64,000 bases of DNA from a virus. Shown here piece after piece: positions 1 through 64,000 of this stretch. The notes under the pieces are model-generated. The model made no database searches. It saw nothing but the letters and a program-made list of their open reading frames with translations, and was not told the DNA's origin. The DNA is taken from IMG/VR virus record IMGVR_UViG_3300035183_000733, positions 26,496 through 90,495 of that record. One strand, given 5' to 3'. How positions within the stretch are numbered: the first letter of the stretch is position 1; each line of letters starts with the position of its first letter. The position numbers and the translations under genes were made by a program.

Positions 1-489
1 TCCAAGAACACACCACGCGCCATCGCCGAATTCACGGCGCTCGTTCTGCGCAAGTCGGTTAACACTGCCGACGTTGCCATGACCGCTGCCGGTGACAACT
101 CGGACATCGCGTCCGCGTTCCTTGAGTTGGTGGATTCGGATAAGAACTACGAGGCGATATTCATCATCTCGGACGGATACGAGAACAGCTATGACGGATT
201 GCTCAACGAGGTGATCAAGGCCTGGAGGGACATGACCGAATCGGCAACGCCGATCTACCACATCTCCCCTGTTGTCGGGGCGGAACTCAATGCCAAAGTT
301 CGCTCTATGGGCAACCAAATCTCCACCATCGCGGTCAACAGGCCGGAGGCGCTCAACGCTCAGATAAGCGCGAAGCTACTCGAGCAGGACACTAAGCGCT
401 GGCTGGAGAACCAGTTCCGCATGCTGTCCGAGCAGGTGTCTAAGAGGGCATCTAAATTAAACGCAAACAAAGAAACAGAAACAAGATAA
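1..489 (+). CDS. hypothetical protein, 5' partial; weak vWA-like IISDG motif
   Basis: ORF 79..489 stays open in frame back to nt 1; next gene starts 4 nt downstream. Confidence 0.5.
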   Translation, partial: SKNTPRAIAEFTALVLRKSVNTADVAMTAAGDNSDIASAFLELVDSDKNYEAIFIISDGYENSYDGLLNEVIKAWRDMTESATPIYHISPVVGAELNAKVRSMGNQISTIAVNRPEALNAQISAKLLEQDTKRWLENQFRMLSEQVSKRASKLNANKETETR

Positions 490-492
490 GTC

Positions 493-1581
493 ATGGTAAA
501 TTTCAAAGACCTACTAAAGGGATGCAGGCTGCACAAAGATGCGGACGGCAACATAATCGTTCAGTCAATCCTGAACATGCAGCTGGTTTGTCTGACCACC
601 GACAGTGAGTTCAGCCACAACAAGTTCGCTAACCCTATGGACGTGCTTGGTTCTAACCAAAGATACGGGCACCTCAACCTTACCAACCCCGAGAACAAGG
701 ACATGATAGTCCCTGCTCAGATAGCCGTTCTCACCAAGCAGAGCGCGCAGAACCACGGGATGGTGAAGGCCGCGTACATCCCGTCGAAGTCGAGATCCGA
801 CTTCTACGACGCTGGGTGTGTGCAGGGATCGCAGCCCGGTTACATCCGCGCTAACAAGAACGACCAGGAGATCCGTTTCCTTCCGTTTGGTGTGCGCGAG
901 TACATCTGGAACAAGGTGAACAAGACCGGTAGCCACGATAACATCTACGCAGCCATCGACAAGGTTGGTCGCGATACTGGAGCTAACTCCGGAACGTATA
1001 TCGACCAGTACTTCAAGAAGTTCGATAAGGAGATAAACGAGTTCATCGCGCACTTCGAGCGCCCGAAGAACACCATCGGCACCATCGTGCTCATCGACGG
1101 TGAGATAATCGCCATCGACAAGTTCCCGAGCTTCGAGTACTGCGAGCAGGTGTGGGACGCGCTGATACGCGACTGCTACGGTGCCATTGCCATTACGCAG
1201 GAAAGGCAGGGCAAGAAGGCCCAGTCACTGTTCACCGAGAACATGTCTAAGCAGAAGCGCAAGGCAAACGAATCGCCGGCAGCGTACCTGAAGAGGATCA
1301 TGACTTCCACCAAGAAGTCTATCGAGGACAACGTGCGCGCTAAGCTTGAGGAAATTCTCGAGCTCAGCTTCAGCGAGAGGCAGGACACCGACCTCAATGG
1401 CCAGAACGGGTACACATCTAAGATCCTCACCGCGGAGGGCTACATAGGACAGAAGATTTCCGAGTCCAACTACCACCACCTGGTGTCTGTTGTGCGCAAG
1501 GAGTCGTTCGACCCGGAGCGTTTCCGCAAGGCAAACGAGATGCGCTCGAAAGCGAGCAAGCAGAGGGGATTCGAGATTTAA
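493..1581 (+). CDS. hypothetical protein (362 aa)
   Basis: long ORF tightly packed with neighbours; no recognisable motif. Confidence 0.6.
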   Translation: MVNFKDLLKGCRLHKDADGNIIVQSILNMQLVCLTTDSEFSHNKFANPMDVLGSNQRYGHLNLTNPENKDMIVPAQIAVLTKQSAQNHGMVKAAYIPSKSRSDFYDAGCVQGSQPGYIRANKNDQEIRFLPFGVREYIWNKVNKTGSHDNIYAAIDKVGRDTGANSGTYIDQYFKKFDKEINEFIAHFERPKNTIGTIVLIDGEIIAIDKFPSFEYCEQVWDALIRDCYGAIAITQERQGKKAQSLFTENMSKQKRKANESPAAYLKRIMTSTKKSIEDNVRAKLEEILELSFSERQDTDLNGQNGYTSKILTAEGYIGQKISESNYHHLVSVVRKESFDPERFRKANEMRSKASKQRGFEI

Positions 1582-1886
1582 GAATAGGGTTGTAAGTCCG
1601 CACACCCACCAGGTAGTCTCGCGGAGTAGCTTGAGTTCCAACTGCGGAACGTGAGGCGGATGGAGCCTGGTAGTACACAAGAAGGTAACCGTGATAAAGG
1701 CGCGTGGCCGATACACCAGTCACGCATCGTGGAACAAAAGCGGTGAAGATATTGTTAGGACATCGGAACCGGAAAAACCGCCGGTCTAACTGAACCATCA
1801 TGTAGTGCGGAGAAGGTATTGGAGGCGACAGGAAACTGTCGCCTTCTTCATTTACAAAATACTCATTTTTCACTTATCTTCGGTAC

Positions 1887-3719
1887 ATGATCGCCGATAA
1901 TGATAATACGCAGATGGAAGAGCAACGCGATGTTGCCGAGGGCGAACAGACCAGGACGGAGGCTGTTGACAACGTGAGGCGACAGCTCGAGGAAATGGTA
2001 ATGTATGAGCCCATAACCGCCACCAACGTTGCGGCGGCGATAGAACTGGCCAGGATTAGCGGCAGCGATACATCCGAACTACGCGCCTTACAAACAACAT
2101 CATCGGCAACCTCCGAGTGGGTCTCTATGGAATCGTACGGGGGCGGATACGAATCCGGCCTCGACGATTGGAACAACATTGGCACCGCGGAACCGCAGCC
2201 GGTGCGAGAGGATACCGAGGAGGAGAAAGCGGCCAAGTTCGCCGAGCGGCTCCGACTCGCCGAGGAACTGAAGATTAAAGTATTAAAAACAAAATCGAGG
2301 AAAATGTCAAGAACACGCACCGTAATACTGGAAGAGATAGCCACCAGCGTCATCAACAACGTAGACAGCGCGCTTGCATCCATAACCGAGCAATCGACCC
2401 ACGAAAATTTCGTGAGCTACTTGAGCTACTTGTCCGAGTATATGGACCGGTGCGACACGCACATAGATAACCAGATAAGCAAGGAACAGCTGAAGAAGAA
2501 GAAGCTTGCCGAGTCTATGCTTAGGAATAAGCCGGACATGCGGTCGAAACTGTTCTGTCCGATGGGGATAGAGTACACGTACCATCCAAAGATCAGAAGA
2601 CCAAAAATAAAAGAATCTGCTATAAGCGAGAATTCCAGACTAAACAACATAGCCTACGCGGGCGGTAATATAAAGTTCAGGACCTACACAATGACTTTGG
2701 ATTTAGATGGATCTCCAAGATTTACTCCTAATCAAATAGAATCCACGGAACAGACCACACCAGAGAACACGGAACGTCAAGAAATACCTGATGACTTATT
2801 GTCTGCGAAGCTTGCTACAGAGGATCCAGTCGCGGAGGAACAACCACAGGAGCCAGAGCCGGTGGCACCTAACCCCAATTACGAGCCATCTGTATTCTCC
2901 CGCGGGAATAGACGAGATACATTGGACAAAATAGTGACGAGGATATTGACGAGGATAAATGAAGTCAAGCGGGCCACCGGTCTCTATCCGGAGGCAAGGG
3001 TATACGCGGACAACGGCGTCGTAGAGGTGTGCTCTCCGGTGCACCGAGACTGGAAGTCCATGCGAGAATGGTACAGGTGGATGGTGAACGAGCTCGGCTC
3101 CTCTGTGACTGTCATAAACAAGAAGAAGGGTAGCGGTGGCGGACACATCAACTGCGCCATGCCAAAAAAACTGAAGGAGAAGTTCATGTACAACCTGCTC
3201 GTGGACATCGGCAACAGGCCGTACCTCAACTGGATATTCAATGACCCGAGCGATAACCACACAGCCAACTGCATGTGGGACTCTAAGGATATGCAGCGCA
3301 TCTACGAGCACGTACACAAAAACAAAGAGAAGTGGGACGCCGACGACAGCGACTTCATAAGTACCTTGGGCGAACTGATAACTCTCACCAACTCAAGAGG
3401 CTTCGCCATCAGAGTGAAATCTGAATACCACTTCGAGTTCAGGTGTTTCGACGCCATAAGAAACGAGCGGGACCTCGAGGACATTGTCATATTCGTTAGT
3501 GAGTACATGCGCAGCATATACTCCATGACAGTAGCGGGTAACATGTTTGACAGCATCGGTGGGACCACGGATGACCTCCCGAATTTTGCGGCCACTGCCC
3601 GGACAGATTTCAACAGGCTGCTGCGGAAAATTGGGCTCGATCCGGAAAATTACCGCAGGTTCATCGACCGCAATTTCGAGGTTCGGCGGAAAGTTTATGG
3701 AAAAAATAACCTCATTTGA
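1887..3719 (+). CDS. hypothetical protein (610 aa); C-terminal half weakly amidoligase / carboxylate-amine-ligase-like
   Basis: long ORF; motifs GVVEVCSPV and GGGHINCAM recall the GS-like amidoligase fold; speculative. Confidence 0.55.
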   Translation: MIADNDNTQMEEQRDVAEGEQTRTEAVDNVRRQLEEMVMYEPITATNVAAAIELARISGSDTSELRALQTTSSATSEWVSMESYGGGYESGLDDWNNIGTAEPQPVREDTEEEKAAKFAERLRLAEELKIKVLKTKSRKMSRTRTVILEEIATSVINNVDSALASITEQSTHENFVSYLSYLSEYMDRCDTHIDNQISKEQLKKKKLAESMLRNKPDMRSKLFCPMGIEYTYHPKIRRPKIKESAISENSRLNNIAYAGGNIKFRTYTMTLDLDGSPRFTPNQIESTEQTTPENTERQEIPDDLLSAKLATEDPVAEEQPQEPEPVAPNPNYEPSVFSRGNRRDTLDKIVTRILTRINEVKRATGLYPEARVYADNGVVEVCSPVHRDWKSMREWYRWMVNELGSSVTVINKKKGSGGGHINCAMPKKLKEKFMYNLLVDIGNRPYLNWIFNDPSDNHTANCMWDSKDMQRIYEHVHKNKEKWDADDSDFISTLGELITLTNSRGFAIRVKSEYHFEFRCFDAIRNERDLEDIVIFVSEYMRSIYSMTVAGNMFDSIGGTTDDLPNFAATARTDFNRLLRKIGLDPENYRRFIDRNFEVRRKVYGKNNLI

Positions 3720-3803
3720 GGGAAAAATTTTCACAATTATGTTCACGATTCAAAAAAAGCTCGTACATTTGTATCGTTAAATAATAAACAAAGTTCAGAA
3801 ACT

Positions 3804-3980
3804 ATGGCAAAAACAGCTAAAAAGTCGACAGCAAAAAAAGCTAAGGCTACTAAAAAAGCAAAGCCTGCGGCTAAGAAAGCTGCGGTAAAGAAAACTGCTA
3901 AACCTGCGAAGAAGAGCACGCCGAAGGCGAAGGCTACTCCGAAGGCTGAGCCAGCGAAGAAGGAAACTTCACCTCGCTAA
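3804..3980 (+). CDS. small Lys/Ala-rich basic protein (58 aa), histone H1 / Hc1-like
   Basis: ATG 3804 to TAA 3978-3980; translation is AKKA/PAKK repeats; below the 60-aa cut-off of the ORF track. Confidence 0.5.
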   Translation: MAKTAKKSTAKKAKATKKAKPAAKKAAVKKTAKPAKKSTPKAKATPKAEPAKKETSPR

Positions 3981-4155
3981 GCTCAAAAAGGTTGTGTGAC
4001 GTCGCTGAGGGAACCCAGTGGACACAGAGGATTATCGTTCCATTCCAGATTGACCATCCTCAAGCAACACTCTCCTGAAAACTGGCGTACGCCCGGAGCA
4101 ATCCGGGCCGCGGCCAAGCTGAGTCTCTTAGCCCCCTAAGGCTCAGCGGAACATT

Positions 4156-4285
4156 TGTCGAGTACAACTGGAGGTCAAGCGCTGATCAAAGGTGGTCCTG
4201 ACGGGAAGCAGCAGTCTAATTAACTGCTGGAGCCCGATCAAACTCAGCAAAGGAAGTGCGGGTTCGAATCCCGCCTCGACGGCAG
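4156..4285 (+). ncRNA. tRNA-like 3' element (T-arm GCGGG-TTCGAAT-CCCGC plus 7-bp acceptor) without canonical cloverleaf; possible tmRNA-like or insertion-bearing tRNA
   Basis: perfect T-arm at 4258-4274; 3' acceptor ctcgacg pairs with tgtcgag at 4156-4162 which is 127 nt away; internal 7-bp hairpin 4211-4231; 5' boundary uncertain. Confidence 0.25.
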
Positions 4286-4360
4286 TGCAAGAACTACGGT
4301 GAACATGGGTTCGTCCCTCCGCCGTAGTTTTTAAAAATGAATTAAAAACCGAAACAATTC

Positions 4361-4390
4361 GGGATATATAGAGTATAAAGATAAGATTGT
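4361..4390 (+). promoter_or_regulatory. candidate phage promoter, motif GGATATATAgAgTATAAAgATAAG
   Basis: near-identical 30-nt motif recurs at 16148 and 20038 and partly at 25728, each upstream of a short ORF, a terminator and a tRNA cluster. Confidence 0.45.
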
Positions 4391-4463
4391 TCTACCTTAT
4401 TCCCAACAAATGGCAGATATACAAACAGGGACTTGCCAGGTAAAATAGTCGAACTAAAAAGAC

Positions 4464-4550
4464 ATGAAGAAGTATAACGCATATCAGCAGTATAATCAAA
4501 ATCAGAATCAAAGTTCTGGGCTGAGCGTTATTTCCCCATTTGAAAAGTAG
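4464..4550 (+). CDS. short leader ORF (28 aa, MKKYNAYQQ..), TAG stop
   Basis: start ATGAAGAAG resembles the leader ORFs at 16171, 20063 and 25742; sits between promoter motif and terminator. Confidence 0.25.
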   Translation: MKKYNAYQQYNQNQNQSSGLSVISPFEK

Positions 4551-4574
4551 TAACACACTATACAACGCGTAAAA

Positions 4575-4600
4575 GGCCCAGGACAAAATCCTGGGTCTTT
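4575..4600 (+). terminator. rho-independent terminator
   Basis: GGCCCAGGA-caaaa-TCCTGGGTC followed by TTTTT. Confidence 0.6.
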
Positions 4601-4606
4601 TTACTT

Positions 4607-4695
4607 GGGTGGATTACCGTAGAGGCCGAACGGTCCAGACTGTTAATCTGGTGTGACGACGAGTCCCATCGCAGGTTCGAATCCTGCTCCGCCCG
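4607..4695 (+). tRNA. tRNA with long variable arm (type-II-like), anticodon GTT (Asn-type)
   Basis: acceptor gggtgga/tccgccc; anticodon arm ccaga-ctgttaa-tctgg; 19-nt variable arm with gac/gtc hairpin; T-arm gcagg-ttcgaat-cctgc. Confidence 0.5.
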
Positions 4696-4731
4696 CAAAA
4701 ATAGGTCCGACACGGGTAGATAGTAAATTAT

Positions 4732-4805
4732 GGACATGTAGCTCAGCAGGTCAGAGCAGCTCACTGTTAATGAGAAGGCCGGGGGTTCGAATCCCTCCTT
4801 GTCCG
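4732..4805 (+). tRNA. tRNA-Asn (GTT)
   Basis: 74-nt cloverleaf; D-stem gctc/gagc; anticodon loop ctgttaa; T-arm ggggg-ttcgaat-ccctc. Confidence 0.8.
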
Positions 4806-4810
4806 CAAAT

Positions 4811-4885
4811 TTCTTGGGTGAGTCGGCTGTTTATTACGCGCGCAGCTGACGGTTGGAAGAAGAGGTTCGAGTCCTCCCTAAGGAG
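4811..4885 (+). ncRNA. tRNA-like element, atypical core (acceptor + T-arm with one long internal hairpin)
   Basis: acceptor ttcttgg/ctaagga and T-loop ttcgagt are present but no D or anticodon arm can be drawn; an 8-bp hairpin spans 4822-4850. Confidence 0.3.
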
Positions 4886-4895
4886 CAACAAATAT

Positions 4896-4985
4896 GGGTG
4901 TACGGTCGCGACGGTGGAGCGACCCCAGTCTGTAAAACTGGGACATTTAAAGAAACGCCGGGGGTTCGAAATCCCTCTACACCCA
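4896..4985 (+). tRNA. tRNA-Tyr (GTA)-like copy with 8-nt T-loop and A-rich variable region
   Basis: acceptor gggtgta/tacaccc perfect; anticodon arm ccagt-ctgtaaa-actgg identical to the neighbouring tRNA-Tyr; T-loop ttcgaaat. Confidence 0.5.
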
Positions 4986-4990
4986 CACAT

Positions 4991-5072
4991 TGAGGAGCGC
5001 TAACGTTGGAGAGTTAGACCAGTCTGTAAAACTGGTGCTTCGGCTGAGTGGGTTCGAATCCCATCTCCTCAA
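4991..5072 (+). tRNA. tRNA-Tyr (GTA)
   Basis: acceptor tgaggag/ctcctca; anticodon loop ctgtaaa; variable arm closed by a gc-ttcg-gc tetraloop. Confidence 0.8.
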
Positions 5073-5079
5073 CTTAAAT

Positions 5080-5163
5080 TGTCCGATCGCCTAATGGCAT
5101 GGCGCCGGGTTTTGGCCCCGGTGGGAAGTAATTCCTGTGTAGGTTCGACCCCTGCTCGGACAA
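5080..5163 (+). tRNA. tRNA with long variable arm, anticodon TTG (Gln-type)
   Basis: acceptor tgtccga/tcggaca; anticodon arm ccggg-ttttggc-cccgg is the same loop as tRNA-Gln(TTG) at 5282; 17-nt variable arm ggaa-gtaa-ttcc. Confidence 0.5.
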
Positions 5164-5281
5164 CAAGACATCGACAGAGGTACTCGTCCGCAGACGTGTG
5201 GAAAAGTGTGTGCTTGCGACCATTAAAGTCTCTGTGTATCCCAATAGGTAGGAAGTAATTACTCTGAATGATTGGGAATAC

Positions 5282-5354
5282 TGTCCTGTAGTGTAACTGG
5301 CAACACGTCGGGTTTTGGCCCCGAAGATTCCAGGTTCGAACCCTGGTGGGACAA
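5282..5354 (+). tRNA. tRNA-Gln (TTG)
   Basis: 73-nt cloverleaf; anticodon arm tcggg-ttttggc-cccga; T-arm ccagg-ttcgaac-cctgg. Confidence 0.8.
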
Positions 5355-5392
5355 CAAAACGAAATTTATTTCGTATCTTTGAAGTATTATAT

Positions 5393-5465
5393 TGTCCTGT
5401 AGTTCAACTGGCAGAGCGCCTGATTCTGGATCAGGATGTTGGAGGTTCGAACCCTCCCGGGACAA
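5393..5465 (+). tRNA. tRNA-Gln (CTG)
   Basis: 73-nt cloverleaf; anticodon arm cctga-ttctgga-tcagg; T-arm ggagg-ttcgaac-cctcc. Confidence 0.8.
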
Positions 5466-5529
5466 CATGGGAATTAAGAACAACAATTAGTAGATAGATG
5501 CTGTAATCCTAAATACACACAAAAGACTG

Positions 5530-7092
5530 GTGGCGGATATATTTGGAAATATGAGCATAATAACTAAAAAAGATTCGGGGAGGGTACGCGTACGTTTCGC
5601 GCCCTCCCCTACGGGACCCCTGCACTTAGGAGGGATCAGGACCGCATTATACAACTACCTGTTTGCTAAGAAGCACGGCGGCGATTTCATACTTCGCATC
5701 GAAGATACCGATGCGATGAGGTTCGTGCCAGGCGCCGAAGAGTATATCATCGAAGCGCTGAAGTGGTGCGGTATATCGCCCAACGAAGGCGTTGGATTTG
5801 GCGATGGTCCGCATGCACCATACAGGCAGTCGGAGAGAAAATCCATTTACAAGGAATACGCTATTAAGCTCGTGGAGCTCGGCCATGCATACTATGCGTT
5901 TGATACTGGGGTATCGCTCGAAGAGAGACGCGCTGTCAACAAGAATTTTATGTATAACGGGGTGACTCGCGAGTCGCTGAGAAATAGTTTGACGTTGTCT
6001 TCTGATGAGGTGAAATCGCTATTAGACTCGGAGACGCCGTACGTTATTCGGTTTAAGATACCGCGCAACACCGAGGTCGTGGTTAACGACATAGTTCGTG
6101 GTGCAATAAGGGTCAACACGAACACGCTCGACGACAAGGTATTGTTCAAGAGTGACGGCATGCCTACTTACCACCTGGCGAACATTGTGGATGACCATCT
6201 CATGGGGATCACCCATGTAATCCGAGGTGAGGAGTGGTTGCCGTCTGCCCCGCTGCACGTTCTTTTGTACGAGGCTCTCGAGTGGGACGCCCCAGAGTTC
6301 TGCCACCTTGCGTTGATACTTGGGCCTAACGGCAAGATGAGCAAGCGCGACATGGATTCTCTCGGGTTCCCAGTGTACCCGCTTGATTGGACAGATCCCA
6401 ACACGGGGGAAAAGGCATCCGGATACCGTGAGATGGGATTCCTACCGGAAGCGTTCATCAACATGCTTGCGTTCATCGGATGGAACCCCGGCAACGGCAA
6501 GGAGATAATGGGTCTCGACGAGATGGCAGAGGTGTTCGACCTCAGGAAGGTTCAGAGAGCTGGTGCCAAGTTCGACCCAAAGAAGGCGGAGTGGTACAGC
6601 AAGGAGTACATGAGGGTCGCTGACGACGCCGTGCTCGTCGAGAAGTGGATACCGGATCTGTGGGATAACGTTGATAAAAGCATTCCGCTTTCTCGCGTTT
6701 CTTCCGAGTACCGCACGAAGGTCGTCCACTTACTGAAGGAGAAGGTGGCATATCTCGGAAAGTTTTGGGAGAACGGCAGTTACTTCTTTATTGATCCAAC
6801 CGATATGTCGGTGCTCGATGAGTTGGCCGCGTCTAATGATAAGGTAACTCCGTTTATATTAAGCATGATGTCTAAGCTGATCGCCGATGATGTATTCGAT
6901 ATGACTACCACTAAGGCTTGCTTTGATTCTGCCATAGCAGAATCCGGCATTGAGCCGCGCGAGGCCGGTAAGGCATTGCGTGCTGCAGTTTGCGGCAACA
7001 AAGTGGGGCCGCCGATGTTCGACATATTGGTGGTGCTCGGAAAGAACACCACGTTGTCTCGTCTTAAGAACTGCGCAACTGCACGAAGCTAA
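5530..7092 (+). CDS. gltX: glutamyl-tRNA synthetase (class I, bacterial GltX type)
   Basis: PSPTGPLHLGG (HIGH), KMSKRD (KMSKS), LAFIGWNPG, YRQSER motifs; 520 aa. Confidence 0.9.
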   Translation: MADIFGNMSIITKKDSGRVRVRFAPSPTGPLHLGGIRTALYNYLFAKKHGGDFILRIEDTDAMRFVPGAEEYIIEALKWCGISPNEGVGFGDGPHAPYRQSERKSIYKEYAIKLVELGHAYYAFDTGVSLEERRAVNKNFMYNGVTRESLRNSLTLSSDEVKSLLDSETPYVIRFKIPRNTEVVVNDIVRGAIRVNTNTLDDKVLFKSDGMPTYHLANIVDDHLMGITHVIRGEEWLPSAPLHVLLYEALEWDAPEFCHLALILGPNGKMSKRDMDSLGFPVYPLDWTDPNTGEKASGYREMGFLPEAFINMLAFIGWNPGNGKEIMGLDEMAEVFDLRKVQRAGAKFDPKKAEWYSKEYMRVADDAVLVEKWIPDLWDNVDKSIPLSRVSSEYRTKVVHLLKEKVAYLGKFWENGSYFFIDPTDMSVLDELAASNDKVTPFILSMMSKLIADDVFDMTTTKACFDSAIAESGIEPREAGKALRAAVCGNKVGPPMFDILVVLGKNTTLSRLKNCATARS

Positions 7093-7110
7093 TGAGTACT
7101 ATGCCGTATA

Positions 7111-7776
7111 TCAAGCCGCGCTATTCTTGATTCTTCGAGTCCACTTCTTTCTGACCTTCTTTATGTTCAGTAAAAGATTTCTCTCTTTTTTAATCATGTT
7201 GTCGACCTTGCTTATTGTGGTACCCAGTTCCTTCGCGATGTCTTTCATTATCACGTCACCCCGATGCTTAAGTATTATGTTTAACGCCGGGTATTTGTTC
7301 GGACATTTACGTAGCACATGCTTGGCCTTGTCGAGCTTGTCGAGCTGTACATCGTACTTTTTTCGGACCATCTCCTTTACCTGAAAGTGTATGTTTGAGT
7401 CTATGCCGGCATACCTCCTATACACGGACATGGTCTCGTTGCCCGAGAGGTGTAACTTGACATCCTCACATCTGTCGTACTTTGAATCTTGTTTGATCCA
7501 TTGCAAGCACTCCATGTATGCTATATGATGCAGCCAAGTGGTGAATTTAGACTTGGTCTTGTCAAATTTTTTATGATACTGTAACAACCGCAAGAATGTC
7601 TGCGACACTATATCGTCAGCAACTATAGGCCCCACTTTATTTGCTGCAAAATGCCGAATTTTCGACCCGAACACCTCGAACGCCATACCGACGAGCTCGG
7701 GGTCCTCGGCAATGCCATCTTGTATTATCCTTACCTTGTCTTTGTCCATAAGCATTATATCGCGACCATGACGCAT
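7111..7776 (-). CDS. RNA polymerase sigma factor, sigma-70 / ECF-like
   Basis: region 2 DDIVSQTFLRLLQY..FTTWLHHIAYMECLQWIKQ and region 4 HTH DIAKELGTTISKVDNMIKKER. Confidence 0.7.
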   Translation of the reverse strand: MRHGRDIMLMDKDKVRIIQDGIAEDPELVGMAFEVFGSKIRHFAANKVGPIVADDIVSQTFLRLLQYHKKFDKTKSKFTTWLHHIAYMECLQWIKQDSKYDRCEDVKLHLSGNETMSVYRRYAGIDSNIHFQVKEMVRKKYDVQLDKLDKAKHVLRKCPNKYPALNIILKHRGDVIMKDIAKELGTTISKVDNMIKKERNLLLNIKKVRKKWTRRIKNSAA

Positions 7777-7845
7777 GTTTCGCGTATGAATATTGGTTAT
7801 ATTGGTAGATAAATATAGGGCGCTGATAAATTAAATACAAACAAC

Positions 7846-8160
7846 ATGGCAAAAGAGATTACAGATTCAAACTTCGCAGAGATTATAGGCCAGGACAAAT
7901 TGGTCGTGGTTGACTTCTGGGCGGAATGGTGCGGCCCCTGCCGCATAGTTGGGCCGGTAGTAGAGGACCTCGCCAACGATTACGAGGGACGGGCGGTGAT
8001 AGGCAAGGTTGACGTCGATACAAACCCGGAGACGTCTTTGAAGTATGGAATACGTAACATCCCTACGATCCTCTTCATCAAAGACGGACAGGTTGTCGAC
8101 AAACAAGTAGGCGTGGCTCCGAAGTCGGTGCTCGAAGAAAAAATAAAGCGGCACCTGTGA
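7846..8160 (+). CDS. trxA: thioredoxin
   Basis: WCGPC active site in a 104-aa thioredoxin fold. Confidence 0.9.
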   Translation: MAKEITDSNFAEIIGQDKLVVVDFWAEWCGPCRIVGPVVEDLANDYEGRAVIGKVDVDTNPETSLKYGIRNIPTILFIKDGQVVDKQVGVAPKSVLEEKIKRHL

Positions 8161-8400
8161 TGGTCTGGACTGAAGATAAGAAGGAGAAGGCTTAGCCGAA
8201 CTCATTAAGTACTTCGAGAAGCACGGCATCGGTGAGTGCATACAGCAGAGCGACTCTGCCATAATAGAGGCGCCCGATGTTCTAAGCCACATAGCCGATC
8301 GGATTCCCTCTCCCTCTTTCAGAATAAATTATCAGGAAACCGAGGAATATAAAGTCATAGAATCGTGTCGGTACGACCGAGTGCGCGCACGATGACATTA

Positions 8401-8428
8401 AAAAGCCCCAGATTGCTCTGGGCTTTTT
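8401..8428. terminator. rho-independent terminator (bidirectional)
   Basis: AAAAAGCCCCAGA-ttgc-TCTGGGCTTTTT between convergent genes. Confidence 0.6.
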
Positions 8429-8429
8429 G

Positions 8430-9314
8430 TTATTTAGTATCCTTGTTAAAATTCTCGAACATCTTCAGGTGCCTCATCTCGTACCTGTGTCCCTCGTGCG
8501 CGACCGGCTCCTTGAAATTTATCACACCGGCCTTCAGTAGGTCAGACCAGGATCCCGCGCTGTCTTCCGCGTCGTCGGTCTGAGGCATCACGCTCCGGTC
8601 TGGTGCGTCCTTAACCGGCTGAGAGGTCTTTTGCATGTTGCTTACGTTGCCCCAGATGTAATCGGCGGACTCGTCTTTGCCGCCATGCTCTATCTTTTTG
8701 TTGTCGTTCAGCACTTGCACCGTGGTGTCCGATATTTTTGAAATGACGTAAGTCTTGAGCTTGCGCTCGCTTATCTTTAGCAGGTTATCGCCCTCCACCC
8801 TTGCCACTGGGAGATCCTTTAATTTGGCGACTATCGCCATCTGCACGGCCTTCAATACGGTCAGCGGATCCTCGTCAATAGTCATGTTCAGCGCGATCAT
8901 AGTCGCATGGTCGTTCATGACGTAAACCCGTGACCACCTGTGGTGACCGTCTATGATATACTTGCCATTCAGTGTTATTATCGGAGCCTTGATGACTATC
9001 TCTTTGCCCTTGAGTATCTCTCCGAGCTGACCCGGGAATTTGCCCTCGAGCTGGAATTTGAGGGACTTGTCCACATCTATCTCGTTCTGCGTGGGGTGCA
9101 GTTTCCTCACCGGTATCTCTATCTTCGTGAACGATACCCTCTCGTCGCCGAGCTTCCCGTCGCGCCTCCCGGCCCTTATGGCGGCAACGATCTTATCGTC
9201 GTCGGCCATCTCGCCGAGCTCCTTTACGAACTCCTCGTAGCTGAGGTTTAGGAGGTTCTTAAGTTTGTGGAGCGCCTCCGGCTTGGCGGTGGCACCTGGT
9301 CCTTTTTCTGCCAT
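8430..9314 (-). CDS. ParB-like nuclease domain protein
   Basis: IIDGHHRW motif; start reset to internal Met 36 (MAEKGPG, ATG at 9314) next to an AT-rich divergent promoter region. Confidence 0.65.
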   Translation of the reverse strand: MAEKGPGATAKPEALHKLKNLLNLSYEEFVKELGEMADDDKIVAAIRAGRRDGKLGDERVSFTKIEIPVRKLHPTQNEIDVDKSLKFQLEGKFPGQLGEILKGKEIVIKAPIITLNGKYIIDGHHRWSRVYVMNDHATMIALNMTIDEDPLTVLKAVQMAIVAKLKDLPVARVEGDNLLKISERKLKTYVISKISDTTVQVLNDNKKIEHGGKDESADYIWGNVSNMQKTSQPVKDAPDRSVMPQTDDAEDSAGSWSDLLKAGVINFKEPVAHEGHRYEMRHLKMFENFNKDTK

Positions 9315-9376
9315 GTTTAACTGGTTCAATTTTATTATATATCCAGCGATATATACATAAATTAACTCAAGCAGAG

Positions 9377-9607
9377 ATGAAGAAACTTGGACAATTACTC
9401 GAGAATTTCGACCAGACAAGGGTGCTCGAACTCATAGCCCAGATAGAGGCTGCACAGCAGGCAATGCAAGGAGCAGTGGCTTCCGTGAAGCTCGTGGAGG
9501 AAGAGCTCAGGGCAAACGGTCTCGGGTCGGTGGCAGAGAAGCTATCCGCGCTCGACTGGAACACCATCGACAGCATCAAGGAAGAGCTGCGCAATCAAGT
9601 CGCTTAA
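9377..9607 (+). CDS. hypothetical small coiled-coil protein
   Basis: ORF diverging from the ParB-like gene. Confidence 0.4.
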   Translation: MKKLGQLLENFDQTRVLELIAQIEAAQQAMQGAVASVKLVEEELRANGLGSVAEKLSALDWNTIDSIKEELRNQVA

Positions 9608-9610
9608 ACC

Positions 9611-9934
9611 ATGAAGAACCTCAAGAAATACGAGGGCTTTGCCGGAGAGGATGACAACCTCAGCCACGGCAAGAACTACATGCTCATATCCAACCTCAAG
9701 AAGATTAAGAGGATGGCATCGTACCTGCTCGACCGTGTTGATGATGAAGCTGACGTGGACGAGTGGGCGAAGGACCACATAGCCACATCGGCGGACGACA
9801 TCGAGGAGGTGTACAATTTCATAAAGGGTAAGGAGGACGAGCCTGATGAACTGGTATCCGATTCGGAGAAACTGGATGACATTCCGGCCAGCATACCCGT
9901 GTCGAGCAGGCGAGGGAGACCGCGTATAAACTAA
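9611..9934 (+). CDS. hypothetical acidic protein with C-terminal RGRP (AT-hook-like) motif
   Basis: ORF begins 4 nt after the previous stop. Confidence 0.45.
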   Translation: MKNLKKYEGFAGEDDNLSHGKNYMLISNLKKIKRMASYLLDRVDDEADVDEWAKDHIATSADDIEEVYNFIKGKEDEPDELVSDSEKLDDIPASIPVSSRRGRPRIN

Positions 9935-10071
9935 TGGAAGTTGCAAACCATCCGTACAAGGGAACAAATGAAGCACCTAAAGGCACTCCGCGCACGTAGA
10001 CGAGATGGCGATGATTACCAAGAAAGGTAAGAACGTCTACGTCGATAGCAGGCTGATAAAGGGACTCCAAC

Positions 10072-10356
10072 GTGAAGGAGCTCGAGGACAACGTCGCTCT
10101 GTATCACGAGAAGACCGGTAATTGGATGGTGTCCAAGGGCAAGTTCTGGCTTTGGTTTGTCGACACAACAGAGTGGATAGAGAAGCTCAAGGCCGGGGAG
10201 TACGACATGCTCATGTTCCCGTGGCGCAGACGGTTCGACTTTACGGCGGCGCCGATAACTGACGTTTGGAAGAAGAGTATGCAGAAGAATACGAGAGGTG
10301 CTGAGCATGTGATAGGACTCGTGGAAGGATTCGCTGACGAGGATAAGACGAAGTGA
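10072..10356 (+). CDS. hypothetical protein
   Basis: ORF followed by a terminator. Confidence 0.45.
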   Translation: MKELEDNVALYHEKTGNWMVSKGKFWLWFVDTTEWIEKLKAGEYDMLMFPWRRRFDFTAAPITDVWKKSMQKNTRGAEHVIGLVEGFADEDKTK

Positions 10357-10368
10357 CCGATGGAAATA

Positions 10369-10398
10369 AGGAAGCCTGACAAAACGTCAGGCTTTTTC
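10369..10398 (+). terminator. rho-independent terminator
   Basis: AAGCCTGAC-aaaac-GTCAGGCTTTTTC. Confidence 0.6.
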
Positions 10399-10455
10399 AT
10401 TTGGCGCAGTTTGTGTATCTTGGTATAAAACTTTTAAAATAAAACTTTTACACAG

Positions 10456-10857
10456 ATGTTCGACGACAAATTTTTCGATGAGGTGTTTGCCAGTTTCGGC
10501 AAAACCATGAAGTCTATAGAAGACGAGGCCAGCAAGTTCCGGAAGAGAATGGAAGAGCGCATGAAGGAGGTCATGGACCTCCCGCAGATGTTCGGCAAGC
10601 CGTACAACTACAAGGTTGAGACCGGCGAGGACGCCAACAGCACCTGGAAGCAGGAGACCTGGACGGACAAGTCGGGCATGTTCAAGTACAGCCGCAAGAC
10701 GGTGACGGCCAAGACCGGCTCGAAGATGACCAAGGAGGACGAGGTGAAGGCGCCGACCGTCGACGAGCTTAAGGCCAAGATGGAGGAGCACGCGAAGAAC
10801 CACGAGTATGAGAAGGCGGCCGAGCTGAGGGACATCATAAAGGAGATGTCAAAATAA
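10456..10857 (+). CDS. UVR-domain-containing protein
   Basis: C-terminal EYEKAAELRDIIKEM matches the UvrB/UvrC UVR motif. Confidence 0.5.
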   Translation: MFDDKFFDEVFASFGKTMKSIEDEASKFRKRMEERMKEVMDLPQMFGKPYNYKVETGEDANSTWKQETWTDKSGMFKYSRKTVTAKTGSKMTKEDEVKAPTVDELKAKMEEHAKNHEYEKAAELRDIIKEMSK

Positions 10858-10860
10858 ATT

Positions 10861-10884
10861 AAGGGGCTTAACGCCCCTTTATTA
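10861..10884 (+). terminator. rho-independent terminator
   Basis: AAGGGGC-ttaa-CGCCCCTTTATT. Confidence 0.6.
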
Positions 10885-11228
10885 TTCTATAAGTATCTTG
10901 TATCATCCCGGATTCGTCCAACCCGAATGCGAGCATCATGGGGTTCTCCAGGTCCTGTGATTTTATCACCACGAGGTAATCCCCTGTGCGTTTGTATATT
11001 TCGGCCCCCCGCTTATCAGTATGACGTGATGGTGCAGCTTAGGCTTCAGGACAGTGAAGTCGCCGGTGCCGATGGCTTGGATTAGGCGCACGGAGTTGGA
11101 ATTTGGTGGTGTCCTCGGTCCCCGATTTGGCGACCATGGGGGGCAGCGCGAGTGCCAGTATAATGAACAATTTCTTCATCCCTTTTAATATATATATCGA
11201 AAGCATTTTAAAATAACCCAACCATGAG

Positions 11229-11375
11229 ATGGCAAAGAAGTCGTTAAGCGCGCCGGTGAGGACACACCTGGCAAAGCCTAAAAAGAAAAGGGCAGGAGTC
11301 CACGCCAAGAGCAAGAGCTCCAAGATTAAGCGCTCGAAAAACTACAAGAAGCCGTACAAGGGACAGGGTAGATAA
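11229..11375 (+). CDS. small basic protein (48 aa), ribosomal-protein-like composition
   Basis: ATG 11229; MAKKSLSAPVRTHLAKPKKKRAGVHAKSKSSKIKRSKNYKKPYKGQGR; stop 6 nt before the next gene; the listed minus ORF 11039..11323 is treated as its shadow. Confidence 0.35.
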   Translation: MAKKSLSAPVRTHLAKPKKKRAGVHAKSKSSKIKRSKNYKKPYKGQGR

Positions 11376-11381
11376 TACACC

Positions 11382-12491
11382 ATGAATAGGATTAAGAGAT
11401 ACAAGGACTTCGGTCAAGTGGATGAGAAGATGGGCGTGCCATCGGCCATAATGCCGATGGCCGACAAAGTTACTGAGGTGCTGCTCGACAAGTTACTCGC
11501 TCAGGTCAGGGGGATAGAGGACCTCGGCAATACGTTCGAGACAGAGGTCGAAATCGCAGGCAACGAGATAGGACACGCAACGTTCCCCGTGGACAAGATG
11601 AAGTTTTACGCGAGACTGGTACCACATCCAGGTGTCCTGAATTTTGACAGCACAGGTGCGTTCGATAATGAATCATTTAAGGTCAAAGATGGCAAGGCGA
11701 GCTTTGATATTTTGGTTAATATCGTAGTCAACATGCTTACGTTTTTCTTGCAACTCGACAACCCTAAGCTCTACAAGATAATGAGGGACAAGATGCACTC
11801 CACCATATCGCACGAGCTAACGCATGCGTATGAGTCGTACAAAAGGCAAACGTCGAAGAAGAAGGCGCCGAAGTTATCTGACACCAAGCAGTTCATTTAC
11901 GACATGGTTTCCAACCTTATCATGAACAAAGGACCTTTGCCGGAGGACATAAGCAACTTACTGTTCTTGATATACTGCTCCGCCTCATACGAGGTTAACG
12001 CGAGGATACCGCAGATGTGGTCGGAGATCAGAAACATAAAGGACCCACACGATAGGCTCGACGCAATAAAAGAATCATCTATATGGACCATGGCCAACAA
12101 GCTGGCGACGTTCGATGCCGATGAAACGTACGAGCGCATGCTCGGAAATGTTGTGGGAGATGATGGGGAAGCTGTATCAAGGGAAGAATCTATTAAGAGA
12201 CTCAATAATTTATTCGCGTCTCTCGAGGAACAATTCATCGTAGGAAACGAGCAGCACATAAAAGACGTGATGTCGAACATATTGTCTGACATCGGCATAT
12301 TCCCCGGCAACAGAGAAAACGAGGAGCTGATAAAAACTCTCAAAGCGCACGACAACGAATACAAGAAGGTCTCTAAACTCAGCGCCTACAGGTTCCTGAA
12401 ATTCTGGGAGAAGCGATTCAATAAGATAGGGCGCACGTTCAAGCACAAGCTCAGCAAACTAACCACCTATGAGGAATCGCCGGAAGAATAA
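11382..12491 (+). CDS. HExxH (HELTH) motif protein, putative metallopeptidase
   Basis: 369-aa ORF with HELTHAYE motif. Confidence 0.55.
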   Translation: MNRIKRYKDFGQVDEKMGVPSAIMPMADKVTEVLLDKLLAQVRGIEDLGNTFETEVEIAGNEIGHATFPVDKMKFYARLVPHPGVLNFDSTGAFDNESFKVKDGKASFDILVNIVVNMLTFFLQLDNPKLYKIMRDKMHSTISHELTHAYESYKRQTSKKKAPKLSDTKQFIYDMVSNLIMNKGPLPEDISNLLFLIYCSASYEVNARIPQMWSEIRNIKDPHDRLDAIKESSIWTMANKLATFDADETYERMLGNVVGDDGEAVSREESIKRLNNLFASLEEQFIVGNEQHIKDVMSNILSDIGIFPGNRENEELIKTLKAHDNEYKKVSKLSAYRFLKFWEKRFNKIGRTFKHKLSKLTTYEESPEE

Positions 12492-12706
12492 AGAGGAGAA
12501 CGCGCTCGACCTGCACGGGATAAGGCATAGGGACGTAGATCTCATGGGTGGAGAACCATGTGTTTCTGTCTAAACTTCCGGTCACCATAATCACCGGTCA
12601 CTCAGAGGAGATGAAGCGAATAGTTCGCGGAGTTCTCGATCGTAACAACTTCAAGTACATCGACGGACTGTCACACAATCACGGCTGCATAGTGGTATTA
12701 GAATAA
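12469..12706 (+). pseudogene. Smr-domain (MutS2 C-terminal-like) small protein interrupted by a +1 frameshift
   Basis: frame 1 reads MRNRRKNKEENALDLHGIRHRDVDLMGGEPCVSV*; the +1 frame continues VFLSKLPVTIITGHSEEMKRIVRGVLDRNNFKYIDGLSHNHGCIVVLE*; together they match Smr LDLHG and ...GhG...LL-V-IE motifs. Confidence 0.4.
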
Positions 12707-12840
12707 TGACTATATTTAAAGACAGTGACAGATCGCTTTGCGTGGTACGAAACTGAAACTTATTCCGGTCAATCGAAGTCTGACGTTAAAGACGGAGAGA
12801 TACGTTCGGATCATTCAGCTGTCAATTTTAAATTTAGAAT

Positions 12841-13185
12841 ATGAAAACAGTAATAACATTTGACTTCGACGGGACAATCGGTCACGTTGCATATATTCAA
12901 AAACTGGCGAAGTGCTTGGTTATAGACCAGGCTAACGAAGTCCACATAGTCACCAGGCGTTACAACTACATCCATCCGGAGCACGGCGATGAGATGACTC
13001 AAGTGTACCAGGTAGCTAAAGCAGTCGGCATAAAGATGGAGAACGTGCACTTCACAAACAGGGAGTACAAGCTCCTCAAGCTACAGGAACTGAATGCTGA
13101 CATACACTACGACGACGACCAAATGGAGATCGCGCTCATTCGCCAGCACTTTCCTAAGTGCAAGGGGTTCGTAATATTTATGTAA
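12841..13185 (+). CDS. HAD-like hydrolase, small
   Basis: ITFDFDGTI (DxDGT) motif I. Confidence 0.5.
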   Translation: MKTVITFDFDGTIGHVAYIQKLAKCLVIDQANEVHIVTRRYNYIHPEHGDEMTQVYQVAKAVGIKMENVHFTNREYKLLKLQELNADIHYDDDQMEIALIRQHFPKCKGFVIFM

Positions 13186-13268
13186 CTTATTGATAATCAA
13201 TATATTATCATATTATTTTCCAATTTGATAAAAACTTCGTATCTTTACATTGTTAATCAAAGTGGAAT

Positions 13269-14786
13269 ATGCAACCATCTTCGTTTCAGAGTAACATCTA
13301 CAGTGCCATCACGGACACTGACAATAACATTCTCATAAATGCCAAGGCCGGTTCGGGCAAGACGACCACTATCGTGAATGCGCTCTCGCTCATACCGTCA
13401 ACGGAGTCAGTTATTTTTCTCGCGTTCAACCGATCCATTGTCAAGGAGCTCCAGGCGAGAGTGCCAAAGCACGTTATCGTGCGTACTCTGCACGGGAACG
13501 GCGCTAACGAATTACGTTATCACTACGGCCGCGACATAGTTGTAGACGAGGCAAAAATATCCAAGATAATCAAGAAGGTCTGCACCACGTGGGACATAGC
13601 CGAGGAGGAGCTTGAGTCGTACTGTGGTCGCGTCGAGAAGCTGGTCGACATTCGCCGCTTCGCGCTGCCGCAATCCCTTCCGGAGCTGCTCGACTTGACC
13701 ATGAAGCACGGTGTTGAGATTATGGGCGAAGAGATAGAACACTCGCGACAAGTGCTGCAGCTCGCTATGAAGGACAAGAAGACTTTCGATTTCACGGACA
13801 TGATATTCGTACCGGCCACATTCGACAAGCGCGTGCGCAAGTTCAAGTACGTGTTCGTGGACGAGTCTCAGGACTTGAACAGGGCTCAGCAGACTATGCT
13901 GCGCAAGATAGTTGATTTCGAGAATGGCGGCCGCTTTATTGCGGTGGGAGATCCAGGTCAGGCCATCTATGGTTTCGCCGGCGCAGACATCGATGCGTTT
14001 GCTAACCTGAAAAAATTATTGCCCAACACGATAGAGCTGCCTCTCAGCGTATGCTACCGTTGCGGGTCTAACATCATATCGCACGCCCAAGGAGTGGTGC
14101 CAGAGATTCAGGCGAGAGAAGGTGCGCACGGCGGAGAAGTGAGGTCCGGTTCTTACAAGGAGATTGCGCCCGGGGACTATGTTCTGTGCCGCAACACTCG
14201 CCCGCTCGTTTCGCTATGCTTACAGTTTATTGCAGGCGGAAAGAAGGCAACCATCAAGGGCAGAGACATTGGGAAGAACCTCATCAACATGATTAAAAAG
14301 ACGAAGGCCAAGTCGCAGGACGTGCTTTTCACTAAGCTTGGTGTGGAGTACAAAAAATTGGTCGACAAGGCCAAAGCCACGTTCCCGTTCAAAGACCCAG
14401 AGAAGGTTTCGTTCGTAGTTAATTTCGGCGATAAAATCGAGGCACTGCGTGCGATAGGGATGGAGTGTAGGAACGGCCATACTGACGAGATGATTTCCAC
14501 TATTGAGAAGATATTCACAGACAACGTTGAGGGGATTGTGCTAAGCACCATGCACAAGTCGAAGGGCCTTGAGACGGATAACGTGTTCATAATCGAGCGC
14601 CAGTTGTTACCTGCGTCATACGCTACGCAGGAATGGGAGCGCATCCAGGAGAGCAATCTGGATTACGTTGCGCGCACGAGAGCTAAGAACAAACTTATTT
14701 ACGTAAACGACTGGGCCGTGGATTTCGACGATCTTCCGAGAGTAAGAGCGACCGTGAACGAATTATTGATGGAGGTAACAGCATGA
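13269..14786 (+). CDS. UvrD/Rep-family SF1 DNA helicase
   Basis: AKAGSGKTTT, FVDESQD, GDPGQAIYGFAGAD, CYRCGSN, TMHKSKGLETDNVFI helicase motifs. Confidence 0.8.
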   Translation: MQPSSFQSNIYSAITDTDNNILINAKAGSGKTTTIVNALSLIPSTESVIFLAFNRSIVKELQARVPKHVIVRTLHGNGANELRYHYGRDIVVDEAKISKIIKKVCTTWDIAEEELESYCGRVEKLVDIRRFALPQSLPELLDLTMKHGVEIMGEEIEHSRQVLQLAMKDKKTFDFTDMIFVPATFDKRVRKFKYVFVDESQDLNRAQQTMLRKIVDFENGGRFIAVGDPGQAIYGFAGADIDAFANLKKLLPNTIELPLSVCYRCGSNIISHAQGVVPEIQAREGAHGGEVRSGSYKEIAPGDYVLCRNTRPLVSLCLQFIAGGKKATIKGRDIGKNLINMIKKTKAKSQDVLFTKLGVEYKKLVDKAKATFPFKDPEKVSFVVNFGDKIEALRAIGMECRNGHTDEMISTIEKIFTDNVEGIVLSTMHKSKGLETDNVFIIERQLLPASYATQEWERIQESNLDYVARTRAKNKLIYVNDWAVDFDDLPRVRATVNELLMEVTA

Positions 14787-15097
14787 TGGTAAAAAATACA
14801 ATAGTAGAGATTACAAGAGCAGACGGCAAGCGCGTGGTCTATATCGCAATGCTTCGTAGACCCGAGATGTTGGCACCGATTCAACATAAGTTGAGGGTGA
14901 AGTCTGTAATTTACGGATGTGTGGTATCCACGTATTGCCCCGGTATGTGCTTCAATAAGTCTATCGAAGCCGGAGGCACTATGACTGTGGATAACAGGGC
15001 CGGATACGTGCATGACGTTAAAATAGTGCCGGTATACTCAAAAAAGGAAAAGAAAGATAAACGCTGCATGATGTGCGGTCAACCAATTAAAAAATGA
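14783..15097 (+). CDS. hypothetical Cys-rich protein
   Basis: ATGA overlap with the helicase stop; CPGMC..CMMCGQ. Confidence 0.45.
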   Translation: MMVKNTIVEITRADGKRVVYIAMLRRPEMLAPIQHKLRVKSVIYGCVVSTYCPGMCFNKSIEAGGTMTVDNRAGYVHDVKIVPVYSKKEKKDKRCMMCGQPIKK

Positions 15098-15149
15098 CCA
15101 AAGGTAAAAGACACTTAACAAATGGAATATTTCATCAAAAATAAATCAA

Positions 15150-15581
15150 ATGAACAAACAAAGTAACAGAATCATCGTACTTGAATATAGAATTGAGCGC
15201 GATCATACCGAAATTGATCTTGACCTACTTGAGAAGCAGTTTCCAGGATATAGTGACGACGACAAGAACTATCCACAGATAGTTCGCAAGAATAACAACA
15301 AAATGTCGTGGTCCGGTGAATGTGAGGTTATTGAGATTGGACATGTTGAGAAATTCATTGCCGATGCAAAAGCCAAGGGCTGCACACACATGGAAGTGAT
15401 GCACCATTCTGATCACAACGGATATTACTTTTACGGTGTGCATGTGTCGAGCGCGGATAAAAATGGAGCGAAGGAAATTAACGAGGAAATTAAAAATAAG
15501 CACGATGCCTTGTTGAGGAAGAAAAAGGCGGAGCTGGAGGCGGAACTAAAACAGGTAGAGGCGGAACTCGGTAAAAAATAA
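15150..15581 (+). CDS. hypothetical protein with coiled-coil C-terminus
   Basis: ORF ending just upstream of the tRNA pair. Confidence 0.5.
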   Translation: MNKQSNRIIVLEYRIERDHTEIDLDLLEKQFPGYSDDDKNYPQIVRKNNNKMSWSGECEVIEIGHVEKFIADAKAKGCTHMEVMHHSDHNGYYFYGVHVSSADKNGAKEINEEIKNKHDALLRKKKAELEAELKQVEAELGKK

Positions 15582-15604
15582 TAATTATATTTGTCGTATT
15601 GAAT

Positions 15605-15689
15605 GCCCAGGTGGTGGAATTGGTAGACACGCTACTTTGAGGGGGTAGTGTCGCAAGATGCACGAGTTCGAGTCTCGTCCTGGGTACCA
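15605..15689 (+). tRNA. tRNA-Leu (GAG), type II, CCA encoded
   Basis: GCCCAGG-TG-GTGGAATTGGTAGACAC..; anticodon arm ctact-ttgaggg-ggtag; T-arm acgag-ttcgagt-ctcgt; discriminator A then CCA. Confidence 0.8.
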
Positions 15690-15691
15690 TC

Positions 15692-15762
15692 GACCCTGTA
15701 GCTCAAGGGTAGAGCGCTGGTCTCTAAAACCGGGGTTGCGGGTTCGAATCCCGTCAGGGTCT
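15692..15762 (+). tRNA. suppressor tRNA, anticodon CTA (reads UAG amber)
   Basis: clean 71-nt cloverleaf: GACCCTG-TA-GCTC-AAGGGTA-GAGC-G-CTGGT-CTCTAAA-ACCGG-GGTT-GCGGG-TTCGAAT-CCCGT-CAGGGTC-T. Confidence 0.85.
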
Positions 15763-15788
15763 CATAAATAAAGTGAAGGAATAAGAAT

Positions 15789-16112
15789 ATGAATAAGAGT
15801 GATTTGACTGAGATCCAACTTAAGTGCCTCGGGTTTAGTAAGGGCATGAGTCGTTGGACCGGCAAGGAGGAGTGGCAGTGGGGGACGCAGACCATAATAG
15901 TGTCCGGCCAAACCGTATACGAACCGATACTCACGTACAACGATGAGACAGGGGTTTTGCGCGGCGACATAACGCACGAGTTTGGCACGATGAGCATGAA
16001 CAAGAAGGTGACTAACGCCAGACACCTGGAGCTCGCGATGGAGCTCGCCTCGGTGGTGATGTCAGGGATAGGACTGGAAAAATATCGCCCAGTATTGCCA
16101 GGATCAAAATAA
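15789..16112 (+). CDS. hypothetical protein
   Basis: ORF downstream of the tRNA pair. Confidence 0.45.
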   Translation: MNKSDLTEIQLKCLGFSKGMSRWTGKEEWQWGTQTIIVSGQTVYEPILTYNDETGVLRGDITHEFGTMSMNKKVTNARHLELAMELASVVMSGIGLEKYRPVLPGSK

Positions 16113-16147
16113 TCCCTATATTTATAGAACAATTCCGAAACAAAAAA

Positions 16148-16170
16148 GGATATATAGAATATAAGTTATA
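16148..16170 (+). promoter_or_regulatory. candidate promoter, GGATATATAGAATATAAGTTATA
   Basis: same motif as at 4361 and 20038; sits immediately before a leader ORF. Confidence 0.45.
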
Positions 16171-16248
16171 ATGAAGAAGATGATCAACATAGTGCTCGTG
16201 TTCCCAGTGTTCGTGTCGTTTAGCGGCTCCGGGCGTGTTCTTCGATGA
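16171..16248 (+). CDS. short leader ORF (25 aa, MKKMINIVLVF..)
   Basis: paralogous to the leader ORF at 25742 (MKQMINIV..); followed by a terminator then tRNAs. Confidence 0.3.
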   Translation: MKKMINIVLVFPVFVSFSGSGRVLR

Positions 16249-16282
16249 CTTCTAAGTAAAACATTCGAAAACATTATGAAAC

Positions 16283-16312
16283 GCCCGGACCGAAAGTTCG
16301 GGCGTTTTTTAT
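16283..16312 (+). terminator. rho-independent terminator / processing hairpin before the tRNA cluster
   Basis: AAACGCCCGGAC-cgaaa-GTTCGGGCGTTTTTTATTTTTT. Confidence 0.65.
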
Positions 16313-16317
16313 TTTTT

Positions 16318-16392
16318 GGGGCTTTAGCACAGATGGTCAGTTTGCGCTCGCCTGAAGAGCGAGATATTCGGGTTCGAGTCCCGAAGGTCCCA
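16318..16392 (+). tRNA. tRNA-Phe (GAA)
   Basis: anticodon arm ctcgc-ctgaaga-gcgag; T-arm tcggg-ttcgagt-cccga; acceptor ggggctt/aggtccc. Confidence 0.8.
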
Positions 16393-16505
16393 CGAGTGGT
16401 TTAAGCTGTTTTGTTTGCCTCGCAAATCAAAAATCGGCTATCCCGACCAAGTAGTTTATCGAGCCATGAAATGGTCTACTTAAAAAAAACATTGGAATGG
16501 CGCCA

Positions 16506-16579
16506 CGGGGTGTGGGAAAGTTGGTAATCCGCCTGGTTTGGGACCAGGAGTAGCGCAGGTTCGAGCCCTGTCACCCCGA
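16506..16579 (+). tRNA. tRNA-Pro (TGG)
   Basis: anticodon arm cctgg-tttggga-ccagg; T-arm gcagg-ttcgagc-cctgt; acceptor cggggtg/caccccg. Confidence 0.8.
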
Positions 16580-16592
16580 CAATAAGATTTAT

Positions 16593-16679
16593 GGTCCGAT
16601 AGCTCAGTTGGTTCAGAGCGCCTGTCTTACAAGCAGGAGGCGAAAGGTTCCGCAGGTTCGAATCCTGCTCGGACTACCA
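16593..16679 (+). tRNA. tRNA-Val (TAC) with enlarged 14-nt variable region, CCA encoded
   Basis: acceptor ggtccga/tcggact; anticodon arm cctgt-cttacaa-gcagg; T-arm gcagg-ttcgaat-cctgc; ACCA at 3' end. Confidence 0.6.
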
Positions 16680-16886
16680 AATTGTCCTTTGGATTCTTAC
16701 GAAGAACGTCGGCGCATTTTCTAAGGATGCTGTCCATCGCGGCGACTTATGCGGCTTGCAGGAGAACTTTACCGACACGGAGCACTTGGTAAAAAAACGT
16801 CCGTTTTGATAATCAAAATTTTCGAAGTGAACATTTTTTCTTAATCTTTGAACTAAATTGATCGTAGATGAAAATCCAGATCGGGA

Positions 16887-16963
16887 GTCCTCGTAGCTCA
16901 GTTGGTTAGAGTACCACCTTGACATGGTGGGGGTCACTGGTTCGAATCCAGTCGGGGGCACCA
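16887..16963 (+). tRNA. tRNA-Val (GAC), CCA encoded
   Basis: anticodon arm ccacc-ttgacat-ggtgg; T-arm actgg-ttcgaat-ccagt; ends GGGGGCACCA. Confidence 0.8.
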
Positions 16964-17096
16964 ACAAGTTTAACTAAATTTTTATAGCGTTATGAAGAAG
17001 TTCCTGTTATGGGTATTGGCGAAGCTATCTTCGCTGCTCGCCGGGAAGGACGTAGACCACTACGATCCCGGCAAAGACATAGGTATTTGATAATCG

Positions 17097-17648
17097 TCAG
17101 GAATTCACCTGAGCCGGCGACGCCGGCATCAGTACGGCTTTCGCTTGGTTTAAATATTTCCTTCGGTCCTCGAGGCCGTTCGTTCCACCGTTAATCCTCT
17201 TAGTCACTTTGATGAAATCGTCGGCATCTGCGGCGATGTTCAGCTTGCGCTTGTTCCAGAACCAGCCTGCTGATATTATCCCCCACTTCCTGCTCGCGAG
17301 CAGAGGAGGGTTGGCAACGAAGTCGACGCCGAGGTCCTTGGATATGGATGCGTAGTTTGCGCGCCCTGTTATCTGGATAGCACCTCGACCTTTGAACTTC
17401 ACACCGTCCCCTGGTTGGGTATTGCCGAGATCCGCACGTCCCTCGTACGCCTTACCGGATGCTATTTCCTCAAAATACTTGAACCTACCGGACTCGTGCA
17501 GAATCTGCGCAAGGAAGTGACATACCCTTATCGGGGTGTTTATCTCGTATTTAGCCATGCACTCGTTCAACCCCGATAGTATCTCGGATAGGAGTGTTGG
17601 GTTGTTCAGCTTAGTTATGTCGGTCAGTTGTTGGAGATTCAGTTCCAT
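17097..17648 (-). CDS. endolysin, glycoside hydrolase family 19 (chitinase-like lysozyme)
   Basis: FLAQILHESGRFKYFEE ... KFKGRGAIQITGRANY motifs; start reset to internal Met 49 (MELNLQQ) because the listed N-terminus has no protein-like sequence. Confidence 0.75.
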   Translation of the reverse strand: MELNLQQLTDITKLNNPTLLSEILSGLNECMAKYEINTPIRVCHFLAQILHESGRFKYFEEIASGKAYEGRADLGNTQPGDGVKFKGRGAIQITGRANYASISKDLGVDFVANPPLLASRKWGIISAGWFWNKRKLNIAADADDFIKVTKRINGGTNGLEDRRKYLNQAKAVLMPASPAQVNS

Positions 17649-17790
17649 ATAAGTTGGGTCGTGTTTTCTTTTTTTTATATATTCGTTCGTGTAGAAACCG
17701 ATTAAGATATTTGAGATACAGCCGCAGCAACTGACCGCCGACATAATACGGGGCAGCCTATCGAGCCGCGAGCTCCAGGCCTGTGCCGAC

Positions 17791-18009
17791 ATGCAGCGAT
17801 ACTACTGCATAGATGGTGAGGCCGAGGCCGCCAAACTCGCGATGCTGAGGAACACGGCCAGGTTCCACCAGTACGAGACATGGGTCGACATAGACGCTGG
17901 TTGTGGGGTCAACGTGATACTGCACTACGGAGCTCCTTCGGTGTGCTATCCGCTCGAGCTCAGGTACAGGGACATATTTGAGTTCGAGATGACGGCGGCA
18001 GTTACATAA
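17791..18009 (+). CDS. hypothetical protein
   Basis: ORF only. Confidence 0.3.
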   Translation: MQRYYCIDGEAEAAKLAMLRNTARFHQYETWVDIDAGCGVNVILHYGAPSVCYPLELRYRDIFEFEMTAAVT

Positions 18010-18389
18010 ACGTCAACTATACGGGCGGTTCCCAATAACGCAGTTCGAGTGGAGCGACCACCCGTACAAGAACCACAGGCCCCTGTGCGGCGCAAGGCTG
18101 ACCGGATCATTCCTTCTCGAGCGAGACGAGTTCGAGTTCGGCAAGTTCTTCCACGGATGGTACGACGAGCGCGACCCGGTCCGACTGGTACTGCCCGATA
18201 AAGCTGTGGGACCCTGTGGCTGATGCCGTTAGGGTGGAAAGAATTTGCGGGAACGATACCTTCATTTCTGAATTTGGGTATATTTGTAACATAAAGATGT
18301 ACGAGCTGATAACTGGCGAGGAATACACGCGCTGGAGATTAACAGCTACGGATTTTAAGTAGTAATTATAAACATAAAAATAGAAAACC

Positions 18390-18713
18390 ATGTCAAAAAT
18401 GCACATTCCTACATTCGACGCAGCTATGGAAGCGTTCGAAAATGGCGGTGATAAGGCCGCAAAACGTGACGAGGCAAAACTCGCGAAATTCAACCAACTG
18501 CAGACCCGCAAGAGCGACCTTGAGATCAAGGTGTTGAAGCAGGGACAGAAGCTGCAGAAATCATACTACGACCCGTCAATCGACAGCGTTCAGGTTCTTC
18601 TGGACCTGCATGTTCTGGAGAAGGAGCTTGAGGCCTGCAAGGTGCTCATGGAGGCGCTGTTCCCTAACGGGATCACCTTCAACAACACGCCCAAGGTTGC
18701 CGAGAAGGCTTAA
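18390..18713 (+). CDS. hypothetical protein
   Basis: ORF followed by a terminator. Confidence 0.45.
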   Translation: MSKMHIPTFDAAMEAFENGGDKAAKRDEAKLAKFNQLQTRKSDLEIKVLKQGQKLQKSYYDPSIDSVQVLLDLHVLEKELEACKVLMEALFPNGITFNNTPKVAEKA

Positions 18714-18844
18714 GAAATTGCACTCGGTAAATAGGGAGTACATCCCGTTCCCGTGAGACGTGTCTGAGCTGTACACCGGTCCTAAATTGCGTAGAGAACA
18801 GTTATCTCGGCAGGCTCGATACCTGCAGTACGATACCAATTGTA

Positions 18845-18870
18845 AAAAAGGCCCCCAGCGGGCCTTTTTA
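18845..18870 (+). terminator. rho-independent terminator
   Basis: AAAAAAGGCCCCCAGCGGGCCTTTTTAC. Confidence 0.65.
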
Positions 18871-18873
18871 CTT

Positions 18874-18890
18874 GATATATAAGAAAAGAA
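18874..18890 (+). promoter_or_regulatory. candidate promoter, GATATATAAGAAAAG
   Basis: the GATATATAAGAAAA variant also occurs at 23661 and 23726; ATG of the next gene is 14-20 nt downstream. Confidence 0.4.
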
Positions 18891-18903
18891 AAACAAGGAT
18901 ACA

Positions 18904-19809
18904 ATGAAGCTCAAAAGGTTCAATACGCTAAACGAAGGCAGGATGAAGGAATTACTGTACGATGTTGTCGATCAGGTAGTTCCGAAGATAGACACCAAGG
19001 AATATCACAAGGCCAAGGACAAGGTCGCGTTCCTGAACAAGGAACTCGATAATGCCATGAGGGACATGGAGCCGAAGACCGCCGAGTACACCGACAAGTT
19101 CCGCGACGGCATAATGGGCGCCATCATGCACCAGATGGAGGAGGCGGTAGAATCCGCCAACGTGGAGGAGGCATTCGACCGCGACGACACGTTCAAGAGC
19201 GACGAGGATTACAAGGAGGCGAGGAAGAAGCTCGACGCTTATCAGGCTGCCGTTGACGCATGGATGAAGGCGAACAAGACAAACGGCATACCGGTTGAGG
19301 TGACCAAGGATTTTCCGCACGCTGCCGAGATAACAAACGACCTCAGAAGCAAGATCGAGAAGTTTGAGTTCCTCTCGGAGGAGCCTGTCAAGTATTTCGT
19401 GTACATCAGCGAGAAGAACAAGACTGCAACCACGTGGACCGGTCAGAAGCTCGGAGACGTGACGTTCGGCAGGGAGTTCCGCAGCAACATGGGCGACAAG
19501 AGAGTACCGGTCAGCGTCAAGGCGTTGAACGGACTAAACTACTACGGCACGTTCTTCAAGAGCGCAGGTGATTACGCTGTGATAAAGAAATCTAAGAAGC
19601 AGACGGTACAGCAGGCACCAGCACCGCTTGAGGCCACCAATGAGGATCAGAGATATTACAGCAACGGGGTGAAACACGCGGATGGCAACGCCGTCACGAA
19701 GAGTGCCGGCACCGGGAAGATAAAGAGGTTCGCCGATATGTCGAAGGATCAGAAGAACAAAGCCGACGACAAGAAGACGAAACCGTCAAGTCCAAGGACT
19801 ACCTCGTGA
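18904..19809 (+). CDS. hypothetical protein (301 aa), Lys-rich C-terminus
   Basis: ORF downstream of the promoter motif. Confidence 0.55.
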   Translation: MKLKRFNTLNEGRMKELLYDVVDQVVPKIDTKEYHKAKDKVAFLNKELDNAMRDMEPKTAEYTDKFRDGIMGAIMHQMEEAVESANVEEAFDRDDTFKSDEDYKEARKKLDAYQAAVDAWMKANKTNGIPVEVTKDFPHAAEITNDLRSKIEKFEFLSEEPVKYFVYISEKNKTATTWTGQKLGDVTFGREFRSNMGDKRVPVSVKALNGLNYYGTFFKSAGDYAVIKKSKKQTVQQAPAPLEATNEDQRYYSNGVKHADGNAVTKSAGTGKIKRFADMSKDQKNKADDKKTKPSSPRTTS

Positions 19810-20037
19810 AGGGTTACAAGATGGACGAAAAGCTGGACCTTGCACAAATATCTGACGACCTGAAGTCCAACTTCAGGTCGTGGGAGCAGGATCACGACAA
19901 CCTGAAAGGTATCTTGCCACCGTGATGTTAGGCGACGTGAACGTCAACGATTGGCTCGTGGAAAATAAGCTGGCGGAAAAAAAACGTATTGATTCGCGGC
20001 ACTTTGATAAAAAGTTTGTACATTTGTGAAACAATTC

Positions 20038-20062
20038 GGATATATAAGATATAAACGATAAC
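20038..20062 (+). promoter_or_regulatory. candidate promoter, CGGATATATAAGATATAAACGATAAC
   Basis: near-identical to the 4361 motif including the preceding aacaattcgg. Confidence 0.45.
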
Positions 20063-20131
20063 ATGAAAAACTTGATACACATACACCATATATGGCAGCT
20101 CTCACAGGGCCCGGCGGTGTATTCTGTATAA
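20063..20131 (+). CDS. short leader ORF (22 aa, MKNLIHIHH..)
   Basis: same promoter / ORF / terminator / tRNA arrangement as at 4464, 16171 and 25742. Confidence 0.25.
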   Translation: MKNLIHIHHIWQLSQGPAVYSV

Positions 20132-20160
20132 AGATCCATGGTTTGATTGATTATACGAAA

Positions 20161-20192
20161 ATCCCCGAGGCCAGAAGTCTCGGGGATTTTTC
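20161..20192 (+). terminator. rho-independent terminator / processing hairpin
   Basis: ATCCCCGAGG-ccagaagt-CTCGGGGATTTTTC. Confidence 0.65.
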
Positions 20193-20196
20193 ATTT

Positions 20197-20267
20197 ACGG
20201 GCGTAGTTCAATGGTAGAATAGCGGTCTCCAAAACCGTTGATGGGGGTTCGAATCCCTCCACCCGTG
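20197..20267 (+). tRNA. tRNA-Trp (CCA)
   Basis: anticodon arm gcggt-ctccaaa-accgt; T-arm ggggg-ttcgaat-ccctc; 4-nt variable loop. Confidence 0.8.
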
Positions 20268-20313
20268 GGAATATTTAAGCTGATACCTCCACGTGGTATA
20301 TTCTGGTAACCCT

Positions 20314-20700
20314 TTATGGGGCTAAATTCAGCTTAGTGATTAGGATATTTTTGATAATATCAAAATACTTAGCACAGTTACGTTCTTTGAAGTATTTTAA
20401 TGAGGAAGTGTCTATTATGACTAATTCTATTCCGCGCTCTAAACAGGCCTGGAATTTATGATGGTCATTGTTACGTATCTGTTCCAATTTAGCTGAACCA
20501 TGGATTAGTTCATAATGGTATATGCCGTTAAGTTCGAACGCGAGTTTCATCGATGGAATATAGATGTCGAGCTCGGCATTGTTGCCAAGTTCGTTCGCGC
20601 GATTGCGGGAGTGCTCTACTACAAAGTGGAAGTCGATGGCGGAGCGTACGAATTCCCGGTAGACATGAACGACAAGGAAGATGTCGGCACTGCTACGTTC
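20314..20700 (-). CDS. DUF559 / Vsr-like endonuclease-fold protein (homing-endonuclease-like); start uncertain
   Basis: LDIYIPSMKLAFELNGIYHYE...KFQACLERGIELVII matches the D-x-Y-x-P..KLAIE-DG..H signature; the listed N-terminus runs into tRNA sequence and is not coding. Confidence 0.4.
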   Translation of the reverse strand, partial: ERSSADIFLVVHVYREFVRSAIDFHFVVEHSRNRANELGNNAELDIYIPSMKLAFELNGIYHYELIHGSAKLEQIRNNDHHKFQACLERGIELVIIDTSSLKYFKERNCAKYFDIIKNILITKLNLAP

Positions 20701-20820
20701 GACGCAGAGATCAAGGCGATAACGTTGATGCGTTACATACGCAAGGCCGACGTAAACACGACTTGCCCCCGGTGTTCCCACCGTGCTGCGGGCAGTCCAA
20801 AGCACTAACGGTGGGACATG

Positions 20821-20905
20821 GGGATTGTAGTCGGTAAGGGATGCCGGCCGGTTTGTGGAGCCGGAATGACAAAGTCTAATGCGGGTTCGAATCCCGTCTT
20901 TCCCC
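20821..20905 (+). ncRNA. tRNA-like element, atypical (good T-arm, weak acceptor, 5-bp stem with 11-nt loop)
   Basis: T-arm gcggg-ttcgaat-cccgt; acceptor gggattg/ctttccc pairs 5 of 7; ccggc/gccgg stem with oversized loop. Confidence 0.3.
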
Positions 20906-20918
20906 CAGGTTTTTTTAT

Positions 20919-20993
20919 GGTAGACGTAGCTCAATTGGTTAGAGCGCCAGATTGTGGTTCTGGAGGTTGTGAGTTCGATCCTCATCGTTTACC
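20919..20993 (+). tRNA. tRNA-His (GTG) with G-1
   Basis: extra 5' G pairs with discriminator C; anticodon arm ccaga-ttgtggt-tctgg; T-arm gtgag-ttcgatc-ctcat. Confidence 0.8.
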
Positions 20994-21065
20994 CAACGTT
21001 CCTCGGGCTATCGCAGCTACCGCGCTGTGTGTGGTCGCACGTGAGATAGGTCAAGGCTCACAAAT

Positions 21066-21134
21066 AGGCGGATACCGTTGGTTGGTAAGTTGCGATTGCA
21101 TCAAACGTGGGTTCGAGCCCCACTCCGCCTACCA
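21066..21134 (+). ncRNA. truncated tRNA-like element (66 nt + CCA): acceptor and T-arm present, no D or anticodon arms
   Basis: acceptor aggcgga/tccgcct perfect; T-arm gtggg-ttcgagc-cccac; ends ACCA. Confidence 0.35.
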
Positions 21135-21520
21135 TTTTTCCGTTTTATAAATTTGCATCATGCAAGAACGGATTGCCGAGATACGAGAACTGCTCTGGAT
21201 ATAGGTGCAGACTCGGTCGGCGCCTCGTCCGCGGCCGGCAGTTGCCATATACCGGTGACCGGGAATATTCGGACAGAATTGGTACCGTACCAGGAGTTTC
21301 TATTCAGGAGCTGCGCGGGTGGACGCCGAGCGTGCAAGCGCCGAACTGTCGTGGCCGATGGAAACATTGAATATCTCGGGACATATTTTTCAAGGCGTGG
21401 ATAACCAACTGGCTCCGTGACTTCGACAATTTCCTCCGTAGGAAGAGAATGTGCGAAATAACGTCTATCTTCGAGAAACGATTGTGGACGCGAACAGCGT
21501 GGAGAACGCGCAAGATATAA

Positions 21521-21590
21521 GGGCCCGTAGCTCAGTTGGTTAGGTTCAACGAGGACTGGAACGCGTTTAAGCCTCGAGTCATCCGGCCCC
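21521..21590 (+). ncRNA. degenerate tRNA-like element (canonical 5' half GGGCCCGTAGCTCAGTTGGTTAG, non-canonical 3' half)
   Basis: 5' acceptor gggcccg pairs with ccggccc at 21583-21589 in 6 of 7 positions; no standard T-loop. Confidence 0.3.
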
Positions 21591-21635
21591 AACCGTGGTG
21601 AGGCGCACGATGGATAGGTCAAGGCCATCAAATTT

Positions 21636-21726
21636 CGGCAGGTACCGTTGGTGTCTTATACACACTATACACGTAGCTGGTATGTTGAGATCACATCAAA
21701 CGTGGGTTCGAGTCCCACCCTGCCGA
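21636..21726 (+). ncRNA. tRNA-like element paralogous to 21066..21134 with a ~25-nt internal insertion
   Basis: acceptor cggcagg/cctgccg perfect; shares TACCGTTGGT...ATCAAACGTGGGTTCGAG(T/C)CCCA with 21066..21134. Confidence 0.35.
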
Positions 21727-22177
21727 CTTTTCTAATTCGTTCTTTTTATTTAATTTTGCCATTATGTGCAGGCTCGAAGAAATCAGATCATCGCTAATGG
21801 CTGAGGCCAGGGCCCAGGTGGACCGCATGCGTATAAACGTGAGCGTTCCTACGATGGACGGAAGGCCGACGAGCATGTCACGCAGCTGTGTATCGCGAAC
21901 GAGAAGAAGTACAAGCTGAACCAGACATTCGACTCCATAGCGCTTCCGAAGCTGACGGTGGACTCGGTTGTTAACCCGTTCGCAGAGGAGGCCAAGCAGA
22001 TAAATAATGCAGCAGGAGGGCGAGTTCTTCAAGGCGTGGATACACAGCTGGCTGCGGTTTCCTTACGCGAGTCAGGAATATCCGTGCAAAAATGAAGTGG
22101 TGGATATATTGGCGATCTTTTGCCCTAACACAAAATGGACAGAAGCAAAAAATAAAACGCGCAGATGATTATTTACC

Positions 22178-22252
22178 GGTCCCTTAGCTCAGGTGGTTTA
22201 GAGCAAATCACTCATAATGATAAGGTCGGGGGTTCAAGTCCCTCAGGGACCA
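22178..22252 (+). tRNA. tRNA-Met (CAT) (elongator Met or Ile-lysidine type)
   Basis: anticodon loop ctcataa; T-arm ggggg-ttcaagt-ccctc; acceptor ggtccct/agggacc. Confidence 0.75.
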
Positions 22253-22271
22253 CAATTAGAAAAGCAAAAGC

Positions 22272-22577
22272 ATGTCAGATTTTAAAGTAGAGCGGACTTA
22301 CAAAGAAGTCGGCGTCATTAAGAAGCAGGGCACAGACCTAACACACCTCGTAACAAAGTTCAATGGTCCCCTCGATGGTCTTAAAACAATGACCGTCAAA
22401 CCGGGCGTGGGCGAGTACTCGTGGGTGCAGAGCCTGATAGTCCCGCTCAAGAGCAACGAGACTATATACATTCACCCGGACCAGACCGGCGTCGGCGTCG
22501 GATTCGTCCGCATAATTCATTCCCATTTAAAGGCTATCGCCGTATTCCACAAGTCACATTTCGATACCATATTATGA
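22272..22577 (+). CDS. hypothetical protein
   Basis: stop overlaps the SET gene start (ATGA). Confidence 0.45.
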   Translation: MSDFKVERTYKEVGVIKKQGTDLTHLVTKFNGPLDGLKTMTVKPGVGEYSWVQSLIVPLKSNETIYIHPDQTGVGVGFVRIIHSHLKAIAVFHKSHFDTIL

Positions 22578-23092
22578 AGTGCGTGAGAGTCGGCAAGTCG
22601 GCGATTGTGGGCAAGGGACTGTTCGCGTGCGAGCCCATAAGACCAGGAGACGAAATCGCGGAATACGTCGGCCGCAAGCTAACCAACAAAGAATTCGACA
22701 TCTTGTTCTCCGCGGGCATGTGGCTCTATGCAGTTTCCGTGCCGAACGGCGTTATCGACGCCGCGGGGGCGGAGTGGGACGGTTATCCTGCAAAGTTCAG
22801 CAACGACGCCATGGGGCTAACAAGAACCGGCGCAAGGAACAACGCGACATTCAGGTACTCCGGCAAGAGGGGCAACTACCGGGTGCACATCGTGGCGACC
22901 AGGTACATAAAATCCGGCGACGAGATATTCACTTCATACGGCCGGAGCTATTGGAGCAATTTTAAAAATGAGCAAGAACTAAATAGAGCAGCCTGCATTA
23001 CTACGGTCTCGGTGAGGACCGGGAGAAGGATCCCCTCGACGACCCCCACTTCTACGACAGGATGCGGAGCATCGGATACACCAAGCGTGTGA
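22574..23092 (+). CDS. SET-domain protein lysine methyltransferase
   Basis: GKGLFACEPIRPGDEIAEYVG, FSNDAMG..NATF (NHSC-like), YIKSGDEIFTSYGRSYW; aligns along the viral vSET / SET core; start reset to ATG 22574. Confidence 0.8.
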   Translation: MKCVRVGKSAIVGKGLFACEPIRPGDEIAEYVGRKLTNKEFDILFSAGMWLYAVSVPNGVIDAAGAEWDGYPAKFSNDAMGLTRTGARNNATFRYSGKRGNYRVHIVATRYIKSGDEIFTSYGRSYWSNFKNEQELNRAACITTVSVRTGRRIPSTTPTSTTGCGASDTPSV

Positions 23093-23660
23093 TACCGTTG
23101 CCGATGAGGTGCGTCTGTATGTATATTACGAGCGACAAACCGGTTCGTCCATTGATGAATTGAAACCGGTATCCGGCCCGCGCAAGCATGAAATGAACGT
23201 GTATACTGCTCTCGAGTATGTGTTCACCAAGAAGGTGCTTAATCACGAGGAGCTTCGCATATCCATAAAAGAATGATAGGAGATATTTGTTTTTGGACGA
23301 CCAGAGACAGCCGGATGAAGTTGTAGGTTACGAAGGCATAGAATGGAGTCGTAAAAAAACGGTCACGAATTCGAAGATTACCTGAACCAGAACGGTATCC
23401 CCGACGTCATATCGTTTGACCACGACCACGACGACGAACATTACGACATAGACTGGGAGAAGGTATACTTCTTCGGGGAGCTATATTCGTACAAGGAGGA
23501 CACCGGTTTGGACTGCCTTAAGAAGCTCATCCGCAGGCTCACAATGAAGGAACCGCATCCGGACAACTGGCCGAGGTGCACGTCGCATTCACTCAATTCG
23601 GTAGGCCGGGCCGAAATAAACAAACTCCTCGAAACTTGGTCGTTTCCTCAATTTGGCCAG

Positions 23661-23735
23661 GATATATAAGAAAACAACGCCGGAATTCAAGTCAACGCCG
23701 GAAGCACTTTCTCCTATCCGGACAGGATATATAAG
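23661..23735 (+). promoter_or_regulatory. two tandem copies of candidate promoter motif GATATATAAGAAAA, 65 nt apart
   Basis: copies at 23661-23674 and 23726-23739; gene ATG at 23756. Confidence 0.4.
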
Positions 23736-23755
23736 AAAAATATCAATCCTTAAAA

Positions 23756-24235
23756 ATGAAAATATTCAGGTTCGAAGAGTTCTCGGTCAACGAGAAACTA
23801 ACCGACGCTGGTCAGGACTATGTGTCGAAAAAGATCGCGAAGCTCCGCGGTGAGGGTAAGGGCCCAAAGCAGGCGGCGGCCATAGCGTACAGCTACGCAA
23901 GGCGCAAGGGATACAAGGTACCCGCGAAGAAAAACGAGTCGGACAACCCGCTCAACGACGATAACTCTACGCTCGACATCAAGACGATGACGTCGCTCCA
24001 GTTCTACAAACTGATAGACCTGCTCGAGGCGGACATCACCGCATACGGGCAGGAGGATCTCCAGTACTACGAGGAGATGACTGGGCTCGACACAGGGACC
24101 CTGCTCGACCTCTACACAACATACGGTTACAACCTGCATAAATACGCAGAGACCGAGAAGCTCAAGAGGGCGTATATGAGTCACGCGGGTAAGACCTGGG
24201 AGCAAATTAAAAAAGAAGCCGAAGAGGCCGAGTAA
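23756..24235 (+). CDS. hypothetical protein
   Basis: ORF. Confidence 0.5.
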   Translation: MKIFRFEEFSVNEKLTDAGQDYVSKKIAKLRGEGKGPKQAAAIAYSYARRKGYKVPAKKNESDNPLNDDNSTLDIKTMTSLQFYKLIDLLEADITAYGQEDLQYYEEMTGLDTGTLLDLYTTYGYNLHKYAETEKLKRAYMSHAGKTWEQIKKEAEEAE

Positions 24236-24237
24236 TC

Positions 24238-25038
24238 ATGGCAACAAGAAAAGCATTCCAAGGGGAGAACTACAAGAGGTCCGGCGAGTACGTAGGCAAC
24301 TACAACGGCGGCAGATCCGAGGTTCAGGAAATGACGAGCACCCTCAAGAGAAGGAACGTAAGGTCCATGGCGGGCAACAGCTCATACATCGGCAAGCGCG
24401 TCCTGCTCATACACAACAACGACCTCGAGAAGGCGGTCAAGGTGCTGAAGGAGTTCTACCCGAAGCACTACGCCACAGAGCTCGCGGCAAATCTTAAGAG
24501 GGATGTTGATACAGACAAGAAGATGGGTGTGTTCGAGAGTGGGATGAAGAACCTCATGACCTTTGAGAATTACTCACATAAAAAGGCAGTATTCGGTGAT
24601 TTTTCCAAGAAGGACCAAGAGCAGATCGACTACTTTATAGAGAAGTTTGCGACCAAGATGGGTGGCACCACGAGACAATCAGCCGCATGGTGGGTCGATG
24701 GCATAACAGAGATCAGCGACGATATCAAGCGTGCGGTATGGGCCGGGATACAGGAGTACATACCCAAGAGGCCGTTCCCTCTTAATAAGGCAGACTTACC
24801 TGAGTGGACAAATGAGTCCGAGCTTAAGGATGACAAGGCAGACGAGACTCACATCTCATTGACCGAGGATGACTTCCGTGCACTCGTTGCCGGCGAAATA
24901 ATTACTCCTGAGGACTTCCCGCCGCACCTGGACAAGCTAAAGCTCGCGCTGCAGGACATCGGCCAGGATAACATGATCCGTATAATAACGGACGAGATGT
25001 ACAAGGCGCGCAAAGCCGGAGATAAAAATATGAACTAA
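24238..25038 (+). CDS. hypothetical protein
   Basis: ORF 3 nt after the previous stop. Confidence 0.55.
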   Translation: MATRKAFQGENYKRSGEYVGNYNGGRSEVQEMTSTLKRRNVRSMAGNSSYIGKRVLLIHNNDLEKAVKVLKEFYPKHYATELAANLKRDVDTDKKMGVFESGMKNLMTFENYSHKKAVFGDFSKKDQEQIDYFIEKFATKMGGTTRQSAAWWVDGITEISDDIKRAVWAGIQEYIPKRPFPLNKADLPEWTNESELKDDKADETHISLTEDDFRALVAGEIITPEDFPPHLDKLKLALQDIGQDNMIRIITDEMYKARKAGDKNMN

Positions 25039-25111
25039 CCGGGAATCCTGAACCACTCTCACGGCAGAACACGGATGGAAGCACAGGAGCTACTCATAAA
25101 ATAATCATTAC

Positions 25112-25360
25112 ATGAATAAGATAAAGGACGCGCTATACTGGATGACGCACACGAAGCTCGGGTGGCTTTTAATATCGTTCGTGTGGTTCGCCGTGTTCAT
25201 GGCCATAGACAATAACGTGGAAGGATCCTGGGCTTTCTGGACAGCGATGCCCGCCCTCGCATACATAACGGGGCTGACACTCGTGATGATTGCGTACGCC
25301 TGGGTGATAAACCCCATAAGAGAGCACAAGGAAAACAAGAGGCTGCGGGAGGGAAAATAG
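25112..25360 (+). CDS. small membrane protein (2 TM), TAG stop
   Basis: hydrophobic stretches; stop codon TAG at 25358. Confidence 0.5.
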   Translation: MNKIKDALYWMTHTKLGWLLISFVWFAVFMAIDNNVEGSWAFWTAMPALAYITGLTLVMIAYAWVINPIREHKENKRLREGK

Positions 25361-25433
25361 TTTTCTGACGGTAGCGTACGGTTAGAATAATTGTGTTATC
25401 TTTGTATCTGTAACTAATAAAACTGTAAGTAAA

Positions 25434-25682
25434 ATGAAAAACATCTTCGTAAGCAGCTTGCCTTTCAAGCTGACTGAGAGCGAGCTTCAGGCCGCTTTCG
25501 AAAAGCATGGTGAGGTAACCTCTGCCAAAATTATCAAGGACCGCGAAACCAACCGTAGCAAGGGATATGGGTTCGTAGAGATGTCTGACGATGAAGCCGC
25601 AACAAAGGCTATCGCAGCTCTTAACGGTTCTGAGTTTGGTGGTCGTTCCATCATCGTTAATGAGGCACGCCCGAAAGCATAA
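25434..25682 (+). CDS. RRM-type RNA-binding protein
   Basis: RNP-2 IFVSSLP and RNP-1 KGYGFVEM; overall like cyanobacterial Rbp proteins. Confidence 0.85.
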   Translation: MKNIFVSSLPFKLTESELQAAFEKHGEVTSAKIIKDRETNRSKGYGFVEMSDDEAATKAIAALNGSEFGGRSIIVNEARPKA

Positions 25683-25727
25683 TAAAGAAAAAACAAAGTA
25701 ATTGCAGCCGAAACAAAACGCGCCGCA

Positions 25728-25741
25728 GATATATAATGTAC
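25728..25741 (+). promoter_or_regulatory. candidate promoter, GATATATAATGTAC
   Basis: truncated version of the GATATATA motif ahead of a leader ORF. Confidence 0.35.
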
Positions 25742-25822
25742 GATGAAGCAAATGATTAACATAGTTCGAATTAGCAGAAGGCGCTCAGACGTCCTGTCCG
25801 GATTATGTCCAATCGTAAGCTG
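25742..25822 (+). CDS. short leader ORF (26 aa, MKQMINIVRIS..)
   Basis: nucleotide-level similarity to the 16171 leader (ATGAAGCAAATGATTAACATAGT vs ATGAAGAAGATGATCAACATAGT). Confidence 0.3.
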
Positions 25823-25844
25823 ATAACATCGCTTTTCTTTTGGG

Positions 25845-25880
25845 ACAAGAAACCCGGACCTAATCGTCCGGGTTTTTTAT
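25845..25880 (+). terminator. rho-independent terminator / processing hairpin
   Basis: AAACCCGGAC-ctaatc-GTCCGGGTTTTTTATTTT. Confidence 0.65.
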
Positions 25881-25887
25881 TTTACAC

Positions 25888-25961
25888 TGGTGTGTGACCA
25901 AGCTGGTTAAGGCACCTCCCTGATACGGAGGAAATCGTGGGTTCGACTCCCACCGCACCAA
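25888..25961 (+). tRNA. tRNA-Ile (GAT)
   Basis: anticodon arm cctcc-ctgatac-ggagg; T-arm gtggg-ttcgact-cccac. Confidence 0.75.
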
Positions 25962-25966
25962 CAAAT

Positions 25967-26019
25967 AGTCGCTTAGCTCAGTTGGTTGGTCCCCAGTTCG
26001 AGTCTGGAAGCGACTACCA
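25967..26019 (+). ncRNA. tRNA minihelix-like element (acceptor + D-region + T-arm + CCA, no anticodon arm)
   Basis: AGTCGCT-TA-GCTCAGTTGGTTGGT-CCCAG-TTCGAGT-CTGGA-AGCGACT-A-CCA; perfect 7-bp acceptor. Confidence 0.35.
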
Positions 26020-26085
26020 AGCCAGTCAATATGCGGGATGGCTTGCATTGTTACCGGACATTAAACCACCCGGGCGTTAGAGAAT

Positions 26086-26159
26086 GCACGCGTAGATCAA
26101 CTGGATAGATCACCTGACTACGGATCAGGAGGCTGGGGGTTCGAATCCTTTCGCGTGTA
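26086..26159 (+). tRNA. tRNA-Arg (ACG)
   Basis: D-stem gatc/gatc; anticodon arm cctga-ctacgga-tcagg; acceptor gcacgcg/cgcgtgt. Confidence 0.75.
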
Positions 26160-26221
26160 CAAAATGCCTCAGTAGTCCCGTCGGCTTCGGAACCGATAGG
26201 GCAGAATATGAATTAAGATAC

Positions 26222-26294
26222 GGTCCCGTAGCTCAGCGGATAGAGCATTTGCCTTCTAAGCAAAGGGTCACTGGTTCGAATCCAGTCGGGATCA
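26222..26294 (+). tRNA. tRNA-Arg (TCT)
   Basis: anticodon arm tttgc-cttctaa-gcaaa; T-arm actgg-ttcgaat-ccagt. Confidence 0.8.
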
Positions 26295-26369
26295 CAAAAA
26301 GTAAAGTTATGAAACTGAACATCAAAAAAAGTAAAACAGATCCCTAAGGAAGTCAATTCCAAGTTCGGA

Positions 26370-26714
26370 GTGTGCATATTCGGGGAACCGGATGCTGAGG
26401 TGTCCACATGGATTGCAGCGCACGGTTTCGAGGTAGAAAAAGTTGGTCCTTATACGAATGTGTACATCGACAAGGACATCGATGAGGTGTTCGAGCCGGC
26501 GGGGAAGTTCCAGTACATGGACGGGTTCAGCCCGAACATGAACAAGCACCTGCACGTTGGCCATCTGTCCAACCTGGTGCTCGCAAAGGCGTTCCTCGGC
26601 ATGGGTGTCACCAATGGCACGGTGGCCATACTTGGCGACACTCTCGAGGGCGATGTTTCCAAGGACGAGGCGCTCGATAAGTTCAAGTTGTACGAATGGT
26701 CGTCAACCGTGTAG
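26370..26714 (+). pseudogene. arginyl-tRNA synthetase remnant (part of N-terminal domain plus HIGH region only)
   Basis: YMDGFSPNMNKHLHVGHLSNLVLAKAF matches the ArgRS D-Y/F-S-A/S-P-N-x-A-K-E-M-HVGHLRS catalytic-core start; only 114 aa, no rest of the enzyme. Confidence 0.6.
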
Positions 26715-27157
26715 GTCACCCTCGTGCCGAATTGTATGCGCTTGGCGGCCCACTCTTTAAACAGTATCACCGAGTACACTATAGCTGCGGCAACTATGGC
26801 TCCGACAAACAGAGCTACCGTAACGGCTATCAGTCCGGGAAACCCGAGCGCCCAAGCGAACAACAGCTTGTCCCACCAACCAGCAAATGATGGTTCGGCA
26901 AAGAACACATCCCAGATGCAGACACCGGTGGCGCAAGCTATCGGCATGGCGAATATGGACAGCAGCAGTGGGAACGGCTTGCTCATTTCGTCTCTCCGGC
27001 TTTTCATGGTCAGGAAGTTTACGAGAACGCCGATCCACGATATTGGCAGTATTATCACGGCCGTTATACAGGCCATCACATACCAGAAGAGCGTTTCGGG
27101 TTTAACGCCGAACGTCGCCTGGACGAACAGCGGCCAAAATTTTGATTCTATTTTCAT
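26450..27157 (-). CDS. hypothetical membrane protein (about 4 TM); 3' end overlaps the ArgRS remnant so the true stop is uncertain
   Basis: N-terminal 150 aa strongly hydrophobic; the C-terminal Ser-rich tail is probably antisense shadow. Confidence 0.45.
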   Translation of the reverse strand: MKIESKFWPLFVQATFGVKPETLFWYVMACITAVIILPISWIGVLVNFLTMKSRRDEMSKPFPLLLSIFAMPIACATGVCIWDVFFAEPSFAGWWDKLLFAWALGFPGLIAVTVALFVGAIVAAAIVYSVILFKEWAAKRIQFGTRVTYTVDDHSYNLNLSSASSLETSPSRVSPSMATVPLVTPMPRNAFASTRLDRWPTCRCLFMFGLNPSMYWNFPAGSNTSSMSLSMYTFV

Positions 27158-27167
27158 TGTATTGTCA

Positions 27168-28595
27168 TTATGCGTACATCTCTTTCAAAGTTATGAATCG
27201 CCTGTGGTCGCCACAGGCGACGAGCAGGTCCTCCTTCTTGAACTCGGAAGGGTGGTGGTACCCGCAAGCGTTGGACATCTCGTGGATCTCTTTGCGCAGC
27301 TGCTTGATGTAGTTAGCTGCGCGGACGGATTTGAGCGTCGGGTCTATGCCGTTCTGCAGCCACTTGTTCTGTGTGGCCACGCCAGACGGACACCTGTTCG
27401 TGTGACAAACCTGTGCCTGGATACAACCGATGGACATCAGCGCTTCCCTACCGACGTTAACCATATCACAGCCGAGCGCAAATGCCTTTATGGCATTGGC
27501 TGGAAGCCCGAGCTTGCCAGACCCGATGAACACTACGTTGTCGAGCGCCGGGTAAACTCTGAATATTTTTATGATGCTGTGTATTGCCTCGTTGAACGGC
27601 AGAGACAGGTGGTCTGTGAATGATGGTGGTGCTGCACCAGTGCCGCCCTCGCCGCCGTCTATTGTGATGAAATCCGGGCCGAAACCGGACATGGCCATTT
27701 GCGTGGCGAGCTCCTCCCAGTCTTTTACGCTTCCAATCGCCGCCTTTATACCGACAGGCAGACCGGTTGCGTTTGCTATCTCTTCGATAAAGTTTATCAT
27801 GCTTGTCACGTCCTTGAACGCGCTGTGAGTGCTTGGCGACACGGCGGCCTTGCCCATTTCGATGCCCCTGGCGTCTGCGATCTCCTGTGTCATCTTCGCG
27901 GCCGGCAGAATTCCTCCCTTGCCGGGCTTCGCGCCCTGGGACAGCTTTATCTCGATTGCCTTTATGCAGGGATTATCTTGCACGAGTTTCTTCAGCTTCT
28001 CGAGCGAGAACTTACCCTTCTCGTCGCACACTCCGAAGTATCCAGTTCCGAACTGGAACACCACGTCAGCCCCTTGCTTGTGATACACTGACAATCCGCC
28101 CTCCCCAGTGTTGTGGTAACAACCAGCGAGCTTAGCTCCGCCGTTAAGTGACTCTACAGCCTTTGCCGATAACGCGCCGAAGCTCATGCCAGATATGTTC
28201 ACTATAGAGTTTGGTGTGTATGGTTTTGCACGCTTGCCTTTGCCGAGCTGTTTCTTGCATGGCAGGTGACCGATGTTGTCGGAGTGCACCGGCATCATCT
28301 TGTGCTTTATGATTATGTGACCGGGTTCGTTGAAGTCCATGTCTGTACCGAACCCTGTGAGGTTGTTCTCATCCTTCGCCGAGGCATATATCCAAGCTCT
28401 GTGTCGCCTCGAGAATGGAAGCTCCTCTCTATTGTTGGCGATGAAGTACTGCCGGATTTCTGGACCTATCTTCTCGAACAGATAACGGATGTGTCCTATC
28501 ACCGGGAAGTTGTGGGTTATTGCGTGTCTGTTTTGCATTATGTCGCGTATGGCAACTACGGCCAGGAAAGCGACGAACAATAATAAATATAACAT
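27168..28595 (-). CDS. glutamate-synthase (GltB) FMN-domain-like protein with N-terminal TM anchor
   Basis: ISGMSFGALS, KLSQGAKPGKGGILP, IDGGEGGTGAAP, FIGSGKLGLP motifs typical of GltS domain-2 family proteins. Confidence 0.8.
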   Translation of the reverse strand: MLYLLLFVAFLAVVAIRDIMQNRHAITHNFPVIGHIRYLFEKIGPEIRQYFIANNREELPFSRRHRAWIYASAKDENNLTGFGTDMDFNEPGHIIIKHKMMPVHSDNIGHLPCKKQLGKGKRAKPYTPNSIVNISGMSFGALSAKAVESLNGGAKLAGCYHNTGEGGLSVYHKQGADVVFQFGTGYFGVCDEKGKFSLEKLKKLVQDNPCIKAIEIKLSQGAKPGKGGILPAAKMTQEIADARGIEMGKAAVSPSTHSAFKDVTSMINFIEEIANATGLPVGIKAAIGSVKDWEELATQMAMSGFGPDFITIDGGEGGTGAAPPSFTDHLSLPFNEAIHSIIKIFRVYPALDNVVFIGSGKLGLPANAIKAFALGCDMVNVGREALMSIGCIQAQVCHTNRCPSGVATQNKWLQNGIDPTLKSVRAANYIKQLRKEIHEMSNACGYHHPSEFKKEDLLVACGDHRRFITLKEMYA

Positions 28596-28648
28596 AGGAC
28601 GAAACCTTATCTCATTTTAGAATACAAATATAATCAAAATACGTATCG

Positions 28649-29287
28649 ATGAAGTACTCGTTTGGAGTTCCCCCAAAGTGGGATGTGTCGGAAAATGAGC
28701 TCGAGTGCACGGTCAACTCGCGTGATCTCGACCTGCCGACACAGAATCTCCACGTGCCGTTCTGCAAGAAACAGTACCTCCGACAAGCGGTTGTGAGCGC
28801 CGGTCCGAAGGAGATGGGCAAGATAGCCGAGAAGATAGCCGAGAAGAAGTACGATCTCGACCCGGTCGAGTCCGACGAGTTCGACTACTACATGGACGGC
28901 ATCAGGCTGGAAGTTAAGAGCTCTCGGGCTTTCGTCAAGGACAAGAGAAAAGTTCTCGTAAACGCGAAGGACCTCCCGTTCGAGCGCACGTACAACTGCA
29001 ACATCCAGCAGATAAAGCGCGGCCTGTTCGACGAACTGATGTACATGATATTCGCGCACGACAAGATCCAGGTGTTCATAATAAAGTCTGACGACATAGA
29101 ATCCGCGGACATAGGATACTCGAACAAGCAGCACAGGAACAACGAGGGCGAGGGTCAGTTCCACATACACTCCGGGAATTACTCGATGCACATAGACATG
29201 CTGATAGGCGAACTCGACTACGCCGAGTGCTACGAGATGCTATCCACGGACAAGGAATCCATGGAATTGCTCGCGAGATTTAATTAG
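28649..29287 (+). CDS. hypothetical protein, possible PD-(D/E)xK nuclease fold; TAG stop
   Basis: D..E.K arrangement in DYYMDGIRLEVKSSR; weak. Confidence 0.4.
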   Translation: MKYSFGVPPKWDVSENELECTVNSRDLDLPTQNLHVPFCKKQYLRQAVVSAGPKEMGKIAEKIAEKKYDLDPVESDEFDYYMDGIRLEVKSSRAFVKDKRKVLVNAKDLPFERTYNCNIQQIKRGLFDELMYMIFAHDKIQVFIIKSDDIESADIGYSNKQHRNNEGEGQFHIHSGNYSMHIDMLIGELDYAECYEMLSTDKESMELLARFN

Positions 29288-29687
29288 ACCTCACCAGACC
29301 GCCGCTAACGATGTCCCTCACGAAGTAATCCTTGTACTTTGGACCGACCTCGAACGCGTCGCCGGCATCGCTCATGAACGCGTACGATCCCATGTTTGGC
29401 TTGGTCTCGTTTTCGAACCTCGCGTCCATCTCGTAAAGCACATAAAGCTCCATGTTCATCTCACTTGCTATCTCGCGCAAAGCGACCTCGTCCTTCGTGA
29501 TGTCAAGATCCCCATACCACACCTTCTCGAACTCCTTGAGTCCGCGCAGTGTCATAACGACGTTTGCGTTGAATATGACTGCGTTCTTTGGGTTCCTCTC
29601 CCTGTAACCTGATTTAGACATCGATATGATGCGCCCGGAGGCTCCGAGCTTCTCGATGAATAGGCTTCTGATTTTACCCTCGTCCAT
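29280..29687 (-). CDS. hypothetical protein (135 aa)
   Basis: start reset to internal Met 94 (MDEGKIRS) directly after the upstream NTase stop; the listed Arg-rich N-terminus is antisense shadow. Confidence 0.45.
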   Translation of the reverse strand: MDEGKIRSLFIEKLGASGRIISMSKSGYRERNPKNAVIFNANVVMTLRGLKEFEKVWYGDLDITKDEVALREIASEMNMELYVLYEMDARFENETKPNMGSYAFMSDAGDAFEVGPKYKDYFVRDIVSGGLVRSN

Positions 29688-29689
29688 TA

Positions 29690-31180
29690 TTATCTGTGTA
29701 TTGATAGACCAGCAATATAATTGTTTACGGCGAATACGGTATCGTTGTACAGCTCGGCAACCTTGTCGGAATCCGGCTCGTCCATCAGGTCGGCCTGCTC
29801 GAACGCGGTGCCGAGGTCCTTCAACTTCTGTGCTGCGTCGTCCATGAGCTTGTTCAGCTCCACCTTGCCGTACCGTATACTCTTCAGGTACTCGGCCTCC
29901 GGCCTCCTCACTATAATGCCGCGGCCGGCGGCGATGTCCTCGCTCATGTATATGAGGCGCATGCAATGCAGCATGTTCTTGCCGTCGATCTTCTGGTTGT
30001 GTCCCTCAACGTCGATCCACCTCGCCTCGTTACGCTCGCGCCTCCAGGTCATGTACCGGTTGTACAACTTGCAGTGGGACATGAAACCGTCCTTGTTGTA
30101 ACTCATGTAGCACATTGGTACTGCATCCTTAGGCGTCTTGCTTAGACGGATAGTATCCGAGTCGTCGAGCACGATGCCCTTGTACCCGAGCATCTTCAAT
30201 CCGTGTGATTTGACCCATTCAAGGGTCCGCTCCGGATCATCGGCGAAGTACGCACTGAACATGCCTCCGTTTAATTCCCCGAGATACCCACGGACTACAT
30301 CGTTGTCCTTTATATCTGTCGCAGGTCGAGCCCCCTCTATTATCTCTTTCAGGTACACGATGGTATGTGCGAGTCGGTCGTAATATACGCCATACATGTC
30401 GCGCATGTGCTCCACAGCGTTCAGCGCGCAGAACCTCTGTTCCATGCCTCTTTCGGAGAGCCACTGCTCTATGGGAACACTACCCTGACCAACGAACGTG
30501 TAGCAGAAGTCGAGTGGACCCTTGCGTTCCATCTTCTCCTTCTCCCAGTTGTTCAGCTTGTCCTGACCGTCGGCCTTGCGTATCTGACTCTCCCCGTAAC
30601 CGAGGAACGCCTTGTAACAAAGCTTCGACAGAAACACTTCCGGGCGTTTGAGCAATATGTCCATCTCTGGGTGTTTGTAAACGAGGCAGTCGTCCGGTAT
30701 GTCGAAAACCTCGAGCATGTTTGGGTTGTTCACCGCGAGCAGCGATATGAACTTGCGCATCGAGTAGTAAGTGGTCTCCTCGTTGGTTTCCATGTTCTTC
30801 TCCTTTATTTCCTCCCAGTCGGGGTTGAAATCGAACATGGAGTAGTACGAATCCGGGAATATGAACACGGCCTTGTAGTCGGTGTCGGACGTCGGCACGT
30901 TGGTGCCGTATGCCCTGCTGCCGGTTATGTACTTTAGCACGATGTACTGCTCGATGTCCTTTGACGTGAGGGCCTTCCGGAAGTTGTGCCTCGCGTGCCC
31001 GTACTCGAATCTGTACTTGTCGCCAAGGTAATCGACGTAGACGAACCCATCGAGTATGTCGGTAATGGGGAACGCGTAGTCCTTCTTCTCGAACACCCTC
31101 GTGCTGTCGTCGGTCACGCACAGTGCGGACATCTTATTCTCCACCTTGTAGAACTCTCCTATTTTGAGATTTATTAGCAT
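29690..31180 (-). CDS. nucleotidyltransferase (Pol-beta superfamily, GS...SDxD type), 496 aa
   Basis: YITGSRAYGTNVPTSDTDYKAVFIF is the minimal NTase signature (hGS-x9-13-SDhDh). Confidence 0.6.
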   Translation of the reverse strand: MLINLKIGEFYKVENKMSALCVTDDSTRVFEKKDYAFPITDILDGFVYVDYLGDKYRFEYGHARHNFRKALTSKDIEQYIVLKYITGSRAYGTNVPTSDTDYKAVFIFPDSYYSMFDFNPDWEEIKEKNMETNEETTYYSMRKFISLLAVNNPNMLEVFDIPDDCLVYKHPEMDILLKRPEVFLSKLCYKAFLGYGESQIRKADGQDKLNNWEKEKMERKGPLDFCYTFVGQGSVPIEQWLSERGMEQRFCALNAVEHMRDMYGVYYDRLAHTIVYLKEIIEGARPATDIKDNDVVRGYLGELNGGMFSAYFADDPERTLEWVKSHGLKMLGYKGIVLDDSDTIRLSKTPKDAVPMCYMSYNKDGFMSHCKLYNRYMTWRRERNEARWIDVEGHNQKIDGKNMLHCMRLIYMSEDIAAGRGIIVRRPEAEYLKSIRYGKVELNKLMDDAAQKLKDLGTAFEQADLMDEPDSDKVAELYNDTVFAVNNYIAGLSIHR

Positions 31181-31257
31181 ACGCGAATATATGAATAAAA
31201 AAAGAAACCCGCGGCCCTTTACGAACCACAGGTTTCCTCCGACTTAGTTGATGGTGA

Positions 31258-31446
31258 TTACTTTTTCTTTATGGTTATCTGGACCTTCTTGTTGGGGTCC
31301 GAAATGTCTTGCGCGATGAACACGATGTGCTCATCCTTGCTATCATTGGCGAATATCCTGCACTCCGACAGTTCCGCCTTGAAGTTTCCGAAGTCTATTA
31401 CTACTTCGGCAGTCGCGTCCTTATGGACTTTAAGTTGTTCTGACAT
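31258..31446 (-). CDS. hypothetical small protein
   Basis: ORF only. Confidence 0.35.
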   Translation of the reverse strand: MSEQLKVHKDATAEVVIDFGNFKAELSECRIFANDSKDEHIVFIAQDISDPNKKVQITIKKK

Positions 31447-31682
31447 TTGTTCTTTATTTTGTGTGCTGTCGTCTTTATGTGGCCGCCGACTGCCGCGACA
31501 GGATTAGTTCGGGAGAAGTAGAAATACAGACCAAAGAATAGCGCTGCCACAAAGTAGAATATTCCAGTAGTCACCCAATAGCTCCCAGTCAAGTCCAAAA
31601 TCATTTTGAACAAGACGTCGAAGCCCAGCGGGTTGAAGAACATCCCGAGCATTAAGCAAATTATGGCGATTCTGTTTCTCAC
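31401..31682 (-). CDS. hypothetical small membrane protein
   Basis: two hydrophobic helices. Confidence 0.35.
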   Translation of the reverse strand: MRNRIAIICLMLGMFFNPLGFDVLFKMILDLTGSYWVTTGIFYFVAALFFGLYFYFSRTNPVAAVGGHIKTTAHKIKNKCQNNLKSIRTRLPK

Positions 31683-31725
31683 CCTTTATACTGTCATCTT
31701 CCATTTTCATAAAACACCCAGGTGG

Positions 31726-31959
31726 TCACGCTACGTTTTTGAACACAATGTGATCCATCGGAATACCGCTCCTCACCAGCTCCACATAGTTAACGTCGTA
31801 GAACAACAGGATCTTGGCGAATCCGCTGTCCGGCAGGTAATCAACTATCTTGCCGATTTCCCCCCCCGATCCGTTTGCCGAGTACACCGGACCGCCGTTG
31901 ACTATGTTCCTATCCAGGCCAGTTCCGACCTGCAGATAGTATTGGTTTACCCTGAACAT
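31726..31959 (-). CDS. hypothetical protein
   Basis: ORF only. Confidence 0.35.
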   Translation of the reverse strand: MFRVNQYYLQVGTGLDRNIVNGGPVYSANGSGGEIGKIVDYLPDSGFAKILLFYDVNYVELVRSGIPMDHIVFKNVA

Positions 31960-31979
31960 TCTTATTATATATTCAGGAC

Positions 31980-32699
31980 TTACTGAGCAACAGCGTTAGA
32001 AACGAGATTGCTCAGCGTGTTCGAGAACTCGGTGCATAAATCCATGGTAGCAACAACGTCGCCCTCGCAGTATTTCTTTATGCCCTCGTGGTCTCCGGCA
32101 TAGTAGCTAAGGTGCACGCGGTTGGCCTGCATCTCAGCCTTAGGCGATGCGATGCCGAACACGGCCGACATTGTGTCGAGCGATGTGAAGCTCTCCTGCC
32201 ATGCGCCTCCGCTCCAGAACTTGGCGATGTCCATGAACTTTAGGTCCCAAGGCTTCTTGTCGTACACGGTGATTATGCCGGACGGCTTGATCTTGTTTAT
32301 GAGCATGCGCTTCCAAAGGAACGGAACGTCAAACCTCTCTATGGTGTGCCCACCGAGGGTGTGCCCGGTTGCGTAAGCGTTGTTTAATACGATGTTGGTC
32401 TTTTTGAGAATGTCGAGCTCGTCGCCCCCGTAGAACGAGTTGATCTTGTACTCGCCGGACGAATCCCACTGGCCGAACGTTACGCACACAACACGACCGA
32501 ACTCGGGATGCAACCCGGACTTCAACTTCCACATCTCGTCGACCCCGAGATCTTTGTTCTCGGGGTATCTTTCCCTCAGCCAATCTGTTCTTTTGTGCCA
32601 GAGCTCGGCGAGGCGGGGATGAGCGACCGTCAGGTCGTCGTAGGTAGAGACGATACCTGCTGTCTCAATATCTACAATTACGAGTTTCTTTAAATCCAT
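31980..32699 (-). CDS. DnaQ-like 3'-5' exonuclease (DEDDy)
   Basis: Exo I VIVDIETAG, Exo II HTIERFDVPFL, Exo III YCEGDVVATMDL. Confidence 0.75.
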   Translation of the reverse strand: MDLKKLVIVDIETAGIVSTYDDLTVAHPRLAELWHKRTDWLRERYPENKDLGVDEMWKLKSGLHPEFGRVVCVTFGQWDSSGEYKINSFYGGDELDILKKTNIVLNNAYATGHTLGGHTIERFDVPFLWKRMLINKIKPSGIITVYDKKPWDLKFMDIAKFWSGGAWQESFTSLDTMSAVFGIASPKAEMQANRVHLSYYAGDHEGIKKYCEGDVVATMDLCTEFSNTLSNLVSNAVAQ

Positions 32700-32716
32700 G
32701 CCCTTTATACGGCATG

Positions 32717-33004
32717 TCAGAAGAGAGGTCGCGCTTTTATTTCCTTGATGTCGCTGTGAATGTCGACGTAGAACTTGGACTTCTCCGTGTACACCTTAAC
32801 GTTCTTGAGTTTGGCACCCGGCGCAAGGCGCAGGAACTTCTTGGACTGGTTGTACCCGTCTATCACATAGAGCTGGTACTTATTGTGGTCGTCGCCGTTC
32901 ATGTTCTTGAATACGAGCCGACGGTACACGTTGCCGCGCACGCGCTCGGGCTTGCCGACCGTAACGAGCTCGGCACATATAATACCCATCTGCTGTTTCA
33001 TCAA
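32717..33004 (-). CDS. hypothetical protein
   Basis: ORF only. Confidence 0.4.
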   Translation of the reverse strand: MMKQQMGIICAELVTVGKPERVRGNVYRRLVFKNMNGDDHNKYQLYVIDGYNQSKKFLRLAPGAKLKNVKVYTEKSKFYVDIHSDIKEIKARPLF

Positions 33005-33083
33005 AACAAATATAAGATAAATAAAGTAATGGAAACGCGTATCGGCATATTCGTTTTCTTTTTGTAAATTTACCCATTAAGTT

Positions 33084-33311
33084 ATGTCAATGAAACAACT
33101 CATGAAGCGATTTACGCAAGGCAAAAAATCACCGGCTGTGTTGCCGACTAAGGCCATAGAGAAGGCCAAGGCCGTGATACGTAGCTGCGAGACATCACTG
33201 CAACTGAGCTCGGCACAGAACTACATCGAACTCGTAAACAAAAAAATAGGGTCTAAATGTAACGAACTGGAGGTACTGTACCAGGACCAGCTCCAAAATT
33301 TAAAAGGATGA
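33084..33311 (+). CDS. hypothetical protein
   Basis: ATGA overlap with the next ORF. Confidence 0.4.
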   Translation: MSMKQLMKRFTQGKKSPAVLPTKAIEKAKAVIRSCETSLQLSSAQNYIELVNKKIGSKCNELEVLYQDQLQNLKG

Positions 33312-33730
33312 AAATAATAAACGGGAAATCTTATATTGAGGTTATCGCCATGGAGTCGAAGCTCGGGAAGGTGAGCACGAACGAGGCGACCATGACGCAG
33401 TGGATGGCGCTCGGCCAGGTAAAAAAATGTGTGGACAAATCGGAGGCGAAGCTACTCGCTAAGCTCGACGAGAAGTGGAAGAAGCTGTCAGAATCTAAGG
33501 TAGTCATGTACTATTGCGAGGCGGATCGGACGTCCATCAGCGCGCTCGACATAGATTACTCGTATATGGTTGACAGTGCGCCGACGACTGCGTACGAACT
33601 CATCATGATGGCGCAGCGCAAGGTTGACCGCGAGATATTCGACACCAAGCTGGCTGCTCGGGCCCTCGCACAGAAAGGGTATTCTATATCGACCAACCCC
33701 ACACCAACAAAAAAGTACAGCCTACGATGA
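33308..33730 (+). CDS. hypothetical protein
   Basis: ORF. Confidence 0.45.
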   Translation: MKIINGKSYIEVIAMESKLGKVSTNEATMTQWMALGQVKKCVDKSEAKLLAKLDEKWKKLSESKVVMYYCEADRTSISALDIDYSYMVDSAPTTAYELIMMAQRKVDREIFDTKLAARALAQKGYSISTNPTPTKKYSLR

Positions 33731-33845
33731 ACATCATAATTTCGGACCTCTGGGTTCCGGTAAGGGCACACAGGCCAAGCGCATAGCCGCTCTGGGATTC
33801 AACCATATCTGCAGGGCGACGTGCTGGATGGAACAAACCCAATAG
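33727..33845 (+). pseudogene. adenylate kinase N-terminal remnant, frameshifted and truncated
   Basis: ATG 33727 gives MNIII.. then the other frame gives GPLGSGKGTQAKRIAALGFNHI (Adk P-loop start); one T missing in ATTT(T)CGG would fuse them; ORF ends after about 40 aa. Confidence 0.4.
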
Positions 33846-33873
33846 AAATAATATTCAAAAAAAATAAAACAGT

Positions 33874-34500
33874 ATGTCGATAACAAAAAGTAGAAGTTAC
33901 AGCAAAGAGCGCGAATCCCTAACGGAAGCTGCGATGAAGAGCATCGTGTTTAATAAAGAATACAGGTGCTTCAAAAAGGGAGAGCGATATGAGTTCAAGC
34001 CCGGACTGAACCTGCTCGTCGGAGACCAAGGGTGCGGCAAGAGCACGATAATATCCTGCATGCGCGATGACAAGAACGACCAGTGGACTATAGACGTAGA
34101 CCCGGTGGAGTTCAGGTTCCTCGACACCGAGAAGATGAACCCGCGCACGGTCGGAAACCTCAATTACGCGAGAGACGTTGGCTACACAATAGCTTCCAAC
34201 TTCATGTCGCACGGACAGATTCTTCTACCGATGGTCGGGGCGTGCAAGGACATGAAGGGATACATCCTGTTTCTCGACGAGCCAGAGGCGGCGTTGTCTA
34301 TCCGCAGTCAGATCAAGGTCGCGGACGCTATTGCCGAGTGCGCCAAGCACAACCAGGTGTTCGCGTGCACGCACAACCCATACATAATCCGCAAGGCCAA
34401 GGAAGTGCTCGACCTCGAGCGCAAGATGTGGACCGACGCGGAGGAATTCATAAAGCACCAAGAGAGTAGAAACCCAAGAAAGAAAAAAGTAAACAGGTAA
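33874..34500 (+). CDS. minimal ABC-type / AAA_21-like ATPase (208 aa)
   Basis: Walker A GDQGCGKST, signature-like MSHGQ, Walker B ILFLDEPEAALS. Confidence 0.6.
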   Translation: MSITKSRSYSKERESLTEAAMKSIVFNKEYRCFKKGERYEFKPGLNLLVGDQGCGKSTIISCMRDDKNDQWTIDVDPVEFRFLDTEKMNPRTVGNLNYARDVGYTIASNFMSHGQILLPMVGACKDMKGYILFLDEPEAALSIRSQIKVADAIAECAKHNQVFACTHNPYIIRKAKEVLDLERKMWTDAEEFIKHQESRNPRKKKVNR

Positions 34501-34641
34501 TCGTAATGCGGGCGTAATCGTCCGGATTGCCGTGCGCGCTGATACTCGACGCAGGACTCACAGAATTCGATAAGCCTACGTATACCTGCCATGTCGGTCG
34601 GTCCAGGATGGTCCGACGAAGTAGACGCCGTCACGGGCGGT

Positions 34642-35004
34642 TTATCTCTGCTTTAATGCCGGCGCGTTATCTATTATTCGCTGTATCCGCTCGAGCTGAA
34701 TGAGATTGTATTTGTTAAACCAGGTGTGCAGCAACTCCATCTTCATCTCGTCCTCGAGCGTTGGGATCGGAACAGAGTACTTCAAAACACCATCATCGTA
34801 ATCGGCATTCTCCTCGAGTTCTTCCGCTTCGTCCTTTATGGTCGTGATGTTGTCTTCAATCTCTTCAAGCTTGTCGAGCGCTTCGTCCATGAAGTCGTCT
34901 ATCTCGCCTTCCTCGTCCTCTCCGGTGAAGTTGTCTTTCAGATCGGTAACAAGTTCGCGCAGGTCTCTTACCGCGTCTTTGATGTCTTCGATTTCGTCTT
35001 CCAT
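34642..35004 (-). CDS. highly acidic hypothetical protein (120 aa)
   Basis: N-terminal 80 aa are mostly D/E; start codon abuts the downstream gene. Confidence 0.5.
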   Translation of the reverse strand: MEDEIEDIKDAVRDLRELVTDLKDNFTGEDEEGEIDDFMDEALDKLEEIEDNITTIKDEAEELEENADYDDGVLKYSVPIPTLEDEMKMELLHTWFNKYNLIQLERIQRIIDNAPALKQR

Positions 35005-35603
35005 TACTGCATATTTTGGAAATCGTCCAGGTGCATCTTAGGTATCATTATCTTAGAGACCGGACTCAGGTTGTAGAATCCAACGTTCTTGTTCGCGAGG
35101 GCCCTGTGCAGCTGCACGTACTCGTTGCTTATGGTCCCCGCCTTCTTAGACAGCGGGTGGTCACCAGTCTTCGCGAAGAAGTGGTTCGGCGTGAAATCAA
35201 CGCCGAGAAGCCCAATATTCTTTGCGCCCATCTTGTACGCGAGTATGACCGCTATGTATGGCGAATTGCTCGTGTAGTCGATAGCTGGTTTGTCGAGTTC
35301 ACACGCCCCGTACCTGCCGAGAGTTATCACGCACTTCCGGGCGTCGTCAACTTTCATGCCACGTAGGTGCGTGAATATGACCTGTGCTTGAGTGCTCTCT
35401 ATGAAAGACCACCTCTGCTGGCTGAAGCTCACCTTGTCGTTGACGACCACGAGGTAGTTCGGCGAAAATAATCGTTGAATATCATTAACACCAATAGTTA
35501 TATTTCTATGTGGTTCAACTAACAAAGTAGCGCTTTCACCACATCCACAAACTATTATGTTTGATCCTTTATGTTTGTTTAATATGCTACCTAACTCTAT
35601 CAT
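35004..35603 (-). CDS. hypothetical protein, possible Rossmann-like fold (GCGES)
   Basis: ORF; IIVCGCGESATLL motif. Confidence 0.5.
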   Translation of the reverse strand: MIELGSILNKHKGSNIIVCGCGESATLLVEPHRNITIGVNDIQRLFSPNYLVVVNDKVSFSQQRWSFIESTQAQVIFTHLRGMKVDDARKCVITLGRYGACELDKPAIDYTSNSPYIAVILAYKMGAKNIGLLGVDFTPNHFFAKTGDHPLSKKAGTISNEYVQLHRALANKNVGFYNLSPVSKIMIPKMHLDDFQNMQ

Positions 35604-35904
35604 TCAAATAGTTTATCATATTTTGAAGCATATTGCAGGAGTCACATAGTAATCCTCACCGCGCCTGTCATCCTCACACGTTGAACAAATCTTTTCATGG
35701 TTGCGGATCCAGAATTTCTACCTCCGTGAATGCAGCCAAATGGAGCACATGTTTTTTGTCCTTGTCCAGAACGAGTACATCCCGTCGATATGGTCGAAGA
35801 ATATAATCTCGCCGACCTTATCGGCGCGCATCCTACCGGTACGTGCACGTCTTCAAGCACTTTGATAGGTCTCCCTTGGTACGTCGTAAAGTTTCATGTG
35901 TATT

Positions 35905-37104
35905 TTATTTGAATCCTATGCCCTTCGTTGGTTTTGAGTCCCCAAGTAGTACAGTGTCGTCCTCGTCCTGCCTCAGCGAGAATATGTCGGCCAGACTCAT
36001 AGGCCCGGTTGCCGTATGCTTGATCTCATACTTGTCTATCACCCTCTGAGCATCCTCTTTAGACAGCTTGTTGAACTCCTTTATGGAGAGCATGCGCTGT
36101 TTTCTGAGTATCGCTTCGTCTATCATCTTTATGTCGGAGTTGAATGTGGCAAGCACCTGAATGTTCAGGAAGTCGTTGAGTATGCCATCGGACGAGTTGA
36201 GTATGTTGGACACGCCGTCTCCGCCGTACTGGTTTATGTCCCTCTTGATGAGCACGCGCTCGGCGTCCTCTATCACGAGCAGTATGCCTGGCTTCTTCTT
36301 GCCGCCCTCTTCGTCTATCCTGTCATCAGCCCAGTCGAGCAGGAAGTTGTTGAACACCGGGGTTCCTATCATGTCGACCATGTTGTTCGGCATGTACAGG
36401 ATATTCTTCTTCGTTTTCGCCAGGTCTCTTATCAGCCTGCGTATGTAGTACGACTTGCCAGTTCCTGGCGTGCCGTACAGGAGTATGATGCCCTTGTTCT
36501 TCTCGCTTATCCTCTTCAGGTTAAGCTCGTGGAACTTGGAAAACCCGTCTCCGTAGTGAATGTCGAGGTCGAACTTCAGGTCCGCGCTTATCATCGGCAG
36601 CTCCTTGGTGTACAATCCGGACTCTGAGTCCTGGCACAACAAGTGAATCCTGTTTATCTCGTCCGACGTCTCGAGCTTTATCTTGTGCAGCGCCTCGACA
36701 AGCTCATCGGGGACACCCACATACTGATTGTACATGATGTCAACCTCCTGACACACGAGCGTGCCGTGTTCCTTGTCCTTGAACTTCTTCTGCGCCGGCT
36801 TTATCTTGTAGTGATCGTCGTCGGCAGAGTGAGACCTCCTGTTGCGAACGTACACGATGCTGTCCTTGTACTTTATGCGCATGAGGACCTGCTGGTACTC
36901 GTCGTCCTGGTACTTCCAGTCCAGGCTGCAGTCCTCCTTGTAGATGTCCTGTATAACAGATATGAACTGGTTAAACAAGAACGGCCCGTTGATCCGCATC
37001 CATGACGGTACGACCGAGTTGTCCTTTACGAAGAAGTTTAGCGCGTCAGATTCCTCCTCGTGTATCCTGTGCCCGAGCTTGTCTATCTTTAGTTTATCCA
37101 TCAT
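35905..37104 (-). CDS. AAA+ ATPase (classic clade) with unknown N-terminal domain
   Basis: Walker A LYGTPGTGKS, Walker B LLVIEDAE, sensor-2-like region ATFNSDIKMIDEAILRKQR. Confidence 0.75.
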   Translation of the reverse strand: MMDKLKIDKLGHRIHEEESDALNFFVKDNSVVPSWMRINGPFLFNQFISVIQDIYKEDCSLDWKYQDDEYQQVLMRIKYKDSIVYVRNRRSHSADDDHYKIKPAQKKFKDKEHGTLVCQEVDIMYNQYVGVPDELVEALHKIKLETSDEINRIHLLCQDSESGLYTKELPMISADLKFDLDIHYGDGFSKFHELNLKRISEKNKGIILLYGTPGTGKSYYIRRLIRDLAKTKKNILYMPNNMVDMIGTPVFNNFLLDWADDRIDEEGGKKKPGILLVIEDAERVLIKRDINQYGGDGVSNILNSSDGILNDFLNIQVLATFNSDIKMIDEAILRKQRMLSIKEFNKLSKEDAQRVIDKYEIKHTATGPMSLADIFSLRQDEDDTVLLGDSKPTKGIGFK

Positions 37105-37164
37105 GTTGTTTTTATTTGATTTATCTGCAATGTTGCGCCTCCCTGTTTTATATATCGGAAAAAA

Positions 37165-37200
37165 TTAGGGGGCTTTTGTCGCCCCCCCTAATAAACTGGT
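37165..37200 (-). terminator. rho-independent terminator for minus-strand genes
   Basis: on minus strand: AGGGGGGGCGAC-aaaa-GCCCCCTAATTTTTTCC. Confidence 0.55.
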
Positions 37201-37201
37201 T

Positions 37202-37831
37202 TTAAATAGTGTAACCGCCACAGCGGATCTTCTTACCGCGGTGCGTGAAATCTGGAGCCGGCGCTTCATCGTACAGCACCACGAAATTCTGGTCTATGTA
37301 CCTCCTGAAGTCTTCGGGCGTTATCAGGTTGATGTTATCGTAAGTGTTCAGCCCGAGCAGGTTGACGTAGAACTGCGCGAACTCACTGCAGATGAACCGG
37401 TCGGACTTGCCGAGACCGGTAAGGTCTATTCCGGTCTTCTTTATTAAAGCGATGCGCAGCAGCAACGTGTTGTCGTACTTGACCTCCTTGCCGCCCCAAT
37501 AAGAGAGAATCTCCTTTATGGCAGCCTCCATCTTTGCCTCGCCAACGCGAGGACGCATGATGCAGAAGTCGCTGTACCCGTCCATCCTCCTTGACAGCGG
37601 GACGCAAACGAGACCTCCTGACCACATGTCCAGCGTGAGCACGCGGTCCATGTCATCAGCCTTCCAAACAACCCCTATGTGGTTGTAGTATGCGCGGTCG
37701 AAATACTGGATGGACCTCGATAGGAAGCTGCTTCCCCTATACAACACAAGGTCTCCAGTCTCAAAACTGTCCCTGTATTTTTTGTACTTCTCAGGTACGT
37801 CTTGGTTCTTGGAACCGATAAGCATTTGCAT
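37202..37831 (-). CDS. permuted papain-fold (YiiX-like) peptidase / amidase
   Basis: GDLVLYRGSSFLSRSIQYF.. and C-terminal Cys in RFICSEF. Confidence 0.5.
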   Translation of the reverse strand: MQMLIGSKNQDVPEKYKKYRDSFETGDLVLYRGSSFLSRSIQYFDRAYYNHIGVVWKADDMDRVLTLDMWSGGLVCVPLSRRMDGYSDFCIMRPRVGEAKMEAAIKEILSYWGGKEVKYDNTLLLRIALIKKTGIDLTGLGKSDRFICSEFAQFYVNLLGLNTYDNINLITPEDFRRYIDQNFVVLYDEAPAPDFTHRGKKIRCGGYTI

Positions 37832-37851
37832 TATTTCTTAGTTTTTATTTT

Positions 37852-38502
37852 TTATCTAAAACGCATCTCGTTGTCCACGTTCTCGTAATTACCGTTTACA
37901 AATATGTCGAGCAGCTCGTACATAAGCGAAGTGGTGTATCCGGGCATCTGAGCGAACCCGTTATTCGTGTAATTTATACCGAGCACTGGGTACGAACCGT
38001 TCTGCAGCCACAGGATAATGTGAGGAAGATTCGCATAGTAATAGTCATAGCACATCTCTTTGGTGACCATGTATATCATGGCCACATACGCCTCCGGAAG
38101 ACGGAATGATATTTTTTGGAACGCTGCGAATAGTCGCGATAGGCGAACCTCCCTTGTCCTCGCCGTTAGTATGTTCCAGTTGCGCTCATGCTCAGCTGGT
38201 GTGAAATAGGTGTCCCACTCACCCTGACTTATGTCTGCGGGGTAGCGGTAGTGTTGCACGCATTTCTTACGATCTTCATACATGAGAGCGCCCCAGTCGG
38301 TAACAAGTATGTCGCGCAACGAATCTCTGAACACGCCATAGTCAAACTTCCTACCGTTCGTCATCGTCAGCAGCGTATCCACCGATGTTACATCGTCTTC
38401 ATCCTGGGAAAAGACATGATTATTTGGAACCGTGTAATAGTAGTTCAAAATTCCTTGACTCGTGTCCTGGTGCGGTGTTGTTTTTAGTTTGGCTATCCTC
38501 AT
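37852..38502 (-). CDS. tail-fibre-cluster protein sharing its N-terminal module with 38520..39950
   Basis: MRIAKLKT..YYTVPNNH vs MRIAVLDS..YYIVPDNY; start reset to Met 12. Confidence 0.5.
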   Translation of the reverse strand: MRIAKLKTTPHQDTSQGILNYYYTVPNNHVFSQDEDDVTSVDTLLTMTNGRKFDYGVFRDSLRDILVTDWGALMYEDRKKCVQHYRYPADISQGEWDTYFTPAEHERNWNILTARTREVRLSRLFAAFQKISFRLPEAYVAMIYMVTKEMCYDYYYANLPHIILWLQNGSYPVLGINYTNNGFAQMPGYTTSLMYELLDIFVNGNYENVDNEMRFR

Positions 38503-38519
38503 TTTAATAACTCTATGAT

Positions 38520-39950
38520 TTATTGTGCTTCCCACATATACACCTGCGCTGTTGTCGTTCCAGTTTCAGTCCATGCAATATCGAATGATGTTGATGTGAC
38601 GTTCTGAATGACTCCCGAAATATAACTTCCCCCGCCTGTTGCTAAAAGTATTGCAAAGGTGGTTGAAGATAAACCCGCTTGAGTTGCGGTAATTGTTGCT
38701 CCGAATCGTTGATATACACACCTGTTTCCGCTTGAGTTCCATATACCAATAGATGATGTGGTTGCGGTTGCAGAGCTGTTTGCGGTAAATGTACCATAAC
38801 CATAAATTCTTATGATAGCTGGAACCTTTCCGAGACCATGTGTGATTGTTGTTGTTTGGGTAGCAGCTGGAGAAGTACCAACACCTGCTGTTGATAACGG
38901 GGCTCCAGAGTAACCAGAAACCCCAGATACTCCGCTGAACCCACTTCGACCGCTGAACCCAGATATTCCGGATGAGCCACTCGTACCGGAGAATCCTGAA
39001 GTACCTGCTGCACCGTTTGTTCCCGAGAATCCTGAAGTCCCGCTATAACCAGAAAACCCAGAGACCCCTGAGTAACCCGACATGCCGCTGAATCCAAAGA
39101 TCCCTGAGTAACCCGACAGCCCAGAAAAACCAGATGCGCCAGAGTATCCGGAGAACCCGCTTCGGCCGCTGGTACCAGAAACTCCGGAGTATCCGGAGAA
39201 CCCTGAGGAACCATTTGTACCGTCAGTACCACTGAATCCAGATACTCCAGAATAACCGGAGAAACCACTAATGCCGGAGAAACCGGACACGCCCGACACG
39301 CCCGAAAAACCTTGGGTCCCGCTGAAACCAGAAGTACCAGAAATACCGATATTTCCCGAATAACCCGACACGCCACTGAATCCGCTCACTCCAGAGACCC
39401 CCGACACGCCAGATGATCCACTCGTGCCGCTTATACCAGAATAACCGGATAAGCCGAGTCCTGAATAACCAGAGACCCCGCTAAATCCAGAAGCAGCTTG
39501 TGCATCCGCCAAATTTTGCGTTGTTATTAACTTTCCAGATGTACCAAGATCTGGTAGCTCTATCAGTACCGTCTGAGTCAAAGATCTTGGGTCGAATGAT
39601 ATTACGTCTGGACGCCATACAAGATCCTGCATGAACTCGTATATCTCGGCCCTTGTAAAGTAGTCGAGAATATTCTCAGAGTTCGGCATAACAAAATGCC
39701 TTCTGTACTCGTATTTCATCTCAGCGGAAACGCCAGACCAATTCGGAATAACGTGCGAATTTGCCGAGTCCTTCCAGTCAAAATACTCCATGCGCTTAAC
39801 TGAAAAGAACAAGTACAACGTCTCAGGCGAAGTGACGTCCGTGGCGCCATTGGTGGCAAAGTTATAGTTGTCCGGCACTATGTAATAGTTGCTCAACTGT
39901 CCGTCGACCGTAGATTGAATGCCGTTGCTATCTAATACTGCTATCCTCAT
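38520..39950 (-). CDS. collagen-like (Gly-X-Ser)n repeat fibre protein
   Basis: about 60 uninterrupted SG[FYVTIL] triplets; start reset to MRIAVLD so that it abuts the upstream stop. Confidence 0.7.
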   Translation of the reverse strand: MRIAVLDSNGIQSTVDGQLSNYYIVPDNYNFATNGATDVTSPETLYLFFSVKRMEYFDWKDSANSHVIPNWSGVSAEMKYEYRRHFVMPNSENILDYFTRAEIYEFMQDLVWRPDVISFDPRSLTQTVLIELPDLGTSGKLITTQNLADAQAASGFSGVSGYSGLGLSGYSGISGTSGSSGVSGVSGVSGFSGVSGYSGNIGISGTSGFSGTQGFSGVSGVSGFSGISGFSGYSGVSGFSGTDGTNGSSGFSGYSGVSGTSGRSGFSGYSGASGFSGLSGYSGIFGFSGMSGYSGVSGFSGYSGTSGFSGTNGAAGTSGFSGTSGSSGISGFSGRSGFSGVSGVSGYSGAPLSTAGVGTSPAATQTTTITHGLGKVPAIIRIYGYGTFTANSSATATTSSIGIWNSSGNRCVYQRFGATITATQAGLSSTTFAILLATGGGSYISGVIQNVTSTSFDIAWTETGTTTAQVYMWEAQ

Positions 39951-39952
39951 TT

Positions 39953-42046
39953 TTATATCCTTGTCATTGTAAAGTTCATGTACGATATAGTTATGTCCGC
40001 GGCGGATGTTATATTCTGCACCCACAACTCTACGTAATCGTTAGTTGCAAGAGATACCAAGCAATTGACTCCAGCTGCGTATTGATCAGTAGAAGTCCTG
40101 AAGAATGAATTTATCTGCGACTTTGTAACTCGCGCGCCGTTCTTGTAAACAAAGAAACTGAACGTCTCGTTGGCGGATGCAGATACAGACGACACGGACA
40201 CGTTTATTAAAAATTCTCTCGTTGCCGCACCAGTATAAGTCAGTCTTCCATTGGAATGCGTCACGTCTGCCGTAAGATCTCCGGCTGTAGTAGTTCCAGC
40301 CACTTTCAATGGAGTGGATGTTGCCGCGATTGCCGTTGCCGTTGCGTTGCCGTTTAAGTACATTTCTCCGTATGTCGATGCTGGCGAATTTCCAGAAAAA
40401 CCGCTCGTGCCAGAGTAACCAGAATATCCGCTAACTCCAGAATAGCCAGAAACGCCAGAGAACCCAGATACACCACTAAAACCACTCACTCCAGAGCGGC
40501 CAGAAACGCCAGAGAACCCAGATACACCACTAAAACCACTCACTCCAGAGTAACCTGAGGTTCCTGAGGTTCCGGAGTAACCCGAAAATCCCGACGTGCC
40601 GGAGTAACCCGAAAATCCCGACGTGCCGGAGTAACCCGAAAATCCCGACGTGCCGGAGTAACCCGATACGCCGGAGAATCCGCTCGTCCCAGAGTAACCA
40701 GATATGCCGGAGGTTCCTGAGTATCCGCTTGTTCCTGAGTATCCGCTGAATCCGCTTGTTCCTGAGTATCCAGAAACGCCCGAGTATCCGCTCACACCGG
40801 AGTATCCAGAAACGCCAGAGTATCCGCTCACACCGGAGTATCCAGAAACGCCCGAGAATCCTGATGTACCGCTGTAACCCGAAAATCCGGAAGTGCCGCT
40901 GTAACCCGAAAATCCGGAAGTGCCGGAGCCCGAAAATCCGGAGGTGCCAGAGTAACCCGAAGTACCAGAAAAACCAGACACGCCTGAGTAGCCCGATAAA
41001 CCTATGCCAGAGTAACCGGAGATTCCAGACTCACCCTGCACGCCCTGCACGCCGTCAAGATTGACGGTCCACGAAGAATAAGTTCCCGAACCCTCCTCTG
41101 TTATGACGAGGACTACGAGTTCTCCAGTGCCTGAGTTGTACGACTGCACCTCTCCTATGAAAAGATTTGTAGCGTTGTACGCGACGACAACTCCTTGTCC
41201 TACGGAATACGATAATCCCGACTCAACAAAAATTATTTGTATATTAGGAGACCCAACTGGTATTGTGAGCGAATCAGTTGATGATGTTAAATATCTGTCC
41301 GCTTTGCCAGAGAATCCCGAAAGCCCCGAGTAACCCGAGTAACCCGAGTAACCACTTACCCCAGAGTAGCCGGAGACCCCTGATACCCCGCTTGTACCTG
41401 AGTAACCAGACTCACCAGAAGTGCCAGAAATTCCAGAAATGCCAGAGTATCCACTGAAACCTGATATGCCCGAATAACCAGACTCGCCTGATGTGCCGCT
41501 CGTTCCAGAGTAACCGCTGAATCCCGAGGTTCCGGAGTATCCGGAGACTCCAGAGTAACCCGAATAGCCCGAGACTCCAGAGTAACCCGAGAACCCGCTC
41601 ACGCCAGAGGTTCCACTCGTTCCAGAGTAACCGCTAAAACCGCTCACTCCAGAGTGGCCAGAAACGCCAGAGTAACCCGAGAACCCACTAACGCCAGAGT
41701 AACCCGAGAACCCACTAACGCCAGAGTAACCCGAGATGCCAGAAAATCCAGATATTCCCGAGTGACCACTAACGCCAGAAAACCCACTAAAGCCCGACAC
41801 ACCTGTTACGAAATTGTAGAAATCGTCAGCTGAAGTAACAGAATATCCATTATAGTTGCCGGTCAATTTACCGTCATCTATAGCTGTTATTAGATCGCGT
41901 GAATTCTGTAATTCCGACAGCGAGTACTCCTCCAGCAGATCATGGTCGACGACTGGATGATAAAAAGTACGTTCACCGAGGTCATAAAGAACCACGATGT
42001 CCGGACTTCCAACTCCTGTTGTCGTTATTTTTAAAAATGGCACCAT
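39953..42046 (-). CDS. collagen-like (Gly-X-Ser)n repeat fibre protein, 697 aa
   Basis: two long GXS tracts flanking a globular segment. Confidence 0.7.
40380..41000. repeat. in-frame tandem nucleotide repeats encoding the GXS tracts (e.g. perfect 27-nt x3 at 40572-40652)
   Basis: ccggagtaacccgaaaatcccgacgtg repeated three times exactly; additional 36-nt and about 50-nt repeat units nearby. Confidence 0.8.
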
Positions 42047-42051
42047 TTATA

Positions 42052-43137
42052 TTACCTTCTCTTTATTACTATTGTTCCCTTCGGTCTGTCTATGGATGCC
42101 CCAGTCATATACAGTTGAAGTAAATCGCCGGCGTTCACATCCACGTTGTATGTATCTGAGTAATTGCTCGTTTGTGCACCAGTTAAATTTATCACAGCTC
42201 CGGTAAGAGTACCGTTGTTCCGCACCTCTATGCTCCACGCGTTGCCGTTAACCGAGTTGCATGATGCGGACATTGCCACTATAGTGCCATTGTAAGGCAT
42301 TACGACCGGCGCCAGGTTCATGGGCACACCGTCCTCGTCCCTTAGGTATTGATTCGTTGTGTTTGCCGAGTTGCGAGATGCGCTAATGGTAAGCAAGCCG
42401 TAGCTCGGATCACCACTGAGGCCTGAGAATCCGCTCACTCCCGAATAACCGGAAACTCCACTGAATCCAGATACTCCCGATCCGCTCACTCCCGAATAAC
42501 CACTTACGCCAGAAAACCCCGAAACTCCACTGAATCCGGATACTCCAGAAAAACCGGACACGCCACTGAATCCAGATACTCCCAAGTATCCGCTGAACCC
42601 TGAGGTTCCTGAGAATCCGATCACTCCTGAGAATCCACTCACTCCTGAGTATCCAGATATGCCAGAAGTTCCGCTAAATCCACTAACCCCGCTTGTACCG
42701 GAGTAGCCGGAGAACCCCGATGTGCCTGAATAACCGGAGAACCCCGATATACCTGTAACTTTTTTCTCGCCAAGAGTGGTGAGTACCATCCATCCAGCAC
42801 CGTCGTTGAATACGAGCTGCTCGTCCGGTTTAAGTATCACGCTTATCAATGTTCTGCTCGTACCCGTGTTGTAGAGCTCGACTGTTATCACCCTGTTGAC
42901 CGTGTCGTTGTTGAACACGTTCACGTATTTTATGTTCCTGTATATGGATGCAGCAGGAGGTGCCACAGCCGTTACCGGTGTGTTGCCAGTGAGCACACCG
43001 TCATTGCCACCGGGCGTCATAACTGGTGTTGTCGACTCTATGTCATCGTACGCCGTTACAAATATCGGCTCGCTCGTCGTCGCCGCAGCGTCCGAGTATA
43101 TCCTGAGAGATTTGTTTATGGTATCTAATCTTATCAT
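42052..43137 (-). CDS. collagen-like repeat fibre protein with conserved MIRLDT N-terminal module
   Basis: N-terminus MIRLDTINKSLRIYSDAAATTSEPIFVTAYDDI is paralogous to that of 45406..46173. Confidence 0.7.
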   Translation of the reverse strand: MIRLDTINKSLRIYSDAAATTSEPIFVTAYDDIESTTPVMTPGGNDGVLTGNTPVTAVAPPAASIYRNIKYVNVFNNDTVNRVITVELYNTGTSRTLISVILKPDEQLVFNDGAGWMVLTTLGEKKVTGISGFSGYSGTSGFSGYSGTSGVSGFSGTSGISGYSGVSGFSGVIGFSGTSGFSGYLGVSGFSGVSGFSGVSGFSGVSGFSGVSGYSGVSGSGVSGFSGVSGYSGVSGFSGLSGDPSYGLLTISASRNSANTTNQYLRDEDGVPMNLAPVVMPYNGTIVAMSASCNSVNGNAWSIEVRNNGTLTGAVINLTGAQTSNYSDTYNVDVNAGDLLQLYMTGASIDRPKGTIVIKRR

Positions 43138-43283
43138 CAGCCTACCTGTATTGTAACTATTTCGGCCACTTGGGTGAACGTGTACGCAGAGCCGTCGAGG
43201 CTTATGCCGACAATAGTGCCGGGGGTCGTGTCTGCGACCTCGAGCACAAATTCTGACGGATCAAAAACTATGTCGTTGATCAT
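43137..43283 (-). CDS. small ORF (48 aa) between fibre genes
   Basis: ATG at 43283; its TGA overlaps the ATG of the next gene; below the ORF-track cut-off. Confidence 0.25.
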   Translation of the reverse strand: MINDIVFDPSEFVLEVADTTPGTIVGISLDGSAYTFTQVAEIVTIQVG

Positions 43284-43289
43284 GTTCTA

Positions 43290-45404
43290 TTACGCCTGCG
43301 TAAGCAGCGCCCTCACTTTAATTGAACCCGGCAGCGACGTAGCGACGTAACGGATGTAGTTGCCCACGACATCTGCCGAAGAGCTCCATGCGTTCCATAC
43401 GTTGCCGTCGGTCGAGTACTGCCACGTTCCGAAGGCGGAAGCCGTCACTGTGTCGTCGACTATCGGCACGCCCGATACCGCGTTGTACAGCCTTATCCTC
43501 AGGTCAGGTATTGTGCCGCCCCATAGGGACGATTGCCTGTACCCGAAGGTGTTAGATGTCACGCTTGACTTGGCCACTGACGGCGTGTAATGAGAATCAG
43601 TTGTGTCGTCCTCGTAAACCACCGTAAGTCCCATTATCCTCGCGGGTATGCACGACTCGCCAAGCACTCTAAATTCGAACTTAAACTGTATAGACGTTGA
43701 CGGCGATATTGATGTTAGCGTGCCACTATCGTCAAGTAGAGTCCACGTACCAGAGTTATCAGATATTCCGGCAGTCCTGACGTAAGTCTTGAACGGCTCC
43801 GGATTCTTAACGAGATAATCATTACCCATCTTCTTAATCTCGTTCACGTAAACCCTATACAGCTTGGTGGCGTTCGACGTGTCCATGGCAGGTGTTATTA
43901 GGACCTGGTTAGTGGTTGACGTGTATGTCCAGTGTGCCTCTATCGGTATGGTGTATATCTGATTGGCCGTTGCTGCCGTACTGTGACGTGCCATATACAG
44001 TATTCCCCCCTCCGACCAAATAGAAAAAGTGGAAGCCTGTATTGAAGGGTGTGGTACTATAGTGGAATCCGCCGTAGACTGGTCGAGCTGTCTGTCGTCT
44101 GCGAGGAATATCAACTCGAACTGCGACGATATTGTGTTATATGTGGTGACGTAGCTGCGGGTACTTGTAGCACCAGTTGTCATTATCACGAGTCTGTCTA
44201 TCAAGCTCGAGATCTCTACAGAAGACAACGCGGATGTCGCTGCGAATGTTGCAGTCCCGCCCGGCGGGACCTCGACCATTACGTCCGAGGTCCAGGTTGT
44301 GCTACCGTTGGTTATGTTAGTCAACGCACACCTGTAAACCCTTGTGGTGGTTACAAAATATAAGCTCTCAACCCCACTTCCAGGACCGTGAGATAACGTA
44401 CCAATCCTGCCGTTATTGATCTGCGACATGGTTCCTGTCAGAACTTGGTTACCAGTCTTAATAATGTTAGTAGTAGTATCCTTGCCCGCGGCAAGCGTTA
44501 GCGCCATTCTTATGTTATACACGAAGCAGATAGATCCTGTCGCATTCAGTACGTATACATACTGAGATGTCCAAGAAGTCCTCTGTCCTATGGCGGATCC
44601 TGCAGCTGTAGTATTAGTGACCACCGCCGCGTCGGCGAGCCAGTACACAGCCCTTATATTATCGACTGTGGTCGCGGCCGGTATCGTGGTACCGGACGTC
44701 GTAAAATTTTCTATTCTCAATCCCTTTGTGACGAACAGACCACCATTGGTCGCAGTCGCATTAGTCGTAGACGTCACACACATCAAGTCTTGTATTACGT
44801 ATGCAGTTCCACCTGGTATAGTTCCCGCAGAGGTCGTTAACGTTATGGAAGTATCGCCGCCGATGGCCGAGATTTCGTACCACGTGGTTATCGCAGTCGG
44901 ATCGGTGGACCCGAATCCAATTCGGCATCCTACGCTCATCCTATCAGTTAGCCAGGCAGATCCGCTTCCGGTCACGGCCGTGCCTGATACAGATACTGTA
45001 CCAGTTGTATACGACTCGCATATCATCCTGAACCCCCTTATGGTATGCGCGGTCGCGGTTGGATATGTCAGAGTTATGAAACCCCTCCAGTTGAACATTG
45101 ACGTGACCTTGTTGTACTCATACATAATTATCCTTCTCGTTGCAGCGGCAGCGGCGTTATCGGCAAGGAACACGTAATCGGTATTCGTGTCACAGTTTAT
45201 TACGTGCGGGAACATCCCCGGTATCGCCGTGGATTGTTCCATTGGTCTTGCCACACCTATTATCGATGGACCTGCAAACTTGTCGGTAGGGTTGGATCCC
45301 GTGTATTGCCTGATCTGCGTACCAACGTTGGTCTTGGTGGAGTCGTACGACGTTATAGGCGTCGTGGCTCCGGTGAATAAATGTTCTACTGCTTTCTTTG
45401 ACAT
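43290..45404 (-). CDS. Thr/Ser-rich tail-fibre / receptor-binding-like protein, 704 aa
   Basis: long ORF, low-complexity beta-rich composition typical of fibre shafts. Confidence 0.6.
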   Translation of the reverse strand: MSKKAVEHLFTGATTPITSYDSTKTNVGTQIRQYTGSNPTDKFAGPSIIGVARPMEQSTAIPGMFPHVINCDTNTDYVFLADNAAAAATRRIIMYEYNKVTSMFNWRGFITLTYPTATAHTIRGFRMICESYTTGTVSVSGTAVTGSGSAWLTDRMSVGCRIGFGSTDPTAITTWYEISAIGGDTSITLTTSAGTIPGGTAYVIQDLMCVTSTTNATATNGGLFVTKGLRIENFTTSGTTIPAATTVDNIRAVYWLADAAVVTNTTAAGSAIGQRTSWTSQYVYVLNATGSICFVYNIRMALTLAAGKDTTTNIIKTGNQVLTGTMSQINNGRIGTLSHGPGSGVESLYFVTTTRVYRCALTNITNGSTTWTSDVMVEVPPGGTATFAATSALSSVEISSLIDRLVIMTTGATSTRSYVTTYNTISSQFELIFLADDRQLDQSTADSTIVPHPSIQASTFSIWSEGGILYMARHSTAATANQIYTIPIEAHWTYTSTTNQVLITPAMDTSNATKLYRVYVNEIKKMGNDYLVKNPEPFKTYVRTAGISDNSGTWTLLDDSGTLTSISPSTSIQFKFEFRVLGESCIPARIMGLTVVYEDDTTDSHYTPSVAKSSVTSNTFGYRQSSLWGGTIPDLRIRLYNAVSGVPIVDDTVTASAFGTWQYSTDGNVWNAWSSSADVVGNYIRYVATSLPGSIKVRALLTQA

Positions 45405-45405
45405 C

Positions 45406-46173
45406 TTAGTCTTTCATTATTTTGAGGTGCACAGTAACTCTCGTTATAGTTGATACTGAGTCGATGTTAAAGGCGAATATGTCGCCGGCATTGACCGTAG
45501 TATCCGTCCACCCCGTTAGGTTCGTGTTCCTGTTCTTTATCTGCGATACGAGGCGAGGCTTATCGCTGCCCGGTATAGAATCGGCGACAGTCGGCGGATA
45601 GTTGTCGTACGTGTCCTTCCACACGTCCACCTGGATGTCGCCTATTTGGTCGGCGAAAACTACCCACGCTACTATGGTACCAGAGAACGGCACGGTCACG
45701 TACGCTTTAGTTCCTATGGTCAGAGGGTTTGCTCCGTTGTCAAGACCGAACCCGATCGAACCGACCTTTATGTTCTGCCCAGATTCCCCGGTAACTCGTA
45801 TCTCACCAAGAGAGTTCATTACCATCCATCCGGCGGCGTCGCTGAACACGAGCTCTTCCCCTATCTCGAGGTAAACCTTCATCAGCGTACGTTGGTCGAC
45901 TCCATTGAGGAGCTCAATAGTTACCGTATGCGGTGCCGTATCGACATTAGCTACACTTATGTACTTTATGTTCCTGTAGAACGGCGACACAGGCGACGAA
46001 ACTGCAGTAACAGGCGTTGTACCATTCAACGATCCGTCCTGACTCCCTGGAGTGAACGCCGGATTGACCACGCGTATATCGTCATACGACGTTACGAATA
46101 CAGGCTCGCTCGTCGTCGCCGTAGCGTCCGAGTATATCCTAATGCTCTTCGAGGTCGTATCTAAACGGATCAT
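45406..46173 (-). CDS. fibre-cluster protein carrying the MIRLDT N-terminal module
   Basis: MIRLDTTSKSIRIYSDATATTSEPVFVTSYDDI. Confidence 0.55.
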   Translation of the reverse strand: MIRLDTTSKSIRIYSDATATTSEPVFVTSYDDIRVVNPAFTPGSQDGSLNGTTPVTAVSSPVSPFYRNIKYISVANVDTAPHTVTIELLNGVDQRTLMKVYLEIGEELVFSDAAGWMVMNSLGEIRVTGESGQNIKVGSIGFGLDNGANPLTIGTKAYVTVPFSGTIVAWVVFADQIGDIQVDVWKDTYDNYPPTVADSIPGSDKPRLVSQIKNRNTNLTGWTDTTVNAGDIFAFNIDSVSTITRVTVHLKIMKD

Positions 46174-46188
46174 ATTTTATATATTTTC

Positions 46189-47727
46189 TTATAGTCCGAG
46201 GCTGTTTATTATCATAGCGAGTATACCAGCATCAAATCCGCTGAAACCAGAGGCGCCGGAGAACCCGCTCACGCCGGAGAACCCGCTCACGCCGGAGAAC
46301 CCTGAGGCGCCGAAGTATCCGCTGAAACCAGAGGTGCCCGATAAACCGCTCGTCCCACTCTCTCCCGAGAAACCGCTCGTCCCACTCTCTCCCGAGAATC
46401 CTGAGGCTCCGCTGAATCCTGAGACTCCTGAGTAACCGCTCAAACCAGAGGTGCCCGAGAAACCAGAGGCGCCCGAGAAACCGCTCACCCCGCTGAAACC
46501 CGAAAATCCAGAGGCTCCAACGAAAGACACCGGCGAGTGAACGTGTGTAGCGTTTGTAAACCCTTCAACGTATAGACTCACCGTTATATTAGACACAGAA
46601 GTGGTCTTAGCATAATACTTGACGAGTATCCTATCCGTGAGGTCGAGGTCGAACTCGCCCTGTAATATCTCTTTAGAATAGAGTGCTACGACCGCGCCGT
46701 TTATCTCGGCAGTCTCAGCACTGAATAAAGGTGTCTCCGTTCCGACGAAATCCCTCTTGTACACGCGTATAACTATTCGCGTGTCTCCAACTGGGTTGTC
46801 GACCGAAGAGTAAGTATCGAATATCCACGAACCACCAGATATGTAAAGCTGGTCTGGGTTAGACGGTAAGGTCAAGAATTGCTGGATAAGAACCTCGCCT
46901 GTCGTATTATTACACACCGCGGTGAATGAACTCTCTGGATCTATAGAATCGGGATTGATATTCAATTGCCTGAAACCAACTATATCAGAGGCATCGTTCC
47001 TCAGGTAGTATAATGCACCACCGGCTACACCATTGACGCCGGAAAATCCGGAAGCGCCGTCAACACCAGAAAATCCAGAAAATCCAGAGACTCCGGACAT
47101 ACCATCCTGTCCATAGTAACCTGATGAACCTGATATTCCGCTGAACCCGGACGTCCCGCTCGCTCCGCTCACACCCGATATGCCACTTGCGCCGGACTCA
47201 CCAGAGAAACCCGACGTACCGGAGAATCCTGATACTCCGCTGAATCCGCTCACACCACTGAACCCTGATACGCCCGATGATCCACTCGTGCCGCTTAGAC
47301 CAGATGTGCCGGAAAACCCACTCGTTCCGGAAGTACCGCTGAATCCAGACGTGCCGGAGAATCCTGATACTCCGCTGAATCCGCTCACACCGCTGAACCC
47401 TGATACGCCCGAGAAACCACTCACGCCCGAAGTACCACTCAATCCGGACGTTCCGGAAATACCGGAAGTGCCGGAGAACCCGGAGGTTCCACTGAATCCT
47501 GAAGTTCCACTCGCGCCGACAAAACTGCCGCTATCGAGCCACTTGACCCCGTCGCCAGTGGTCATAAGTATTTGGCCGGATATACCGGACGAGCCGTCGC
47601 CGTCGACGAGCGTCGAATTAAGCGCCAGAGGTCCGGACATTGCATCACCCGCCTTGTTCAACTTTGAATCAAGATCGGCCTGCAGTCCATCTATCTGTCG
47701 AATGGGTATTTGACTTTTTGGTGTCAT
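46189..47727 (-). CDS. tail-fibre protein with collagen-like GXS tracts
   Basis: N-terminus ..[16 protein letters not shown].. then two GXS tracts around a globular domain. Confidence 0.7.
47180..47440. repeat. about 135-nt in-frame tandem duplication inside the fibre gene
   Basis: gtgccggagaatcctgatactccgctgaatccgctcacacc.ctgaaccctgatacgcccga occurs at 47213 and 47348. Confidence 0.7.
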
Positions 47728-47827
47728 TAAAATATCGTTGCATTCGAAACCTTTCGGCTCTTTTTATATATCTAAAACATAACGCTTCAGACAGGCGATA
47801 TATACTAAAACCAATAATCAGGAACGC

Positions 47828-48541
47828 ATGCTGAAAGTTCTCACACCTACGTGGTTTTTGAAACCTCCATTCGACTTCGAACACAAGCAATACGTCCTGC
47901 TCGCCTACATACGGGACGCCAATAAGGCATTCGAGACCAACAAGCTCGAACCGTACTTCGACGACGTAAGGGCGCAGCTAAAGAATATGGAGTGCTACAG
48001 CTCGATCCGAGGACTCCTGAAAAGGGAGGGCGACGAGTTCACCGAGGAGGATCTGAAGACCATAGATTACGTGTCCATGCTGCCGGATAACCACCCAGAT
48101 CGGATGGAGGTCGACAAGATAGTAAAGTGGTCGGTGCTGCAACTAAAGGACCTGCAGAGGCACGGATCAGACGTCTGGAAGCACATAGAGAACTGCCTGG
48201 CGATGTCGTTCATCGGCAACAAACCAAAGAAGGTGAGGGGTGGGTACATGTTCATACGGTACCCCGGCTCCTGGATAGTGGAGACGTACAAGTTTTGGGT
48301 GGATAAGGACCAAGTGAAGTCGGAGCTCATAGGGTTCGACGAGAACGAGTCGCCCAAGTACTCAGACGTCATGGCTAAGTACTCAGGCGTGCACGAGGAC
48401 TACGCATACATATCGGTTGAGCCCACCAAACCATTTGACACAAAAGACGGGCTGCTACCTGTGGTACACCAGGTGATCAAGTCCAAAGTAATAACCAAGA
48501 CGTCTTCTTCAAAGGAGGACAGCGAGAAGTGGAGAATGTAA
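47828..48541 (+). CDS. hypothetical protein
   Basis: ORF followed by a bidirectional terminator. Confidence 0.55.
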   Translation: MLKVLTPTWFLKPPFDFEHKQYVLLAYIRDANKAFETNKLEPYFDDVRAQLKNMECYSSIRGLLKREGDEFTEEDLKTIDYVSMLPDNHPDRMEVDKIVKWSVLQLKDLQRHGSDVWKHIENCLAMSFIGNKPKKVRGGYMFIRYPGSWIVETYKFWVDKDQVKSELIGFDENESPKYSDVMAKYSGVHEDYAYISVEPTKPFDTKDGLLPVVHQVIKSKVITKTSSSKEDSEKWRM

Positions 48542-48542
48542 A

Positions 48543-48566
48543 AAGCCGGCTAAAAACCGGCTTTTA
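48543..48566. terminator. bidirectional rho-independent terminator
   Basis: AAAAGCCGGCT-aaaa-ACCGGCTTTTAAA between convergent genes. Confidence 0.65.
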
Positions 48567-48568
48567 AA

Positions 48569-49522
48569 TTATTCTTGCTCCAGACCCGCAGGGTTATCCT
48601 TGCCGTATTCGTCCTTCAGTCCCGACCAGTAGTCGTCCCACTTTCTCGTGTAGTAGTCGTCCTTGTCCTTCATGAAGTTGATGAACTCATCGTTCACGTA
48701 CTTTTCTTTTTCCTTCTTGAAATCGTCAATGGTGATCTCGAGGTCGTTGTTGTCTATGTACTCCTGTATCTCCTCATCAACCTCATCCGCATCTATATCG
48801 TTCTCGAGAAGCTCATCCTTTATGTAAGCGTCGAAGTTCTCATTGACCATGTCAAACACATTGGTGTAGAACTCTACGAAAGTGGCCGTGGCCGTGAGCT
48901 GTGGCTTGACGTCATCTATCAATTTAGCAACCTGAGAATCAAAGTTCAACTCGAACTCCTCCGCACGCCCGCTGCCGGATGACAGCGTGATCGAGTCGTA
49001 GTGACCGTTATTGTACCTGGCAGCATCGCTGCCGATGATGAGATCACCCTTCTCGAACTCGCCGCGTATGTAACCGGCGAAGTGCACCTCCCTGTAGTTA
49101 TTGAAACTTATATTGAACGTTACGTTGAGTACGAGCTCCGGTTGCGCTATGAACAGGTCGCCCAGTTTCTTCACGTCTTCTCTCGCCGCTTCTTCTATAC
49201 CGAGATCGTCGAACAGTCCACTGTAGTCCGAGACGGACCCTATAGGTATCTGCCTTATCTTATTCTCGAGCTTGTCCAGCTTGAGGTCGAGTCCGCTCTT
49301 GAGCATCCAGGTGCCGACTTCGTCCATGCCGTCGTCGTATCCCTCCGCGTCGAACGTGTCCGCCATCTCAATTTTCTTGCTGACCTCTGTGAGTCCTGAT
49401 GCGGACAGCTCGAGAATTAGATTGACGTCGACATCCGTCCTGAAGTCGATGCCCGCCCCTCCGCCCTCGTTGAGACGGTAACTCTCGTTTACAAATTCGT
49501 TGAATCCGAATATCCTTTTCAT
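48569..49522 (-). CDS. acidic hypothetical protein (318 aa)
   Basis: start reset to Met 74 (MKRIFGFNEF); the listed N-terminus overlaps the upstream gene. Confidence 0.5.
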   Translation of the reverse strand: MKRIFGFNEFVNESYRLNEGGGAGIDFRTDVDVNLILELSASGLTEVSKKIEMADTFDAEGYDDGMDEVGTWMLKSGLDLKLDKLENKIRQIPIGSVSDYSGLFDDLGIEEAAREDVKKLGDLFIAQPELVLNVTFNISFNNYREVHFAGYIRGEFEKGDLIIGSDAARYNNGHYDSITLSSGSGRAEEFELNFDSQVAKLIDDVKPQLTATATFVEFYTNVFDMVNENFDAYIKDELLENDIDADEVDEEIQEYIDNNDLEITIDDFKKEKEKYVNDEFINFMKDKDDYYTRKWDDYWSGLKDEYGKDNPAGLEQE

Positions 49523-49539
49523 TTTTTGTCTTGTTTTTT

Positions 49540-49992
49540 TTATCGGCCGATGCCCTTCTTTAATTTTTTGTAGTCTTGTAGTAGCTTGTACGATATTAGC
49601 GCTGGGGCGAATACGCCGAAAAATCCACCAGCCGCCCAAGTTATCCAATCGGACTTGTCGCCGGTTATGAACGAGCCGAGGCCTATTGCCGCATTTAGGA
49701 ACAGACCTATTAGGTATGACAACCTCATGTAAATAAGCCACGGCCAGAACTCGTATCCGCCGGTATAGTCCTTCTGAACATCCACTGCGTAATCAATCTC
49801 TTCCTTGGTCCTCTTCTTGAAATTCATGGCACTATTCTTTTTCTTCAGGAGCTTCTCGACGTACCGTACCGATTCGACTGGTCCTATTATAGCGTCGGCC
49901 TTCATTATCCAGTTCAGTGTAGACTTCGGCTCCTGTTTGTATCTCTCCTTCATCTCCTTGACGTCGGGTAGAATAATCTTGTTGAATCCCAT
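49540..49992 (-). CDS. hypothetical membrane protein
   Basis: C-terminal hydrophobic helices. Confidence 0.45.
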   Translation of the reverse strand: MGFNKIILPDVKEMKERYKQEPKSTLNWIMKADAIIGPVESVRYVEKLLKKKNSAMNFKKRTKEEIDYAVDVQKDYTGGYEFWPWLIYMRLSYLIGLFLNAAIGLGSFITGDKSDWITWAAGGFFGVFAPALISYKLLQDYKKLKKGIGR

Positions 49993-49995
49993 TCT

Positions 49996-51072
49996 TTATT
50001 TTTTGTAAACTGAGCTGGAGTCGTCCTTGATCTTCATCATTATCTCCGTGCACACGACCGTCATGGCGAGCGCCTCAATTAAAGTTAGTATCTCTTTGTT
50101 CATAGGCAAGAACTTGAGCACACCTTCGGACTTCAGGATCTGGTCCTTCATGTCGCCTGGTATCGTATTGTTCCTGTACTTAACAACCTCCTCCATTACT
50201 ATGGGGAGCATTGCGTATTTCTTCGTGGATGGCCCGCCTGCGTCGGCAGTGTACTTGATGTACGCCTCGGCGAATTTCTCTGGTGTGGTGCCGTCAAAAC
50301 TCCTGACAGCACTTATGGATTTAAACGGCTCGGCGTCCTTCAGCTGGTCGGTTATGTCGTCCATGAACGCCCACAGAGCCTGGTTGTCCTCATTAAGCTT
50401 CGTAGGACTGAACTTCATTAGGGAAGTGTGAATATCTGCCGAAACCTCAAGTGACTCCTTCATAATAGCCTTTGAGTAGTTTTGAAGCAGTGCCTTGGAC
50501 ACAAGTCCTGGAAATACTTTTAGCCAGAACATGCTGACCTCCTTAAGTGCGGCGAGTTCTGCCGCTATGTTGTCGTTGAGATCGGTTCCCTCCTTGCGTA
50601 GTTGCTTTATGCGAGCGAACGCATCGGTCTTGGCCGGGTCGAGCTTTGTCTTGTAGAATCCGAGCGCGCGATCCCACGCTCTGAGAACAAGATCTGCAAG
50701 GTATTTGGAGAATGCACTTGCACTCTTCATTACCTTCTCGAGTTTGTCGATAGTTTCCTCCTTCACCTCAACTCCGTCCTCCTTCAACTTAGGGAGTACT
50801 TCGCGCATCCGGGTGAGGATGCTCTCGTTCAGCGCTTTGTTGTCGAGGCCGGCGGCCTTCATTGCGCTGTATATTCCCTTCTTGTCCGCCTCACTAAAGT
50901 ACGACGACTCCATCACGCCTTTCCAGACGAGTTTCTTCATCTTATCTTCTAATTTATTCATGGTCTGGTTGTTCTCGTGCACGGTTCTCACGGGTTGTAC
51001 GGCGACAGGAGAAACCTCTTCCGGCTTCTTCCTGTCGTTATTGAAATCGTCAAATTTTAGGAGTCTACTCAT
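49996..51072 (-). CDS. hypothetical protein (358 aa)
   Basis: ORF. Confidence 0.55.
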   Translation of the reverse strand: MSRLLKFDDFNNDRKKPEEVSPVAVQPVRTVHENNQTMNKLEDKMKKLVWKGVMESSYFSEADKKGIYSAMKAAGLDNKALNESILTRMREVLPKLKEDGVEVKEETIDKLEKVMKSASAFSKYLADLVLRAWDRALGFYKTKLDPAKTDAFARIKQLRKEGTDLNDNIAAELAALKEVSMFWLKVFPGLVSKALLQNYSKAIMKESLEVSADIHTSLMKFSPTKLNEDNQALWAFMDDITDQLKDAEPFKSISAVRSFDGTTPEKFAEAYIKYTADAGGPSTKKYAMLPIVMEEVVKYRNNTIPGDMKDQILKSEGVLKFLPMNKEILTLIEALAMTVVCTEIMMKIKDDSSSVYKK

Positions 51073-51481
51073 TACTTCTCTGTTTCTTCGTCCTATCCTC
51101 AGGCTTCACCGACTCGTCGATGTCCGAACCAACGATAGTGGCCGTGTTAACTATAACTTCGTTTGGCGTAGCGCCCTTACCGAGACCCTTACCCTGTGTG
51201 ATGACCTCGACCCTGTTGTTCTTGGTCTGGTCGAACAGATGCACGCGGTTGGCGTTCATGCGGTCGTTAACGTTGGCTTCCTGCGCATTGTGCGGAATAC
51301 CAAAAGCCTTGTAGGGGTTAGCGTCATTCCTGACATAAGACCCCTCGGCCTTTATCTTGTGGGTTCCGGGGTGAGCGTCCTCGCCGTTCTTCAGCATGAC
51401 GGTTTTCCTCGCCTGGTCGTATGCTTCGACAAACTCGTCGAATGACCACACGTCCCTTTTCTTGATGTTCTTCTGATCCAT
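51065..51481 (-). CDS. hypothetical protein
   Basis: ORF. Confidence 0.45.
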   Translation of the reverse strand: MDQKNIKKRDVWSFDEFVEAYDQARKTVMLKNGEDAHPGTHKIKAEGSYVRNDANPYKAFGIPHNAQEANVNDRMNANRVHLFDQTKNNRVEVITQGKGLGKGATPNEVIVNTATIVGSDIDESVKPEDRTKKQRSNE

Positions 51482-51591
51482 TTACAAATGGGGTTCTTTT
51501 ACTTTTTATATATATCCAGTCATTTAGTTTCGTTCTGAGCTTTTATCCGAGGGGGCTTCCAAATGTCAAGTATTTTCGCTTTCTTTACAGC

Positions 51592-52167
51592 ATGAATGAA
51601 GCAAGTAAAATAATCATCGTGGAGGGGGCCAAAAACGTAGGAAAGACCTACCTAATGGAAACCTCGGGCATCCCGAGCTACAAATTTCCCTTCGCCGGTT
51701 ACTTCAACACGTTCCTCAAGGACAACACGGACAGCATGGGCACCGGGGACAAAACAACCTATCATTTCACCACATCGTTCGACGTGACAATCATGTCGAT
51801 GGCCAAGCAGGGTCTCATCTGGGGACCGAGACTGCTCGTGGACCGAGGGTTCCTGTCTAATATCGTGCTGGGTGTCGTCCAAAAAAGGATAACCGACGAG
51901 GATGCGTACGCATACATGGACTTCCTGCGCAGAGAGGGATATATTGGCAGCAACGTCAGAGTCTTGTACATCAAGCGTGGAAATTCACCTGGCGGGCGTG
52001 ATATGCCGAAAGACCAGTGGGAATACCTGACGTACGAGGACGTTCACAACAAATACTTGTTGTACATTGAATACCTGAGGGAGAAGTTTAGCTTTGATGT
52101 CGAGATATTCGAGAACACTTTTGACGGCGAGGCCGTCGTAAAATTCGCAGAGCTATGTCTAAAATAA
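51592..52167 (+). CDS. P-loop nucleotide kinase (dNMP / thymidylate-kinase-like)
   Basis: IIVEGAKNVGKTY Walker A and DRGFLSN motif. Confidence 0.5.
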   Translation: MNEASKIIIVEGAKNVGKTYLMETSGIPSYKFPFAGYFNTFLKDNTDSMGTGDKTTYHFTTSFDVTIMSMAKQGLIWGPRLLVDRGFLSNIVLGVVQKRITDEDAYAYMDFLRREGYIGSNVRVLYIKRGNSPGGRDMPKDQWEYLTYEDVHNKYLLYIEYLREKFSFDVEIFENTFDGEAVVKFAELCLK

Positions 52168-52196
52168 GAAAACCGGCTTCTGGCCGGTCTCCTCAC

Positions 52197-52505
52197 TCAC
52201 ACGAACGGGTTTCGCCCGTCCGCAATCTTGTACCAAGTCTTACCGCCGGATTCACGAGTCTTCTCAAAGGTCCCGTCCGACAGCATCTCGTTTATGTGCT
52301 TCTCGTGCTTGGTTCCCTTCCAGCTTGCAACGCCGGCAGCGTCACACCATATCCCGTTGAACGTCTGCTCTGAGAACTCTTGCGCCTTCATGTTCTTGAG
52401 AACATAGACGTAGAGTTCATACATCACATCCATCTTGGTCGGGTAACCCCGACGAGTCTTCCACATTCCGAGTAGGTACTTGAATGGTACTTTGTCAGTA
52501 TTCAT
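52197..52505 (-). CDS. hypothetical protein
   Basis: ORF abutting uvsX. Confidence 0.4.
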   Translation of the reverse strand: MNTDKVPFKYLLGMWKTRRGYPTKMDVMYELYVYVLKNMKAQEFSEQTFNGIWCDAAGVASWKGTKHEKHINEMLSDGTFEKTRESGGKTWYKIADGRNPFV

Positions 52506-53782
52506 TACTCAGTGTCGATTTGTTTGTCAAACTCCGTTAGGTCCTCACTGTCAACGTGGTCTGGGAACTTGAACTCGTTCTGAATTACGTTCTCGTCGAG
52601 CTGTTTGATCACCTCATGAGTGAATACGAGCTTGTTGAACAGCTGGCTACCGCTTGATAGCGATTTGCCGAGGTGCTTCACACACCAGCGCCCTGTGTCC
52701 TTTTGCACGAACACGAGCTCCTCCGTGATAGTCTTCTTGATCTCCCCGGTCTCCTTGTCTACGTCGTCGTACGTGTATGTGAACGGATGGCCGTTCTTTA
52801 CGCCTTCCTTCTCCGCCTCCTTCTTAGTGTAGATCTTGCCCCTGTCGATTCCGCACGCCTCCCAGTTCACGTACTCCTCAAGTCCAACATAAGGGTTCAT
52901 ACCGCCAACGAAACTGACGTGCATGCTTATGTTCTTCGGGATCACGTTCCTGCTCTTGCGCGGACGGACGTTAAGGATTACTCCGGTCTTAACCTTGTCC
53001 ACTCCCTCGGTCTCGAACTTCTTAGACATAAATAGGAGCGAAGACATTGCGAATATCGGACCATCGCCACCGGCAGACTCTTTAGTAGGGCCTGTGTAAG
53101 AACCGATACCACCTATGGTCGTGTGGTTGGTGCAAATCAATGGGATCTTGTTAGCGGCGAGGTCGAGCGTTATGGCGCGGAACATCGCGCGGAGCTGCTT
53201 GGCTTTGAGACCCATATCCATCGCGGTCTTGCCTTCGAGCGCGTCGTTAATCTCCTTCTCAGTGCTCAACATACCGAGAGAGTCGAGGAACAGCGCGATC
53301 TTCGGGTTGTGGCCGGCCTCGCGAGCCTCCTGTACACCCTTGATCACCTGCATGGTGAATATCTTGAACTCGTTAACGGTCTTGATAGGCTGGTACCTCA
53401 TGCGCATCGTGTCGATGCCGAACTTCTTAACAGTCACGCGATCAACAGCAGCCTCCGTCTCGCAGTAGATGCAATCGTAGTTTGCTTTCTGAAACTCACG
53501 AACGAAGTTCAAGCACAAGTAGGTCTTGCCCGTCTCGGGATCCCCAACAAGACCGAGACTCCTGCTGTTCGGTATACCGCCGAGCAGCGAGCCCGACAGA
53601 ACCGCATTGAGTAGGTAGTTGCCCGTGTTTATGTACTCAGAAACCTCCGAAAAGGTGTTGTGCTCTATGACCGAACCAAGCTCGAAACCTGGTATCTTAC
53701 TGAGCTTCTTGTCAAAATCGAGGAAAGAAAATCCTCCACCTGAATTTGCCGCCGAAGCAGCTTCTGTTTTCTTCTTAGCCAT
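52505..53782 (-). CDS. uvsX: UvsX-like RecA-family recombinase
   Basis: Walker A GDPETGKT; FLDSLGMLSTEKE closely matches T4 UvsX FIDSLGNLASKKE; ICTNHT. Confidence 0.85.
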   Translation of the reverse strand: MAKKKTEAASAANSGGGFSFLDFDKKLSKIPGFELGSVIEHNTFSEVSEYINTGNYLLNAVLSGSLLGGIPNSRSLGLVGDPETGKTYLCLNFVREFQKANYDCIYCETEAAVDRVTVKKFGIDTMRMRYQPIKTVNEFKIFTMQVIKGVQEAREAGHNPKIALFLDSLGMLSTEKEINDALEGKTAMDMGLKAKQLRAMFRAITLDLAANKIPLICTNHTTIGGIGSYTGPTKESAGGDGPIFAMSSLLFMSKKFETEGVDKVKTGVILNVRPRKSRNVIPKNISMHVSFVGGMNPYVGLEEYVNWEACGIDRGKIYTKKEAEKEGVKNGHPFTYTYDDVDKETGEIKKTITEELVFVQKDTGRWCVKHLGKSLSSGSQLFNKLVFTHEVIKQLDENVIQNEFKFPDHVDSEDLTEFDKQIDTE

Positions 53783-53801
53783 CTTTGATAAACTTTGATT
53801 C

Positions 53802-54413
53802 TTATTTATTTGTGCTTGGGTTGTCTTTCTTTATTATTACGTGTCCTTGCTGCTTTGTTTCGGCAGGTTTATCGCCTTTAAAATCAAGGAAGAACTCGAT
53901 AGATTGCGGGGCACTCATCGGCTGCACAGGCACGATGTCGAGCCCTATGGTTTGCGCCTGGACGCGCCTGGACGCGCCTGACCATTGCAGCTTCACCTTG
54001 CGTGGGAATACCTGGCGCCATGCCTTCATGAACCGCAACACGTACTTGTTGGTGTACCACGAGTTGTTAACGTGAAGAACGAACGCGCCCCAGTTTGTCT
54101 TCGGCACCGGAACGTACTCGGTGTTGGTGCTGAATATGCCCCACGAGCTGTCAAAAATCTTTACGACCATCCTCGTCCAAGTGCTGTCGTCCTGGTTCCA
54201 CCTGTAAATCCTCGCGGACTTGCACATTTCGACGAACACGTGTTCCCTGTACTTGTACTCCCAGCGCTTGCCGGTTTTAGTCACGTACACGAAGTTGTCA
54301 GAATCCGCGTCTGCGTCCAGTGTCATAGGATTACTCGTCATCGGGCAATACAGACCTGTCGGCAGTATTACTCTGCGGTGGAACTTTAGGTATTTCTCTG
54401 CGATGTTGCTCAT
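53802..54413 (-). CDS. hypothetical protein
   Basis: ORF; contains a short gacgcgcctg x2.5 tandem. Confidence 0.5.
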   Translation of the reverse strand: MSNIAEKYLKFHRRVILPTGLYCPMTSNPMTLDADADSDNFVYVTKTGKRWEYKYREHVFVEMCKSARIYRWNQDDSTWTRMVVKIFDSSWGIFSTNTEYVPVPKTNWGAFVLHVNNSWYTNKYVLRFMKAWRQVFPRKVKLQWSGASRRVQAQTIGLDIVPVQPMSAPQSIEFFLDFKGDKPAETKQQGHVIIKKDNPSTNK

Positions 54414-55714
54414 GCGAATGGGTCGTAATCATTTAGGTTGTCCTCCGACTTATCGTCATCCGACTTCTTCAAGTCGGTGACGTCCGTCAAACGCTGAAGT
54501 CCAACCGGTATCTCGGTGTGTCCCATGGCCACCATGATCCTATTTATCGGGTCAAGAATAGTTTTAGAGAACTGCTCGTCGTAATCTATGGCAGGCGCGA
54601 ACTCGTACGGATACATACCCGGTATGTAAGCGAACACGTTCTCCTCCGCGTTCTTGTGCTTGGTTTTTGCGTAGTAGAACTTGACCTTGTCGCCAGCCCT
54701 GATGAGCTGGTACTTAGACTTGTACTTGGACTGATTAAGGGTGAAGTTGTAGTAACCAGAAGCGCGGACGTGAATAGGTGTCTGCTTGCCAGTCTCGAAT
54801 GCAGTTGTGTCATTCAGGATGTACTTCCCGTAGTCGTTGATGCTCCGGCCCATCGAGATCTTCTCAGGGTCCGCCATCTTGAACTCCTCCTTTATTTTTC
54901 GGAGAATCGTCACCATCTCGTTCTTGTTCAAAGACTTCTTCTTAGTGAACACATATTTCACCAGCTCCTTGAGCTTCTCGCGAGCGAACGCCGGTGTCGA
55001 ACTCTGCGCCAACTCAACTCCCTTAAATATAATGTGAGACAGAGACTCCATGGCTATGCCGGACTCCCACACCTCGTTTATCAGGTATTTCTTCTTAGCG
55101 AGCCATATACCGGACTCGGAGATGTTTTCAAGCTCAAAGTCCATGTGGTTCTTGGTGTTCCACTTCTCAGCGTACTTATCGAAGCACTTGTTGAGATAGG
55201 AGGCGAGCCTGTGCTCGTTGATTTCGAGTATGAGTTGCTTTGGGTCCCCGGTCCAATTACACGACTCCACAACCTCCTCAAACGACACGTAGCAAGAATC
55301 CGTATCCGAATAGATGTTCACTGGGCGCTTCACCTGCCTAACCTCGTAGTCTATGCCAAGCTTCGCGTGAAGCTCCGTATCCTTATGCCAAAATTCGTTG
55401 AAGTACTGGTTGAGCCTCTCCTCAGCGTACTTGATGAGGTTTTGACCCTGCAACGTGATGGTCTCCGCAACCTCAGGGTTGAAGCACACCAGCCACTTGT
55501 TACCGAGCGCCCCGTATATGGAGTTGATGGTTAGCTTGATGGCCTGTTCCTCGTTTTTCCATTCGTTGGAGAGCTGCTTCATGCGCTCTATCTCCGCCTT
55601 GATTTCTTCTACGGTGGCGGTGGAAGGATCTATAGTAGTGTATGTAAACATCGAGAATATTTTGTTAATTTTATGGTGTTCAAATTGATTTGTTTCTCGT
55701 GGATTTCCAACCAA
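54410..55714 (-). CDS. family-B DNA polymerase, C-terminal portion only (motif B, motif C, thumb)
   Basis: KLTINSIYGALGNK (motif B) and IYSDTDSCYV (motif C); ORF opens with TTG 75 aa before motif B with TAA just upstream; no exonuclease or motif A. Confidence 0.8.
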   Translation of the reverse strand: MVGNPRETNQFEHHKINKIFSMFTYTTIDPSTATVEEIKAEIERMKQLSNEWKNEEQAIKLTINSIYGALGNKWLVCFNPEVAETITLQGQNLIKYAEERLNQYFNEFWHKDTELHAKLGIDYEVRQVKRPVNIYSDTDSCYVSFEEVVESCNWTGDPKQLILEINEHRLASYLNKCFDKYAEKWNTKNHMDFELENISESGIWLAKKKYLINEVWESGIAMESLSHIIFKGVELAQSSTPAFAREKLKELVKYVFTKKKSLNKNEMVTILRKIKEEFKMADPEKISMGRSINDYGKYILNDTTAFETGKQTPIHVRASGYYNFTLNQSKYKSKYQLIRAGDKVKFYYAKTKHKNAEENVFAYIPGMYPYEFAPAIDYDEQFSKTILDPINRIMVAMGHTEIPVGLQRLTDVTDLKKSDDDKSEDNLNDYDPFA

Positions 55715-56097
55715 CAGAAGATGAAAACTATCTTACGCACCGGATGACGTCAGGTCGCGTTGAGATAGGTGTGTACCGCGTAATTTTCGGGTACAGGGTC
55801 AGAGCCGGCTACGTCGGCTCAGGGTTTTACCACATAGACTACTGTTGCGGGGCAGACCAAGATTGGATTAGACGGGTGTATGCTGCCGTGCTTACCGTGC
55901 TTACTGCACGCGAAGAGCAAGATGCCTTCAAGGGGTTCCCGTCACAGACATACAAGCCAATGTCAGAGGATTATGTCTGTTTCGTAAGCCTGTGCCAAAT
56001 GATGAAGGGCGTCCCACCGGTGAAAGTCGAAATTAACGTCCCGCCTGTGGATAAGAACAAAATATTCAGCATTGAGTCGATGTTCAATGTTCAATGA
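55690..56097 (+). CDS. hypothetical ORF in the polymerase-proximal gap (low confidence)
   Basis: ORF only. Confidence 0.25.
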   Translation: MFLVDFQPTEDENYLTHRMTSGRVEIGVYRVIFGYRVRAGYVGSGFYHIDYCCGADQDWIRRVYAAVLTVLTAREEQDAFKGFPSQTYKPMSEDYVCFVSLCQMMKGVPPVKVEINVPPVDKNKIFSIESMFNVQ

Positions 56098-56354
56098 ATA
56101 AATCGGTGAAGATACAGATACTCGAGTATTTGGGGCATTTCATGTTGTGTTGTGGACACAGACTTGTCCGGTGGAGAAGAAGACACTAAATATAGTGAAA
56201 CAAAAGTTAGGTGTGTAAACGTATCAGACGAGCCTTAAGGTATCCTAAGTGAGGTGTCCGTTGGACTGCGGCTAAGCGTAGCTAAAATATCTTAGATTTC
56301 CGGGAATCTGAGACTATTTTCTTACGTTCGAAAATGGAAAATGTATAAATTAAG

Positions 56355-56380
56355 AAGCCGACAAATAAGTCGGCTTTTTC
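56355..56380. terminator. rho-independent terminator
   Basis: AAGCCGAC-aaataa-GTCGGCTTTTTC. Confidence 0.55.
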
Positions 56381-56381
56381 T

Positions 56382-57041
56382 TTAATGATGGTTGTCTATA
56401 GCAGTTGGGACCCGCTTGTCCATTATCTTCTTCAGTTCATCGAAGCTATACGGATAAAGATTGTTAGTATCAACTCCTACGTCCATGGTCCTTGCATTTG
56501 GTATCTCTGCAAGAGATCCGTGACTGTGTCCATAAAGGAACCACGAGCCCCTGTGTGACTGGTCCCACACCCTTGCCGAGTAGTGGAACATGCAGACCAT
56601 CTGCCCGTCTATTAGGACCTCCATGTACGAGTCGCACCTCTTGAAATATCTTCTGAGGTTCTCGTCCCTACGGATGTTGTGGTCATGATTACCGTATATC
56701 AGGTACACGTTCTTGCACACGAGCCTGTCCATAAATATCCCGACGTTCTCGCGTCCGCCGAACGCCACGTCGCCGAGAATGAACAGCACGTCCGTCTGTC
56801 TCACCGTCTCATTATACCTGCTCACGAGTGCCTCGTTCATGTCCTCGAGCGTCGCGAAATCTCTCAGTCCATTCTCTTTACAAAACGCGCTACGCGCATC
56901 TCTGTCAGTCCATTTGTTGTATGGTGTAGGCCAGTCCTCTGGCTTAATCCATGAACTAACCCCAGCCGTGATGTTTTTGTGTCCGTAATGACTATCGGCC
57001 GAGAAATATACTTGGCATTCGTCAGTTTGTTGTATTTTCAT
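56382..57041 (-). CDS. calcineurin-like metallophosphoesterase
   Basis: FSADSHYGH, ILGDVAFGG, GNHDHN, GHSHG motifs. Confidence 0.75.
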   Translation of the reverse strand: MKIQQTDECQVYFSADSHYGHKNITAGVSSWIKPEDWPTPYNKWTDRDARSAFCKENGLRDFATLEDMNEALVSRYNETVRQTDVLFILGDVAFGGRENVGIFMDRLVCKNVYLIYGNHDHNIRRDENLRRYFKRCDSYMEVLIDGQMVCMFHYSARVWDQSHRGSWFLYGHSHGSLAEIPNARTMDVGVDTNNLYPYSFDELKKIMDKRVPTAIDNHH

Positions 57042-57137
57042 TATTCAATTTTTTAATATTTACCGGCGCACAAGCCGGTGAAATTCCTAACAAAGATACT
57101 ATTTGTTTTTGTGTTAATCCTTGTTCGAAATATAATT

Positions 57138-57767
57138 TTAAATTAGCACTTTTTTACCCGGAGGCAGCTTGAGCGAGAACGATCTCCGGTGGTGCACCGT
57201 GTAACCGTAGTCCGCTATTGCTTGGAGATGGGCCTCCGTTCCATACCCCTTGTTATTTTCCCACAGATACTGGGGGAACTGTTCGCCGAGCTTCGTCATC
57301 AACCTGTCTCTGTACACCTTCGCAATAACCGAGGCTGCCGCTATGTGGAGATACTTGTCGTCGCCTTTGACCACAGTGACGTGAGGTATGTTTCCATACG
57401 GCTTGAACTGATTGCCATCCGACACGATGAGGCTCACGCTATCGTGCCACATAGATAGGCTGTCTATGGCAAGGTGCATCGCCTTTATAGAAGCGTTCAG
57501 GATGTTCATCTCGTCTATCTTGGACGGCGAAACGACCCCGATGCCATACCCAATCACCATGTCATTATCCTCGGCGGTCAAGAACTCGTACGCCTTGTCC
57601 CGCGCCTTCTCGGTCATCTTCTTGGAATCGCGGATGCCATCGTACTTGAAGTTATCGCCGAGTATGACGGCAGCGGCCACTACCGGACCTGCGCAGCATC
57701 CTCGCCCAACCTCATCGGTGCCTATCTCGGTGCCGGAATCGTATTTAAGTTTAAGTTCCATTTCCAT
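57138..57767 (-). CDS. rnhB: ribonuclease HII
   Basis: GTDEVGRG ... DSKKMT ... HHRRSF; aligns along the whole of E. coli RnhB; start reset to Met 78 because upstream residues are not protein-like. Confidence 0.85.
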   Translation of the reverse strand: MEMELKLKYDSGTEIGTDEVGRGCCAGPVVAAAVILGDNFKYDGIRDSKKMTEKARDKAYEFLTAEDNDMVIGYGIGVVSPSKIDEMNILNASIKAMHLAIDSLSMWHDSVSLIVSDGNQFKPYGNIPHVTVVKGDDKYLHIAAASVIAKVYRDRLMTKLGEQFPQYLWENNKGYGTEAHLQAIADYGYTVHHRRSFSLKLPPGKKVLI

Positions 57768-57834
57768 TAAATGAAAAAAGGCCCTAAGTATTTTACCCAA
57801 GCCTCTTGAATTATCAATACAAATATACACATTT

Positions 57835-58548
57835 TTAGAACGGCAGTTCCGGTTCTGCCTCAATAACGCGGAAATAAGAATTGTTATCCCAGTACACATC
57901 CTCTCCGGAATCGAGGTCAAAACTGTCCCTGGAAACACGCACATACACCTTTCCAAATCTGTGCACATCCGAATCTGACGTATCAGCAAACTGTTCAAGA
58001 TCCATCTTTAGAATCCTATCGAGCTTCTGCTCGAACTCGCGCATCAAGGTTGCCTTTAGGTCCGCAACCCTCAGGTCGCTTCTTTCCCACTTGCCCACCA
58101 TCACTCCTGCAGGCTCTATGATAGAGTCCCTGTCGAATCTCGCATCGGCAATGCGATCCAGCTCAATCTTAGTCAGTATCGTCCTCGTCAGTTTGAAGTT
58201 CACCTCGGACGTCGTAGGCGGCAGCAAATAAACACCATGGTTCATGTTCTGCATGTTCTCCTTGAACACCCCAGGTGTGAATGCGATGGAGTATATGCGT
58301 ACCTTACTTCTCGGCTTGAACATGTTGTTAAGCTGAACGGTCACGCACAGGTTACCGTCATCGACCGAACCGTAGACCGAATCGTAGAATGGACTGTCGA
58401 GCACTTCGATCTCGCATCCCGAGAAAAGAGGCATTCTCTCGAGCGCGTCAACAACCCCCCTCAGCTGGTCGCCCTGGTACGTGAATGTGTCGGCGATTGC
58501 CGGACGCATATCCTCATACAGCTTCTGTATTTCGTTATCCTTGAGCAT
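57835..58548 (-). CDS. hypothetical replication-module protein
   Basis: ORF. Confidence 0.45.
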   Translation of the reverse strand: MLKDNEIQKLYEDMRPAIADTFTYQGDQLRGVVDALERMPLFSGCEIEVLDSPFYDSVYGSVDDGNLCVTVQLNNMFKPRSKVRIYSIAFTPGVFKENMQNMNHGVYLLPPTTSEVNFKLTRTILTKIELDRIADARFDRDSIIEPAGVMVGKWERSDLRVADLKATLMREFEQKLDRILKMDLEQFADTSDSDVHRFGKVYVRVSRDSFDLDSGEDVYWDNNSYFRVIEAEPELPF

Positions 58549-59315
58549 CAGTCAACCCTCCCTATTACGATTAAAGTGTCAGACTCCTGTGACTTCACGA
58601 CGAGCTTCGAGTTACCTACCACAAAGGTCGAAATCTCTGGCTCCACCATAGAGAAGTGCTCGTTGAGGATAGCGAAATCTATGTTCGCGTCCTTTGGAAC
58701 ATTGCCGACCTCGTACTCGAACGACTTGCCCTTGAATACCACCTTGCCATCATTTATCTTGATGTTAAGAAAGTCCTTCACTGAGTCGATCTTACACAGT
58801 GAGTTGATCTTGGCGAAAGACTCCTTAGGAAACGGGAAATCAATGACCTTGTCGTCCATGGCAGCCTTCACGATGCGCTTAATCATCTCACTGCTAATGT
58901 ATGTCAACAGCGACAAGTCTGCGCACTCAACCCTGATCCTTAGTGAGTCTGTGTGGAATAGAATCTCAGTGCCAACGTACTCTTCGGATATTACCTCGTA
59001 CTTGATGTCGACGAAAATTTCGTCCGCCTCGGAGAAGTGGTTGAACACATTGATTATTTTGCCGATGTCGAACACCGCAACCTTCATTAGGTCAGCGGGC
59101 ACTTTGCCCTCCAAAACGTCACCTATCGCGAGCTTGGAGTACTTGACTATACACTTGTCGCCGGTGTACGACTTCGCCTGTATAGTATCCGGTGTTATCT
59201 CTATCAGCAGGTTCTTGTCAATGGTGGAGAACCTCTTGAGGAACGATATTAAGTTCGACGAGCTCTTGAGCTTGAACTTGGCGACGTTCGTCTTTGTTTT
59301 TGTAGCGGTAGCCAT
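58548..59315 (-). CDS. sliding-clamp-like protein (gp45-like), tentative
   Basis: size, position next to the topo/pol genes and N-terminal LKSSSNLISFLKRFSTI pattern reminiscent of T4 gp45. Confidence 0.4.
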   Translation of the reverse strand: MATATKTKTNVAKFKLKSSSNLISFLKRFSTIDKNLLIEITPDTIQAKSYTGDKCIVKYSKLAIGDVLEGKVPADLMKVAVFDIGKIINVFNHFSEADEIFVDIKYEVISEEYVGTEILFHTDSLRIRVECADLSLLTYISSEMIKRIVKAAMDDKVIDFPFPKESFAKINSLCKIDSVKDFLNIKINDGKVVFKGKSFEYEVGNVPKDANIDFAILNEHFSMVEPEISTFVVGNSKLVVKSQESDTLIVIGRVD

Positions 59316-59385
59316 GCCTTTCTTATTTGTCTTATTGTTTATACGGTAAACTGATTGTTTGTTTCATCGCGTGCGGCGGAAATTA

Positions 59386-60783
59386 TTAGTCCTCGTCCTC
59401 CTCGATTTCGTCCCCAGTCTCATCCTCGTCTTCACCGTTATACACCTCCACGCCGTCAATGCTCATAGGCTGGTCGTCGAAGAGCGGCACGGACTTCATG
59501 TTGATCTTACCCTTTGACACAAATGTCTTCTCGAGAGCCTTGCACTTCTTGAGCTGTTCCTCTATGGTTTTCTTCTGGTCGCGTATTTGCTTCTCGAGCT
59601 CCTTGATTTCCTCCTCCGTCTTCTTAACCGTCTCCGGTGACAGGGCGGTGAGCTTTATGTTATCGAGGCGTGCCGCTATTTTCTTGTTGTATTTTGATAT
59701 GAATACTTTGATCTCCTCGTTCTTGCGCTTCTTCTCCATCATGAACAACAAGAATTCCCTCTTGGCCCTCAAGTAGTCGAGCTCCTCATTGTACACGTGA
59801 AGGTCGTACACCATCCGGTTGTGTATGACGCGCTCCCTGTGCACCTTGAACTCGTCAAGGTAATCACTTATGCTCTCGTACTCTATGACGGAACCGTCCT
59901 TAACGAATATCAGACCCTCAACCACGACAAGCTTCGTCAGTTTCTCTATATCCTCGCACACCGCGGCAAACGTGGATTTATCCCTCCACCTGATGGTGAT
60001 GTCGACTTCCTTCTTGGAGTTGTTCTCTATCTTGATATAGTTGTCGCCGTGCTTCGCAAGCTTCTCGTGCATCCTTACTATGAACGAATCGTACTTCATG
60101 AGCGGCGGGAGATCACCAATGTGCATGGTCATCTTGGCGTCGTCTTTCTCGAACTGCCCCTCTATGAGCCAGGCCTTGTCGAGACCGTTGTGCTTCTTGA
60201 TGTTGCCCTTGAACCCAACGAAGTATGGTTTAAGCTGCTTGTTCTCGCCGTTCAAGTATTTTATTACGTCATCCATCTTACGAGGCAGGATGTTGGACCT
60301 GTACCCAACCGCGATACCGACGATGTGCGTGTACAACCCTATTGGCACATCGAGATTCAAGAACTCGAAATTACCTTCCATGTTCCTTACGTTTAACGGC
60401 GCGTACTTGTCCAGTATCTCTTTGATATGCGGGTCGCTCTTAACCTTTGTGTACCTGGTGGATGCCGGTCTCGGCCGCACCGGGCTTCCGAAGAATCCGT
60501 CACCTATTATCATGGAGCGCGAGCATCCGAATGGTCGAGCCAGTTTGTTTATAGCCTTCGACAAGCTCATATCGCCGTGGTGATACAGGCCCGTGGCCAT
60601 TACCGACCCAACGAGCGCGACTGTGGTCTGAAACCTCTCGGGCACGTGCAGCAGTATCAATCGCTGAACCGGAGTTATCGAATCGTAGAAGTTCGGGATG
60701 CCGCGACTCTGAATAACGTACATCGAGTACGTGCGGTAGTCCGTATTTATCTGCTCCTTAATTCCTATTGTAGTTATATCCAT
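59386..60783 (-). CDS. DNA topoisomerase II medium subunit (GyrA-like, T4 gp52-type)
   Basis: YSMYVIQSRGIPNFYDSITPVQRLIL matches the GyrA/ParC N-terminal signature with active-site Tyr region. Confidence 0.8.
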   Translation of the reverse strand: MDITTIGIKEQINTDYRTYSMYVIQSRGIPNFYDSITPVQRLILLHVPERFQTTVALVGSVMATGLYHHGDMSLSKAINKLARPFGCSRSMIIGDGFFGSPVRPRPASTRYTKVKSDPHIKEILDKYAPLNVRNMEGNFEFLNLDVPIGLYTHIVGIAVGYRSNILPRKMDDVIKYLNGENKQLKPYFVGFKGNIKKHNGLDKAWLIEGQFEKDDAKMTMHIGDLPPLMKYDSFIVRMHEKLAKHGDNYIKIENNSKKEVDITIRWRDKSTFAAVCEDIEKLTKLVVVEGLIFVKDGSVIEYESISDYLDEFKVHRERVIHNRMVYDLHVYNEELDYLRAKREFLLFMMEKKRKNEEIKVFISKYNKKIAARLDNIKLTALSPETVKKTEEEIKELEKQIRDQKKTIEEQLKKCKALEKTFVSKGKINMKSVPLFDDQPMSIDGVEVYNGEDEDETGDEIEEDED

Positions 60784-60853
60784 TTCTCTCTCTTATTACT
60801 TGTACAATTTGTTCGAAGAAGTACCTTCTTGACCTCCATCGATGTATTCCATG

Positions 60854-62662
60854 TTATTCAAATTCGTTTGACAACCATTTCTTTCTCGGTGCCGAGTCCA
60901 TACCGAATGCCATGTCCAGGAACTTCTTAGCATCCTCTCCACGCTGGATCTGTAACAATTGCTTGTTCGCCATTATGTGCTCCCAATCCTCCTCAGCAAG
61001 AGACCCGAGACCCTTGAGGAACCTAAGACCCTTGTACGATTTCTTCTTGCGCTGAAACTCCTCGAACTCTTTCTTGTCGAAGAAGTACTGCCTGCTTTTG
61101 CCCTCGTCTATAGACATGAGTGGAATCTTAAGCCTGTACAACTTGCCCTCGTCGATTATGTATGGGAACCACCTGTAGAACAAATTGACGAGCAGCGAGC
61201 AGATGTGCCCTCCGTCCTCGTCGGAATCGGACGCTATTATTATTCGCTTGTATGTGAAGTGGTTGCGCTTATTAGGGTCGAGGTCGAGGTCGAGTATCTG
61301 CATCAGTGCTACGATCTCCTCGTTGCCAGACAGGTCCGATACGGAGCGCACGTTGTTTATCTTACCCTTTAGCGAGTACACACCGTCAGTCTTCGTATCA
61401 CGCTTCTGCAGGATAGAACCCATAGCGGACTCGCCCTCGACTATGAACAGGTTCTCTATCCTCCCAGAGGGCGGGAAGTACTTGGAAGACTTCTTCATGT
61501 TTGTCTTCTTCTTAACGTTCCTGAGCTTGTTGACCTCGGTGGACATCTTACGGTCCTCAACCCTCTTCAGGATTTTCTGGAACAAGTCGGTTGTGTAGAA
61601 CTGCTGGAGCCCCCTTCTGAAGTTTTCTAATATGGTTCCCTCAACGTCGTCTCTCGTGGACGCGAGCCTGGTCTTGTTCTGGTCCTGGAACCTCACCAAT
61701 TTCGGCGGGAGGTTGAGCACGAAGAACGTCTCGTAGAAGTGGTGACCAAGCGTGTCGTCGAGCTCCTTGTTGATGTTCTCGTTTATGATCCTCTGATGTA
61801 TACCAGTACACATAGCAGAGTTCACGAACGACAAGGACCCAGACGAGTCATAGCTCTCGTACAGTATCAAGTGTCCGAGCTTTGATTTGTAGACAAATGC
61901 CGATGACGGGTAGAACGGCACGTCGAGCGCAAGCTTCTCGCCATCAAAGAACACCTCGAACTTAAGTGACGCAAGGAACTCGTCCTGCTTGAGGAGAAAA
62001 TTCTTGAATATCATCTGTGTCCTTATTATGTCCTTGTTCCATCTCGCCTTCTTGAATATATCCTTGCGCGGTATGAAACCAACCTTCGTGCCGGTAGTCA
62101 CCTGTATGCCCTTCGACACGGTTGTATTGTTGGACTTGAAGTTATTCCACTCCTTGTGAAAGTATGATTCTTTGTTACGCGTCTCAATGTAGAACTTGCT
62201 CGACAGCATGTTAACGAGCGCAGCACCAACTCCATTAGTACCTATAAGCGCGTCATTTATGTTGTCGTTGTTGAAGTTGGAACCGGCCCTCAGCTGGCTT
62301 ATCGCGGTCTCGATGTTGGTCAGGCCCGACTTCTTGTTTATCGCGGTCCCGTTATGGAATCCTTCTCCGCCGTCGATAATCTCCACGAGGTTGTTCGTCG
62401 AATCGATGGTAACCTTTATGGACTTCATCTTTCCCTTCAGTCGCTTTGCCTCGTCCACCGCGTTGTCGAGTATCTCGTGAAACAGCTTGTAAAAACCAAC
62501 TGATATGTCGTGTTGCTCCATGACTATCCTGCCATCGCGGACGATTGGTATCTTCTCCTCGGTTAGCTCCACTGCACCGACATACATAGTCGGTCTCTGT
62601 AATACGTGCTCGTGCTCGTCGAGTACTACTATTTCCTTATTATTAGACTGTTTGCTTGACAT
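60854..62662 (-). CDS. DNA topoisomerase II large subunit (GyrB-like, gp39+gp60 fused type)
   Basis: GHKL ATPase motifs (LHEILDNAVDE, DGGEGFH), GTKVGFIP, Toprim IIASDSDEDGGHI. Confidence 0.85.
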   Translation of the reverse strand: MSSKQSNNKEIVVLDEHEHVLQRPTMYVGAVELTEEKIPIVRDGRIVMEQHDISVGFYKLFHEILDNAVDEAKRLKGKMKSIKVTIDSTNNLVEIIDGGEGFHNGTAINKKSGLTNIETAISQLRAGSNFNNDNINDALIGTNGVGAALVNMLSSKFYIETRNKESYFHKEWNNFKSNNTTVSKGIQVTTGTKVGFIPRKDIFKKARWNKDIIRTQMIFKNFLLKQDEFLASLKFEVFFDGEKLALDVPFYPSSAFVYKSKLGHLILYESYDSSGSLSFVNSAMCTGIHQRIINENINKELDDTLGHHFYETFFVLNLPPKLVRFQDQNKTRLASTRDDVEGTILENFRRGLQQFYTTDLFQKILKRVEDRKMSTEVNKLRNVKKKTNMKKSSKYFPPSGRIENLFIVEGESAMGSILQKRDTKTDGVYSLKGKINNVRSVSDLSGNEEIVALMQILDLDLDPNKRNHFTYKRIIIASDSDEDGGHICSLLVNLFYRWFPYIIDEGKLYRLKIPLMSIDEGKSRQYFFDKKEFEEFQRKKKSYKGLRFLKGLGSLAEEDWEHIMANKQLLQIQRGEDAKKFLDMAFGMDSAPRKKWLSNEFE

Positions 62663-62975
62663 GATAAAATTCGAGTACGTTTTTGATTGTGTCCATCAGT
62701 ATATTGTTGTCGACCGACATCCCGGAATGTACCGCCTTACCATCGAAGAACAACGGCGACCTGTTACCGGAGGACATGCAGTAAAAATATGATTTTCTTT
62801 CGGAATTAGAAACTACGAGGTGGATCCTCTCGTCCAACCACTCACAATTGAATGTCGGGTAAATGACGTAATGATCCTTACCTGGCAAGTCGTTGCCAGG
62901 CGGGACGCGCCATAACTTATACGCAAGACCTTCAGATACAAGGTCCATGACGTTTTCAATGTGTATATCAACCAT
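62643..62975 (-). CDS. hypothetical protein
   Basis: ORF overlapping the topo gene start by 20 nt. Confidence 0.4.
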   Translation of the reverse strand: MVDIHIENVMDLVSEGLAYKLWRVPPGNDLPGKDHYVIYPTFNCEWLDERIHLVVSNSERKSYFYCMSSGNRSPLFFDGKAVHSGMSVDNNILMDTIKNVLEFYHVKQTV

Positions 62976-63005
62976 GGTAATTTTAGGTCAATATACGAAA
63001 AAGTT

Positions 63006-63392
63006 TCAGATTAAAATCCGCATGTGGCGCTTGAAGAAGCGTTTCCACTCTATAAAAGTTTCCTTGTGGTTCATCGTGCCACCAACGTATAGGTACTGAT
63101 ATTGGTGAACCATCTCGTGCGCAAGTGTGGATATGAAGAGCTCCCGGTTGTCGATTGTCTCGTTGATGCTTATCACTATCTCGTTACCATTGTCGCCCTC
63201 ACAGAGACCCCATGCGCCGCGTAAACGGCGGATCTTGAATACCGGCATTGGGAGCTTGTTCCTGAATGCGGCCCTGTTGATCACCCCAAACCAGTACACG
63301 ATGTGACGATCGGTGAACTGGAAGTCATTCCCGTTCTTGTATCGCGTCACGTGCGACTTAACCTTCTTCTTCGCTGCCGATGAGCTAAGCAT
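63006..63392 (-). CDS. SprT-like zinc metalloprotease domain protein
   Basis: LAHEMVHQYQ (HExxH) preceded by RRLRGAWGLC, typical of the SprT domain. Confidence 0.6.
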   Translation of the reverse strand: MLSSSAAKKKVKSHVTRYKNGNDFQFTDRHIVYWFGVINRAAFRNKLPMPVFKIRRLRGAWGLCEGDNGNEIVISINETIDNRELFISTLAHEMVHQYQYLYVGGTMNHKETFIEWKRFFKRHMRILI

Positions 63393-63457
63393 AGTTCCTT
63401 GAGATGGTTAGTTTTGCTGGGTTTGGGTCTTTATCCCATATCTTATATATCAAATAA

Positions 63458-63482
63458 AAAACCGGCCCTAAGCCGGTTTTCC
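63458..63482. terminator. rho-independent terminator
   Basis: AAAAAACCGGCCC-taa-GCCGGTTTTCC. Confidence 0.6.
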
Positions 63483-63525
63483 ATATTTTTACAAATTTTA
63501 TTTACTTAGTAACTTTAAGCCTTCT

Positions 63526-63849
63526 TTAATCCAGAAAACCATTTTTCAACCATCGGTGTAGCCATTTTCCGAGTCCGGGTATTTCGGATCCTGGGAAATT
63601 TTTCTCGCCGCTGTGCAACGAATACCTGGACCGGACGAGTACTGCGCACTGATGCTGCCGCAAAAGAGGTAAAACGTTTTTTTCGCAGCGCCAAAGAAAG
63701 AAATCTGCGCCACGGTTTTTGTCATCGTCTAAATGGACAATTCTTACCCACCCTATCCGTCCATTATCATAAACTTTCTGCTCTGCTTGTTCTTGATTTT
63801 CTGCTCCACATATACCATATTCGTGTATTAACCGTAGTGCCTTTTGCAA
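63526..63849 (-). CDS. hypothetical protein
   Basis: ORF. Confidence 0.35.
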   Translation of the reverse strand: MQKALRLIHEYGICGAENQEQAEQKVYDNGRIGWVRIVHLDDDKNRGADFFLWRCEKNVLPLLRQHQCAVLVRSRYSLHSGEKNFPGSEIPGLGKWLHRWLKNGFLD

Positions 63850-63852
63850 TTA

Positions 63853-64000
63853 CACTTATCAATTCATTTTGAAGTGCTTTTCCAGCGGCTCGTGCGGCTC
63901 AGGAGTAGCATCGTCGCTGCGACACCCTTCATTTTGAAGTGCTTTTCCTGGTTGTAGTTTATATGAAAAAGGCTGCGACACCCTTCATTTTGAAGTGCTT
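63853..64000 (+). repeat. three direct repeats with core TTCATTTTGAAGTGCTTTTCC running off the window edge
   Basis: cores at 63864, 63928 and 63984; copies 2 and 3 share a 32-nt unit gctgcgacacccttcattttgaagtgcttttcc. Confidence 0.6.

Follow-up and report, generated by a model that had tools for sequence, protein, structure and literature searches.

Four tRNA clusters in a huge phage are very probably gated by ribosome-mediated (leader-peptide) transcription attenuators of the trp/his/ilv type, a conclusion that we reached on entirely computational evidence. The window, by which we mean the whole stretch of DNA analysed (64 kb of a 373,759-bp contig) and within which tRNA clusters and cassettes were counted, contains four cassettes, at 4351, 16137, 20028 and 25710, each with its parts in the order promoter-like motif, ORF of 22-28 codons, GC hairpin with U-run, and first tRNA. 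We think it likely that these cassettes make up a phage tRNA-supply homeostat, in which the leader codons would be the counterpart of the anticodons that follow and each tRNA sub-cluster would be transcribed only when decoding of its codons slows. Ribosome-mediated attenuation of tRNA genes would be a first, and it would be present in at least two unrelated lineages, namely the uncultured ~370-kb ARPP-1 clade and two cultured Cellulophaga phages, phi4:1 and phi17:2.

The preliminary description of this DNA had reported a recurrent motif, a short ORF and a hairpin in front of four tRNA clusters; these elements were recovered, while the rules given for ORF distance and for the first residues of the leader peptide failed in cassette 1. 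A 17-mer, GGATATATARARTATAA, occurs at 4362, 16148 and 20038 with 0-1 mismatch, compared to 0.02 occurrences expected by chance, and a more degenerate fourth copy, GATATATAATGTA, lies at 25728; comparison of the four cassettes yields a common extended form, GAAACA-N16/17-TATAA, at the four cassette positions given above. A short ORF follows each motif, but the proposed spacing of at most 25 nt fails in cassette 1, where it is 86 nt, and the proposed start MK(K/N/Q)(M/L/Y)I applies to cassettes 2-4 only, cassette 1 opening with MKKYN. The ORFs at 16171 and 25743 are homologous as suggested, with 20 of their first 24 nt identical. A hairpin with U-run precedes the cluster in all four cassettes (-19 to -23 kcal/mol, with A-runs and U-runs on the flanks), and the first tRNA begins 2-13 nt past the stem. 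A simple terminator scanner recognised cassette 2 alone, because the U-run lies partly inside the stem in cassettes 1, 3 and 4, and RNAfold was used in its place. Coordinates of all parts are collected in Table 1.

Table 1. Features of the four cassettes, their tRNA clusters and the adjoining synthetase gene, in window coordinates.
Feature	Coordinates	Strand	Details
Cassette 1 promoter-like motif	4351..4380	+	GAAACAA-N5-GGATATATAGAGTATAAAG; conserved in L013, L015, L027, L104, L105
Cassette 1 5' extension	4401..4441	+	sequence repeated from the 5' beginning of the large RNA upstream, plus second promoter-like GCAGATATACAAAC
Leader ORF 1	4464..4550	+	MKKYNAYQQYNQNQNQSSGLSVISPFEK; 28 codons; regulatory codons 4473-4511 (Tyr/Asn/Gln), 12/13 cognate
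Cassette 1 antiterminator strand (region 2)	4514..4522	+	UUCUGGGCU; pairs with terminator 5' arm GGCCCAGGA; 1/1000 shuffles
Cassette 1 predicted intrinsic terminator	4569..4604	+	stem GGCCCAGGA/UCCUGGGUC plus U-run; tRNA 2 nt on
tRNA cluster 1	4607..5466	+	Asn, Asn, Tyr, Tyr, Gln(UUG) x2, Gln(CUG)
GluRS gene	5530-7092		next after tRNA cluster 1
Cassette 2 promoter-like motif	16137..16165	+	
Leader ORF 2	16171..16248	+	MKKMINIVLVFPVFVSFSGSGRVLR; 25 codons; regulatory codons 16192-16221 (Val/Phe/Pro), 8/10 cognate
Cassette 2 antiterminator strand	16226..16240	+	GCUCCGGGCGUGUUC; pairs with terminator 5' arm GAAACGCCCGGAC; 2/1000 shuffles
Cassette 2 predicted intrinsic terminator plus U-run	16278..16308	+	tRNA 9 nt on
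tRNA cluster 2	16318..16963	+	Phe, Pro, Val(UAC), Val(GAC)
Cassette 3 promoter-like region	20018..20055	+	TACATTTG (20018-20025, Bacteroidota-type -7 box), then GAAACAA...GATATATAAGATATAAA
Leader ORF 3	20063..20131	+	MKNLIHIHHIWQLSQGPAVYSV; 22 codons; regulatory codons 20075-20095
Cassette 3 antiterminator strand	20109..20124	+	GCCCGGCGGUGUAUUC; 4/1000 shuffles
Cassette 3 predicted intrinsic terminator	20157..20191	+	tRNA 4 nt on
tRNA cluster 3	20196..20994	+	Trp, His, His
Cassette 4 promoter-like motif	25710..25737	+	GAAACAA-N11-GATATATAAT
Leader ORF 4	25743..25823	+	MKQMINIVRISRRRSDVLSGLCPIVS; 26 codons; regulatory codons 25755-25784
Cassette 4 antiterminator strand	25796..25806	+	GUCCGGAUUAU; 23/1000 shuffles; 5/500 in second test
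Cassette 4 predicted intrinsic terminator	25847..25878	+	tRNA 9 nt on
tRNA cluster 4	25888..26295	+	Ile(GAU), Arg(ACG), Arg(UCU)

The first genes past each cassette are tRNA genes, and an aminoacyl-tRNA synthetase (aaRS) gene, for GluRS, follows cluster 1 only, with no terminator and no RATATATA motif detected between that cluster and the GluRS gene. Cluster 3 may reach through tRNA-like genes to a CAU-anticodon tRNA at 22178-22253, which is possibly a tRNA-Ile2 and as such a candidate reader of the AUA codons in leader 3. The tRNAs at 15605 and 15692 lack a dedicated cassette, as does the one at 22178.

Upstream of the leaders, the RATATATA core recurs at 19 sites in the window, nearly all of them intergenic and aimed at the next ORF 20-35 nt off, which marks the core as a promoter-like element of general use in the phage. 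The earlier association of the motif with tRNA clusters thus does not extend to the core and applies to the extended form, in which GAAACAA precedes and TATAA follows the core and which within the window is restricted to the four cassettes. The 5' extension of cassette 1 is shared by the window and the loci L013 and L015 only, and is absent from L027, L104 and L105. T4 late promoters carry TATAAATA at -10, which is recognised by gp55/gp33-modified RNA polymerase. The likeness to these promoters put forward in the preliminary description was not upheld: RATATATA is the shared core, none of the cassette sequences TATAAAGA, TATAAGTT, TATAAACG and TATAATGT matches the T4 consensus exactly, and the phage encodes its own sigma-70-type (Sigma70_r2) protein. 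Bacteroidota housekeeping promoters have the form -33 TTTG / -7 TAnnTTTG, a few nucleotides upstream of the start site. Judged by this consensus, a TAnnTTTG-type box lies upstream of window cassette 3 (TACATTTG) and is absent from window cassettes 1, 2 and 4; the cassettes of L016 have such a box (TATCTTTG) in the same place as window cassette 3, and cassettes A and B of phi4:1 carry TATGTTTG. The gap between terminator and tRNA is too short for a further promoter, and the tRNA clusters themselves contain no RATATATA motif. No Shine-Dalgarno sequence was found at the leader ORFs, and leaders of this kind are compatible with a Bacteroidota host or with leaderless mRNA.

Each leader contains a codon run that corresponds to the tRNAs behind it: YNAYQQYNQNQNQ stands ahead of Asn/Tyr/Gln tRNAs, VLVFPVFVSF ahead of Phe/Pro/Val tRNAs, HIHHIW ahead of Trp/His tRNAs and IVRISRRR ahead of Ile/Arg tRNAs. 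The regulatory codons of leader 3 comprise three His and one Trp codon interleaved with three AUA Ile codons, and those of leader 4 comprise Ile AUU together with Arg CGA, AGA, AGG and CGC. Counted against their own clusters, leaders 1-4 have 12, 9, 4 and 7 cognate codons (binomial P of 2.6e-5, 4.8e-3, 3.7e-3 and 2.3e-3), with off-diagonal counts of at most 4, and the true leader-to-cluster assignment scores 32, compared to 23 for the best among the other 23 permutations. Within ten consecutive codons the maxima are 10, 8, 4 and 6 cognate codons (empirical P of 5.6e-5, 2.8e-4, 4.5e-3 and 5.5e-3; Fisher combined 1.7e-9). The enrichment is confined to the ATG frame, the other two frames holding 0-4 cognate codons and being interrupted by stop codons in all but one case. 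The correspondence extends to isoacceptors, as the leaders carry codons for both Gln anticodons (CAA, CAG) and for both Arg anticodons (CGA/CGC, AGA/AGG). The match of cassette 3 amounts to 4 cognate codons only, its three AUA codons being without a proven cognate tRNA in the cluster, and the sole codon matching Val(GAC) of cluster 2 is a GUU outside the run.

Just past the matched codons, the leader RNA has a second pairing option. In all four cassettes, leader codons ~16-24 and the terminator 5' arm can form a duplex, with a stabilisation of -13.9 to -18.2 kcal/mol compared to -4 to -8 in dinucleotide shuffles, and between 1 and 23 of 1000 shuffles attained the observed values (Table 1). The position of the switch was scanned by setting a ribosome footprint codon by codon on the leader and then folding the RNA. 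The antiterminator is kept as long as a regulatory codon occupies the A site and is gone 0-3 codons past the last one, the loss falling exactly at the last Trp codon in cassette 3 and at the last Arg codon in cassette 4. In the untranslated, full-length minimum-energy folds of all four cassettes, region 2 is paired with the regulatory codons and the terminator is formed; in cassette 4, codons 6-9 sequester the antiterminator strand. With the ribosome halted at the end of the leader, on its stop codon, region 2 is left uncovered in cassettes 1 and 4, so that unstalled termination there depends on 1:2 re-pairing in the wake of the ribosome, which is a kinetic argument; in cassette 1, the thermodynamic simulation re-forms the 2:3 pairing with the ribosome at the stop codon.

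From this arrangement we infer promoter activity, a start site, leader translation, termination efficiency and its dependence on stalling, as well as a physiological role, along the following lines. Transcription would start at the promoter-like motif, and a ribosome would begin the leader, whose codon run would be read by the tRNAs encoded downstream. With aminoacyl-tRNAs plentiful, the ribosome would clear the run and either cover region 2 or leave it to re-pair with region 1, whereupon the terminator hairpin would form and RNA polymerase would stop 2-13 nt before the first tRNA. If any cognate tRNA were scarce, the ribosome would stall on the run and leave region 2 free to pair with the terminator 5' arm, forming the antiterminator and allowing polymerase to enter the tRNA cluster, with read-through from cluster 1 probably extending into the GluRS gene. 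The net effect would be a negative feedback fitting phage tRNA output to decoding demand, with one sensor per tRNA group.

Attenuation had been one of two readings offered in the preliminary description, and it is strongly supported by the codon match, the competing antiterminator, covariation in relatives and recurrence in an unrelated phage. The other, a processing or stability hairpin, cannot account for the match between leader codons and tRNAs. In its fuller form, the hairpin would help to process or stabilise the 5' end of the tRNA precursor, or would simply terminate a very short transcript of its own, with incidental ORFs and with tRNAs expressed constitutively via leaky read-through. 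It is true that 2-13 nt separate the hairpin from the 5' end of the mature tRNA, the site of RNase P cutting, and phage tRNA regions such as that of T5 hold small ORFs and small stable RNAs without any such role. However, the frame specificity of the codon-tRNA match in 4/4 window and 3/3 phi4:1 cassettes, the competing pairing just past the matched codons and the covariation of regions 2, 3 and 4 would all go unexplained, and we regard this explanation as improbable.

An RNA-only sensor resembling a T-box, in which the codon run would present specifier triplets to uncharged tRNA with no translation involved, would likewise let the cognate tRNA set the choice between terminator and antiterminator, and the elements do adjoin tRNA-related genes. 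Yet an Rfam scan (gathering threshold; E <= 1, positions 3700-26400) returned tRNAs and neither a T-box (RF00230) nor any other passing leader family, and neither a conserved Stem I nor a T-box sequence is present in the alignment. Every run falls in an open frame that begins with ATG and has its stop at a conserved distance, the other frames being closed, and the runs span 4-13 codons for 2-10 different amino acids, as opposed to one specifier; we consider such a sensor still less probable than a processing hairpin. Amino-acid operon leaders are also absent from the Rfam results at gathering threshold, and the cassettes have no sequence similarity to known attenuators; a Thr_leader match over the cassette-2 terminator was sub-threshold (27.6 bits vs threshold 55, E = 0.18).

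The codon match was first noticed on inspecting the window sequences, and the loci L016, L027, L104, L105 and L106 together with phi4:1 served as prediction tests. An N/Q/Y run of 11-12 codons, in varying order (for example MTKMNNNQQNYYQNQ, MKAVMNNNQQYQNQYQ and MRAVQNNQQYQNQNQ), is retained by six cassette-1 homologues whose ARPP-1 identity is 60-100%. Regions 2, 3 and 4 covary, with CUGGGC:GCCCAG in the window, CCGGGC:GCCCGG in L104 and UCCGGAC:GUUCGGA in L105; the antiterminators of L104 and L105 do no better than 10-30% of shuffles under one ribosome-mask setting. The L016 cluster has three Pro and one Tyr tRNAs and its leader three Pro and one Tyr codons; the window cluster has a single Pro tRNA and none for Tyr, and the window leader one Pro codon and no Tyr codon. 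L106 adds a new class, with the leader MTTINNIKTIGKGIRKNEPKFWRC ahead of Ile, Trp, Lys and Lys tRNAs and an antiterminator attained by 2/500 shuffles; its Ile/Lys codon enrichment is weak against an AT-rich background.

The same homologues bear on the proposal that the short ORFs encode functional micropeptides, for instance the hydrophobic peptide of cassette 2, with the terminator just ending their mRNA. The ORFs are kept as open frames in relatives and leader 2 is hydrophobic, but the peptide is conserved in composition only, the N/Q/Y order being shuffled between homologues, and the C-termini diverge through frameshifts and indels (...GRVLR in the window vs ...GRVMYFDDF in L016) while the nucleotides of region 2 stay. 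To this proposal we assign a very small probability, below that of the T-box-like sensor.

GenBank phages included no close relatives, the sole match being a tRNA of Cellulophaga phages. In IMG/VR, a scan for the promoter motif gave 9 chance matches, all without tRNAs, helicase relatives (40-51% identity) had no tRNAs nearby, and the degenerate leader patterns NQQYQNQ, IHIHHIW and VFPVFV.F gave many matches, none of them adjoining a tRNA. Window-specific ARPP-1 peptides had no match in JGI metagenome contigs. Loci found with an ARPP-1 profile in IMG/VR (76) and in metagenomes (80) had 0-3 tRNAs each and no cassette, their identity being at most ~56% except for two short fragments at 68% (L101, L109). 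Lower-identity homologues of a 301-aa protein (P0126, P0128) were discarded after they turned out to belong to unrelated lambda-like phages.

The cultured and unrelated Cellulophaga phage phi4:1 contains three cassettes that partition its 22-23 tRNAs. In one leader, the run QRLHLQELEQP is cognate in 11/11 codons and represents all 7 tRNAs; the other two runs are TKTGITVIDKTKGARA and NYCTYNNSNWSFSY. The diagonal of the phi4:1 codon matrix reads 11, 15 and 11, and its antiterminators were attained by 35, 20 and 3 of 500 shuffles. An identical pipeline applied to the tRNA regions of T5, crAss001 and GAP32 found no cassettes. A chance origin of the codon/tRNA correspondence and of the alternative pairings can practically be dismissed: the pattern was noticed after inspection and cassettes 2-4 singly reach P ~ 0.002-0.04 in whole-leader counts, but the combined P value and the correct assignment, which beats all 23 permutations, argue against it, as do the predictions that held in L016, L027, L104, L105, L106 and three phi4:1 cassettes and the negative control phages.

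How phage tRNA genes are regulated and what they are for is a long-standing question, and the reasons proposed include codon compensation and escape from tRNA-targeting defences (PMC10264068, PMC12409363). If the attenuation model is true, these phages gauge whether their tRNA supply suffices and adjust it for each group separately, and classical attenuation extends from metabolic genes to the decoding machinery; the homeostat could be induced in response to depletion of host tRNAs or to defence systems that cleave tRNAs. The model also provides a sequence-only rule that predicts which tRNAs are co-transcribed and which odd tRNAs function, for instance the phi4:1 'pseudo' tRNA whose anticodon is that of Cys and, possibly, a tRNA of the window phage that reads AUA. 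As phi4:1 and its host, Cellulophaga baltica, are in culture, the attenuation idea is directly testable, and the cassettes offer compact, modular, codon-specific stall sensors for synthetic biology.

Among known systems, the tRNA regions of T4 and T5 share arrays interspersed with short ORFs, promoters and terminators (as annotated in T5), but the small ORFs of T5 have no hairpin and U-run abutting a tRNA and no cognate-codon enrichment. In T-box riboswitches, too, the status of a specific tRNA decides between terminator and antiterminator; unlike the cassettes, they bind uncharged tRNA directly, need no translation and carry conserved Stem I and T-box motifs. Leader-peptide attenuators also control aaRS genes, as in pheST of E. 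coli. The hisS paralogues of bacilli provide another example (PMC2965389). In these systems, as proposed for the cassettes, a stall at cognate codons raises a component of the aminoacyl-tRNA supply chain, and cassette 1 may itself drive GluRS; the product induced in the cassettes would differ in being the tRNA itself. Our literature search found no report of ribosome-mediated attenuation controlling tRNA genes. The closest parallels are the trpL, hisL, pheL, thrL, ilvL and leuL attenuators, whose leader-peptide logic is matched here (PMC1183508, PMC3082878): a short leader ORF with a regulatory codon run, predicted mutually exclusive 1:2, 2:3 and 3:4 pairings of which 3:4 is a putative intrinsic terminator and 1:2, in cassettes 1 and 4, would depend on kinetics, and, as in the ilv and thr leaders, sensing of several amino acids. 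Unlike amino-acid operon attenuators, the phage-borne cassettes would gate tRNA genes instead of enzymes, their codons match the anticodons encoded downstream, separate isoacceptors included, and several paralogous sensors, dedicated to different tRNA groups, coexist in one genome.

The order claimed in the preliminary description was borne out at all four cassettes: the promoter-like motif leads into a short ORF, then a strong hairpin with A- and U-runs on its flanks and, 2-13 nt further on, the first tRNA. The 17-mer reported there occurs three times in the window against 0.02 expected by chance, with a degenerate fourth copy at 25728, and a longer form, GAAACA-N16/17-TATAA, is common to all four sites. 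The ORF is not close to the motif in cassette 1, where an inserted segment places the start 86 nt past it. Placement before tRNA clusters holds for the four cassettes, but the tRNAs at 15605, 15692 and 22178 lack a dedicated cassette, and the motif core, RATATATA, is generic, with 19 copies in the window, nearly always intergenic and facing the next ORF. This element, often GATATATAAGAAAA, lies 20-35 nt 5' of many ORFs on both strands and is probably the promoter element through which the phage runs its own transcription programme. Shine-Dalgarno sequences are absent from the leaders, and the ATG lies only 5-8 nt past TATAAx in cassettes 2-4, pointing to mRNAs that are leaderless or nearly so.

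Every leader ORF abounds in residues for which the next tRNA cluster supplies the tRNAs. With cognate codons counted under standard wobble rules, the leader-by-cluster matrix had diagonal values of 12, 9, 4 and 7 and off-diagonal values of at most 4; the true pairing scored 32, and none of the 23 alternative permutations exceeded 23. The richest ten-codon stretches of leaders 1-4 had 10, 8, 4 and 6 cognate codons, with empirical P values of 5.6e-5, 2.8e-4, 4.5e-3 and 5.5e-3 against all equal-length stop-free stretches in the six frames of the window (Fisher's combination, 1.7e-9). Only the ATG frame showed enrichment; in the two alternative frames cognate codons number 0-4, and stops close every one of these frames except one. 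Isoacceptors are covered separately: for Gln, CAA and CAG match the two anticodons, and for Arg, CGA/CGC go with one tRNA and AGA/AGG with the other. Cassette 3 has four cognate codons only, plus three AUA (Ile) codons of unproven relevance, which alternate with His and Trp codons. Within the operon, the sole candidate for reading AUA is a CAU-anticodon tRNA, which may be a lysidine-type tRNA-Ile2 instead of a tRNA-Met.

Coordinates of features in the window (unless a contig is named), with leader peptides (upper case, highlighted residues) and the tRNAs that follow
Feature	Coordinates	Leader peptide	tRNAs
Leader ORF 1	4464-4550	mkkYNaYQQYNQNQNQ...	Asn, Asn, Tyr, Tyr, Gln, Gln, Gln
Leader ORF 2	16171-16248	...iVlVFPVFVsF...	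Phe, Pro, Val, Val
Leader ORF 3	20063-20131	...iHiHHiW...	Trp, His, His
Leader ORF 4	25743-25823	...mInivRIsRRR...	Ile, Arg(ACG), Arg(UCU)
phi4:1 cassette A		mkiQRLHLQELEQPiisggtgv	Pro, Glu, Gln, His, Leu(UAG), Leu(UAA), Arg
phi4:1 cassette B		..qlTKTGITVIDKTKGARAylgdtvig (bracketed run highlighted)	Ala, Lys, Ile, Gly, Met, Asp, Thr, Val, Arg, Met
phi4:1 cassette C		mktNYcTYNNSNWSFSY...	Tyr, Ser, Asn, Trp, Phe, 'pseudo' (anticodon loop GCA, Cys)
AUA-containing stretch of leader 3	20075-20092
CAU-anticodon tRNA	22178-22253
CUA-anticodon tRNA	15692-15763; L016 2179; L027 2666
tRNAs with long variable region	4607-4696, 5080-5164, 16593-16679, 20821-20906
tRNA-like genes with inserts or missing parts	21047-21131, 21520-21726; L027 6950-7250; L104 7620-7950; L106 2290-2610
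phi4:1 'tRNA-OTHER/pseudo'	L440 (phi4:1 locus) 12450-12523 = record 90853-90926
GluRS gene	5530-7092
GatB/YqeY-domain protein gene	L013 11554-12426
Sigma70_r2 protein gene	7111-7776(-)
RATATATA, example sites	18874, 23661, 23726, 37156(-), 47772(-), 63451(-)
Non-coding region 5' of cassette 1	~3990-4335; L013 6570-7315; L015 615-1290
Repeat within cassette 1	4401-4441

Full-length folds of all four cassettes formed the predicted terminator, with the antiterminator strand (region 2, leader codons ~16-24) paired with the regulatory codons (region 1). When the terminator 3' arm was withheld to mimic a nascent transcript, region 2 of cassettes 1 and 2 paired with the terminator 5' arm (region 3; UUCUGGGCU with GGCCCAGGA and CCGGGCGU with ACGCCCGG), and in cassettes 3 and 4 it did so when a ribosome footprint masked the regulatory codons. 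Antiterminator stabilisation was -13.9 to -18.2 kcal/mol; when the intervening sequence was dinucleotide-shuffled 1000 times, only 1, 2, 4 and 23 shuffles equalled it for cassettes 1-4, respectively. In folding simulations with a sliding footprint, the antiterminator was intact with the A site on the regulatory codons and gone 0-3 codons past the end of their run; in cassettes 3 and 4 the loss came exactly after the final Trp and the final Arg codon, respectively. The unstalled outcome in cassettes 1 and 4 would depend on re-pairing of regions 1 and 2, not on occlusion by a terminating ribosome. Since only a few nucleotides separate the U-run from the tRNAs and the window's clusters contain no promoter-like motif, tRNA transcripts must pass through the terminator.

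The cassettes probably act by ribosome-mediated attenuation, sensing how available the aminoacyl-tRNAs are whose tRNAs the gated cluster encodes. Fast decoding of the leader would lead to termination just 5' of the tRNAs, and a stall on any codon of the run would free region 2 to form the antiterminator, so that the cluster is transcribed; in effect, tRNA supply would be under negative feedback, each tRNA group having its own sensor. Read-through of cassette 1 probably also reaches the GluRS gene, as no terminator or promoter motif lies between this gene and cluster 1. Candidate triggers are the change to phage codon usage, decay of host tRNAs and tRNA-cleaving defences of the kind that phage tRNAs have been proposed to counteract (PMC10264068, PMC12409363).

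Relatives in Logan and JGI contigs, with flanking genes 58-83% identical, carry the same cassettes in synteny, and nucleotide identity is about 90% in cassettes 1 and 3 versus 72-76% in adjoining genes. Six homologues of cassette 1 retain an N/Q/Y run of 11-12 codons, in frame but in varying order (YNAYQQYNQNQNQ; NNNQQNYYQNQ; NNNQQYQNQYQ; QNNQQYQNQNQ), and the C-terminal peptide is unconserved. Because composition is kept while order and C-terminal peptide vary, these leaders argue for selection on codon composition, not on peptide or RNA motif. Regions 2 and 3 co-vary (CUGGGC:GCCCAG in the window, CCGGGC:GCCCGG in L104, UCCGGAC:GUUCGGA in L105), with the terminator 3' arm (region 4) altered to match in every case. 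In some homologues the antiterminator is non-significant against shuffles. In L016, the Phe/Pro/Val cluster has three Pro and one Tyr tRNA, compared with one and zero in the window, and the leader reads VPVFPVFVPF...Y where the window has VLVFPVFVSF. A more distant, AT-rich relative (L106) has leader MTTINNIKTIGKGIRKNEPKFWRC followed by Ile, Trp, Lys and Lys tRNAs; its antiterminator, GUUUUGG with CCAAAAC, was equalled in 2/500 shuffles, and its codon-composition signal is weak against the AT-rich background. ARPP-1 phages at <=56% identity had no cassette and only 1-3 tRNAs. Distant ARPP-1 phages (L028-L103, IMG/VR) share a conserved pair, a variable tRNA then tRNA-Met(CAU), ~3 kb 5' of ARPP-1; anticodons of the first tRNA are very diverse between phages, some odd (UCA, UUA, ACA, AUC, UAU, others).

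Cellulophaga phage phi4:1 (NC_021788), found solely through a tRNA BLAST match, is an independent lineage with the same design: three cassettes of this architecture split its 22-23-tRNA array. Cassettes A and B have mutually identical predicted Bacteroidota-type promoters, and the ATG of A, 4 nt past the -7 box, likewise suggests an mRNA with little or no leader. Leader A has eleven consecutive cognate codons representing all seven tRNAs, a run found nowhere else among 13,592 stop-free stretches of the locus; in leader B, 23/27 residues fall within the set of following tRNAs. The codon-level matrix diagonal was 11, 15 and 11, and antiterminators A, B and C were equalled in 35, 20 and 3 of 500 shuffles. 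The annotated 'pseudo' tRNA may be a functional tRNA-Cys, because its anticodon loop reads GCA, matching two TGT codons of leader C. The same detection pipeline found no cassette in the tRNA regions of T5 (23 tRNAs), crAss001 (23) or GAP32 (14).

The window, with 20 tRNA genes, is part of a huge phage; relatives of its ARPP-1 family protein occur on viral contigs up to about 365 kb, and no close relative was found among GenBank phages. It also codes for a sigma-70 region-2 protein, an RRM protein, an RlaP-like nucleotidyltransferase and a SET-domain protein. GluRS is most similar (about 56%) to that of Bacteroidia and Flavobacteriales, which, with the promoter boxes, probably indicates a Bacteroidota host. 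The GluRS gene lies directly 3' of the tRNA-Gln genes and, in relatives, is followed by a GatB/YqeY-domain gene that the window lacks; this hints that the phage encodes an indirect Gln-tRNA(Gln) pathway and transcribes it together with the tRNAs.

Several tRNAs are unusual. Asn, Gln, Val and His each have a normal-length tRNA and an 85-90-nt one whose variable region is long and class-II-like, as is uncommon for tRNAs of these identities; relatives (L013, L015, L016, L027, L104, L105) conserve the pairs. Other tRNA-like genes have internal inserts or missing parts (Rfam tRNA scores 27.6 and 33.1 bits) and a repeated GATAGGTCAAGGC module on their 5' side, and may be intron-bearing, split or degenerate tRNAs; one such stretch begins like a tRNA 5' half, then diverges. 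A CUA-anticodon tRNA (amber-suppressor type; 'Pyl' in ARAGORN) adjoins tRNA-Leu(GAG), so TAG may be read through or recoded in this clade. Leader 1 ends in TAG with TAA immediately after. Immediately 5' of cassette 1 lies a conserved non-coding region of large size (about 700 nt in relatives), which in the window has lost its 5' part and in L027 is missing. At its 3' end are a T-arm/acceptor segment resembling that of a tRNA and a terminator hairpin. Rfam gave no match to it at E <= 1, and a ~40-nt repeat of its 5' end lies within cassette 1.

The cassettes share the structural features of leader-peptide attenuators, and the geometry of antiterminator and regulatory codons is that of trp-type attenuation (PMC1183508), but the target class differs, being tRNA genes here. 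They are not of the T-box kind and match no Rfam leader family. Their nearest functional precedent is leader-peptide control of aminoacyl-tRNA synthetase genes, as in pheST. Such control is also described for hisS paralogues (PMC2965389). A full-text literature search, with subscription journals outside its coverage, found no description of attenuators 5' of tRNA genes in phages or cells; the cultured phi4:1 system makes the attenuation idea directly testable.

What the first reader, a model, noticed from the sequence alone, without database searches (positions are those of the whole stretch)
4607..5465. tRNA cluster built of canonical / aberrant isoacceptor pairs (Asn, Tyr, Gln), the aberrant copy carrying a long variable arm
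Each of three adjacent pairs shares an anticodon loop: 4607..4695 and 4732..4805 both GTT, 4896..4985 and 4991..5072 both GTA, 5080..5163 and 5282..5354 both TTG. In every pair one member is a clean type-I or normal tRNA. The other has a 17-19 nt hairpin-containing variable arm (Asn-type and Gln-type, which is never seen in bacteria) or an 8-nt T-loop (Tyr-like copy). tRNA-Val(TAC) at 16593 also has a 14-nt variable region. Together this points to local duplication followed by insertion in the variable region. It raises the possibility that these copies carry altered identity (mischarging or orthogonal decoding).
Basis: seen in the sequence. Interest (0 to 1): 0.6.

Follow-up and report, generated by a model that had tools for sequence, protein, structure and literature searches.

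The report
Phage tRNAs with an extra arm
A huge phage carries, beside normal tRNAs for asparagine, glutamine, valine and histidine, conserved second copies with an extra hairpin arm that bacterial tRNAs for these amino acids never have, and the same kind of tRNA turns up in many large phages, where it seems not to have been described.

Summary
ARAGORN and Rfam find seven tRNAs at 4607-5466. Asn-GUU (90 nt) and Gln-UUG (85 nt) carry 16-19 nt hairpin variable arms and sit next to normal same-anticodon copies. Both Tyr tRNAs are ordinary bacterial class II; one has a lineage-specific 8-nt T loop.

The long copies are real genes. They are 96-98% conserved in a relative whose GluRS is only 79% identical, and they show compensatory changes, including in the extra arm.

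The long Asn belongs to a widespread phage scaffold found in more than 15 contigs and in cultured Cellulophaga phage phi4:1. There it is the only Asn tRNA and is annotated as a pseudogene. No tRNA with this scaffold pattern was found in 185,579 cellular genomes.

Across 38 phage loci, 82 distinct long tRNAs cover 14 type-I isotypes. In 81 of 82 the discriminator base matches the anticodon's amino acid. This argues against mischarging.

Best reading: these are cognately charged phage isoacceptors on a class-II-like body. What the extra arm does is unproven. I favour structural escape from nucleases that read the tRNA body, but this is inference only. I found no paper describing such tRNAs.

The parts
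4607..4696 (+). Long-arm tRNA-Asn(GUU), 90 nt. 7-bp acceptor stem, 5-bp T stem, 3-nt 7/10 connector (or a 5-bp D stem), 19-nt variable arm (U + GUGAC/GUC(C)C hairpin + tail), G73.
   Evidence: ARAGORN. Rfam 42.3 bits. 86 of 89 bases identical in L004. Family alignment has 13 of 22 pairs with compensatory changes. The V stem covaries.
4732..4806 (+). Normal-length tRNA-Asn(GUU), 75 nt.
   Evidence: ARAGORN. Rfam 67.6 bits. Only 76% identical to its nearest counterpart in L004.
4807..4895 (+). Spacer holding a decayed tRNA remnant (T-arm-like GAGGTTCGAGTCCTCC at 4862-4877). Relatives L004 and L006 carry two more tRNAs here (Asn 73 nt, Tyr 87 nt).
   Evidence: Alignment. No tRNA call by ARAGORN or Rfam. 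Fold is not tRNA-like.
4896..4986 (+). tRNA-Tyr(GUA), 91 nt, class II as expected for bacterial-type Tyr, with an 8-nt T loop (one extra A).
   Evidence: ARAGORN. The extra A is in the window, L002 and L003; L004 has the 7-nt loop. 96.7% identical to L004.
4991..5073 (+). tRNA-Tyr(GUA), 83 nt, class II, variable arm GC-UUCG-GC.
   Evidence: ARAGORN; fold.
5080..5164 (+). Long-arm tRNA-Gln(UUG), 85 nt. 16-nt variable arm (5-bp stem, GUAA loop, 2-nt tail), 3-bp D stem, U1-A72, A73.
   Evidence: ARAGORN. Rfam 49.5 bits. The minimum-energy fold is the five-arm cloverleaf. Compensatory changes against L004/L006 in the anticodon stem and, against L006, in the V and T stems.
5240..5281 (+). Decayed 3' part of a further long-Gln copy. 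5247-5266 matches the V-arm region of the long Gln in 17 of 20 bases.
   Evidence: 0 expected in 100 shuffles; alignment.
5282..5355 (+). Normal-length tRNA-Gln(UUG), 74 nt.
   Evidence: ARAGORN; Rfam 60.7 bits.
5393..5466 (+). Normal-length tRNA-Gln(CUG), 74 nt.
   Evidence: ARAGORN; Rfam 61.2 bits.
16593..16679 (+). Long-arm tRNA-Val(UAC), 87 nt including CCA. Type-I D arm plus a 14-nt variable arm with a GAAA-capped hairpin, A73.
   Evidence: ARAGORN. Rfam 65.9 bits. Fold. 81 of 84 bases identical in L020, with one compensatory pair at 5:68.
20820..20906 (+). Long-arm tRNA-His(GUG), 86 nt plus an encoded G-1. C73, two U.U mismatches in the acceptor stem, 16-nt variable region with a 3-bp hairpin.
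   Evidence: ARAGORN. Rfam 30.4 bits. G-1. 83 of 85 bases identical in L020.
20919..20994 (+). Normal-length tRNA-His(GUG) with G-1, the partner of the long His.
   Evidence: ARAGORN; Rfam 64.8 bits; 77% identical to the L020 copy.
5530..7092 (+). Context only: Bacteroidota-type glutamyl-tRNA synthetase directly downstream of the cluster. No functional link to the long Gln was shown.
   Evidence: Pfam tRNA-synt_1c 1.3e-90. Homologues. PDB 6b1z. The residue at Tth R358 is the same as in cellular homologues.

Best explanation
The long copies are genuine phage tRNA genes. They decode the codons their anticodons indicate (Asn AAY, Gln CAA/CAG, Val GUN, His CAY) and are most probably charged with the matching amino acid by the host synthetases. 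They differ from every cellular tRNA of these isotypes in being built on a class-II-like body: a normal 7-bp acceptor stem and 5-bp T stem, plus a helical variable arm, and in some cases a remodelled D arm. They belong to a broad set of scaffolds in large phages that supplies extra-arm versions of nearly every type-I isotype, often placed right next to a normal copy with the same anticodon. The scaffolds arose in two ways. Some came from remoulding a class-II body through changes to the anticodon and discriminator (Asn and Lys on a Tyr-like scaffold). Others came from gaining a hairpin in a type-I body (Gln and Val here). My favoured functional inference, which is not shown, is that the arm changes the shape of the face that runs from the 3' strand of the anticodon stem across the D stem and variable region to the D loop. 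Body-reading tRNA nucleases or modifiers use that face; the PARIS effector AriB is one example. The phage would then keep a second, structurally distinct copy of a vulnerable tRNA that stays usable by EF-Tu and the ribosome, which already accept class II tRNAs.
For: Shown:
- Detected as tRNAs by two methods. Thermodynamic folds give acceptor, T and V hairpins.
- 96-98% identity of all four long copies between the window phage and L004/L020, whose GluRS is 79% identical, in otherwise rearranged arrays. Compensatory changes occur in the anticodon, V and T stems of the long Gln and at 5:68 of the long Val.
- Long Asn/Lys scaffold: 18 sequences from independent contigs. 13 of 22 pairs show double changes. 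The V stem covaries (GAC/GUC, GAGA/UCUC, GGA/UCC, AAGGC/GCCUU, GCA/UGC, GAU/AUC and others) with a fixed 1-nt lead and a 4-nt CAYC tail.
- Identity elements follow the anticodon: G73 in 15 of 15 Asn, A73 in 3 of 3 Lys-CUU on the same scaffold, U1-A72 in 12 of 15 Asn, G-1:C73 in His, and the same discriminator as normal-length copies in 81 of 82 long tRNAs of 14 isotypes.
- In cultured Cellulophaga phage phi4:1 the long Asn is the only Asn tRNA among 23 tRNAs.
- No tRNA with the scaffold pattern in 185,579 cellular species genomes. The two hits are chance matches in coding DNA.
- Pairing is recurrent: 43 of 91 long tRNAs have a normal same-anticodon copy in the same partial locus, and 28 of these lie within 150 nt.

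For the nuclease inference (indirect):
- AriB targets Lys-UUU, Thr-UGU and Asn-GUU, with His and Pro as minor targets. It cuts at 40|41 in the anticodon stem while its second monomer contacts D-loop U16-U17. T5 escapes through variant tRNAs (PMC12409363).
- Long versions of Asn, Lys, Thr and Met are among the commonest.
- All 15 long Asn keep a canonical anticodon loop, whereas 3 of 15 normal phage Asn copies have altered loops. UAAUC at 36-40 occurs in 20 of 31 long against 11 of 41 normal Asn/Lys/Thr copies. These sequences are not independent of one another.
- The window encodes an RlaP RNA-repair-type nucleotidyltransferase.
Against: There is no expression, CCA-addition, charging or cleavage data for any of these tRNAs. 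Long arms occur in 14 isotypes, far more than any one known nuclease targets, so a single-defence explanation is too narrow. High conservation is not unique to the long copies: Leu, Trp and one Tyr are equally conserved. The long Asn keeps the UAAUC motif that AriB reads, so any protection would have to be purely steric, which is untested. A long arm with G73 could in principle attract SerRS. The arm's 4-nt 3' tail differs from that of tRNA-Ser, but that this blocks SerRS rests on my recollection of the E. coli identity literature. The long His is a weak tRNA (30 bits, two U.U mismatches). The census loci were retrieved with long-Asn and long-Val probes, so the frequencies are biased.
Confidence: 0.5

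Rival explanations
1. Frozen accident. These are working, cognately charged isoacceptors kept for tRNA supply or codon usage. The arm has no role of its own. It persists only because a class-II-derived core needs it to fold, or because a stable hairpin in the variable region is harmless.
For: The Asn/Lys, Cys, Thr, Gly and Trp long forms have Ser- or Tyr-like D arms, as expected if class II genes were remoulded by changes to the anticodon and discriminator. V loops are generic stable tetraloops (GAAA, GUAA, GCAA) with no motif shared across isotypes. Phage tRNA arrays duplicate and decay quickly, as the remnants at 4807-4895 and 5240-5281 show.
Against: It does not explain why long and normal copies with the same anticodon are kept side by side in many unrelated phages. 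It does not explain why type-I cores (the window's Val and Gln) gained an arm. It does not explain why a 16-nt V sequence is identical in 19 contigs whose other stems differ. No member of the 18-sequence Asn/Lys family has lost the arm.
Confidence: 0.25
2. A tag for a phage factor, giving private translation. The arm marks phage tRNAs for a phage-encoded protein. That could be a synthetase, a modifier or a protector, or a phage nuclease that destroys untagged host tRNAs and spares tagged ones.
For: A phage GluRS lies directly after the Gln tRNAs, and relatives add a GatB/YqeY tRNA-binding-domain protein. The V arm and D arm of the widespread long-Val family are conserved in sequence while the other stems covary. 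The V arms of the window lineage are almost invariant between the window phage and L004/L020. Engineered variable-arm expansions are known to create orthogonality (PMC10810272, abstract listed).
Against: No shared V-arm motif exists among the long tRNAs of one phage. The same phages keep untagged normal copies. The GluRS anticodon-reading residue is the same as in cellular Bacteroidia enzymes. The window has no GatB/YqeY gene. phi4:1 (146 kb) has the long Asn, but its genome was not checked for synthetase genes.
Confidence: 0.12
3. Altered identity. The long arm recruits SerRS, LeuRS or TyrRS, so Asn, Gln, Val and His codons are partly read as another amino acid, as with nematode nev-tRNAs or bacterial allo-tRNAs.
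For: SerRS ignores the anticodon and reads a long arm plus G73, and the long Asn has G73. The long Asn resembles phage tRNA-Tyr (76% identity to Noxifer tRNA-Tyr). The long Gln has A73 and a Leu-like 2-nt V tail.
Against: Discriminators are U73 in Cys, Thr and Gly, C73 with G-1 in His, and G73 in Trp, Asp and Asn. They equal those of the normal copies in 81 of 82 cases. On a single scaffold, changing the anticodon from GUU to CUU goes with G73 changing to A73. All Gln tRNAs of these phages, normal ones included, have A73. In phi4:1 the long Asn is the only Asn tRNA. The acceptor/T arrangement is 7/5, not 8/4 or 9/3.
Confidence: 0.05
4. Non-translational decoys or pseudogenes. The long copies are not used on the ribosome. 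They either soak up a tRNA-binding defence protein or are decaying duplicates.
For: The PARIS paper raises the possibility that over-expressed viral tRNAs inhibit AriB by competition. The long Asn keeps the AriB-read motif UAAUC. The long His is a poor tRNA by score. GenBank annotates the phi4:1 copy as a pseudogene.
Against: Pseudogenes would not stay 96-98% identical or show compensatory changes. The truly decayed copies in the same cluster look quite different. Acceptor, discriminator, T-loop and G18G19 features needed only for charging and ribosome use are all retained.
Confidence: 0.08

Closest known systems
Bacterial class II tRNAs (Leu, Ser, Tyr)
   Same: 7/5 acceptor/T arrangement. Helical variable arm of 3-7 bp, often with a GNRA loop. 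In several scaffolds (Asn/Lys, Cys, Thr, Gly, Trp) a Ser- or Tyr-like D arm. The long Asn is 76% identical to a phage tRNA-Tyr.
   Different: The anticodons and discriminators belong to type-I amino acids. The Asn/Lys scaffold has a 4-nt 3' tail after the V stem, compared with 1-3 nt in the Ser, Leu and Tyr tRNAs of the same loci, plus an extra nucleotide between acceptor and D stem. The window's long Val keeps a type-I D arm.
allo-tRNAs (Mukai et al. 2017, PMC5389517)
   Same: [quoted passage not shown] Found by mining metagenomes and often mis-annotated.
   Different: allo-tRNAs have 8/4 or 9/3 acceptor/T branches, a tRNA-Sec-like long D stem with a tetraloop, and G73/U73 with predicted or shown Ser identity. 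The tRNAs here are 7/5, have ordinary D loops with G18G19, and carry discriminators that match their anticodon.
Nematode nev-tRNAs and other eukaryotic non-canonical V-arm tRNAs (Hamashima et al., PMC3333845; the 2016 MBE paper cited in PMC5389517)
   Same: Class II architecture carrying an anticodon for neither Leu nor Ser.
   Different: They are eukaryotic. nev-tRNAs are reported to decode an alternative genetic code for leucine (title listed). Here the identity elements point to cognate charging, and the genes sit in phage tRNA arrays.
Phage tRNAs that escape tRNA-targeting defences (T5 tRNA-Lys/Thr/Asn against PARIS AriB, PMC12409363; T5 tRNA-Tyr against PtuAB, cited there; the anticodon-loop hypothesis, PMC10264068)
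   Same: Phage copies of tRNAs with the same anticodon as host tRNAs that defence nucleases attack. Several structurally different copies occur per anticodon. The isotypes overlap (Asn, Lys, Thr, His, Pro).
   Different: Known escape works through point substitutions at or near the cleavage site or in the D loop. Here the anticodon arm is canonical and the difference is a whole extra helix. Resistance is hypothetical.

Membership tests
tRNA (Rfam RF00005) | Cloverleaf that scores above the family's gathering threshold | tested here: met
   Long Asn 42.3 bits, long Gln 49.5, long Val 65.9, long His 30.4, against a threshold of 29. ARAGORN calls all of them.
tRNA (functional gene rather than pseudogene) | Purifying selection with compensatory changes in the helices | tested here: met
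   96-98% identity to L004/L020. Double changes in the long Gln and long Val. 13 of 22 pairs with double changes in the Asn/Lys family.
Bacterial class II tRNA (Leu/Ser/Tyr) | Helical variable arm longer than 10 nt on a 7/5 body | tested here: met
   V regions of 14-19 nt with hairpins.
Bacterial class II tRNA (Leu/Ser/Tyr) | Anticodon and discriminator of Leu, Ser or Tyr | tested here: not met
   The anticodons are GUU, UUG, UAC and GUG. Discriminators match the type-I isotype in 81 of 82 long tRNAs.
allo-tRNA | 8/4 or 9/3 acceptor/T branch | tested here: not met
   7-bp acceptor and 5-bp T stem in ARAGORN and RNAalifold structures. An eighth acceptor pair is not possible for the long Asn (read directly from the sequence).
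allo-tRNA | tRNA-Sec-like D arm (long stem, tetraloop) and Ser identity (G73/U73) | tested here: not met
   D loops are 7-11 nt with G18G19. Discriminators vary with the isotype. The long His may have an extended D stem in the minimum-energy fold, but it carries G-1:C73.
nev-tRNA-type mischarging V-arm tRNA | Charged with Leu or Ser despite a non-cognate anticodon | not testable with these tools
   Only indirect evidence is available. Discriminators and other identity elements point to cognate charging.
Anti-defence phage tRNA (T5 type) | Same anticodon as a host tRNA that a defence nuclease cleaves | tested here: inconclusive
   Asn, His and, in relatives, Pro, Lys and Thr overlap the AriB target list from E. 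coli. The host of this phage and its defences are unknown.
Anti-defence phage tRNA (T5 type) | Substitutions at the cleavage site (39-41) or in the D loop that block cleavage | tested here: not met
   The long Asn keeps U36-A-A-U-C40. If it is resistant, the cause must lie elsewhere.
Anti-defence phage tRNA (T5 type) | Demonstrated resistance to the nuclease and rescue of infection | not testable with these tools
   Needs cleavage assays and phage genetics.
Suppressor / recoding tRNA | Anticodon complementary to a stop codon or a reassigned codon | tested here: not met
   The long copies have sense anticodons. The separate tRNA(CUA) at 15692 is of normal length, and there is no sign of TAG read-through.

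The most novel reading that the evidence does not exclude
Large phages carry a parallel, structurally marked tRNA set. The extra arm would act as a shape tag that lets the phage separate its own tRNAs from the host's. Examples would be survival of a phage- or host-made nuclease that clears ordinary type-I tRNAs, or preferential handling by phage factors. Translation in the infected cell would then be partly privatised. The reverse case seen in the same loci (Leu tRNAs without the long arm) would belong to the same uncoupling of tRNA class from amino-acid identity.
Probability: 0.12. Interest if true: 0.9.

Novelty: new variant of a known kind. Interest (0 to 1): 0.66.

Why it matters
The textbook rule is that in bacteria and their viruses only Leu, Ser, Tyr and Sec tRNAs carry a long variable arm. 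Here that rule is broken systematically, for at least 14 other isotypes, in phage genomes from many environments. The sequence evidence indicates that the amino-acid identity is kept.

Three things follow.
1. Annotation: such genes are currently labelled tRNA-OTHER or pseudogene, as in phi4:1, or are left out of counts of phage tRNA sets.
2. Synthetase biology and engineering: if they are charged as predicted, nature has already tested which synthetases tolerate an extra arm. That would give ready-made scaffolds for tagged or orthogonal tRNAs.
3. Phage-host conflict: tRNA-cleaving defences are now known to be common, and a whole-arm change would be a new class of escape.

The question can be tested directly, because one carrier, Cellulophaga phage phi4:1, is in culture.

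Tried and rejected
- The GluRS back-translation scan of IMG/VR found no relatives.
- Exact long-Asn and long-Gln strings are absent from IMG/VR. The window lineage is only in JGI and Logan assemblies.
- blastn of the long Gln against INPHARED gave no match.
- The genome-contig scan gave two hits. Both are chance matches inside coding DNA with no tRNA.
- P0126 homologues led to unrelated lambda-like phages.
- TAG, TGA and TAA recoding tests showed no TAG-specific read-through, despite a tRNA(CUA).
- The GluRS discriminating residue (Tth R358) is Lys in the phage, but also in cellular Bacteroidia enzymes, so it is uninformative.
- A permissive Rfam scan of 4400-5700 found no ribozyme or other RNA in the spacers.
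- The sigma-70 promoter and terminator scan was uninformative.
- tblastn for the GatB/YqeY and AlkB-like genes of relative L004 found none in the window.
- Introns were considered and rejected: the inserts are 10-14 nt hairpins in the variable region, conserved as helices, and ARAGORN reports no intron.
- An 8/4 fold for the long Asn was rejected: the eighth pair would be U x C.
- Seven literature searches found no description of phage type-I tRNAs with long arms.
Full report
**1. What is in the window.**
ARAGORN finds 20 tRNAs on the + strand between 4.6 and 26.3 kb. Seven lie in the flagged stretch:
- Asn-GUU 4607-4696 (90 nt)
- Asn-GUU 4732-4806 (75 nt)
- Tyr-GUA 4896-4986 (91 nt)
- Tyr-GUA 4991-5073 (83 nt)
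- Gln-UUG 5080-5164 (85 nt)
- Gln-UUG 5282-5355 (74 nt)
- Gln-CUG 5393-5466 (74 nt)

The long Asn has a 19-nt variable region. The long Gln has a 16-nt one with a 5-bp stem and a GUAA loop. Val-UAC at 16593 has 14 nt.

Rfam's tRNA model scores all four long copies above threshold, at 42, 50, 66 and 30 bits. Unconstrained folding recovers acceptor, T and variable-arm helices in each. For the long Gln the minimum-energy structure is a clean five-arm cloverleaf.

Both Tyr tRNAs are class II, which is normal for bacterial-type tRNA-Tyr. The 8-nt T loop of the first comes from one extra A. It is present in three independent assemblies of this phage and absent from the relative L004.

**2. Setting.**
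The window comes from a 373.8-kb contig. It encodes tail-fibre proteins, a phage DNA polymerase, a T4-type topoisomerase II, a RecA-like protein and a nucleotidyltransferase of the RlaP RNA-repair family. It is a huge phage with no close relative in INPHARED.

A glutamyl-tRNA synthetase follows the cluster directly at 5530-7092. Its nearest cellular relatives are Bacteroidia and Flavobacteriales enzymes at about 56% identity, and its best solved relative is PDB entry 6b1z. That points to a Bacteroidota host.

**3. The long copies are selected genes.**
Two more distant phages share the synteny:
- L004/L020, one 42.6-kb contig, GluRS 79% identical.
- L006, GluRS 77% identical.

Both carry the same long Asn and long Gln. 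L020 also has the long Val and long His, plus a long Pro-UGG. Identity between the window and L004/L020 is 96.6% for the long Asn, 97.6% for the long Gln, 96.4% for the long Val and 97.6% for the long His. For their normal-length partners it is 76% (Asn), 88% (Gln-UUG) and 77% (His).

Leu, Trp and one Tyr are equally conserved. The long copies are therefore in the most constrained class, but not uniquely so.

The changes that do occur are compensatory. In the long Gln these are C-G to U-A in the anticodon stem, A-U to G-C in the variable-arm stem and G-C to A-U in the T stem. In the long Val it is C5-G68 to U-A.

The arrays around them gain and lose genes. The window has a decayed tRNA at 4807-4895 where the relatives have two live ones. 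It also has a 20-nt fragment at 5247-5266 that matches the variable-arm region of the long Gln in 17 of 20 positions, with none expected by chance.

**4. The long Asn is one member of a widespread phage scaffold.**
I searched with its D arm plus anticodon loop. This found 1 IMG/VR contig and 8 metagenome contigs. The D arm alone found 6 more IMG/VR stretches on 5 contigs, from genomes of 11 to 508 kb; one of these contigs is phi4:1 itself. All are tRNA arrays.

blastn against INPHARED found it in cultured Cellulophaga phage phi4:1 and in a 635-kb uncultured phage.

The pattern gave only two hits in 185,579 species-representative cellular genomes. Both are in coding DNA with no tRNA.

RNAalifold on 15 of these sequences predicts 22 pairs, 13 of which show double changes.

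The variable arm always has the same plan:
- one lead nucleotide;
- a 3-5 bp stem whose sequence covaries freely (GAC/GUC, GAGA/UCUC, GGA/UCC, AAGGC/GCCUU, GCA/UGC, GAG/CUC, GAU/AUC, GAGC/GCUC);
- a 3-6 nt loop;
- a 4-nt tail, C-A-Y-C.

That tail is longer than in the Ser (1 nt), Leu (2 nt) and Tyr (3 nt) tRNAs of the same loci. The D arm and, in the window lineage, the acceptor and T arms resemble tRNA-Tyr. Identity to the tRNA-Tyr of Pseudomonas phage Noxifer is 76% over 88 nt.

**5. Identity follows the anticodon.**
- All 15 long Asn have G73, and 12 have U1-A72. From my knowledge of E. coli tRNA-Asn, these are the features of a bacterial tRNA-Asn.
- On the same scaffold, three tRNAs with anticodon CUU (Lys) have A73.
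- The long His has an encoded G-1 opposite C73.
- The long Gln shares pairs 1-5, A73 and the anticodon arm with the normal Gln copies.

They hold 414 tRNAs, 385 of them distinct. Of 312 distinct tRNAs of type-I isotypes, 82 are long (81 nt or more up to N73). These cover 14 isotypes: Asn, Lys, Thr, Met, Ile, Cys, Trp, Gly, Glu, Gln, Asp, His, Pro and Val. In 81 of the 82 the discriminator is the one carried by normal-length copies of the same isotype: U73 in Cys, Thr and Gly; C73 in His; G73 in Trp, Asn and Asp; A73 in the rest.

A Ser, Leu or Tyr identity would instead predict G73 or A73 throughout.

phi4:1 has 23 tRNAs covering nearly all amino acids, and the long Asn is its only Asn tRNA. 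GenBank labels it tRNA-OTHER/pseudo.

Charging itself was not measured.

**6. Breadth, and a caveat.**
A second probe was the 16-nt variable arm of a long Val-UAC seen in two contigs. It returned 19 IMG/VR contigs of 11 to 365 kb. It also matched the 735-kb phage in INPHARED. In this family the D arm and variable arm are constant while the acceptor, anticodon and T stems differ. It is a different scaffold from the window's long Val.

By-catch in these loci includes long Trp, Gly, Ile, Thr, Glu, Cys, Met and Pro. Some of the Met tRNAs have an initiator-like 1:72 mismatch.

Long and normal copies with the same anticodon share a partial locus in 43 of 91 cases, and in 28 they lie within 150 nt.

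The loci were retrieved with long-Asn, long-Lys and long-Val probes. Counts for those isotypes and the overall fraction are therefore biased. The other isotypes are by-catch.

**7. How it probably works.**
Shown: these are conserved, well-formed tRNAs with canonical anticodon loops, T loops and G18G19, and with discriminators that match their anticodons.

From established knowledge: EF-Tu and the ribosome handle class II tRNAs. Tagged variable arms are tolerated in engineered tRNAs (PMC7590224, listed).

So the simplest reading is ordinary decoding by an unusually shaped isoacceptor. Why the arm is there is inference. It is kept, with covariation, in every member of the families examined. It recurs beside normal copies in unrelated phages. 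That argues against a neutral insertion.

The published behaviour of the PARIS effector AriB offers a concrete model.
- AriB depletes tRNA-Lys(UUU), Thr(UGU) and Asn(GUU), with His and Pro as minor targets.
- It cuts between positions 40 and 41 in the anticodon stem.
- Its second monomer contacts D-loop U16-U17.
- It reads more of the body than the anticodon arm.
- T5 defeats it with variant tRNAs (PMC12409363).

A helix projecting from positions 45-47 lies between those two contact sites, so a clash is plausible. This step is my inference from tRNA geometry.

Two weak observations agree with it. All 15 long Asn keep a canonical loop and most keep UAAUC at 36-40. In contrast, 3 of 15 normal phage Asn copies have altered loops. 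The motif occurs in 20 of 31 long against 11 of 41 normal Asn/Lys/Thr copies. These sequences are related, so the contrast is only suggestive.

Against a single-nuclease story, long arms occur in far more isotypes than any known nuclease targets.

I therefore put about 0.85 on "real, cognate, translating tRNAs". I put about 0.35-0.4 on [quoted passage not shown]. Three rivals remain:
- a frozen class-II ancestry;
- a tag for a phage factor;
- a decoy.

**8. Comparison with known kinds.**
The closest described classes are allo-tRNAs and nematode nev-tRNAs. allo-tRNAs have an 8/4 or 9/3 branch, a Sec-like D arm and Ser identity (PMC5389517). nev-tRNAs are eukaryotic, and their describing paper reports that they decode an alternative genetic code for leucine (PMC3333845, listed).

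The tRNAs here fail the defining features of both. They are 7/5, have ordinary D loops, and their discriminators match the anticodon. They resemble bacterial class II tRNAs in shape but not in identity.

They fit the general idea of phage tRNAs as counter-defence (PMC10264068; PMC12409363). However, they lack the defining cleavage-site substitutions.

Seven full-text searches found no paper describing long variable arms in phage tRNAs of type-I isotypes. Absence from this library is not proof of absence. I class the finding as a new variant of a known kind.

**9. Verdict.**
The duplication-plus-insertion idea is right for Gln at most. The mischarging idea is not supported.

The interest lies less in this one cluster than in what it exposes. 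This is a recurrent and apparently undescribed class of extra-arm tRNAs in large phages. A cultured carrier exists in which expression, charging and nuclease resistance can be tested.

Noticed in passing
window 15692-15763 (+); L020 2179-2251: A normal-length tRNA with an amber-suppressor anticodon CUA sits 2 nt after Leu-GAG and is conserved (83%) in the relative. TAG is the rarest stop in the window (9 of 81 long frames), but no TAG-specific read-through signal was found.
   Followed up: partly
window 5530-7092 (+); L004 11554-12426; L006 5466-6299; L007 1772-2605: A Bacteroidota-type GluRS directly follows the Gln tRNAs. In three relatives it is followed by a 277-290 aa protein with a GatB/YqeY tRNA-binding domain, which the window lacks. 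L004 also has an AlkB-like 2OG-Fe(II) oxygenase between Gln tRNAs (9013-9552).
   Followed up: partly
window 4807-4895 and 5240-5281: Two decayed tRNA remnants. The first is a T-arm-like GAGGTTCGAGTCCTCC at 4862-4877, where relatives have live Asn and Tyr genes. The second is a fragment at 5247-5266 matching the V-arm region of the long Gln in 17 of 20 bases. The array turns over quickly around the conserved long copies.
   Followed up: yes
window 4896-4986: tRNA-Tyr with an 8-nt T loop (TTCGAAAT). The extra A is in all three assemblies of this phage, while L004 has TTCGAAT. Whether this copy still works is unknown.
   Followed up: partly
L010 279-355; L017 1249-1322, 5033-5106; L031 11689-11765, 12629-12704, 12876-12949; L026 5704-5779: The reverse phenomenon. 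Seventeen distinct Leu tRNAs (anticodons UAG, UAA, CAA, CAG) of under 80 nt, without the long variable arm, occur in the same phage arrays. tRNA class and amino-acid identity are uncoupled in both directions.
   Followed up: no
L009 4582-4672 (-); L013 1565-1654; L035 10648-10734; L051 10060-10151: Met-CAU tRNAs of 87-92 nt with a long variable arm and a 1:72 mismatch. The L009 copy also has three G-C pairs at the bottom of the anticodon stem. These are initiator-like tRNAs with an extra arm.
   Followed up: no
L035-L052 (for example L037 1119-1204); LR756501.1 365661-365734: A long Val-UAC family with an identical 16-nt variable region (AGACGAGAAGTATAAT) and a conserved D arm, in 19 IMG/VR contigs and the 735-kb phage. 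The other stems covary. The arm pairs only weakly, which suggests a sequence-specific role.
   Followed up: partly
L027 19731-20080 (LR745206.1); L032 9158-9543: Four consecutive Lys tRNAs in a 635-kb phage: one normal, two long UUU on different scaffolds, and one long CUU on the Asn scaffold. tRNA-Lys is the classic target of PrrC and PARIS.
   Followed up: partly
window 29690-31180 (-), 27168-28595 (-), 22421-23092 (+): An RlaP-family (RNA-repair-associated) nucleotidyltransferase, a protein with a glutamate-synthase FMN domain and a SET-domain protein are encoded near the tRNA region. No RNA ligase or kinase partner was seen among the ORFs scanned.
   Followed up: no
L026 8854-8927 (phi4:1 t23): The second 'tRNA-OTHER/pseudo' of phi4:1 has a class-II-like D arm, a GCA triplet and U73, so it is Cys-like. 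It lacks a pairable anticodon stem, and ARAGORN does not call it.
   Followed up: partly

Follow-up and report, generated by a model that had tools for sequence, protein, structure and literature searches.

The DNA analysed here, called the window, is a stretch of 64,000 nucleotides (positions 26,496 to 90,495 of IMG/VR record IMGVR_UViG_3300035183_000733) within a 373,759-bp metagenomic jumbo-phage contig whose GC content is ~49%. At positions 15692-15762 on its + strand lies sup1, the gene for a 71-nt class-I tRNA with the anticodon CUA, a 4-nt variable loop, the discriminator U73, and no encoded CCA. A tRNA-Leu(GAG) gene, found by both ARAGORN and Rfam and ending in an encoded CCA (15605-15689, + strand), is present 2 nt upstream. 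This Leu-sup1 pair sits inside a string of + strand genes that ends at a strong predicted terminator. A 143-aa ORF (15150-15581, +) ends 24 nt before tRNA-Leu and is apparently part of the same transcription unit, and a 107-aa ORF (15789-16112, +), whose start is preceded by AAGGAA, begins 27 nt after sup1; neither ORF has a family match. The intrinsic-terminator-like hairpin, a 13-bp stem with a T-run at 16278-16318 (+), would end the unit.

According to ARAGORN, the + strand of the window contains 20 tRNA genes, which lie between 4.6 and 26.3 kb. Three of these, the tRNA-Gln genes UUG, UUG, and CUG (5080-5466, +), are located directly upstream of a gene for a complete bacterial-type glutamyl-tRNA synthetase (GluRS; 5551-7092, +), which matches TIGR00464 with 430 bits, against a cutoff of 290, and PDB 6b1z with 535 bits. 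The closest cellular homologs of this enzyme, at 50-55% identity, are almost all from Bacteroidota, and thus the host of the phage is probably a member of this phylum. Nucleotide comparison with GenBank phages yields no close relative, the single match being a 58-nt segment of tRNA-Val, and the topoisomerase II large subunit is ~30% identical to its counterparts in T4-like phages. Besides topoisomerase II, the window encodes a sigma-factor-like protein, thioredoxin, a UvrD-type helicase, a family-B DNA polymerase, a RecA-like protein, and RNase HII. Two products are unusual cargo for a phage: an RNA-repair nucleotidyltransferase of the RlaP family (29690-31180, -; 59 bits), possibly connected with tRNA repair, and a protein of 475 aa that contains a glutamate-synthase FMN domain (27168-28595, -; 258 bits).

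Genes of the lysis and structural classes are also present. A GH19-type endolysin gene (17097-17648, -; phrog_181, E = 4e-64; Pfam Glyco_hydro_19) lies 1.3 kb from sup1, and a late-gene block (38520-47640, -) contains five collagen-like tail-fibre genes together with two unassigned ORFs. One tail-fibre gene (45406-46173, -) doubles as a virion-structural homolog. The five genes are paralogous and encode Gly-X-Y collagen-like repeats with a 9-nt periodicity; two of them have common N-terminal modules (42742-43104 and 45778-46140, 77-88% identical). A search for repeated motifs returned these collagen-like coding repeats and tRNA arms alone.

Structure and relationships of sup1

The gene sup1 is a genuine tRNA gene of the amber-suppressor type. 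ARAGORN places it at 15692-15763 (+) with the anticodon cta, and Rfam RF00005 matches 15692-15762 with 67.7 bits (gathering score 29; E = 1.4e-12 for the whole window); this match ranks second among the 18 that the tRNA model has there. The covariance-model alignment covers 71 of 71 model positions and flags zero non-standard pairs. In this alignment, a 7-bp acceptor stem (GACCCUG/CAGGGUC) with the terminal pair G1:C72 is followed by a D stem (GCUC/GAGC), which includes the pairs C11:G24 and C13:G22 and closes a 7-nt D loop, AAGGGUA. The anticodon stem is CUGGU/ACCGG, and the T loop is UUCGAAU. Stems of 7, 4, 5, and 5 bp, U33, a purine at position 37, G18G19 in the D loop, and a T loop of the GUUCGAAU type are the features of a canonical elongator tRNA. 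Because the model puts CUCUAAA in the 7-nt anticodon loop, positions 34-36 are CUA, and ARAGORN and the covariance model agree on this anticodon. The original prediction, which was made by reading the sequence, had described each of these elements (acceptor, D stem, anticodon stem, loop, and T loop) correctly and had assigned an anticodon that reads UAG; neither program made a different call.

The cloverleaf given here is that of the covariance model, since MFE folding of the single sequence does not reproduce it. Such folding commonly misses the cloverleaf of unmodified tRNA sequences. Two independent Logan assemblies built from different runs (L005 and L006) give exactly the same letters for sup1 as the window does, so the gene is not the product of an assembly error.

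ARAGORN applies the label "tRNA-Pyl" automatically to any tRNA with a CUA anticodon. Authentic tRNA-Pyl has a 3-nt variable loop, a small D loop without G18G19, a 6-bp anticodon stem, and an atypical T loop, and its gene is linked to pylS/pylBCD; the anticodon is all that sup1 has in common with it. Since sup1 contains G18G19 within a 7-nt D loop, a normal T loop (UUCGAAU), a 5-bp anticodon stem, and a 4-nt variable loop, it is not a pyrrolysine tRNA. There are also no pyl genes among the annotated ORFs.

Another candidate origin, a single-step anticodon mutation in a co-resident sense tRNA as in suppressors of the su7 or supE type, can also be rejected, as the bodies are only 56-69% identical: 69% for the local tRNA-Trp, 67% for tRNA-Gln(CUG), and 56% for tRNA-Gln(UUG). 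The tRNA-Trp(CCA) gene (20197-20267, +; ARAGORN and Rfam) has the same 71-nt layout as sup1, and its loop, CUCCAAA, differs from CUCUAAA in base 35 alone. Thus, the earlier view that sup1 is no obvious derivative of the local tRNA-Trp or tRNA-Gln is correct for the tRNA body, but sup1 shares with tRNA-Trp the unusual 71-nt layout and a loop that is common to both apart from base 35. The E. coli suppressor su+7 (supU) is tRNA-Trp with the anticodon CUA, charged mainly with Gln. In su+7 and sup1 alike, the loop CUCUAAA and the lower stem correspond to a tRNA-Trp arm with the change C35U. However, the body of su+7 is that of tRNA-Trp, whereas sup1 has G1:C72 and U73 in place of the A1:U72 and G73 of tRNA-Trp. 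With a body that is 69% identical and a different acceptor end and discriminator, sup1 did not arise from the phage tRNA-Trp by a single anticodon mutation.

Similarity to other tRNAs gives several partial likenesses. In a set of 186 phage tRNAs, which is biased by how the comparison tRNAs were chosen, the nearest neighbours of sup1 are Lys (0.72, the best non-suppressor), Arg (0.71), and Trp (0.66). BLAST of sup1 against phages gives generic backbone matches alone, to Leu(CAA) and Asp tRNAs, and against E. coli it gives none; these searches are uninformative on isotype. U73 and the 71-nt layout recall Gly or Cys tRNAs, and the discriminator is different in the sup1 ortholog of a related phage.

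Conservation, a second tRNA(CUA), and the tRNA set

Relatives of the phage were collected by a deep search with the helicase gene located 0.9 kb upstream, yielding a series graded by helicase identity. The relative L126/L127, recovered from two samples, has a helicase that is 86% identical, is syntenic with the window, and contains the same tRNA-Leu(GAG)-tRNA(CUA) tandem. It also encodes a GluRS (L126 876-2426), and the gene directly after it (2429-3301) encodes a GatB/YqeY-domain protein, an arrangement that hints at tRNA-Gln involvement.

The sup1 ortholog of this relative scores 60.9 bits and keeps the anticodon CUA. Three stem pairs have changed on both sides and are still paired: 2:71 is A:U in sup1 and G:C in the relative, 27:43 is C:G and G:C, and 50:64 is C:G and U:A, respectively. 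One side has changed, again with pairing retained, at 1:72 (G:C in sup1, G•U in the relative), 28:42 (U•G, C:G), and 49:65 (G•U, G:C). The D stem, the 4-nt variable loop, the T loop, and the 7-nt anticodon loop are identical, and the D loop has one extra U in the relative (AAGGGUUA, 8 nt, rather than AAGGGUA). The acceptor end is more variable. Discriminator 73 is U in sup1 and A in the relative, and two pairs that are C:G in sup1 are mismatched in the relative, 4:69 as U×C and 5:68 as U×U. Overall, this is the pattern that would be expected of a tRNA kept functional with a CUA anticodon. Three pairs that have changed on both sides and remain paired, together with an invariant anticodon loop, indicate that sup1 is under selection. 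The two mismatched acceptor pairs cast some doubt on the full function of the relative's copy. The Leu-sup1 pair is absent from relatives with 78% and ~60% helicase identity, and there is no tRNA array near the helicase gene in distant relatives (about 40-62% identity). Consequently, orthology does not reveal the ancestral anticodon of sup1.

The same genome contains a second tRNA(CUA) gene, sup2, ~6.6 kb upstream of the window start (L025 2890-2965, equivalent to window positions -6618 to -6543). It is 76 nt long, matches Rfam with 56.2 bits, and adjoins a tRNA-Cys(GCA) gene; in the relative with 78% helicase identity (L128), tRNA-Cys is present and sup2 is absent. The body of sup2, with a variable loop of 5 nt, is unrelated to that of sup1. 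However, the anticodon arm is identical, CGGUCUCUAAAACCG, and is that of the local tRNA-Trp with C35U. In IMG/VR, dozens of phage tRNA(CUA) genes have the same arm on very different bodies, GGUCUCUAAAACC being common to many of them, and several of these genes lie in contigs of >300 kb. This arm matches the efficient context of the su7 amber suppressor, a likeness that suggests convergent selection for suppression efficiency. The original case for an amber-suppressor-type tRNA next to tRNA-Leu is strengthened by the ortholog in L126/L127 and by sup2.

These comparisons bear on whether sup1 might be a neutral or decaying gene that acquired its CUA anticodon by drift and serves no function under selection. 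Decay could account for the mismatched acceptor pairs and different discriminator of the relative's copy, and relatives at ~60% helicase identity lack the whole tRNA array. However, sup1 itself has a perfect cloverleaf at 67.7 bits, three compensated pairs and an invariant 7-nt anticodon loop separate and unite the orthologs, and the independent sup2 has the same anticodon arm, which is common to many unrelated phage tRNA(CUA) bodies. Decay is thus very unlikely.

The tRNA set is peculiar in other ways. Bacterial tRNAs with a long variable arm are normally those for Leu, Ser, Tyr, and Sec. In the phage and its relatives, a long variable arm (class-II-like, 84-90 nt) is found in tRNAs for Asn(GUU), Gln(UUG), Val(UAC), His(GUG), and Pro, and canonical genes of 74-77 nt for these isoacceptors are located next to them. 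These long-arm genes are found in the window at 4607-4696, 5080-5164, 16593-16679, and 20821-20906, and in the relatives at 14362-14445 and 15508-15592 of L126 and at 5879-5967, 6277-6361, and 6530-6615 of L128. A role in mischarging or in the evasion of defence is conceivable; ARAGORN draws these tRNAs with normal 7/5 stems, which sets them apart from the allo-tRNAs of PMC5389517.

A 75-nt class-I tRNA with the anticodon ACU (56.6 bits), labelled Ser by ARAGORN, is encoded at L025 7593-7667 (window -1915 to -1841), and its loop, CUACUAA, resembles that of the local tRNA-Arg(UCU) with U34A. Unmodified A34 is unusual in a tRNA. Rfam tRNA matches with large internal insertions are present at L025 7119-7254 (136 nt) and L126 14979-15135 (157 nt), and tRNA-like 5' or 3' halves that ARAGORN does not call occur in the window at 4257-4287, 21072-21132, 21519-21541, 21667-21727, and 25965-25987, several of them within a gene-free stretch at 20995-22177. 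The inserted matches and the halves may represent intron-containing or split tRNA genes. Outside this genome, one IMG/VR contig with a tRNA(CUA) gene (L008) also has a tRNA with a UUA anticodon, of the ochre-suppressor type, at 2898-2972.

Use of TAG in 78.7 kb of the genome

In phages that have reassigned TAG, which include crAss-like phages, Lak phages, and other gut clades [Borges et al., bioRxiv 10.1101/2021.08.26.457843; PMC13037316], a class-I tRNA(CUA) is found in a standard-code tRNA region, as is sup1. These phages also resemble the window phage in being large, in having a big tRNA set, and in the host phylum, Bacteroidota, which is probable here. Their replication and suppressor genes stay in the standard code, and it is mainly the structural and lysis genes that contain in-frame stops [Borges et al., bioRxiv 10.1101/2021.08.26.457843]. 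An early region free of in-frame TAG is therefore weak evidence against recoding, and the genes of the structural and lysis classes are the more telling ones.

The sequence inspected for TAG usage consists of the window, 10 kb upstream of it (L025), and 5 kb downstream (L027), with identical overlaps; it amounts to 78,684 bases, or about 21% of the 373,759-bp contig. A self-trained codon model finds 98 genes at 80% coding density. TAA ends 65 of these genes, TGA 23, and TAG 10; for the 76 genes of the window alone, the corresponding numbers are 51, 20, and 5. Thus, TAG is the rarest stop, yet it ends 10 of 98 genes and is not depleted as a terminator. When TAG is read as sense, there are fewer ORF fusions and less lengthening than with the TGA or TAA controls. 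No TAG joins two coding-like segments among the 98 genes, and treating TAG as sense uncovers no hidden coding in the gene-free gaps, which are short. Within the classes that recoded phages preferentially affect, the endolysin gene and the five tail-fibre genes, one of them the virion-protein homolog, have no in-frame TAG and are all intact in the standard code; the two unassigned ORFs of the late-gene block likewise lack an in-frame TAG. No release-factor domain, including that of RF2, is present among the precomputed Pfam matches and the scans of ORFs of at least 300 aa.

Readthrough of the TAG-terminated genes would add little. The median tail is 8 codons for TAG, 6 for TGA, and 11 for TAA. 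In the window, the 82-aa gene at 25112-25360 (+) would gain 9 codons before a TAA, the 212-aa gene at 28649-29287 (+) 6 codons, and the 138-aa gene at 51065-51481 (-) 4 codons, and in the 83-aa gene at 31401-31652 (-) a TAA comes directly after the TAG. The remaining gene (114 aa; 26370-26714, +) is followed by 302 open codons, which are non-coding by codon score. A TAG-join at this position was rejected, as the extension scores 0.04 per codon and then turns negative and overlaps the real minus-strand gene with the Glu_synthase domain. An open stretch within 4146-4613 was likewise rejected as TAG-joined coding, being on the minus strand with a negative codon score, and an apparent TAG-join in L126 is antisense to the GluRS gene of that relative.

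As a positive control, the same test was applied to IMG/VR loci with similar suppressors. It finds an endolysin gene with two in-frame TAGs in an IMG/VR locus from an unrelated phage with a similar tRNA(CUA) (L019, IMGVR_UViG_3300012979_000253). Pfam aligns the Phage_lysozyme2 domain of this protein in one piece across a TAG, making L019 a clear case of TAG recoding. The L019 gene (5294-6706, -) encodes Peptidase_M15, Phage_lysozyme2, PG_binding, and SH3 domains. Weaker candidates for TAG recoding are L010, L014, L015, and L022.

TAG recoding is therefore unsupported in the 78.7 kb, late genes included, and the phage uses the standard code there. The original prediction had noted that no long ORF of the window is split by an in-frame TAG, and the fusion, codon-score, and gap tests uphold this. 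It had also named three ORFs that end in TAG, at 4464-4550, 25112-25360, and 28649-29287. All three do, although the first encodes just 28 aa and is not called as a gene, and the TAG-terminated genes of the window number five. The proposal that the tRNA serves TAG-recoded genes elsewhere finds no support within the 78.7 kb, tail fibres, virion protein, and endolysin included. The checks suggested along with it point the same way, since reading TAG as sense, as in a code of the code-15 type, extends ORFs less than the TGA and TAA controls do, and the stop ratio of 65 TAA to 23 TGA to 10 TAG is found where no TAG joins coding-like segments.

A code-15-like partial recoding, in which some late genes (capsid, portal, terminase, or other lysis genes) within the other ~295 kb would contain in-frame TAGs read by sup1 and sup2, as in crAss-like, Lak, and other recoded phages, thus appears unlikely. 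Suppressor tRNAs are strongly associated with recoded phages, and recoded jumbo phages often have a tRNA(CUA) [PMC13037316]. The early and replication genes and the suppressors of recoded phages stay in the standard code in any case [Borges et al.]. The genome has two suppressors, at least one of which is clearly under selection; its probable host phylum is that of the known TAG-to-Gln phages; and the IMG/VR phages with the same anticodon arm include the recoded L019. On the other side are the absence of in-frame TAG from gene classes that are preferentially recoded and the persistence of TAG as a terminator. A GC content of ~49% is at odds with the published route to recoding, which involves low GC [Borges et al., bioRxiv 10.1101/2021.08.26.457843]. 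An RF2 gene is not seen among the annotated ORFs, the standard code also appears to be in use in the close relatives, and a recoded close relative was not found. Thus, with in-frame TAG in 0 of 98 genes, TAG at 10% of gene ends, its GC content, and no RF2 seen, the window phage is unlike the TAG-recoded phages despite the similar tRNA.

Possible roles of a suppressor in a standard-code phage

The account that best combines these observations, and that is probably correct, is that sup1 is an amber-suppressor tRNA kept by selection in a phage whose code has not (yet) been reassigned, with readthrough that is tolerated and probably timed. RNase P and the 3' processing enzymes of the host would release the Leu-sup1 pair from a longer transcript, and CCA, which sup1 does not encode, would be added after transcription. 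Between the orthologs, the acceptor stem and discriminator differ and the D arm, the 4-nt variable loop, and the anticodon loop are fixed, which suggests that the charging enzyme recognises chiefly U35 and the core of the tRNA rather than the acceptor end. tRNAs with a CUA anticodon are usually charged by GlnRS or LysRS. Host GlnRS would be the most likely choice, with LysRS or the phage GluRS as alternatives. Charged sup1 would then compete with release factor 1 for UAG codons. Of the proteins encoded in the visible genome, about 10% would acquire a C-terminal tail (median length, 8 residues), and host UAG stops would be read through as well. The tRNA would not be needed to read the genes in the inspected 78.7 kb.

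The phage GluRS, which co-occurs with sup1, is a candidate charging enzyme. GluRS reads U35, the core of the D arm, and the absence of nucleotide 47, and it does not read the discriminator. This would agree with the fixed 4-nt variable loop and D arm of sup1 and with its variable acceptor stem and discriminator. One could thus imagine a dedicated pair, in which the phage enzyme charges sup1 with Glu, possibly followed by transamidation to Gln, independently of the host synthetases. Both the window phage and its relative encode GluRS beside tRNA-Gln genes, and the relative has the GatB/YqeY-domain protein as well. However, the D-stem pairs of sup1, C11:G24 and C13:G22, are not of the tRNA-Glu type, the variable loop of sup2 has 5 nt, and the enzyme looks like an ordinary gltX product. 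A test for relaxed specificity at base 36 gave no signal. The residue aligned to Arg358 of the T. thermophilus enzyme, which reads C36, is Lys in the phage protein, but 19 of 80 Bacteroidota homologs also have Lys there, and a relaxation particular to the phage is thus not seen at this position. A dedicated pair of sup1 and the phage GluRS is very improbable.

The benefit of suppression to a standard-code phage could also lie outside its own genes. The suppressor might act as a weapon or counter-measure, either by causing readthrough of host UAG stops during takeover or by interfering with co-infecting TAG-recoded phages of Bacteroidota. The conservation of sup1 without visible in-frame targets would fit such a role, as would its setting among translation and RNA-repair accessories (at least 20 tRNAs, GluRS, and the RlaP nucleotidyltransferase), and the cost to the phage would be low because TAG is its rarest stop and the added tails are short. 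Literature searches gave no precedent, and this role is quite unlikely. A broader version, which is distinctly improbable, makes the suppressors part of a decoding-reprogramming kit in a standard-code phage, serving some purpose other than reading its own genes. The kit would hold the two tRNA(CUA), the long-variable-arm Asn, Gln, Val, and His tRNAs, the Arg-like ACU tRNA, and GluRS. If it exists, the reading of stops, and possibly of some sense codons, would be altered in the infected cell, for takeover or for interference with recoded rivals.

The explanation of tolerated readthrough has its own difficulty. It fits the data, but if both suppressors are under purifying selection, as they appear to be, the phage should gain something from them, and plain readthrough offers no obvious advantage; in the literature the decoding of reassigned stops is the only supported role of natural phage suppressors. 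The state of the window phage most likely corresponds to the "suppressor acquired, code not (yet) reassigned" condition of the standard-code relatives of recoded phages [Borges et al.]. A precedent is the standard-code Agate phage with a TGA suppressor, which has been proposed as a step before a code change [Borges et al., bioRxiv 10.1101/2021.08.26.457843]. Like the Agate phage, the window phage has a suppressor, a visible genome in code 11, and a suppressed codon that is the rarest stop. However, the Agate phage has low GC and recoded close relatives, whereas the window phage has two TAG suppressors, 49% GC, and no such relatives among those found.

Suppressor tRNAs have already been described in phages, including jumbo phages [PMC13037316] and standard-code relatives of recoded phages [Borges et al.], and thus sup1 is a further example and not evidence of a rewritten code. 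Phage amber suppressors are normally taken as a flag for a reassigned code; the present case indicates that a tRNA(CUA) alone should not trigger annotation with code 15. What still makes sup1 interesting is that it may be a suppressor kept without recoding and that the tRNA set to which it belongs is strikingly odd. Should the standard code also apply to the remainder of the genome, this phage would be an unambiguous natural example of suppressor maintenance without a code change. Such a case, if true, would bear on how a change of the genetic code begins and on whether suppressors have other uses.
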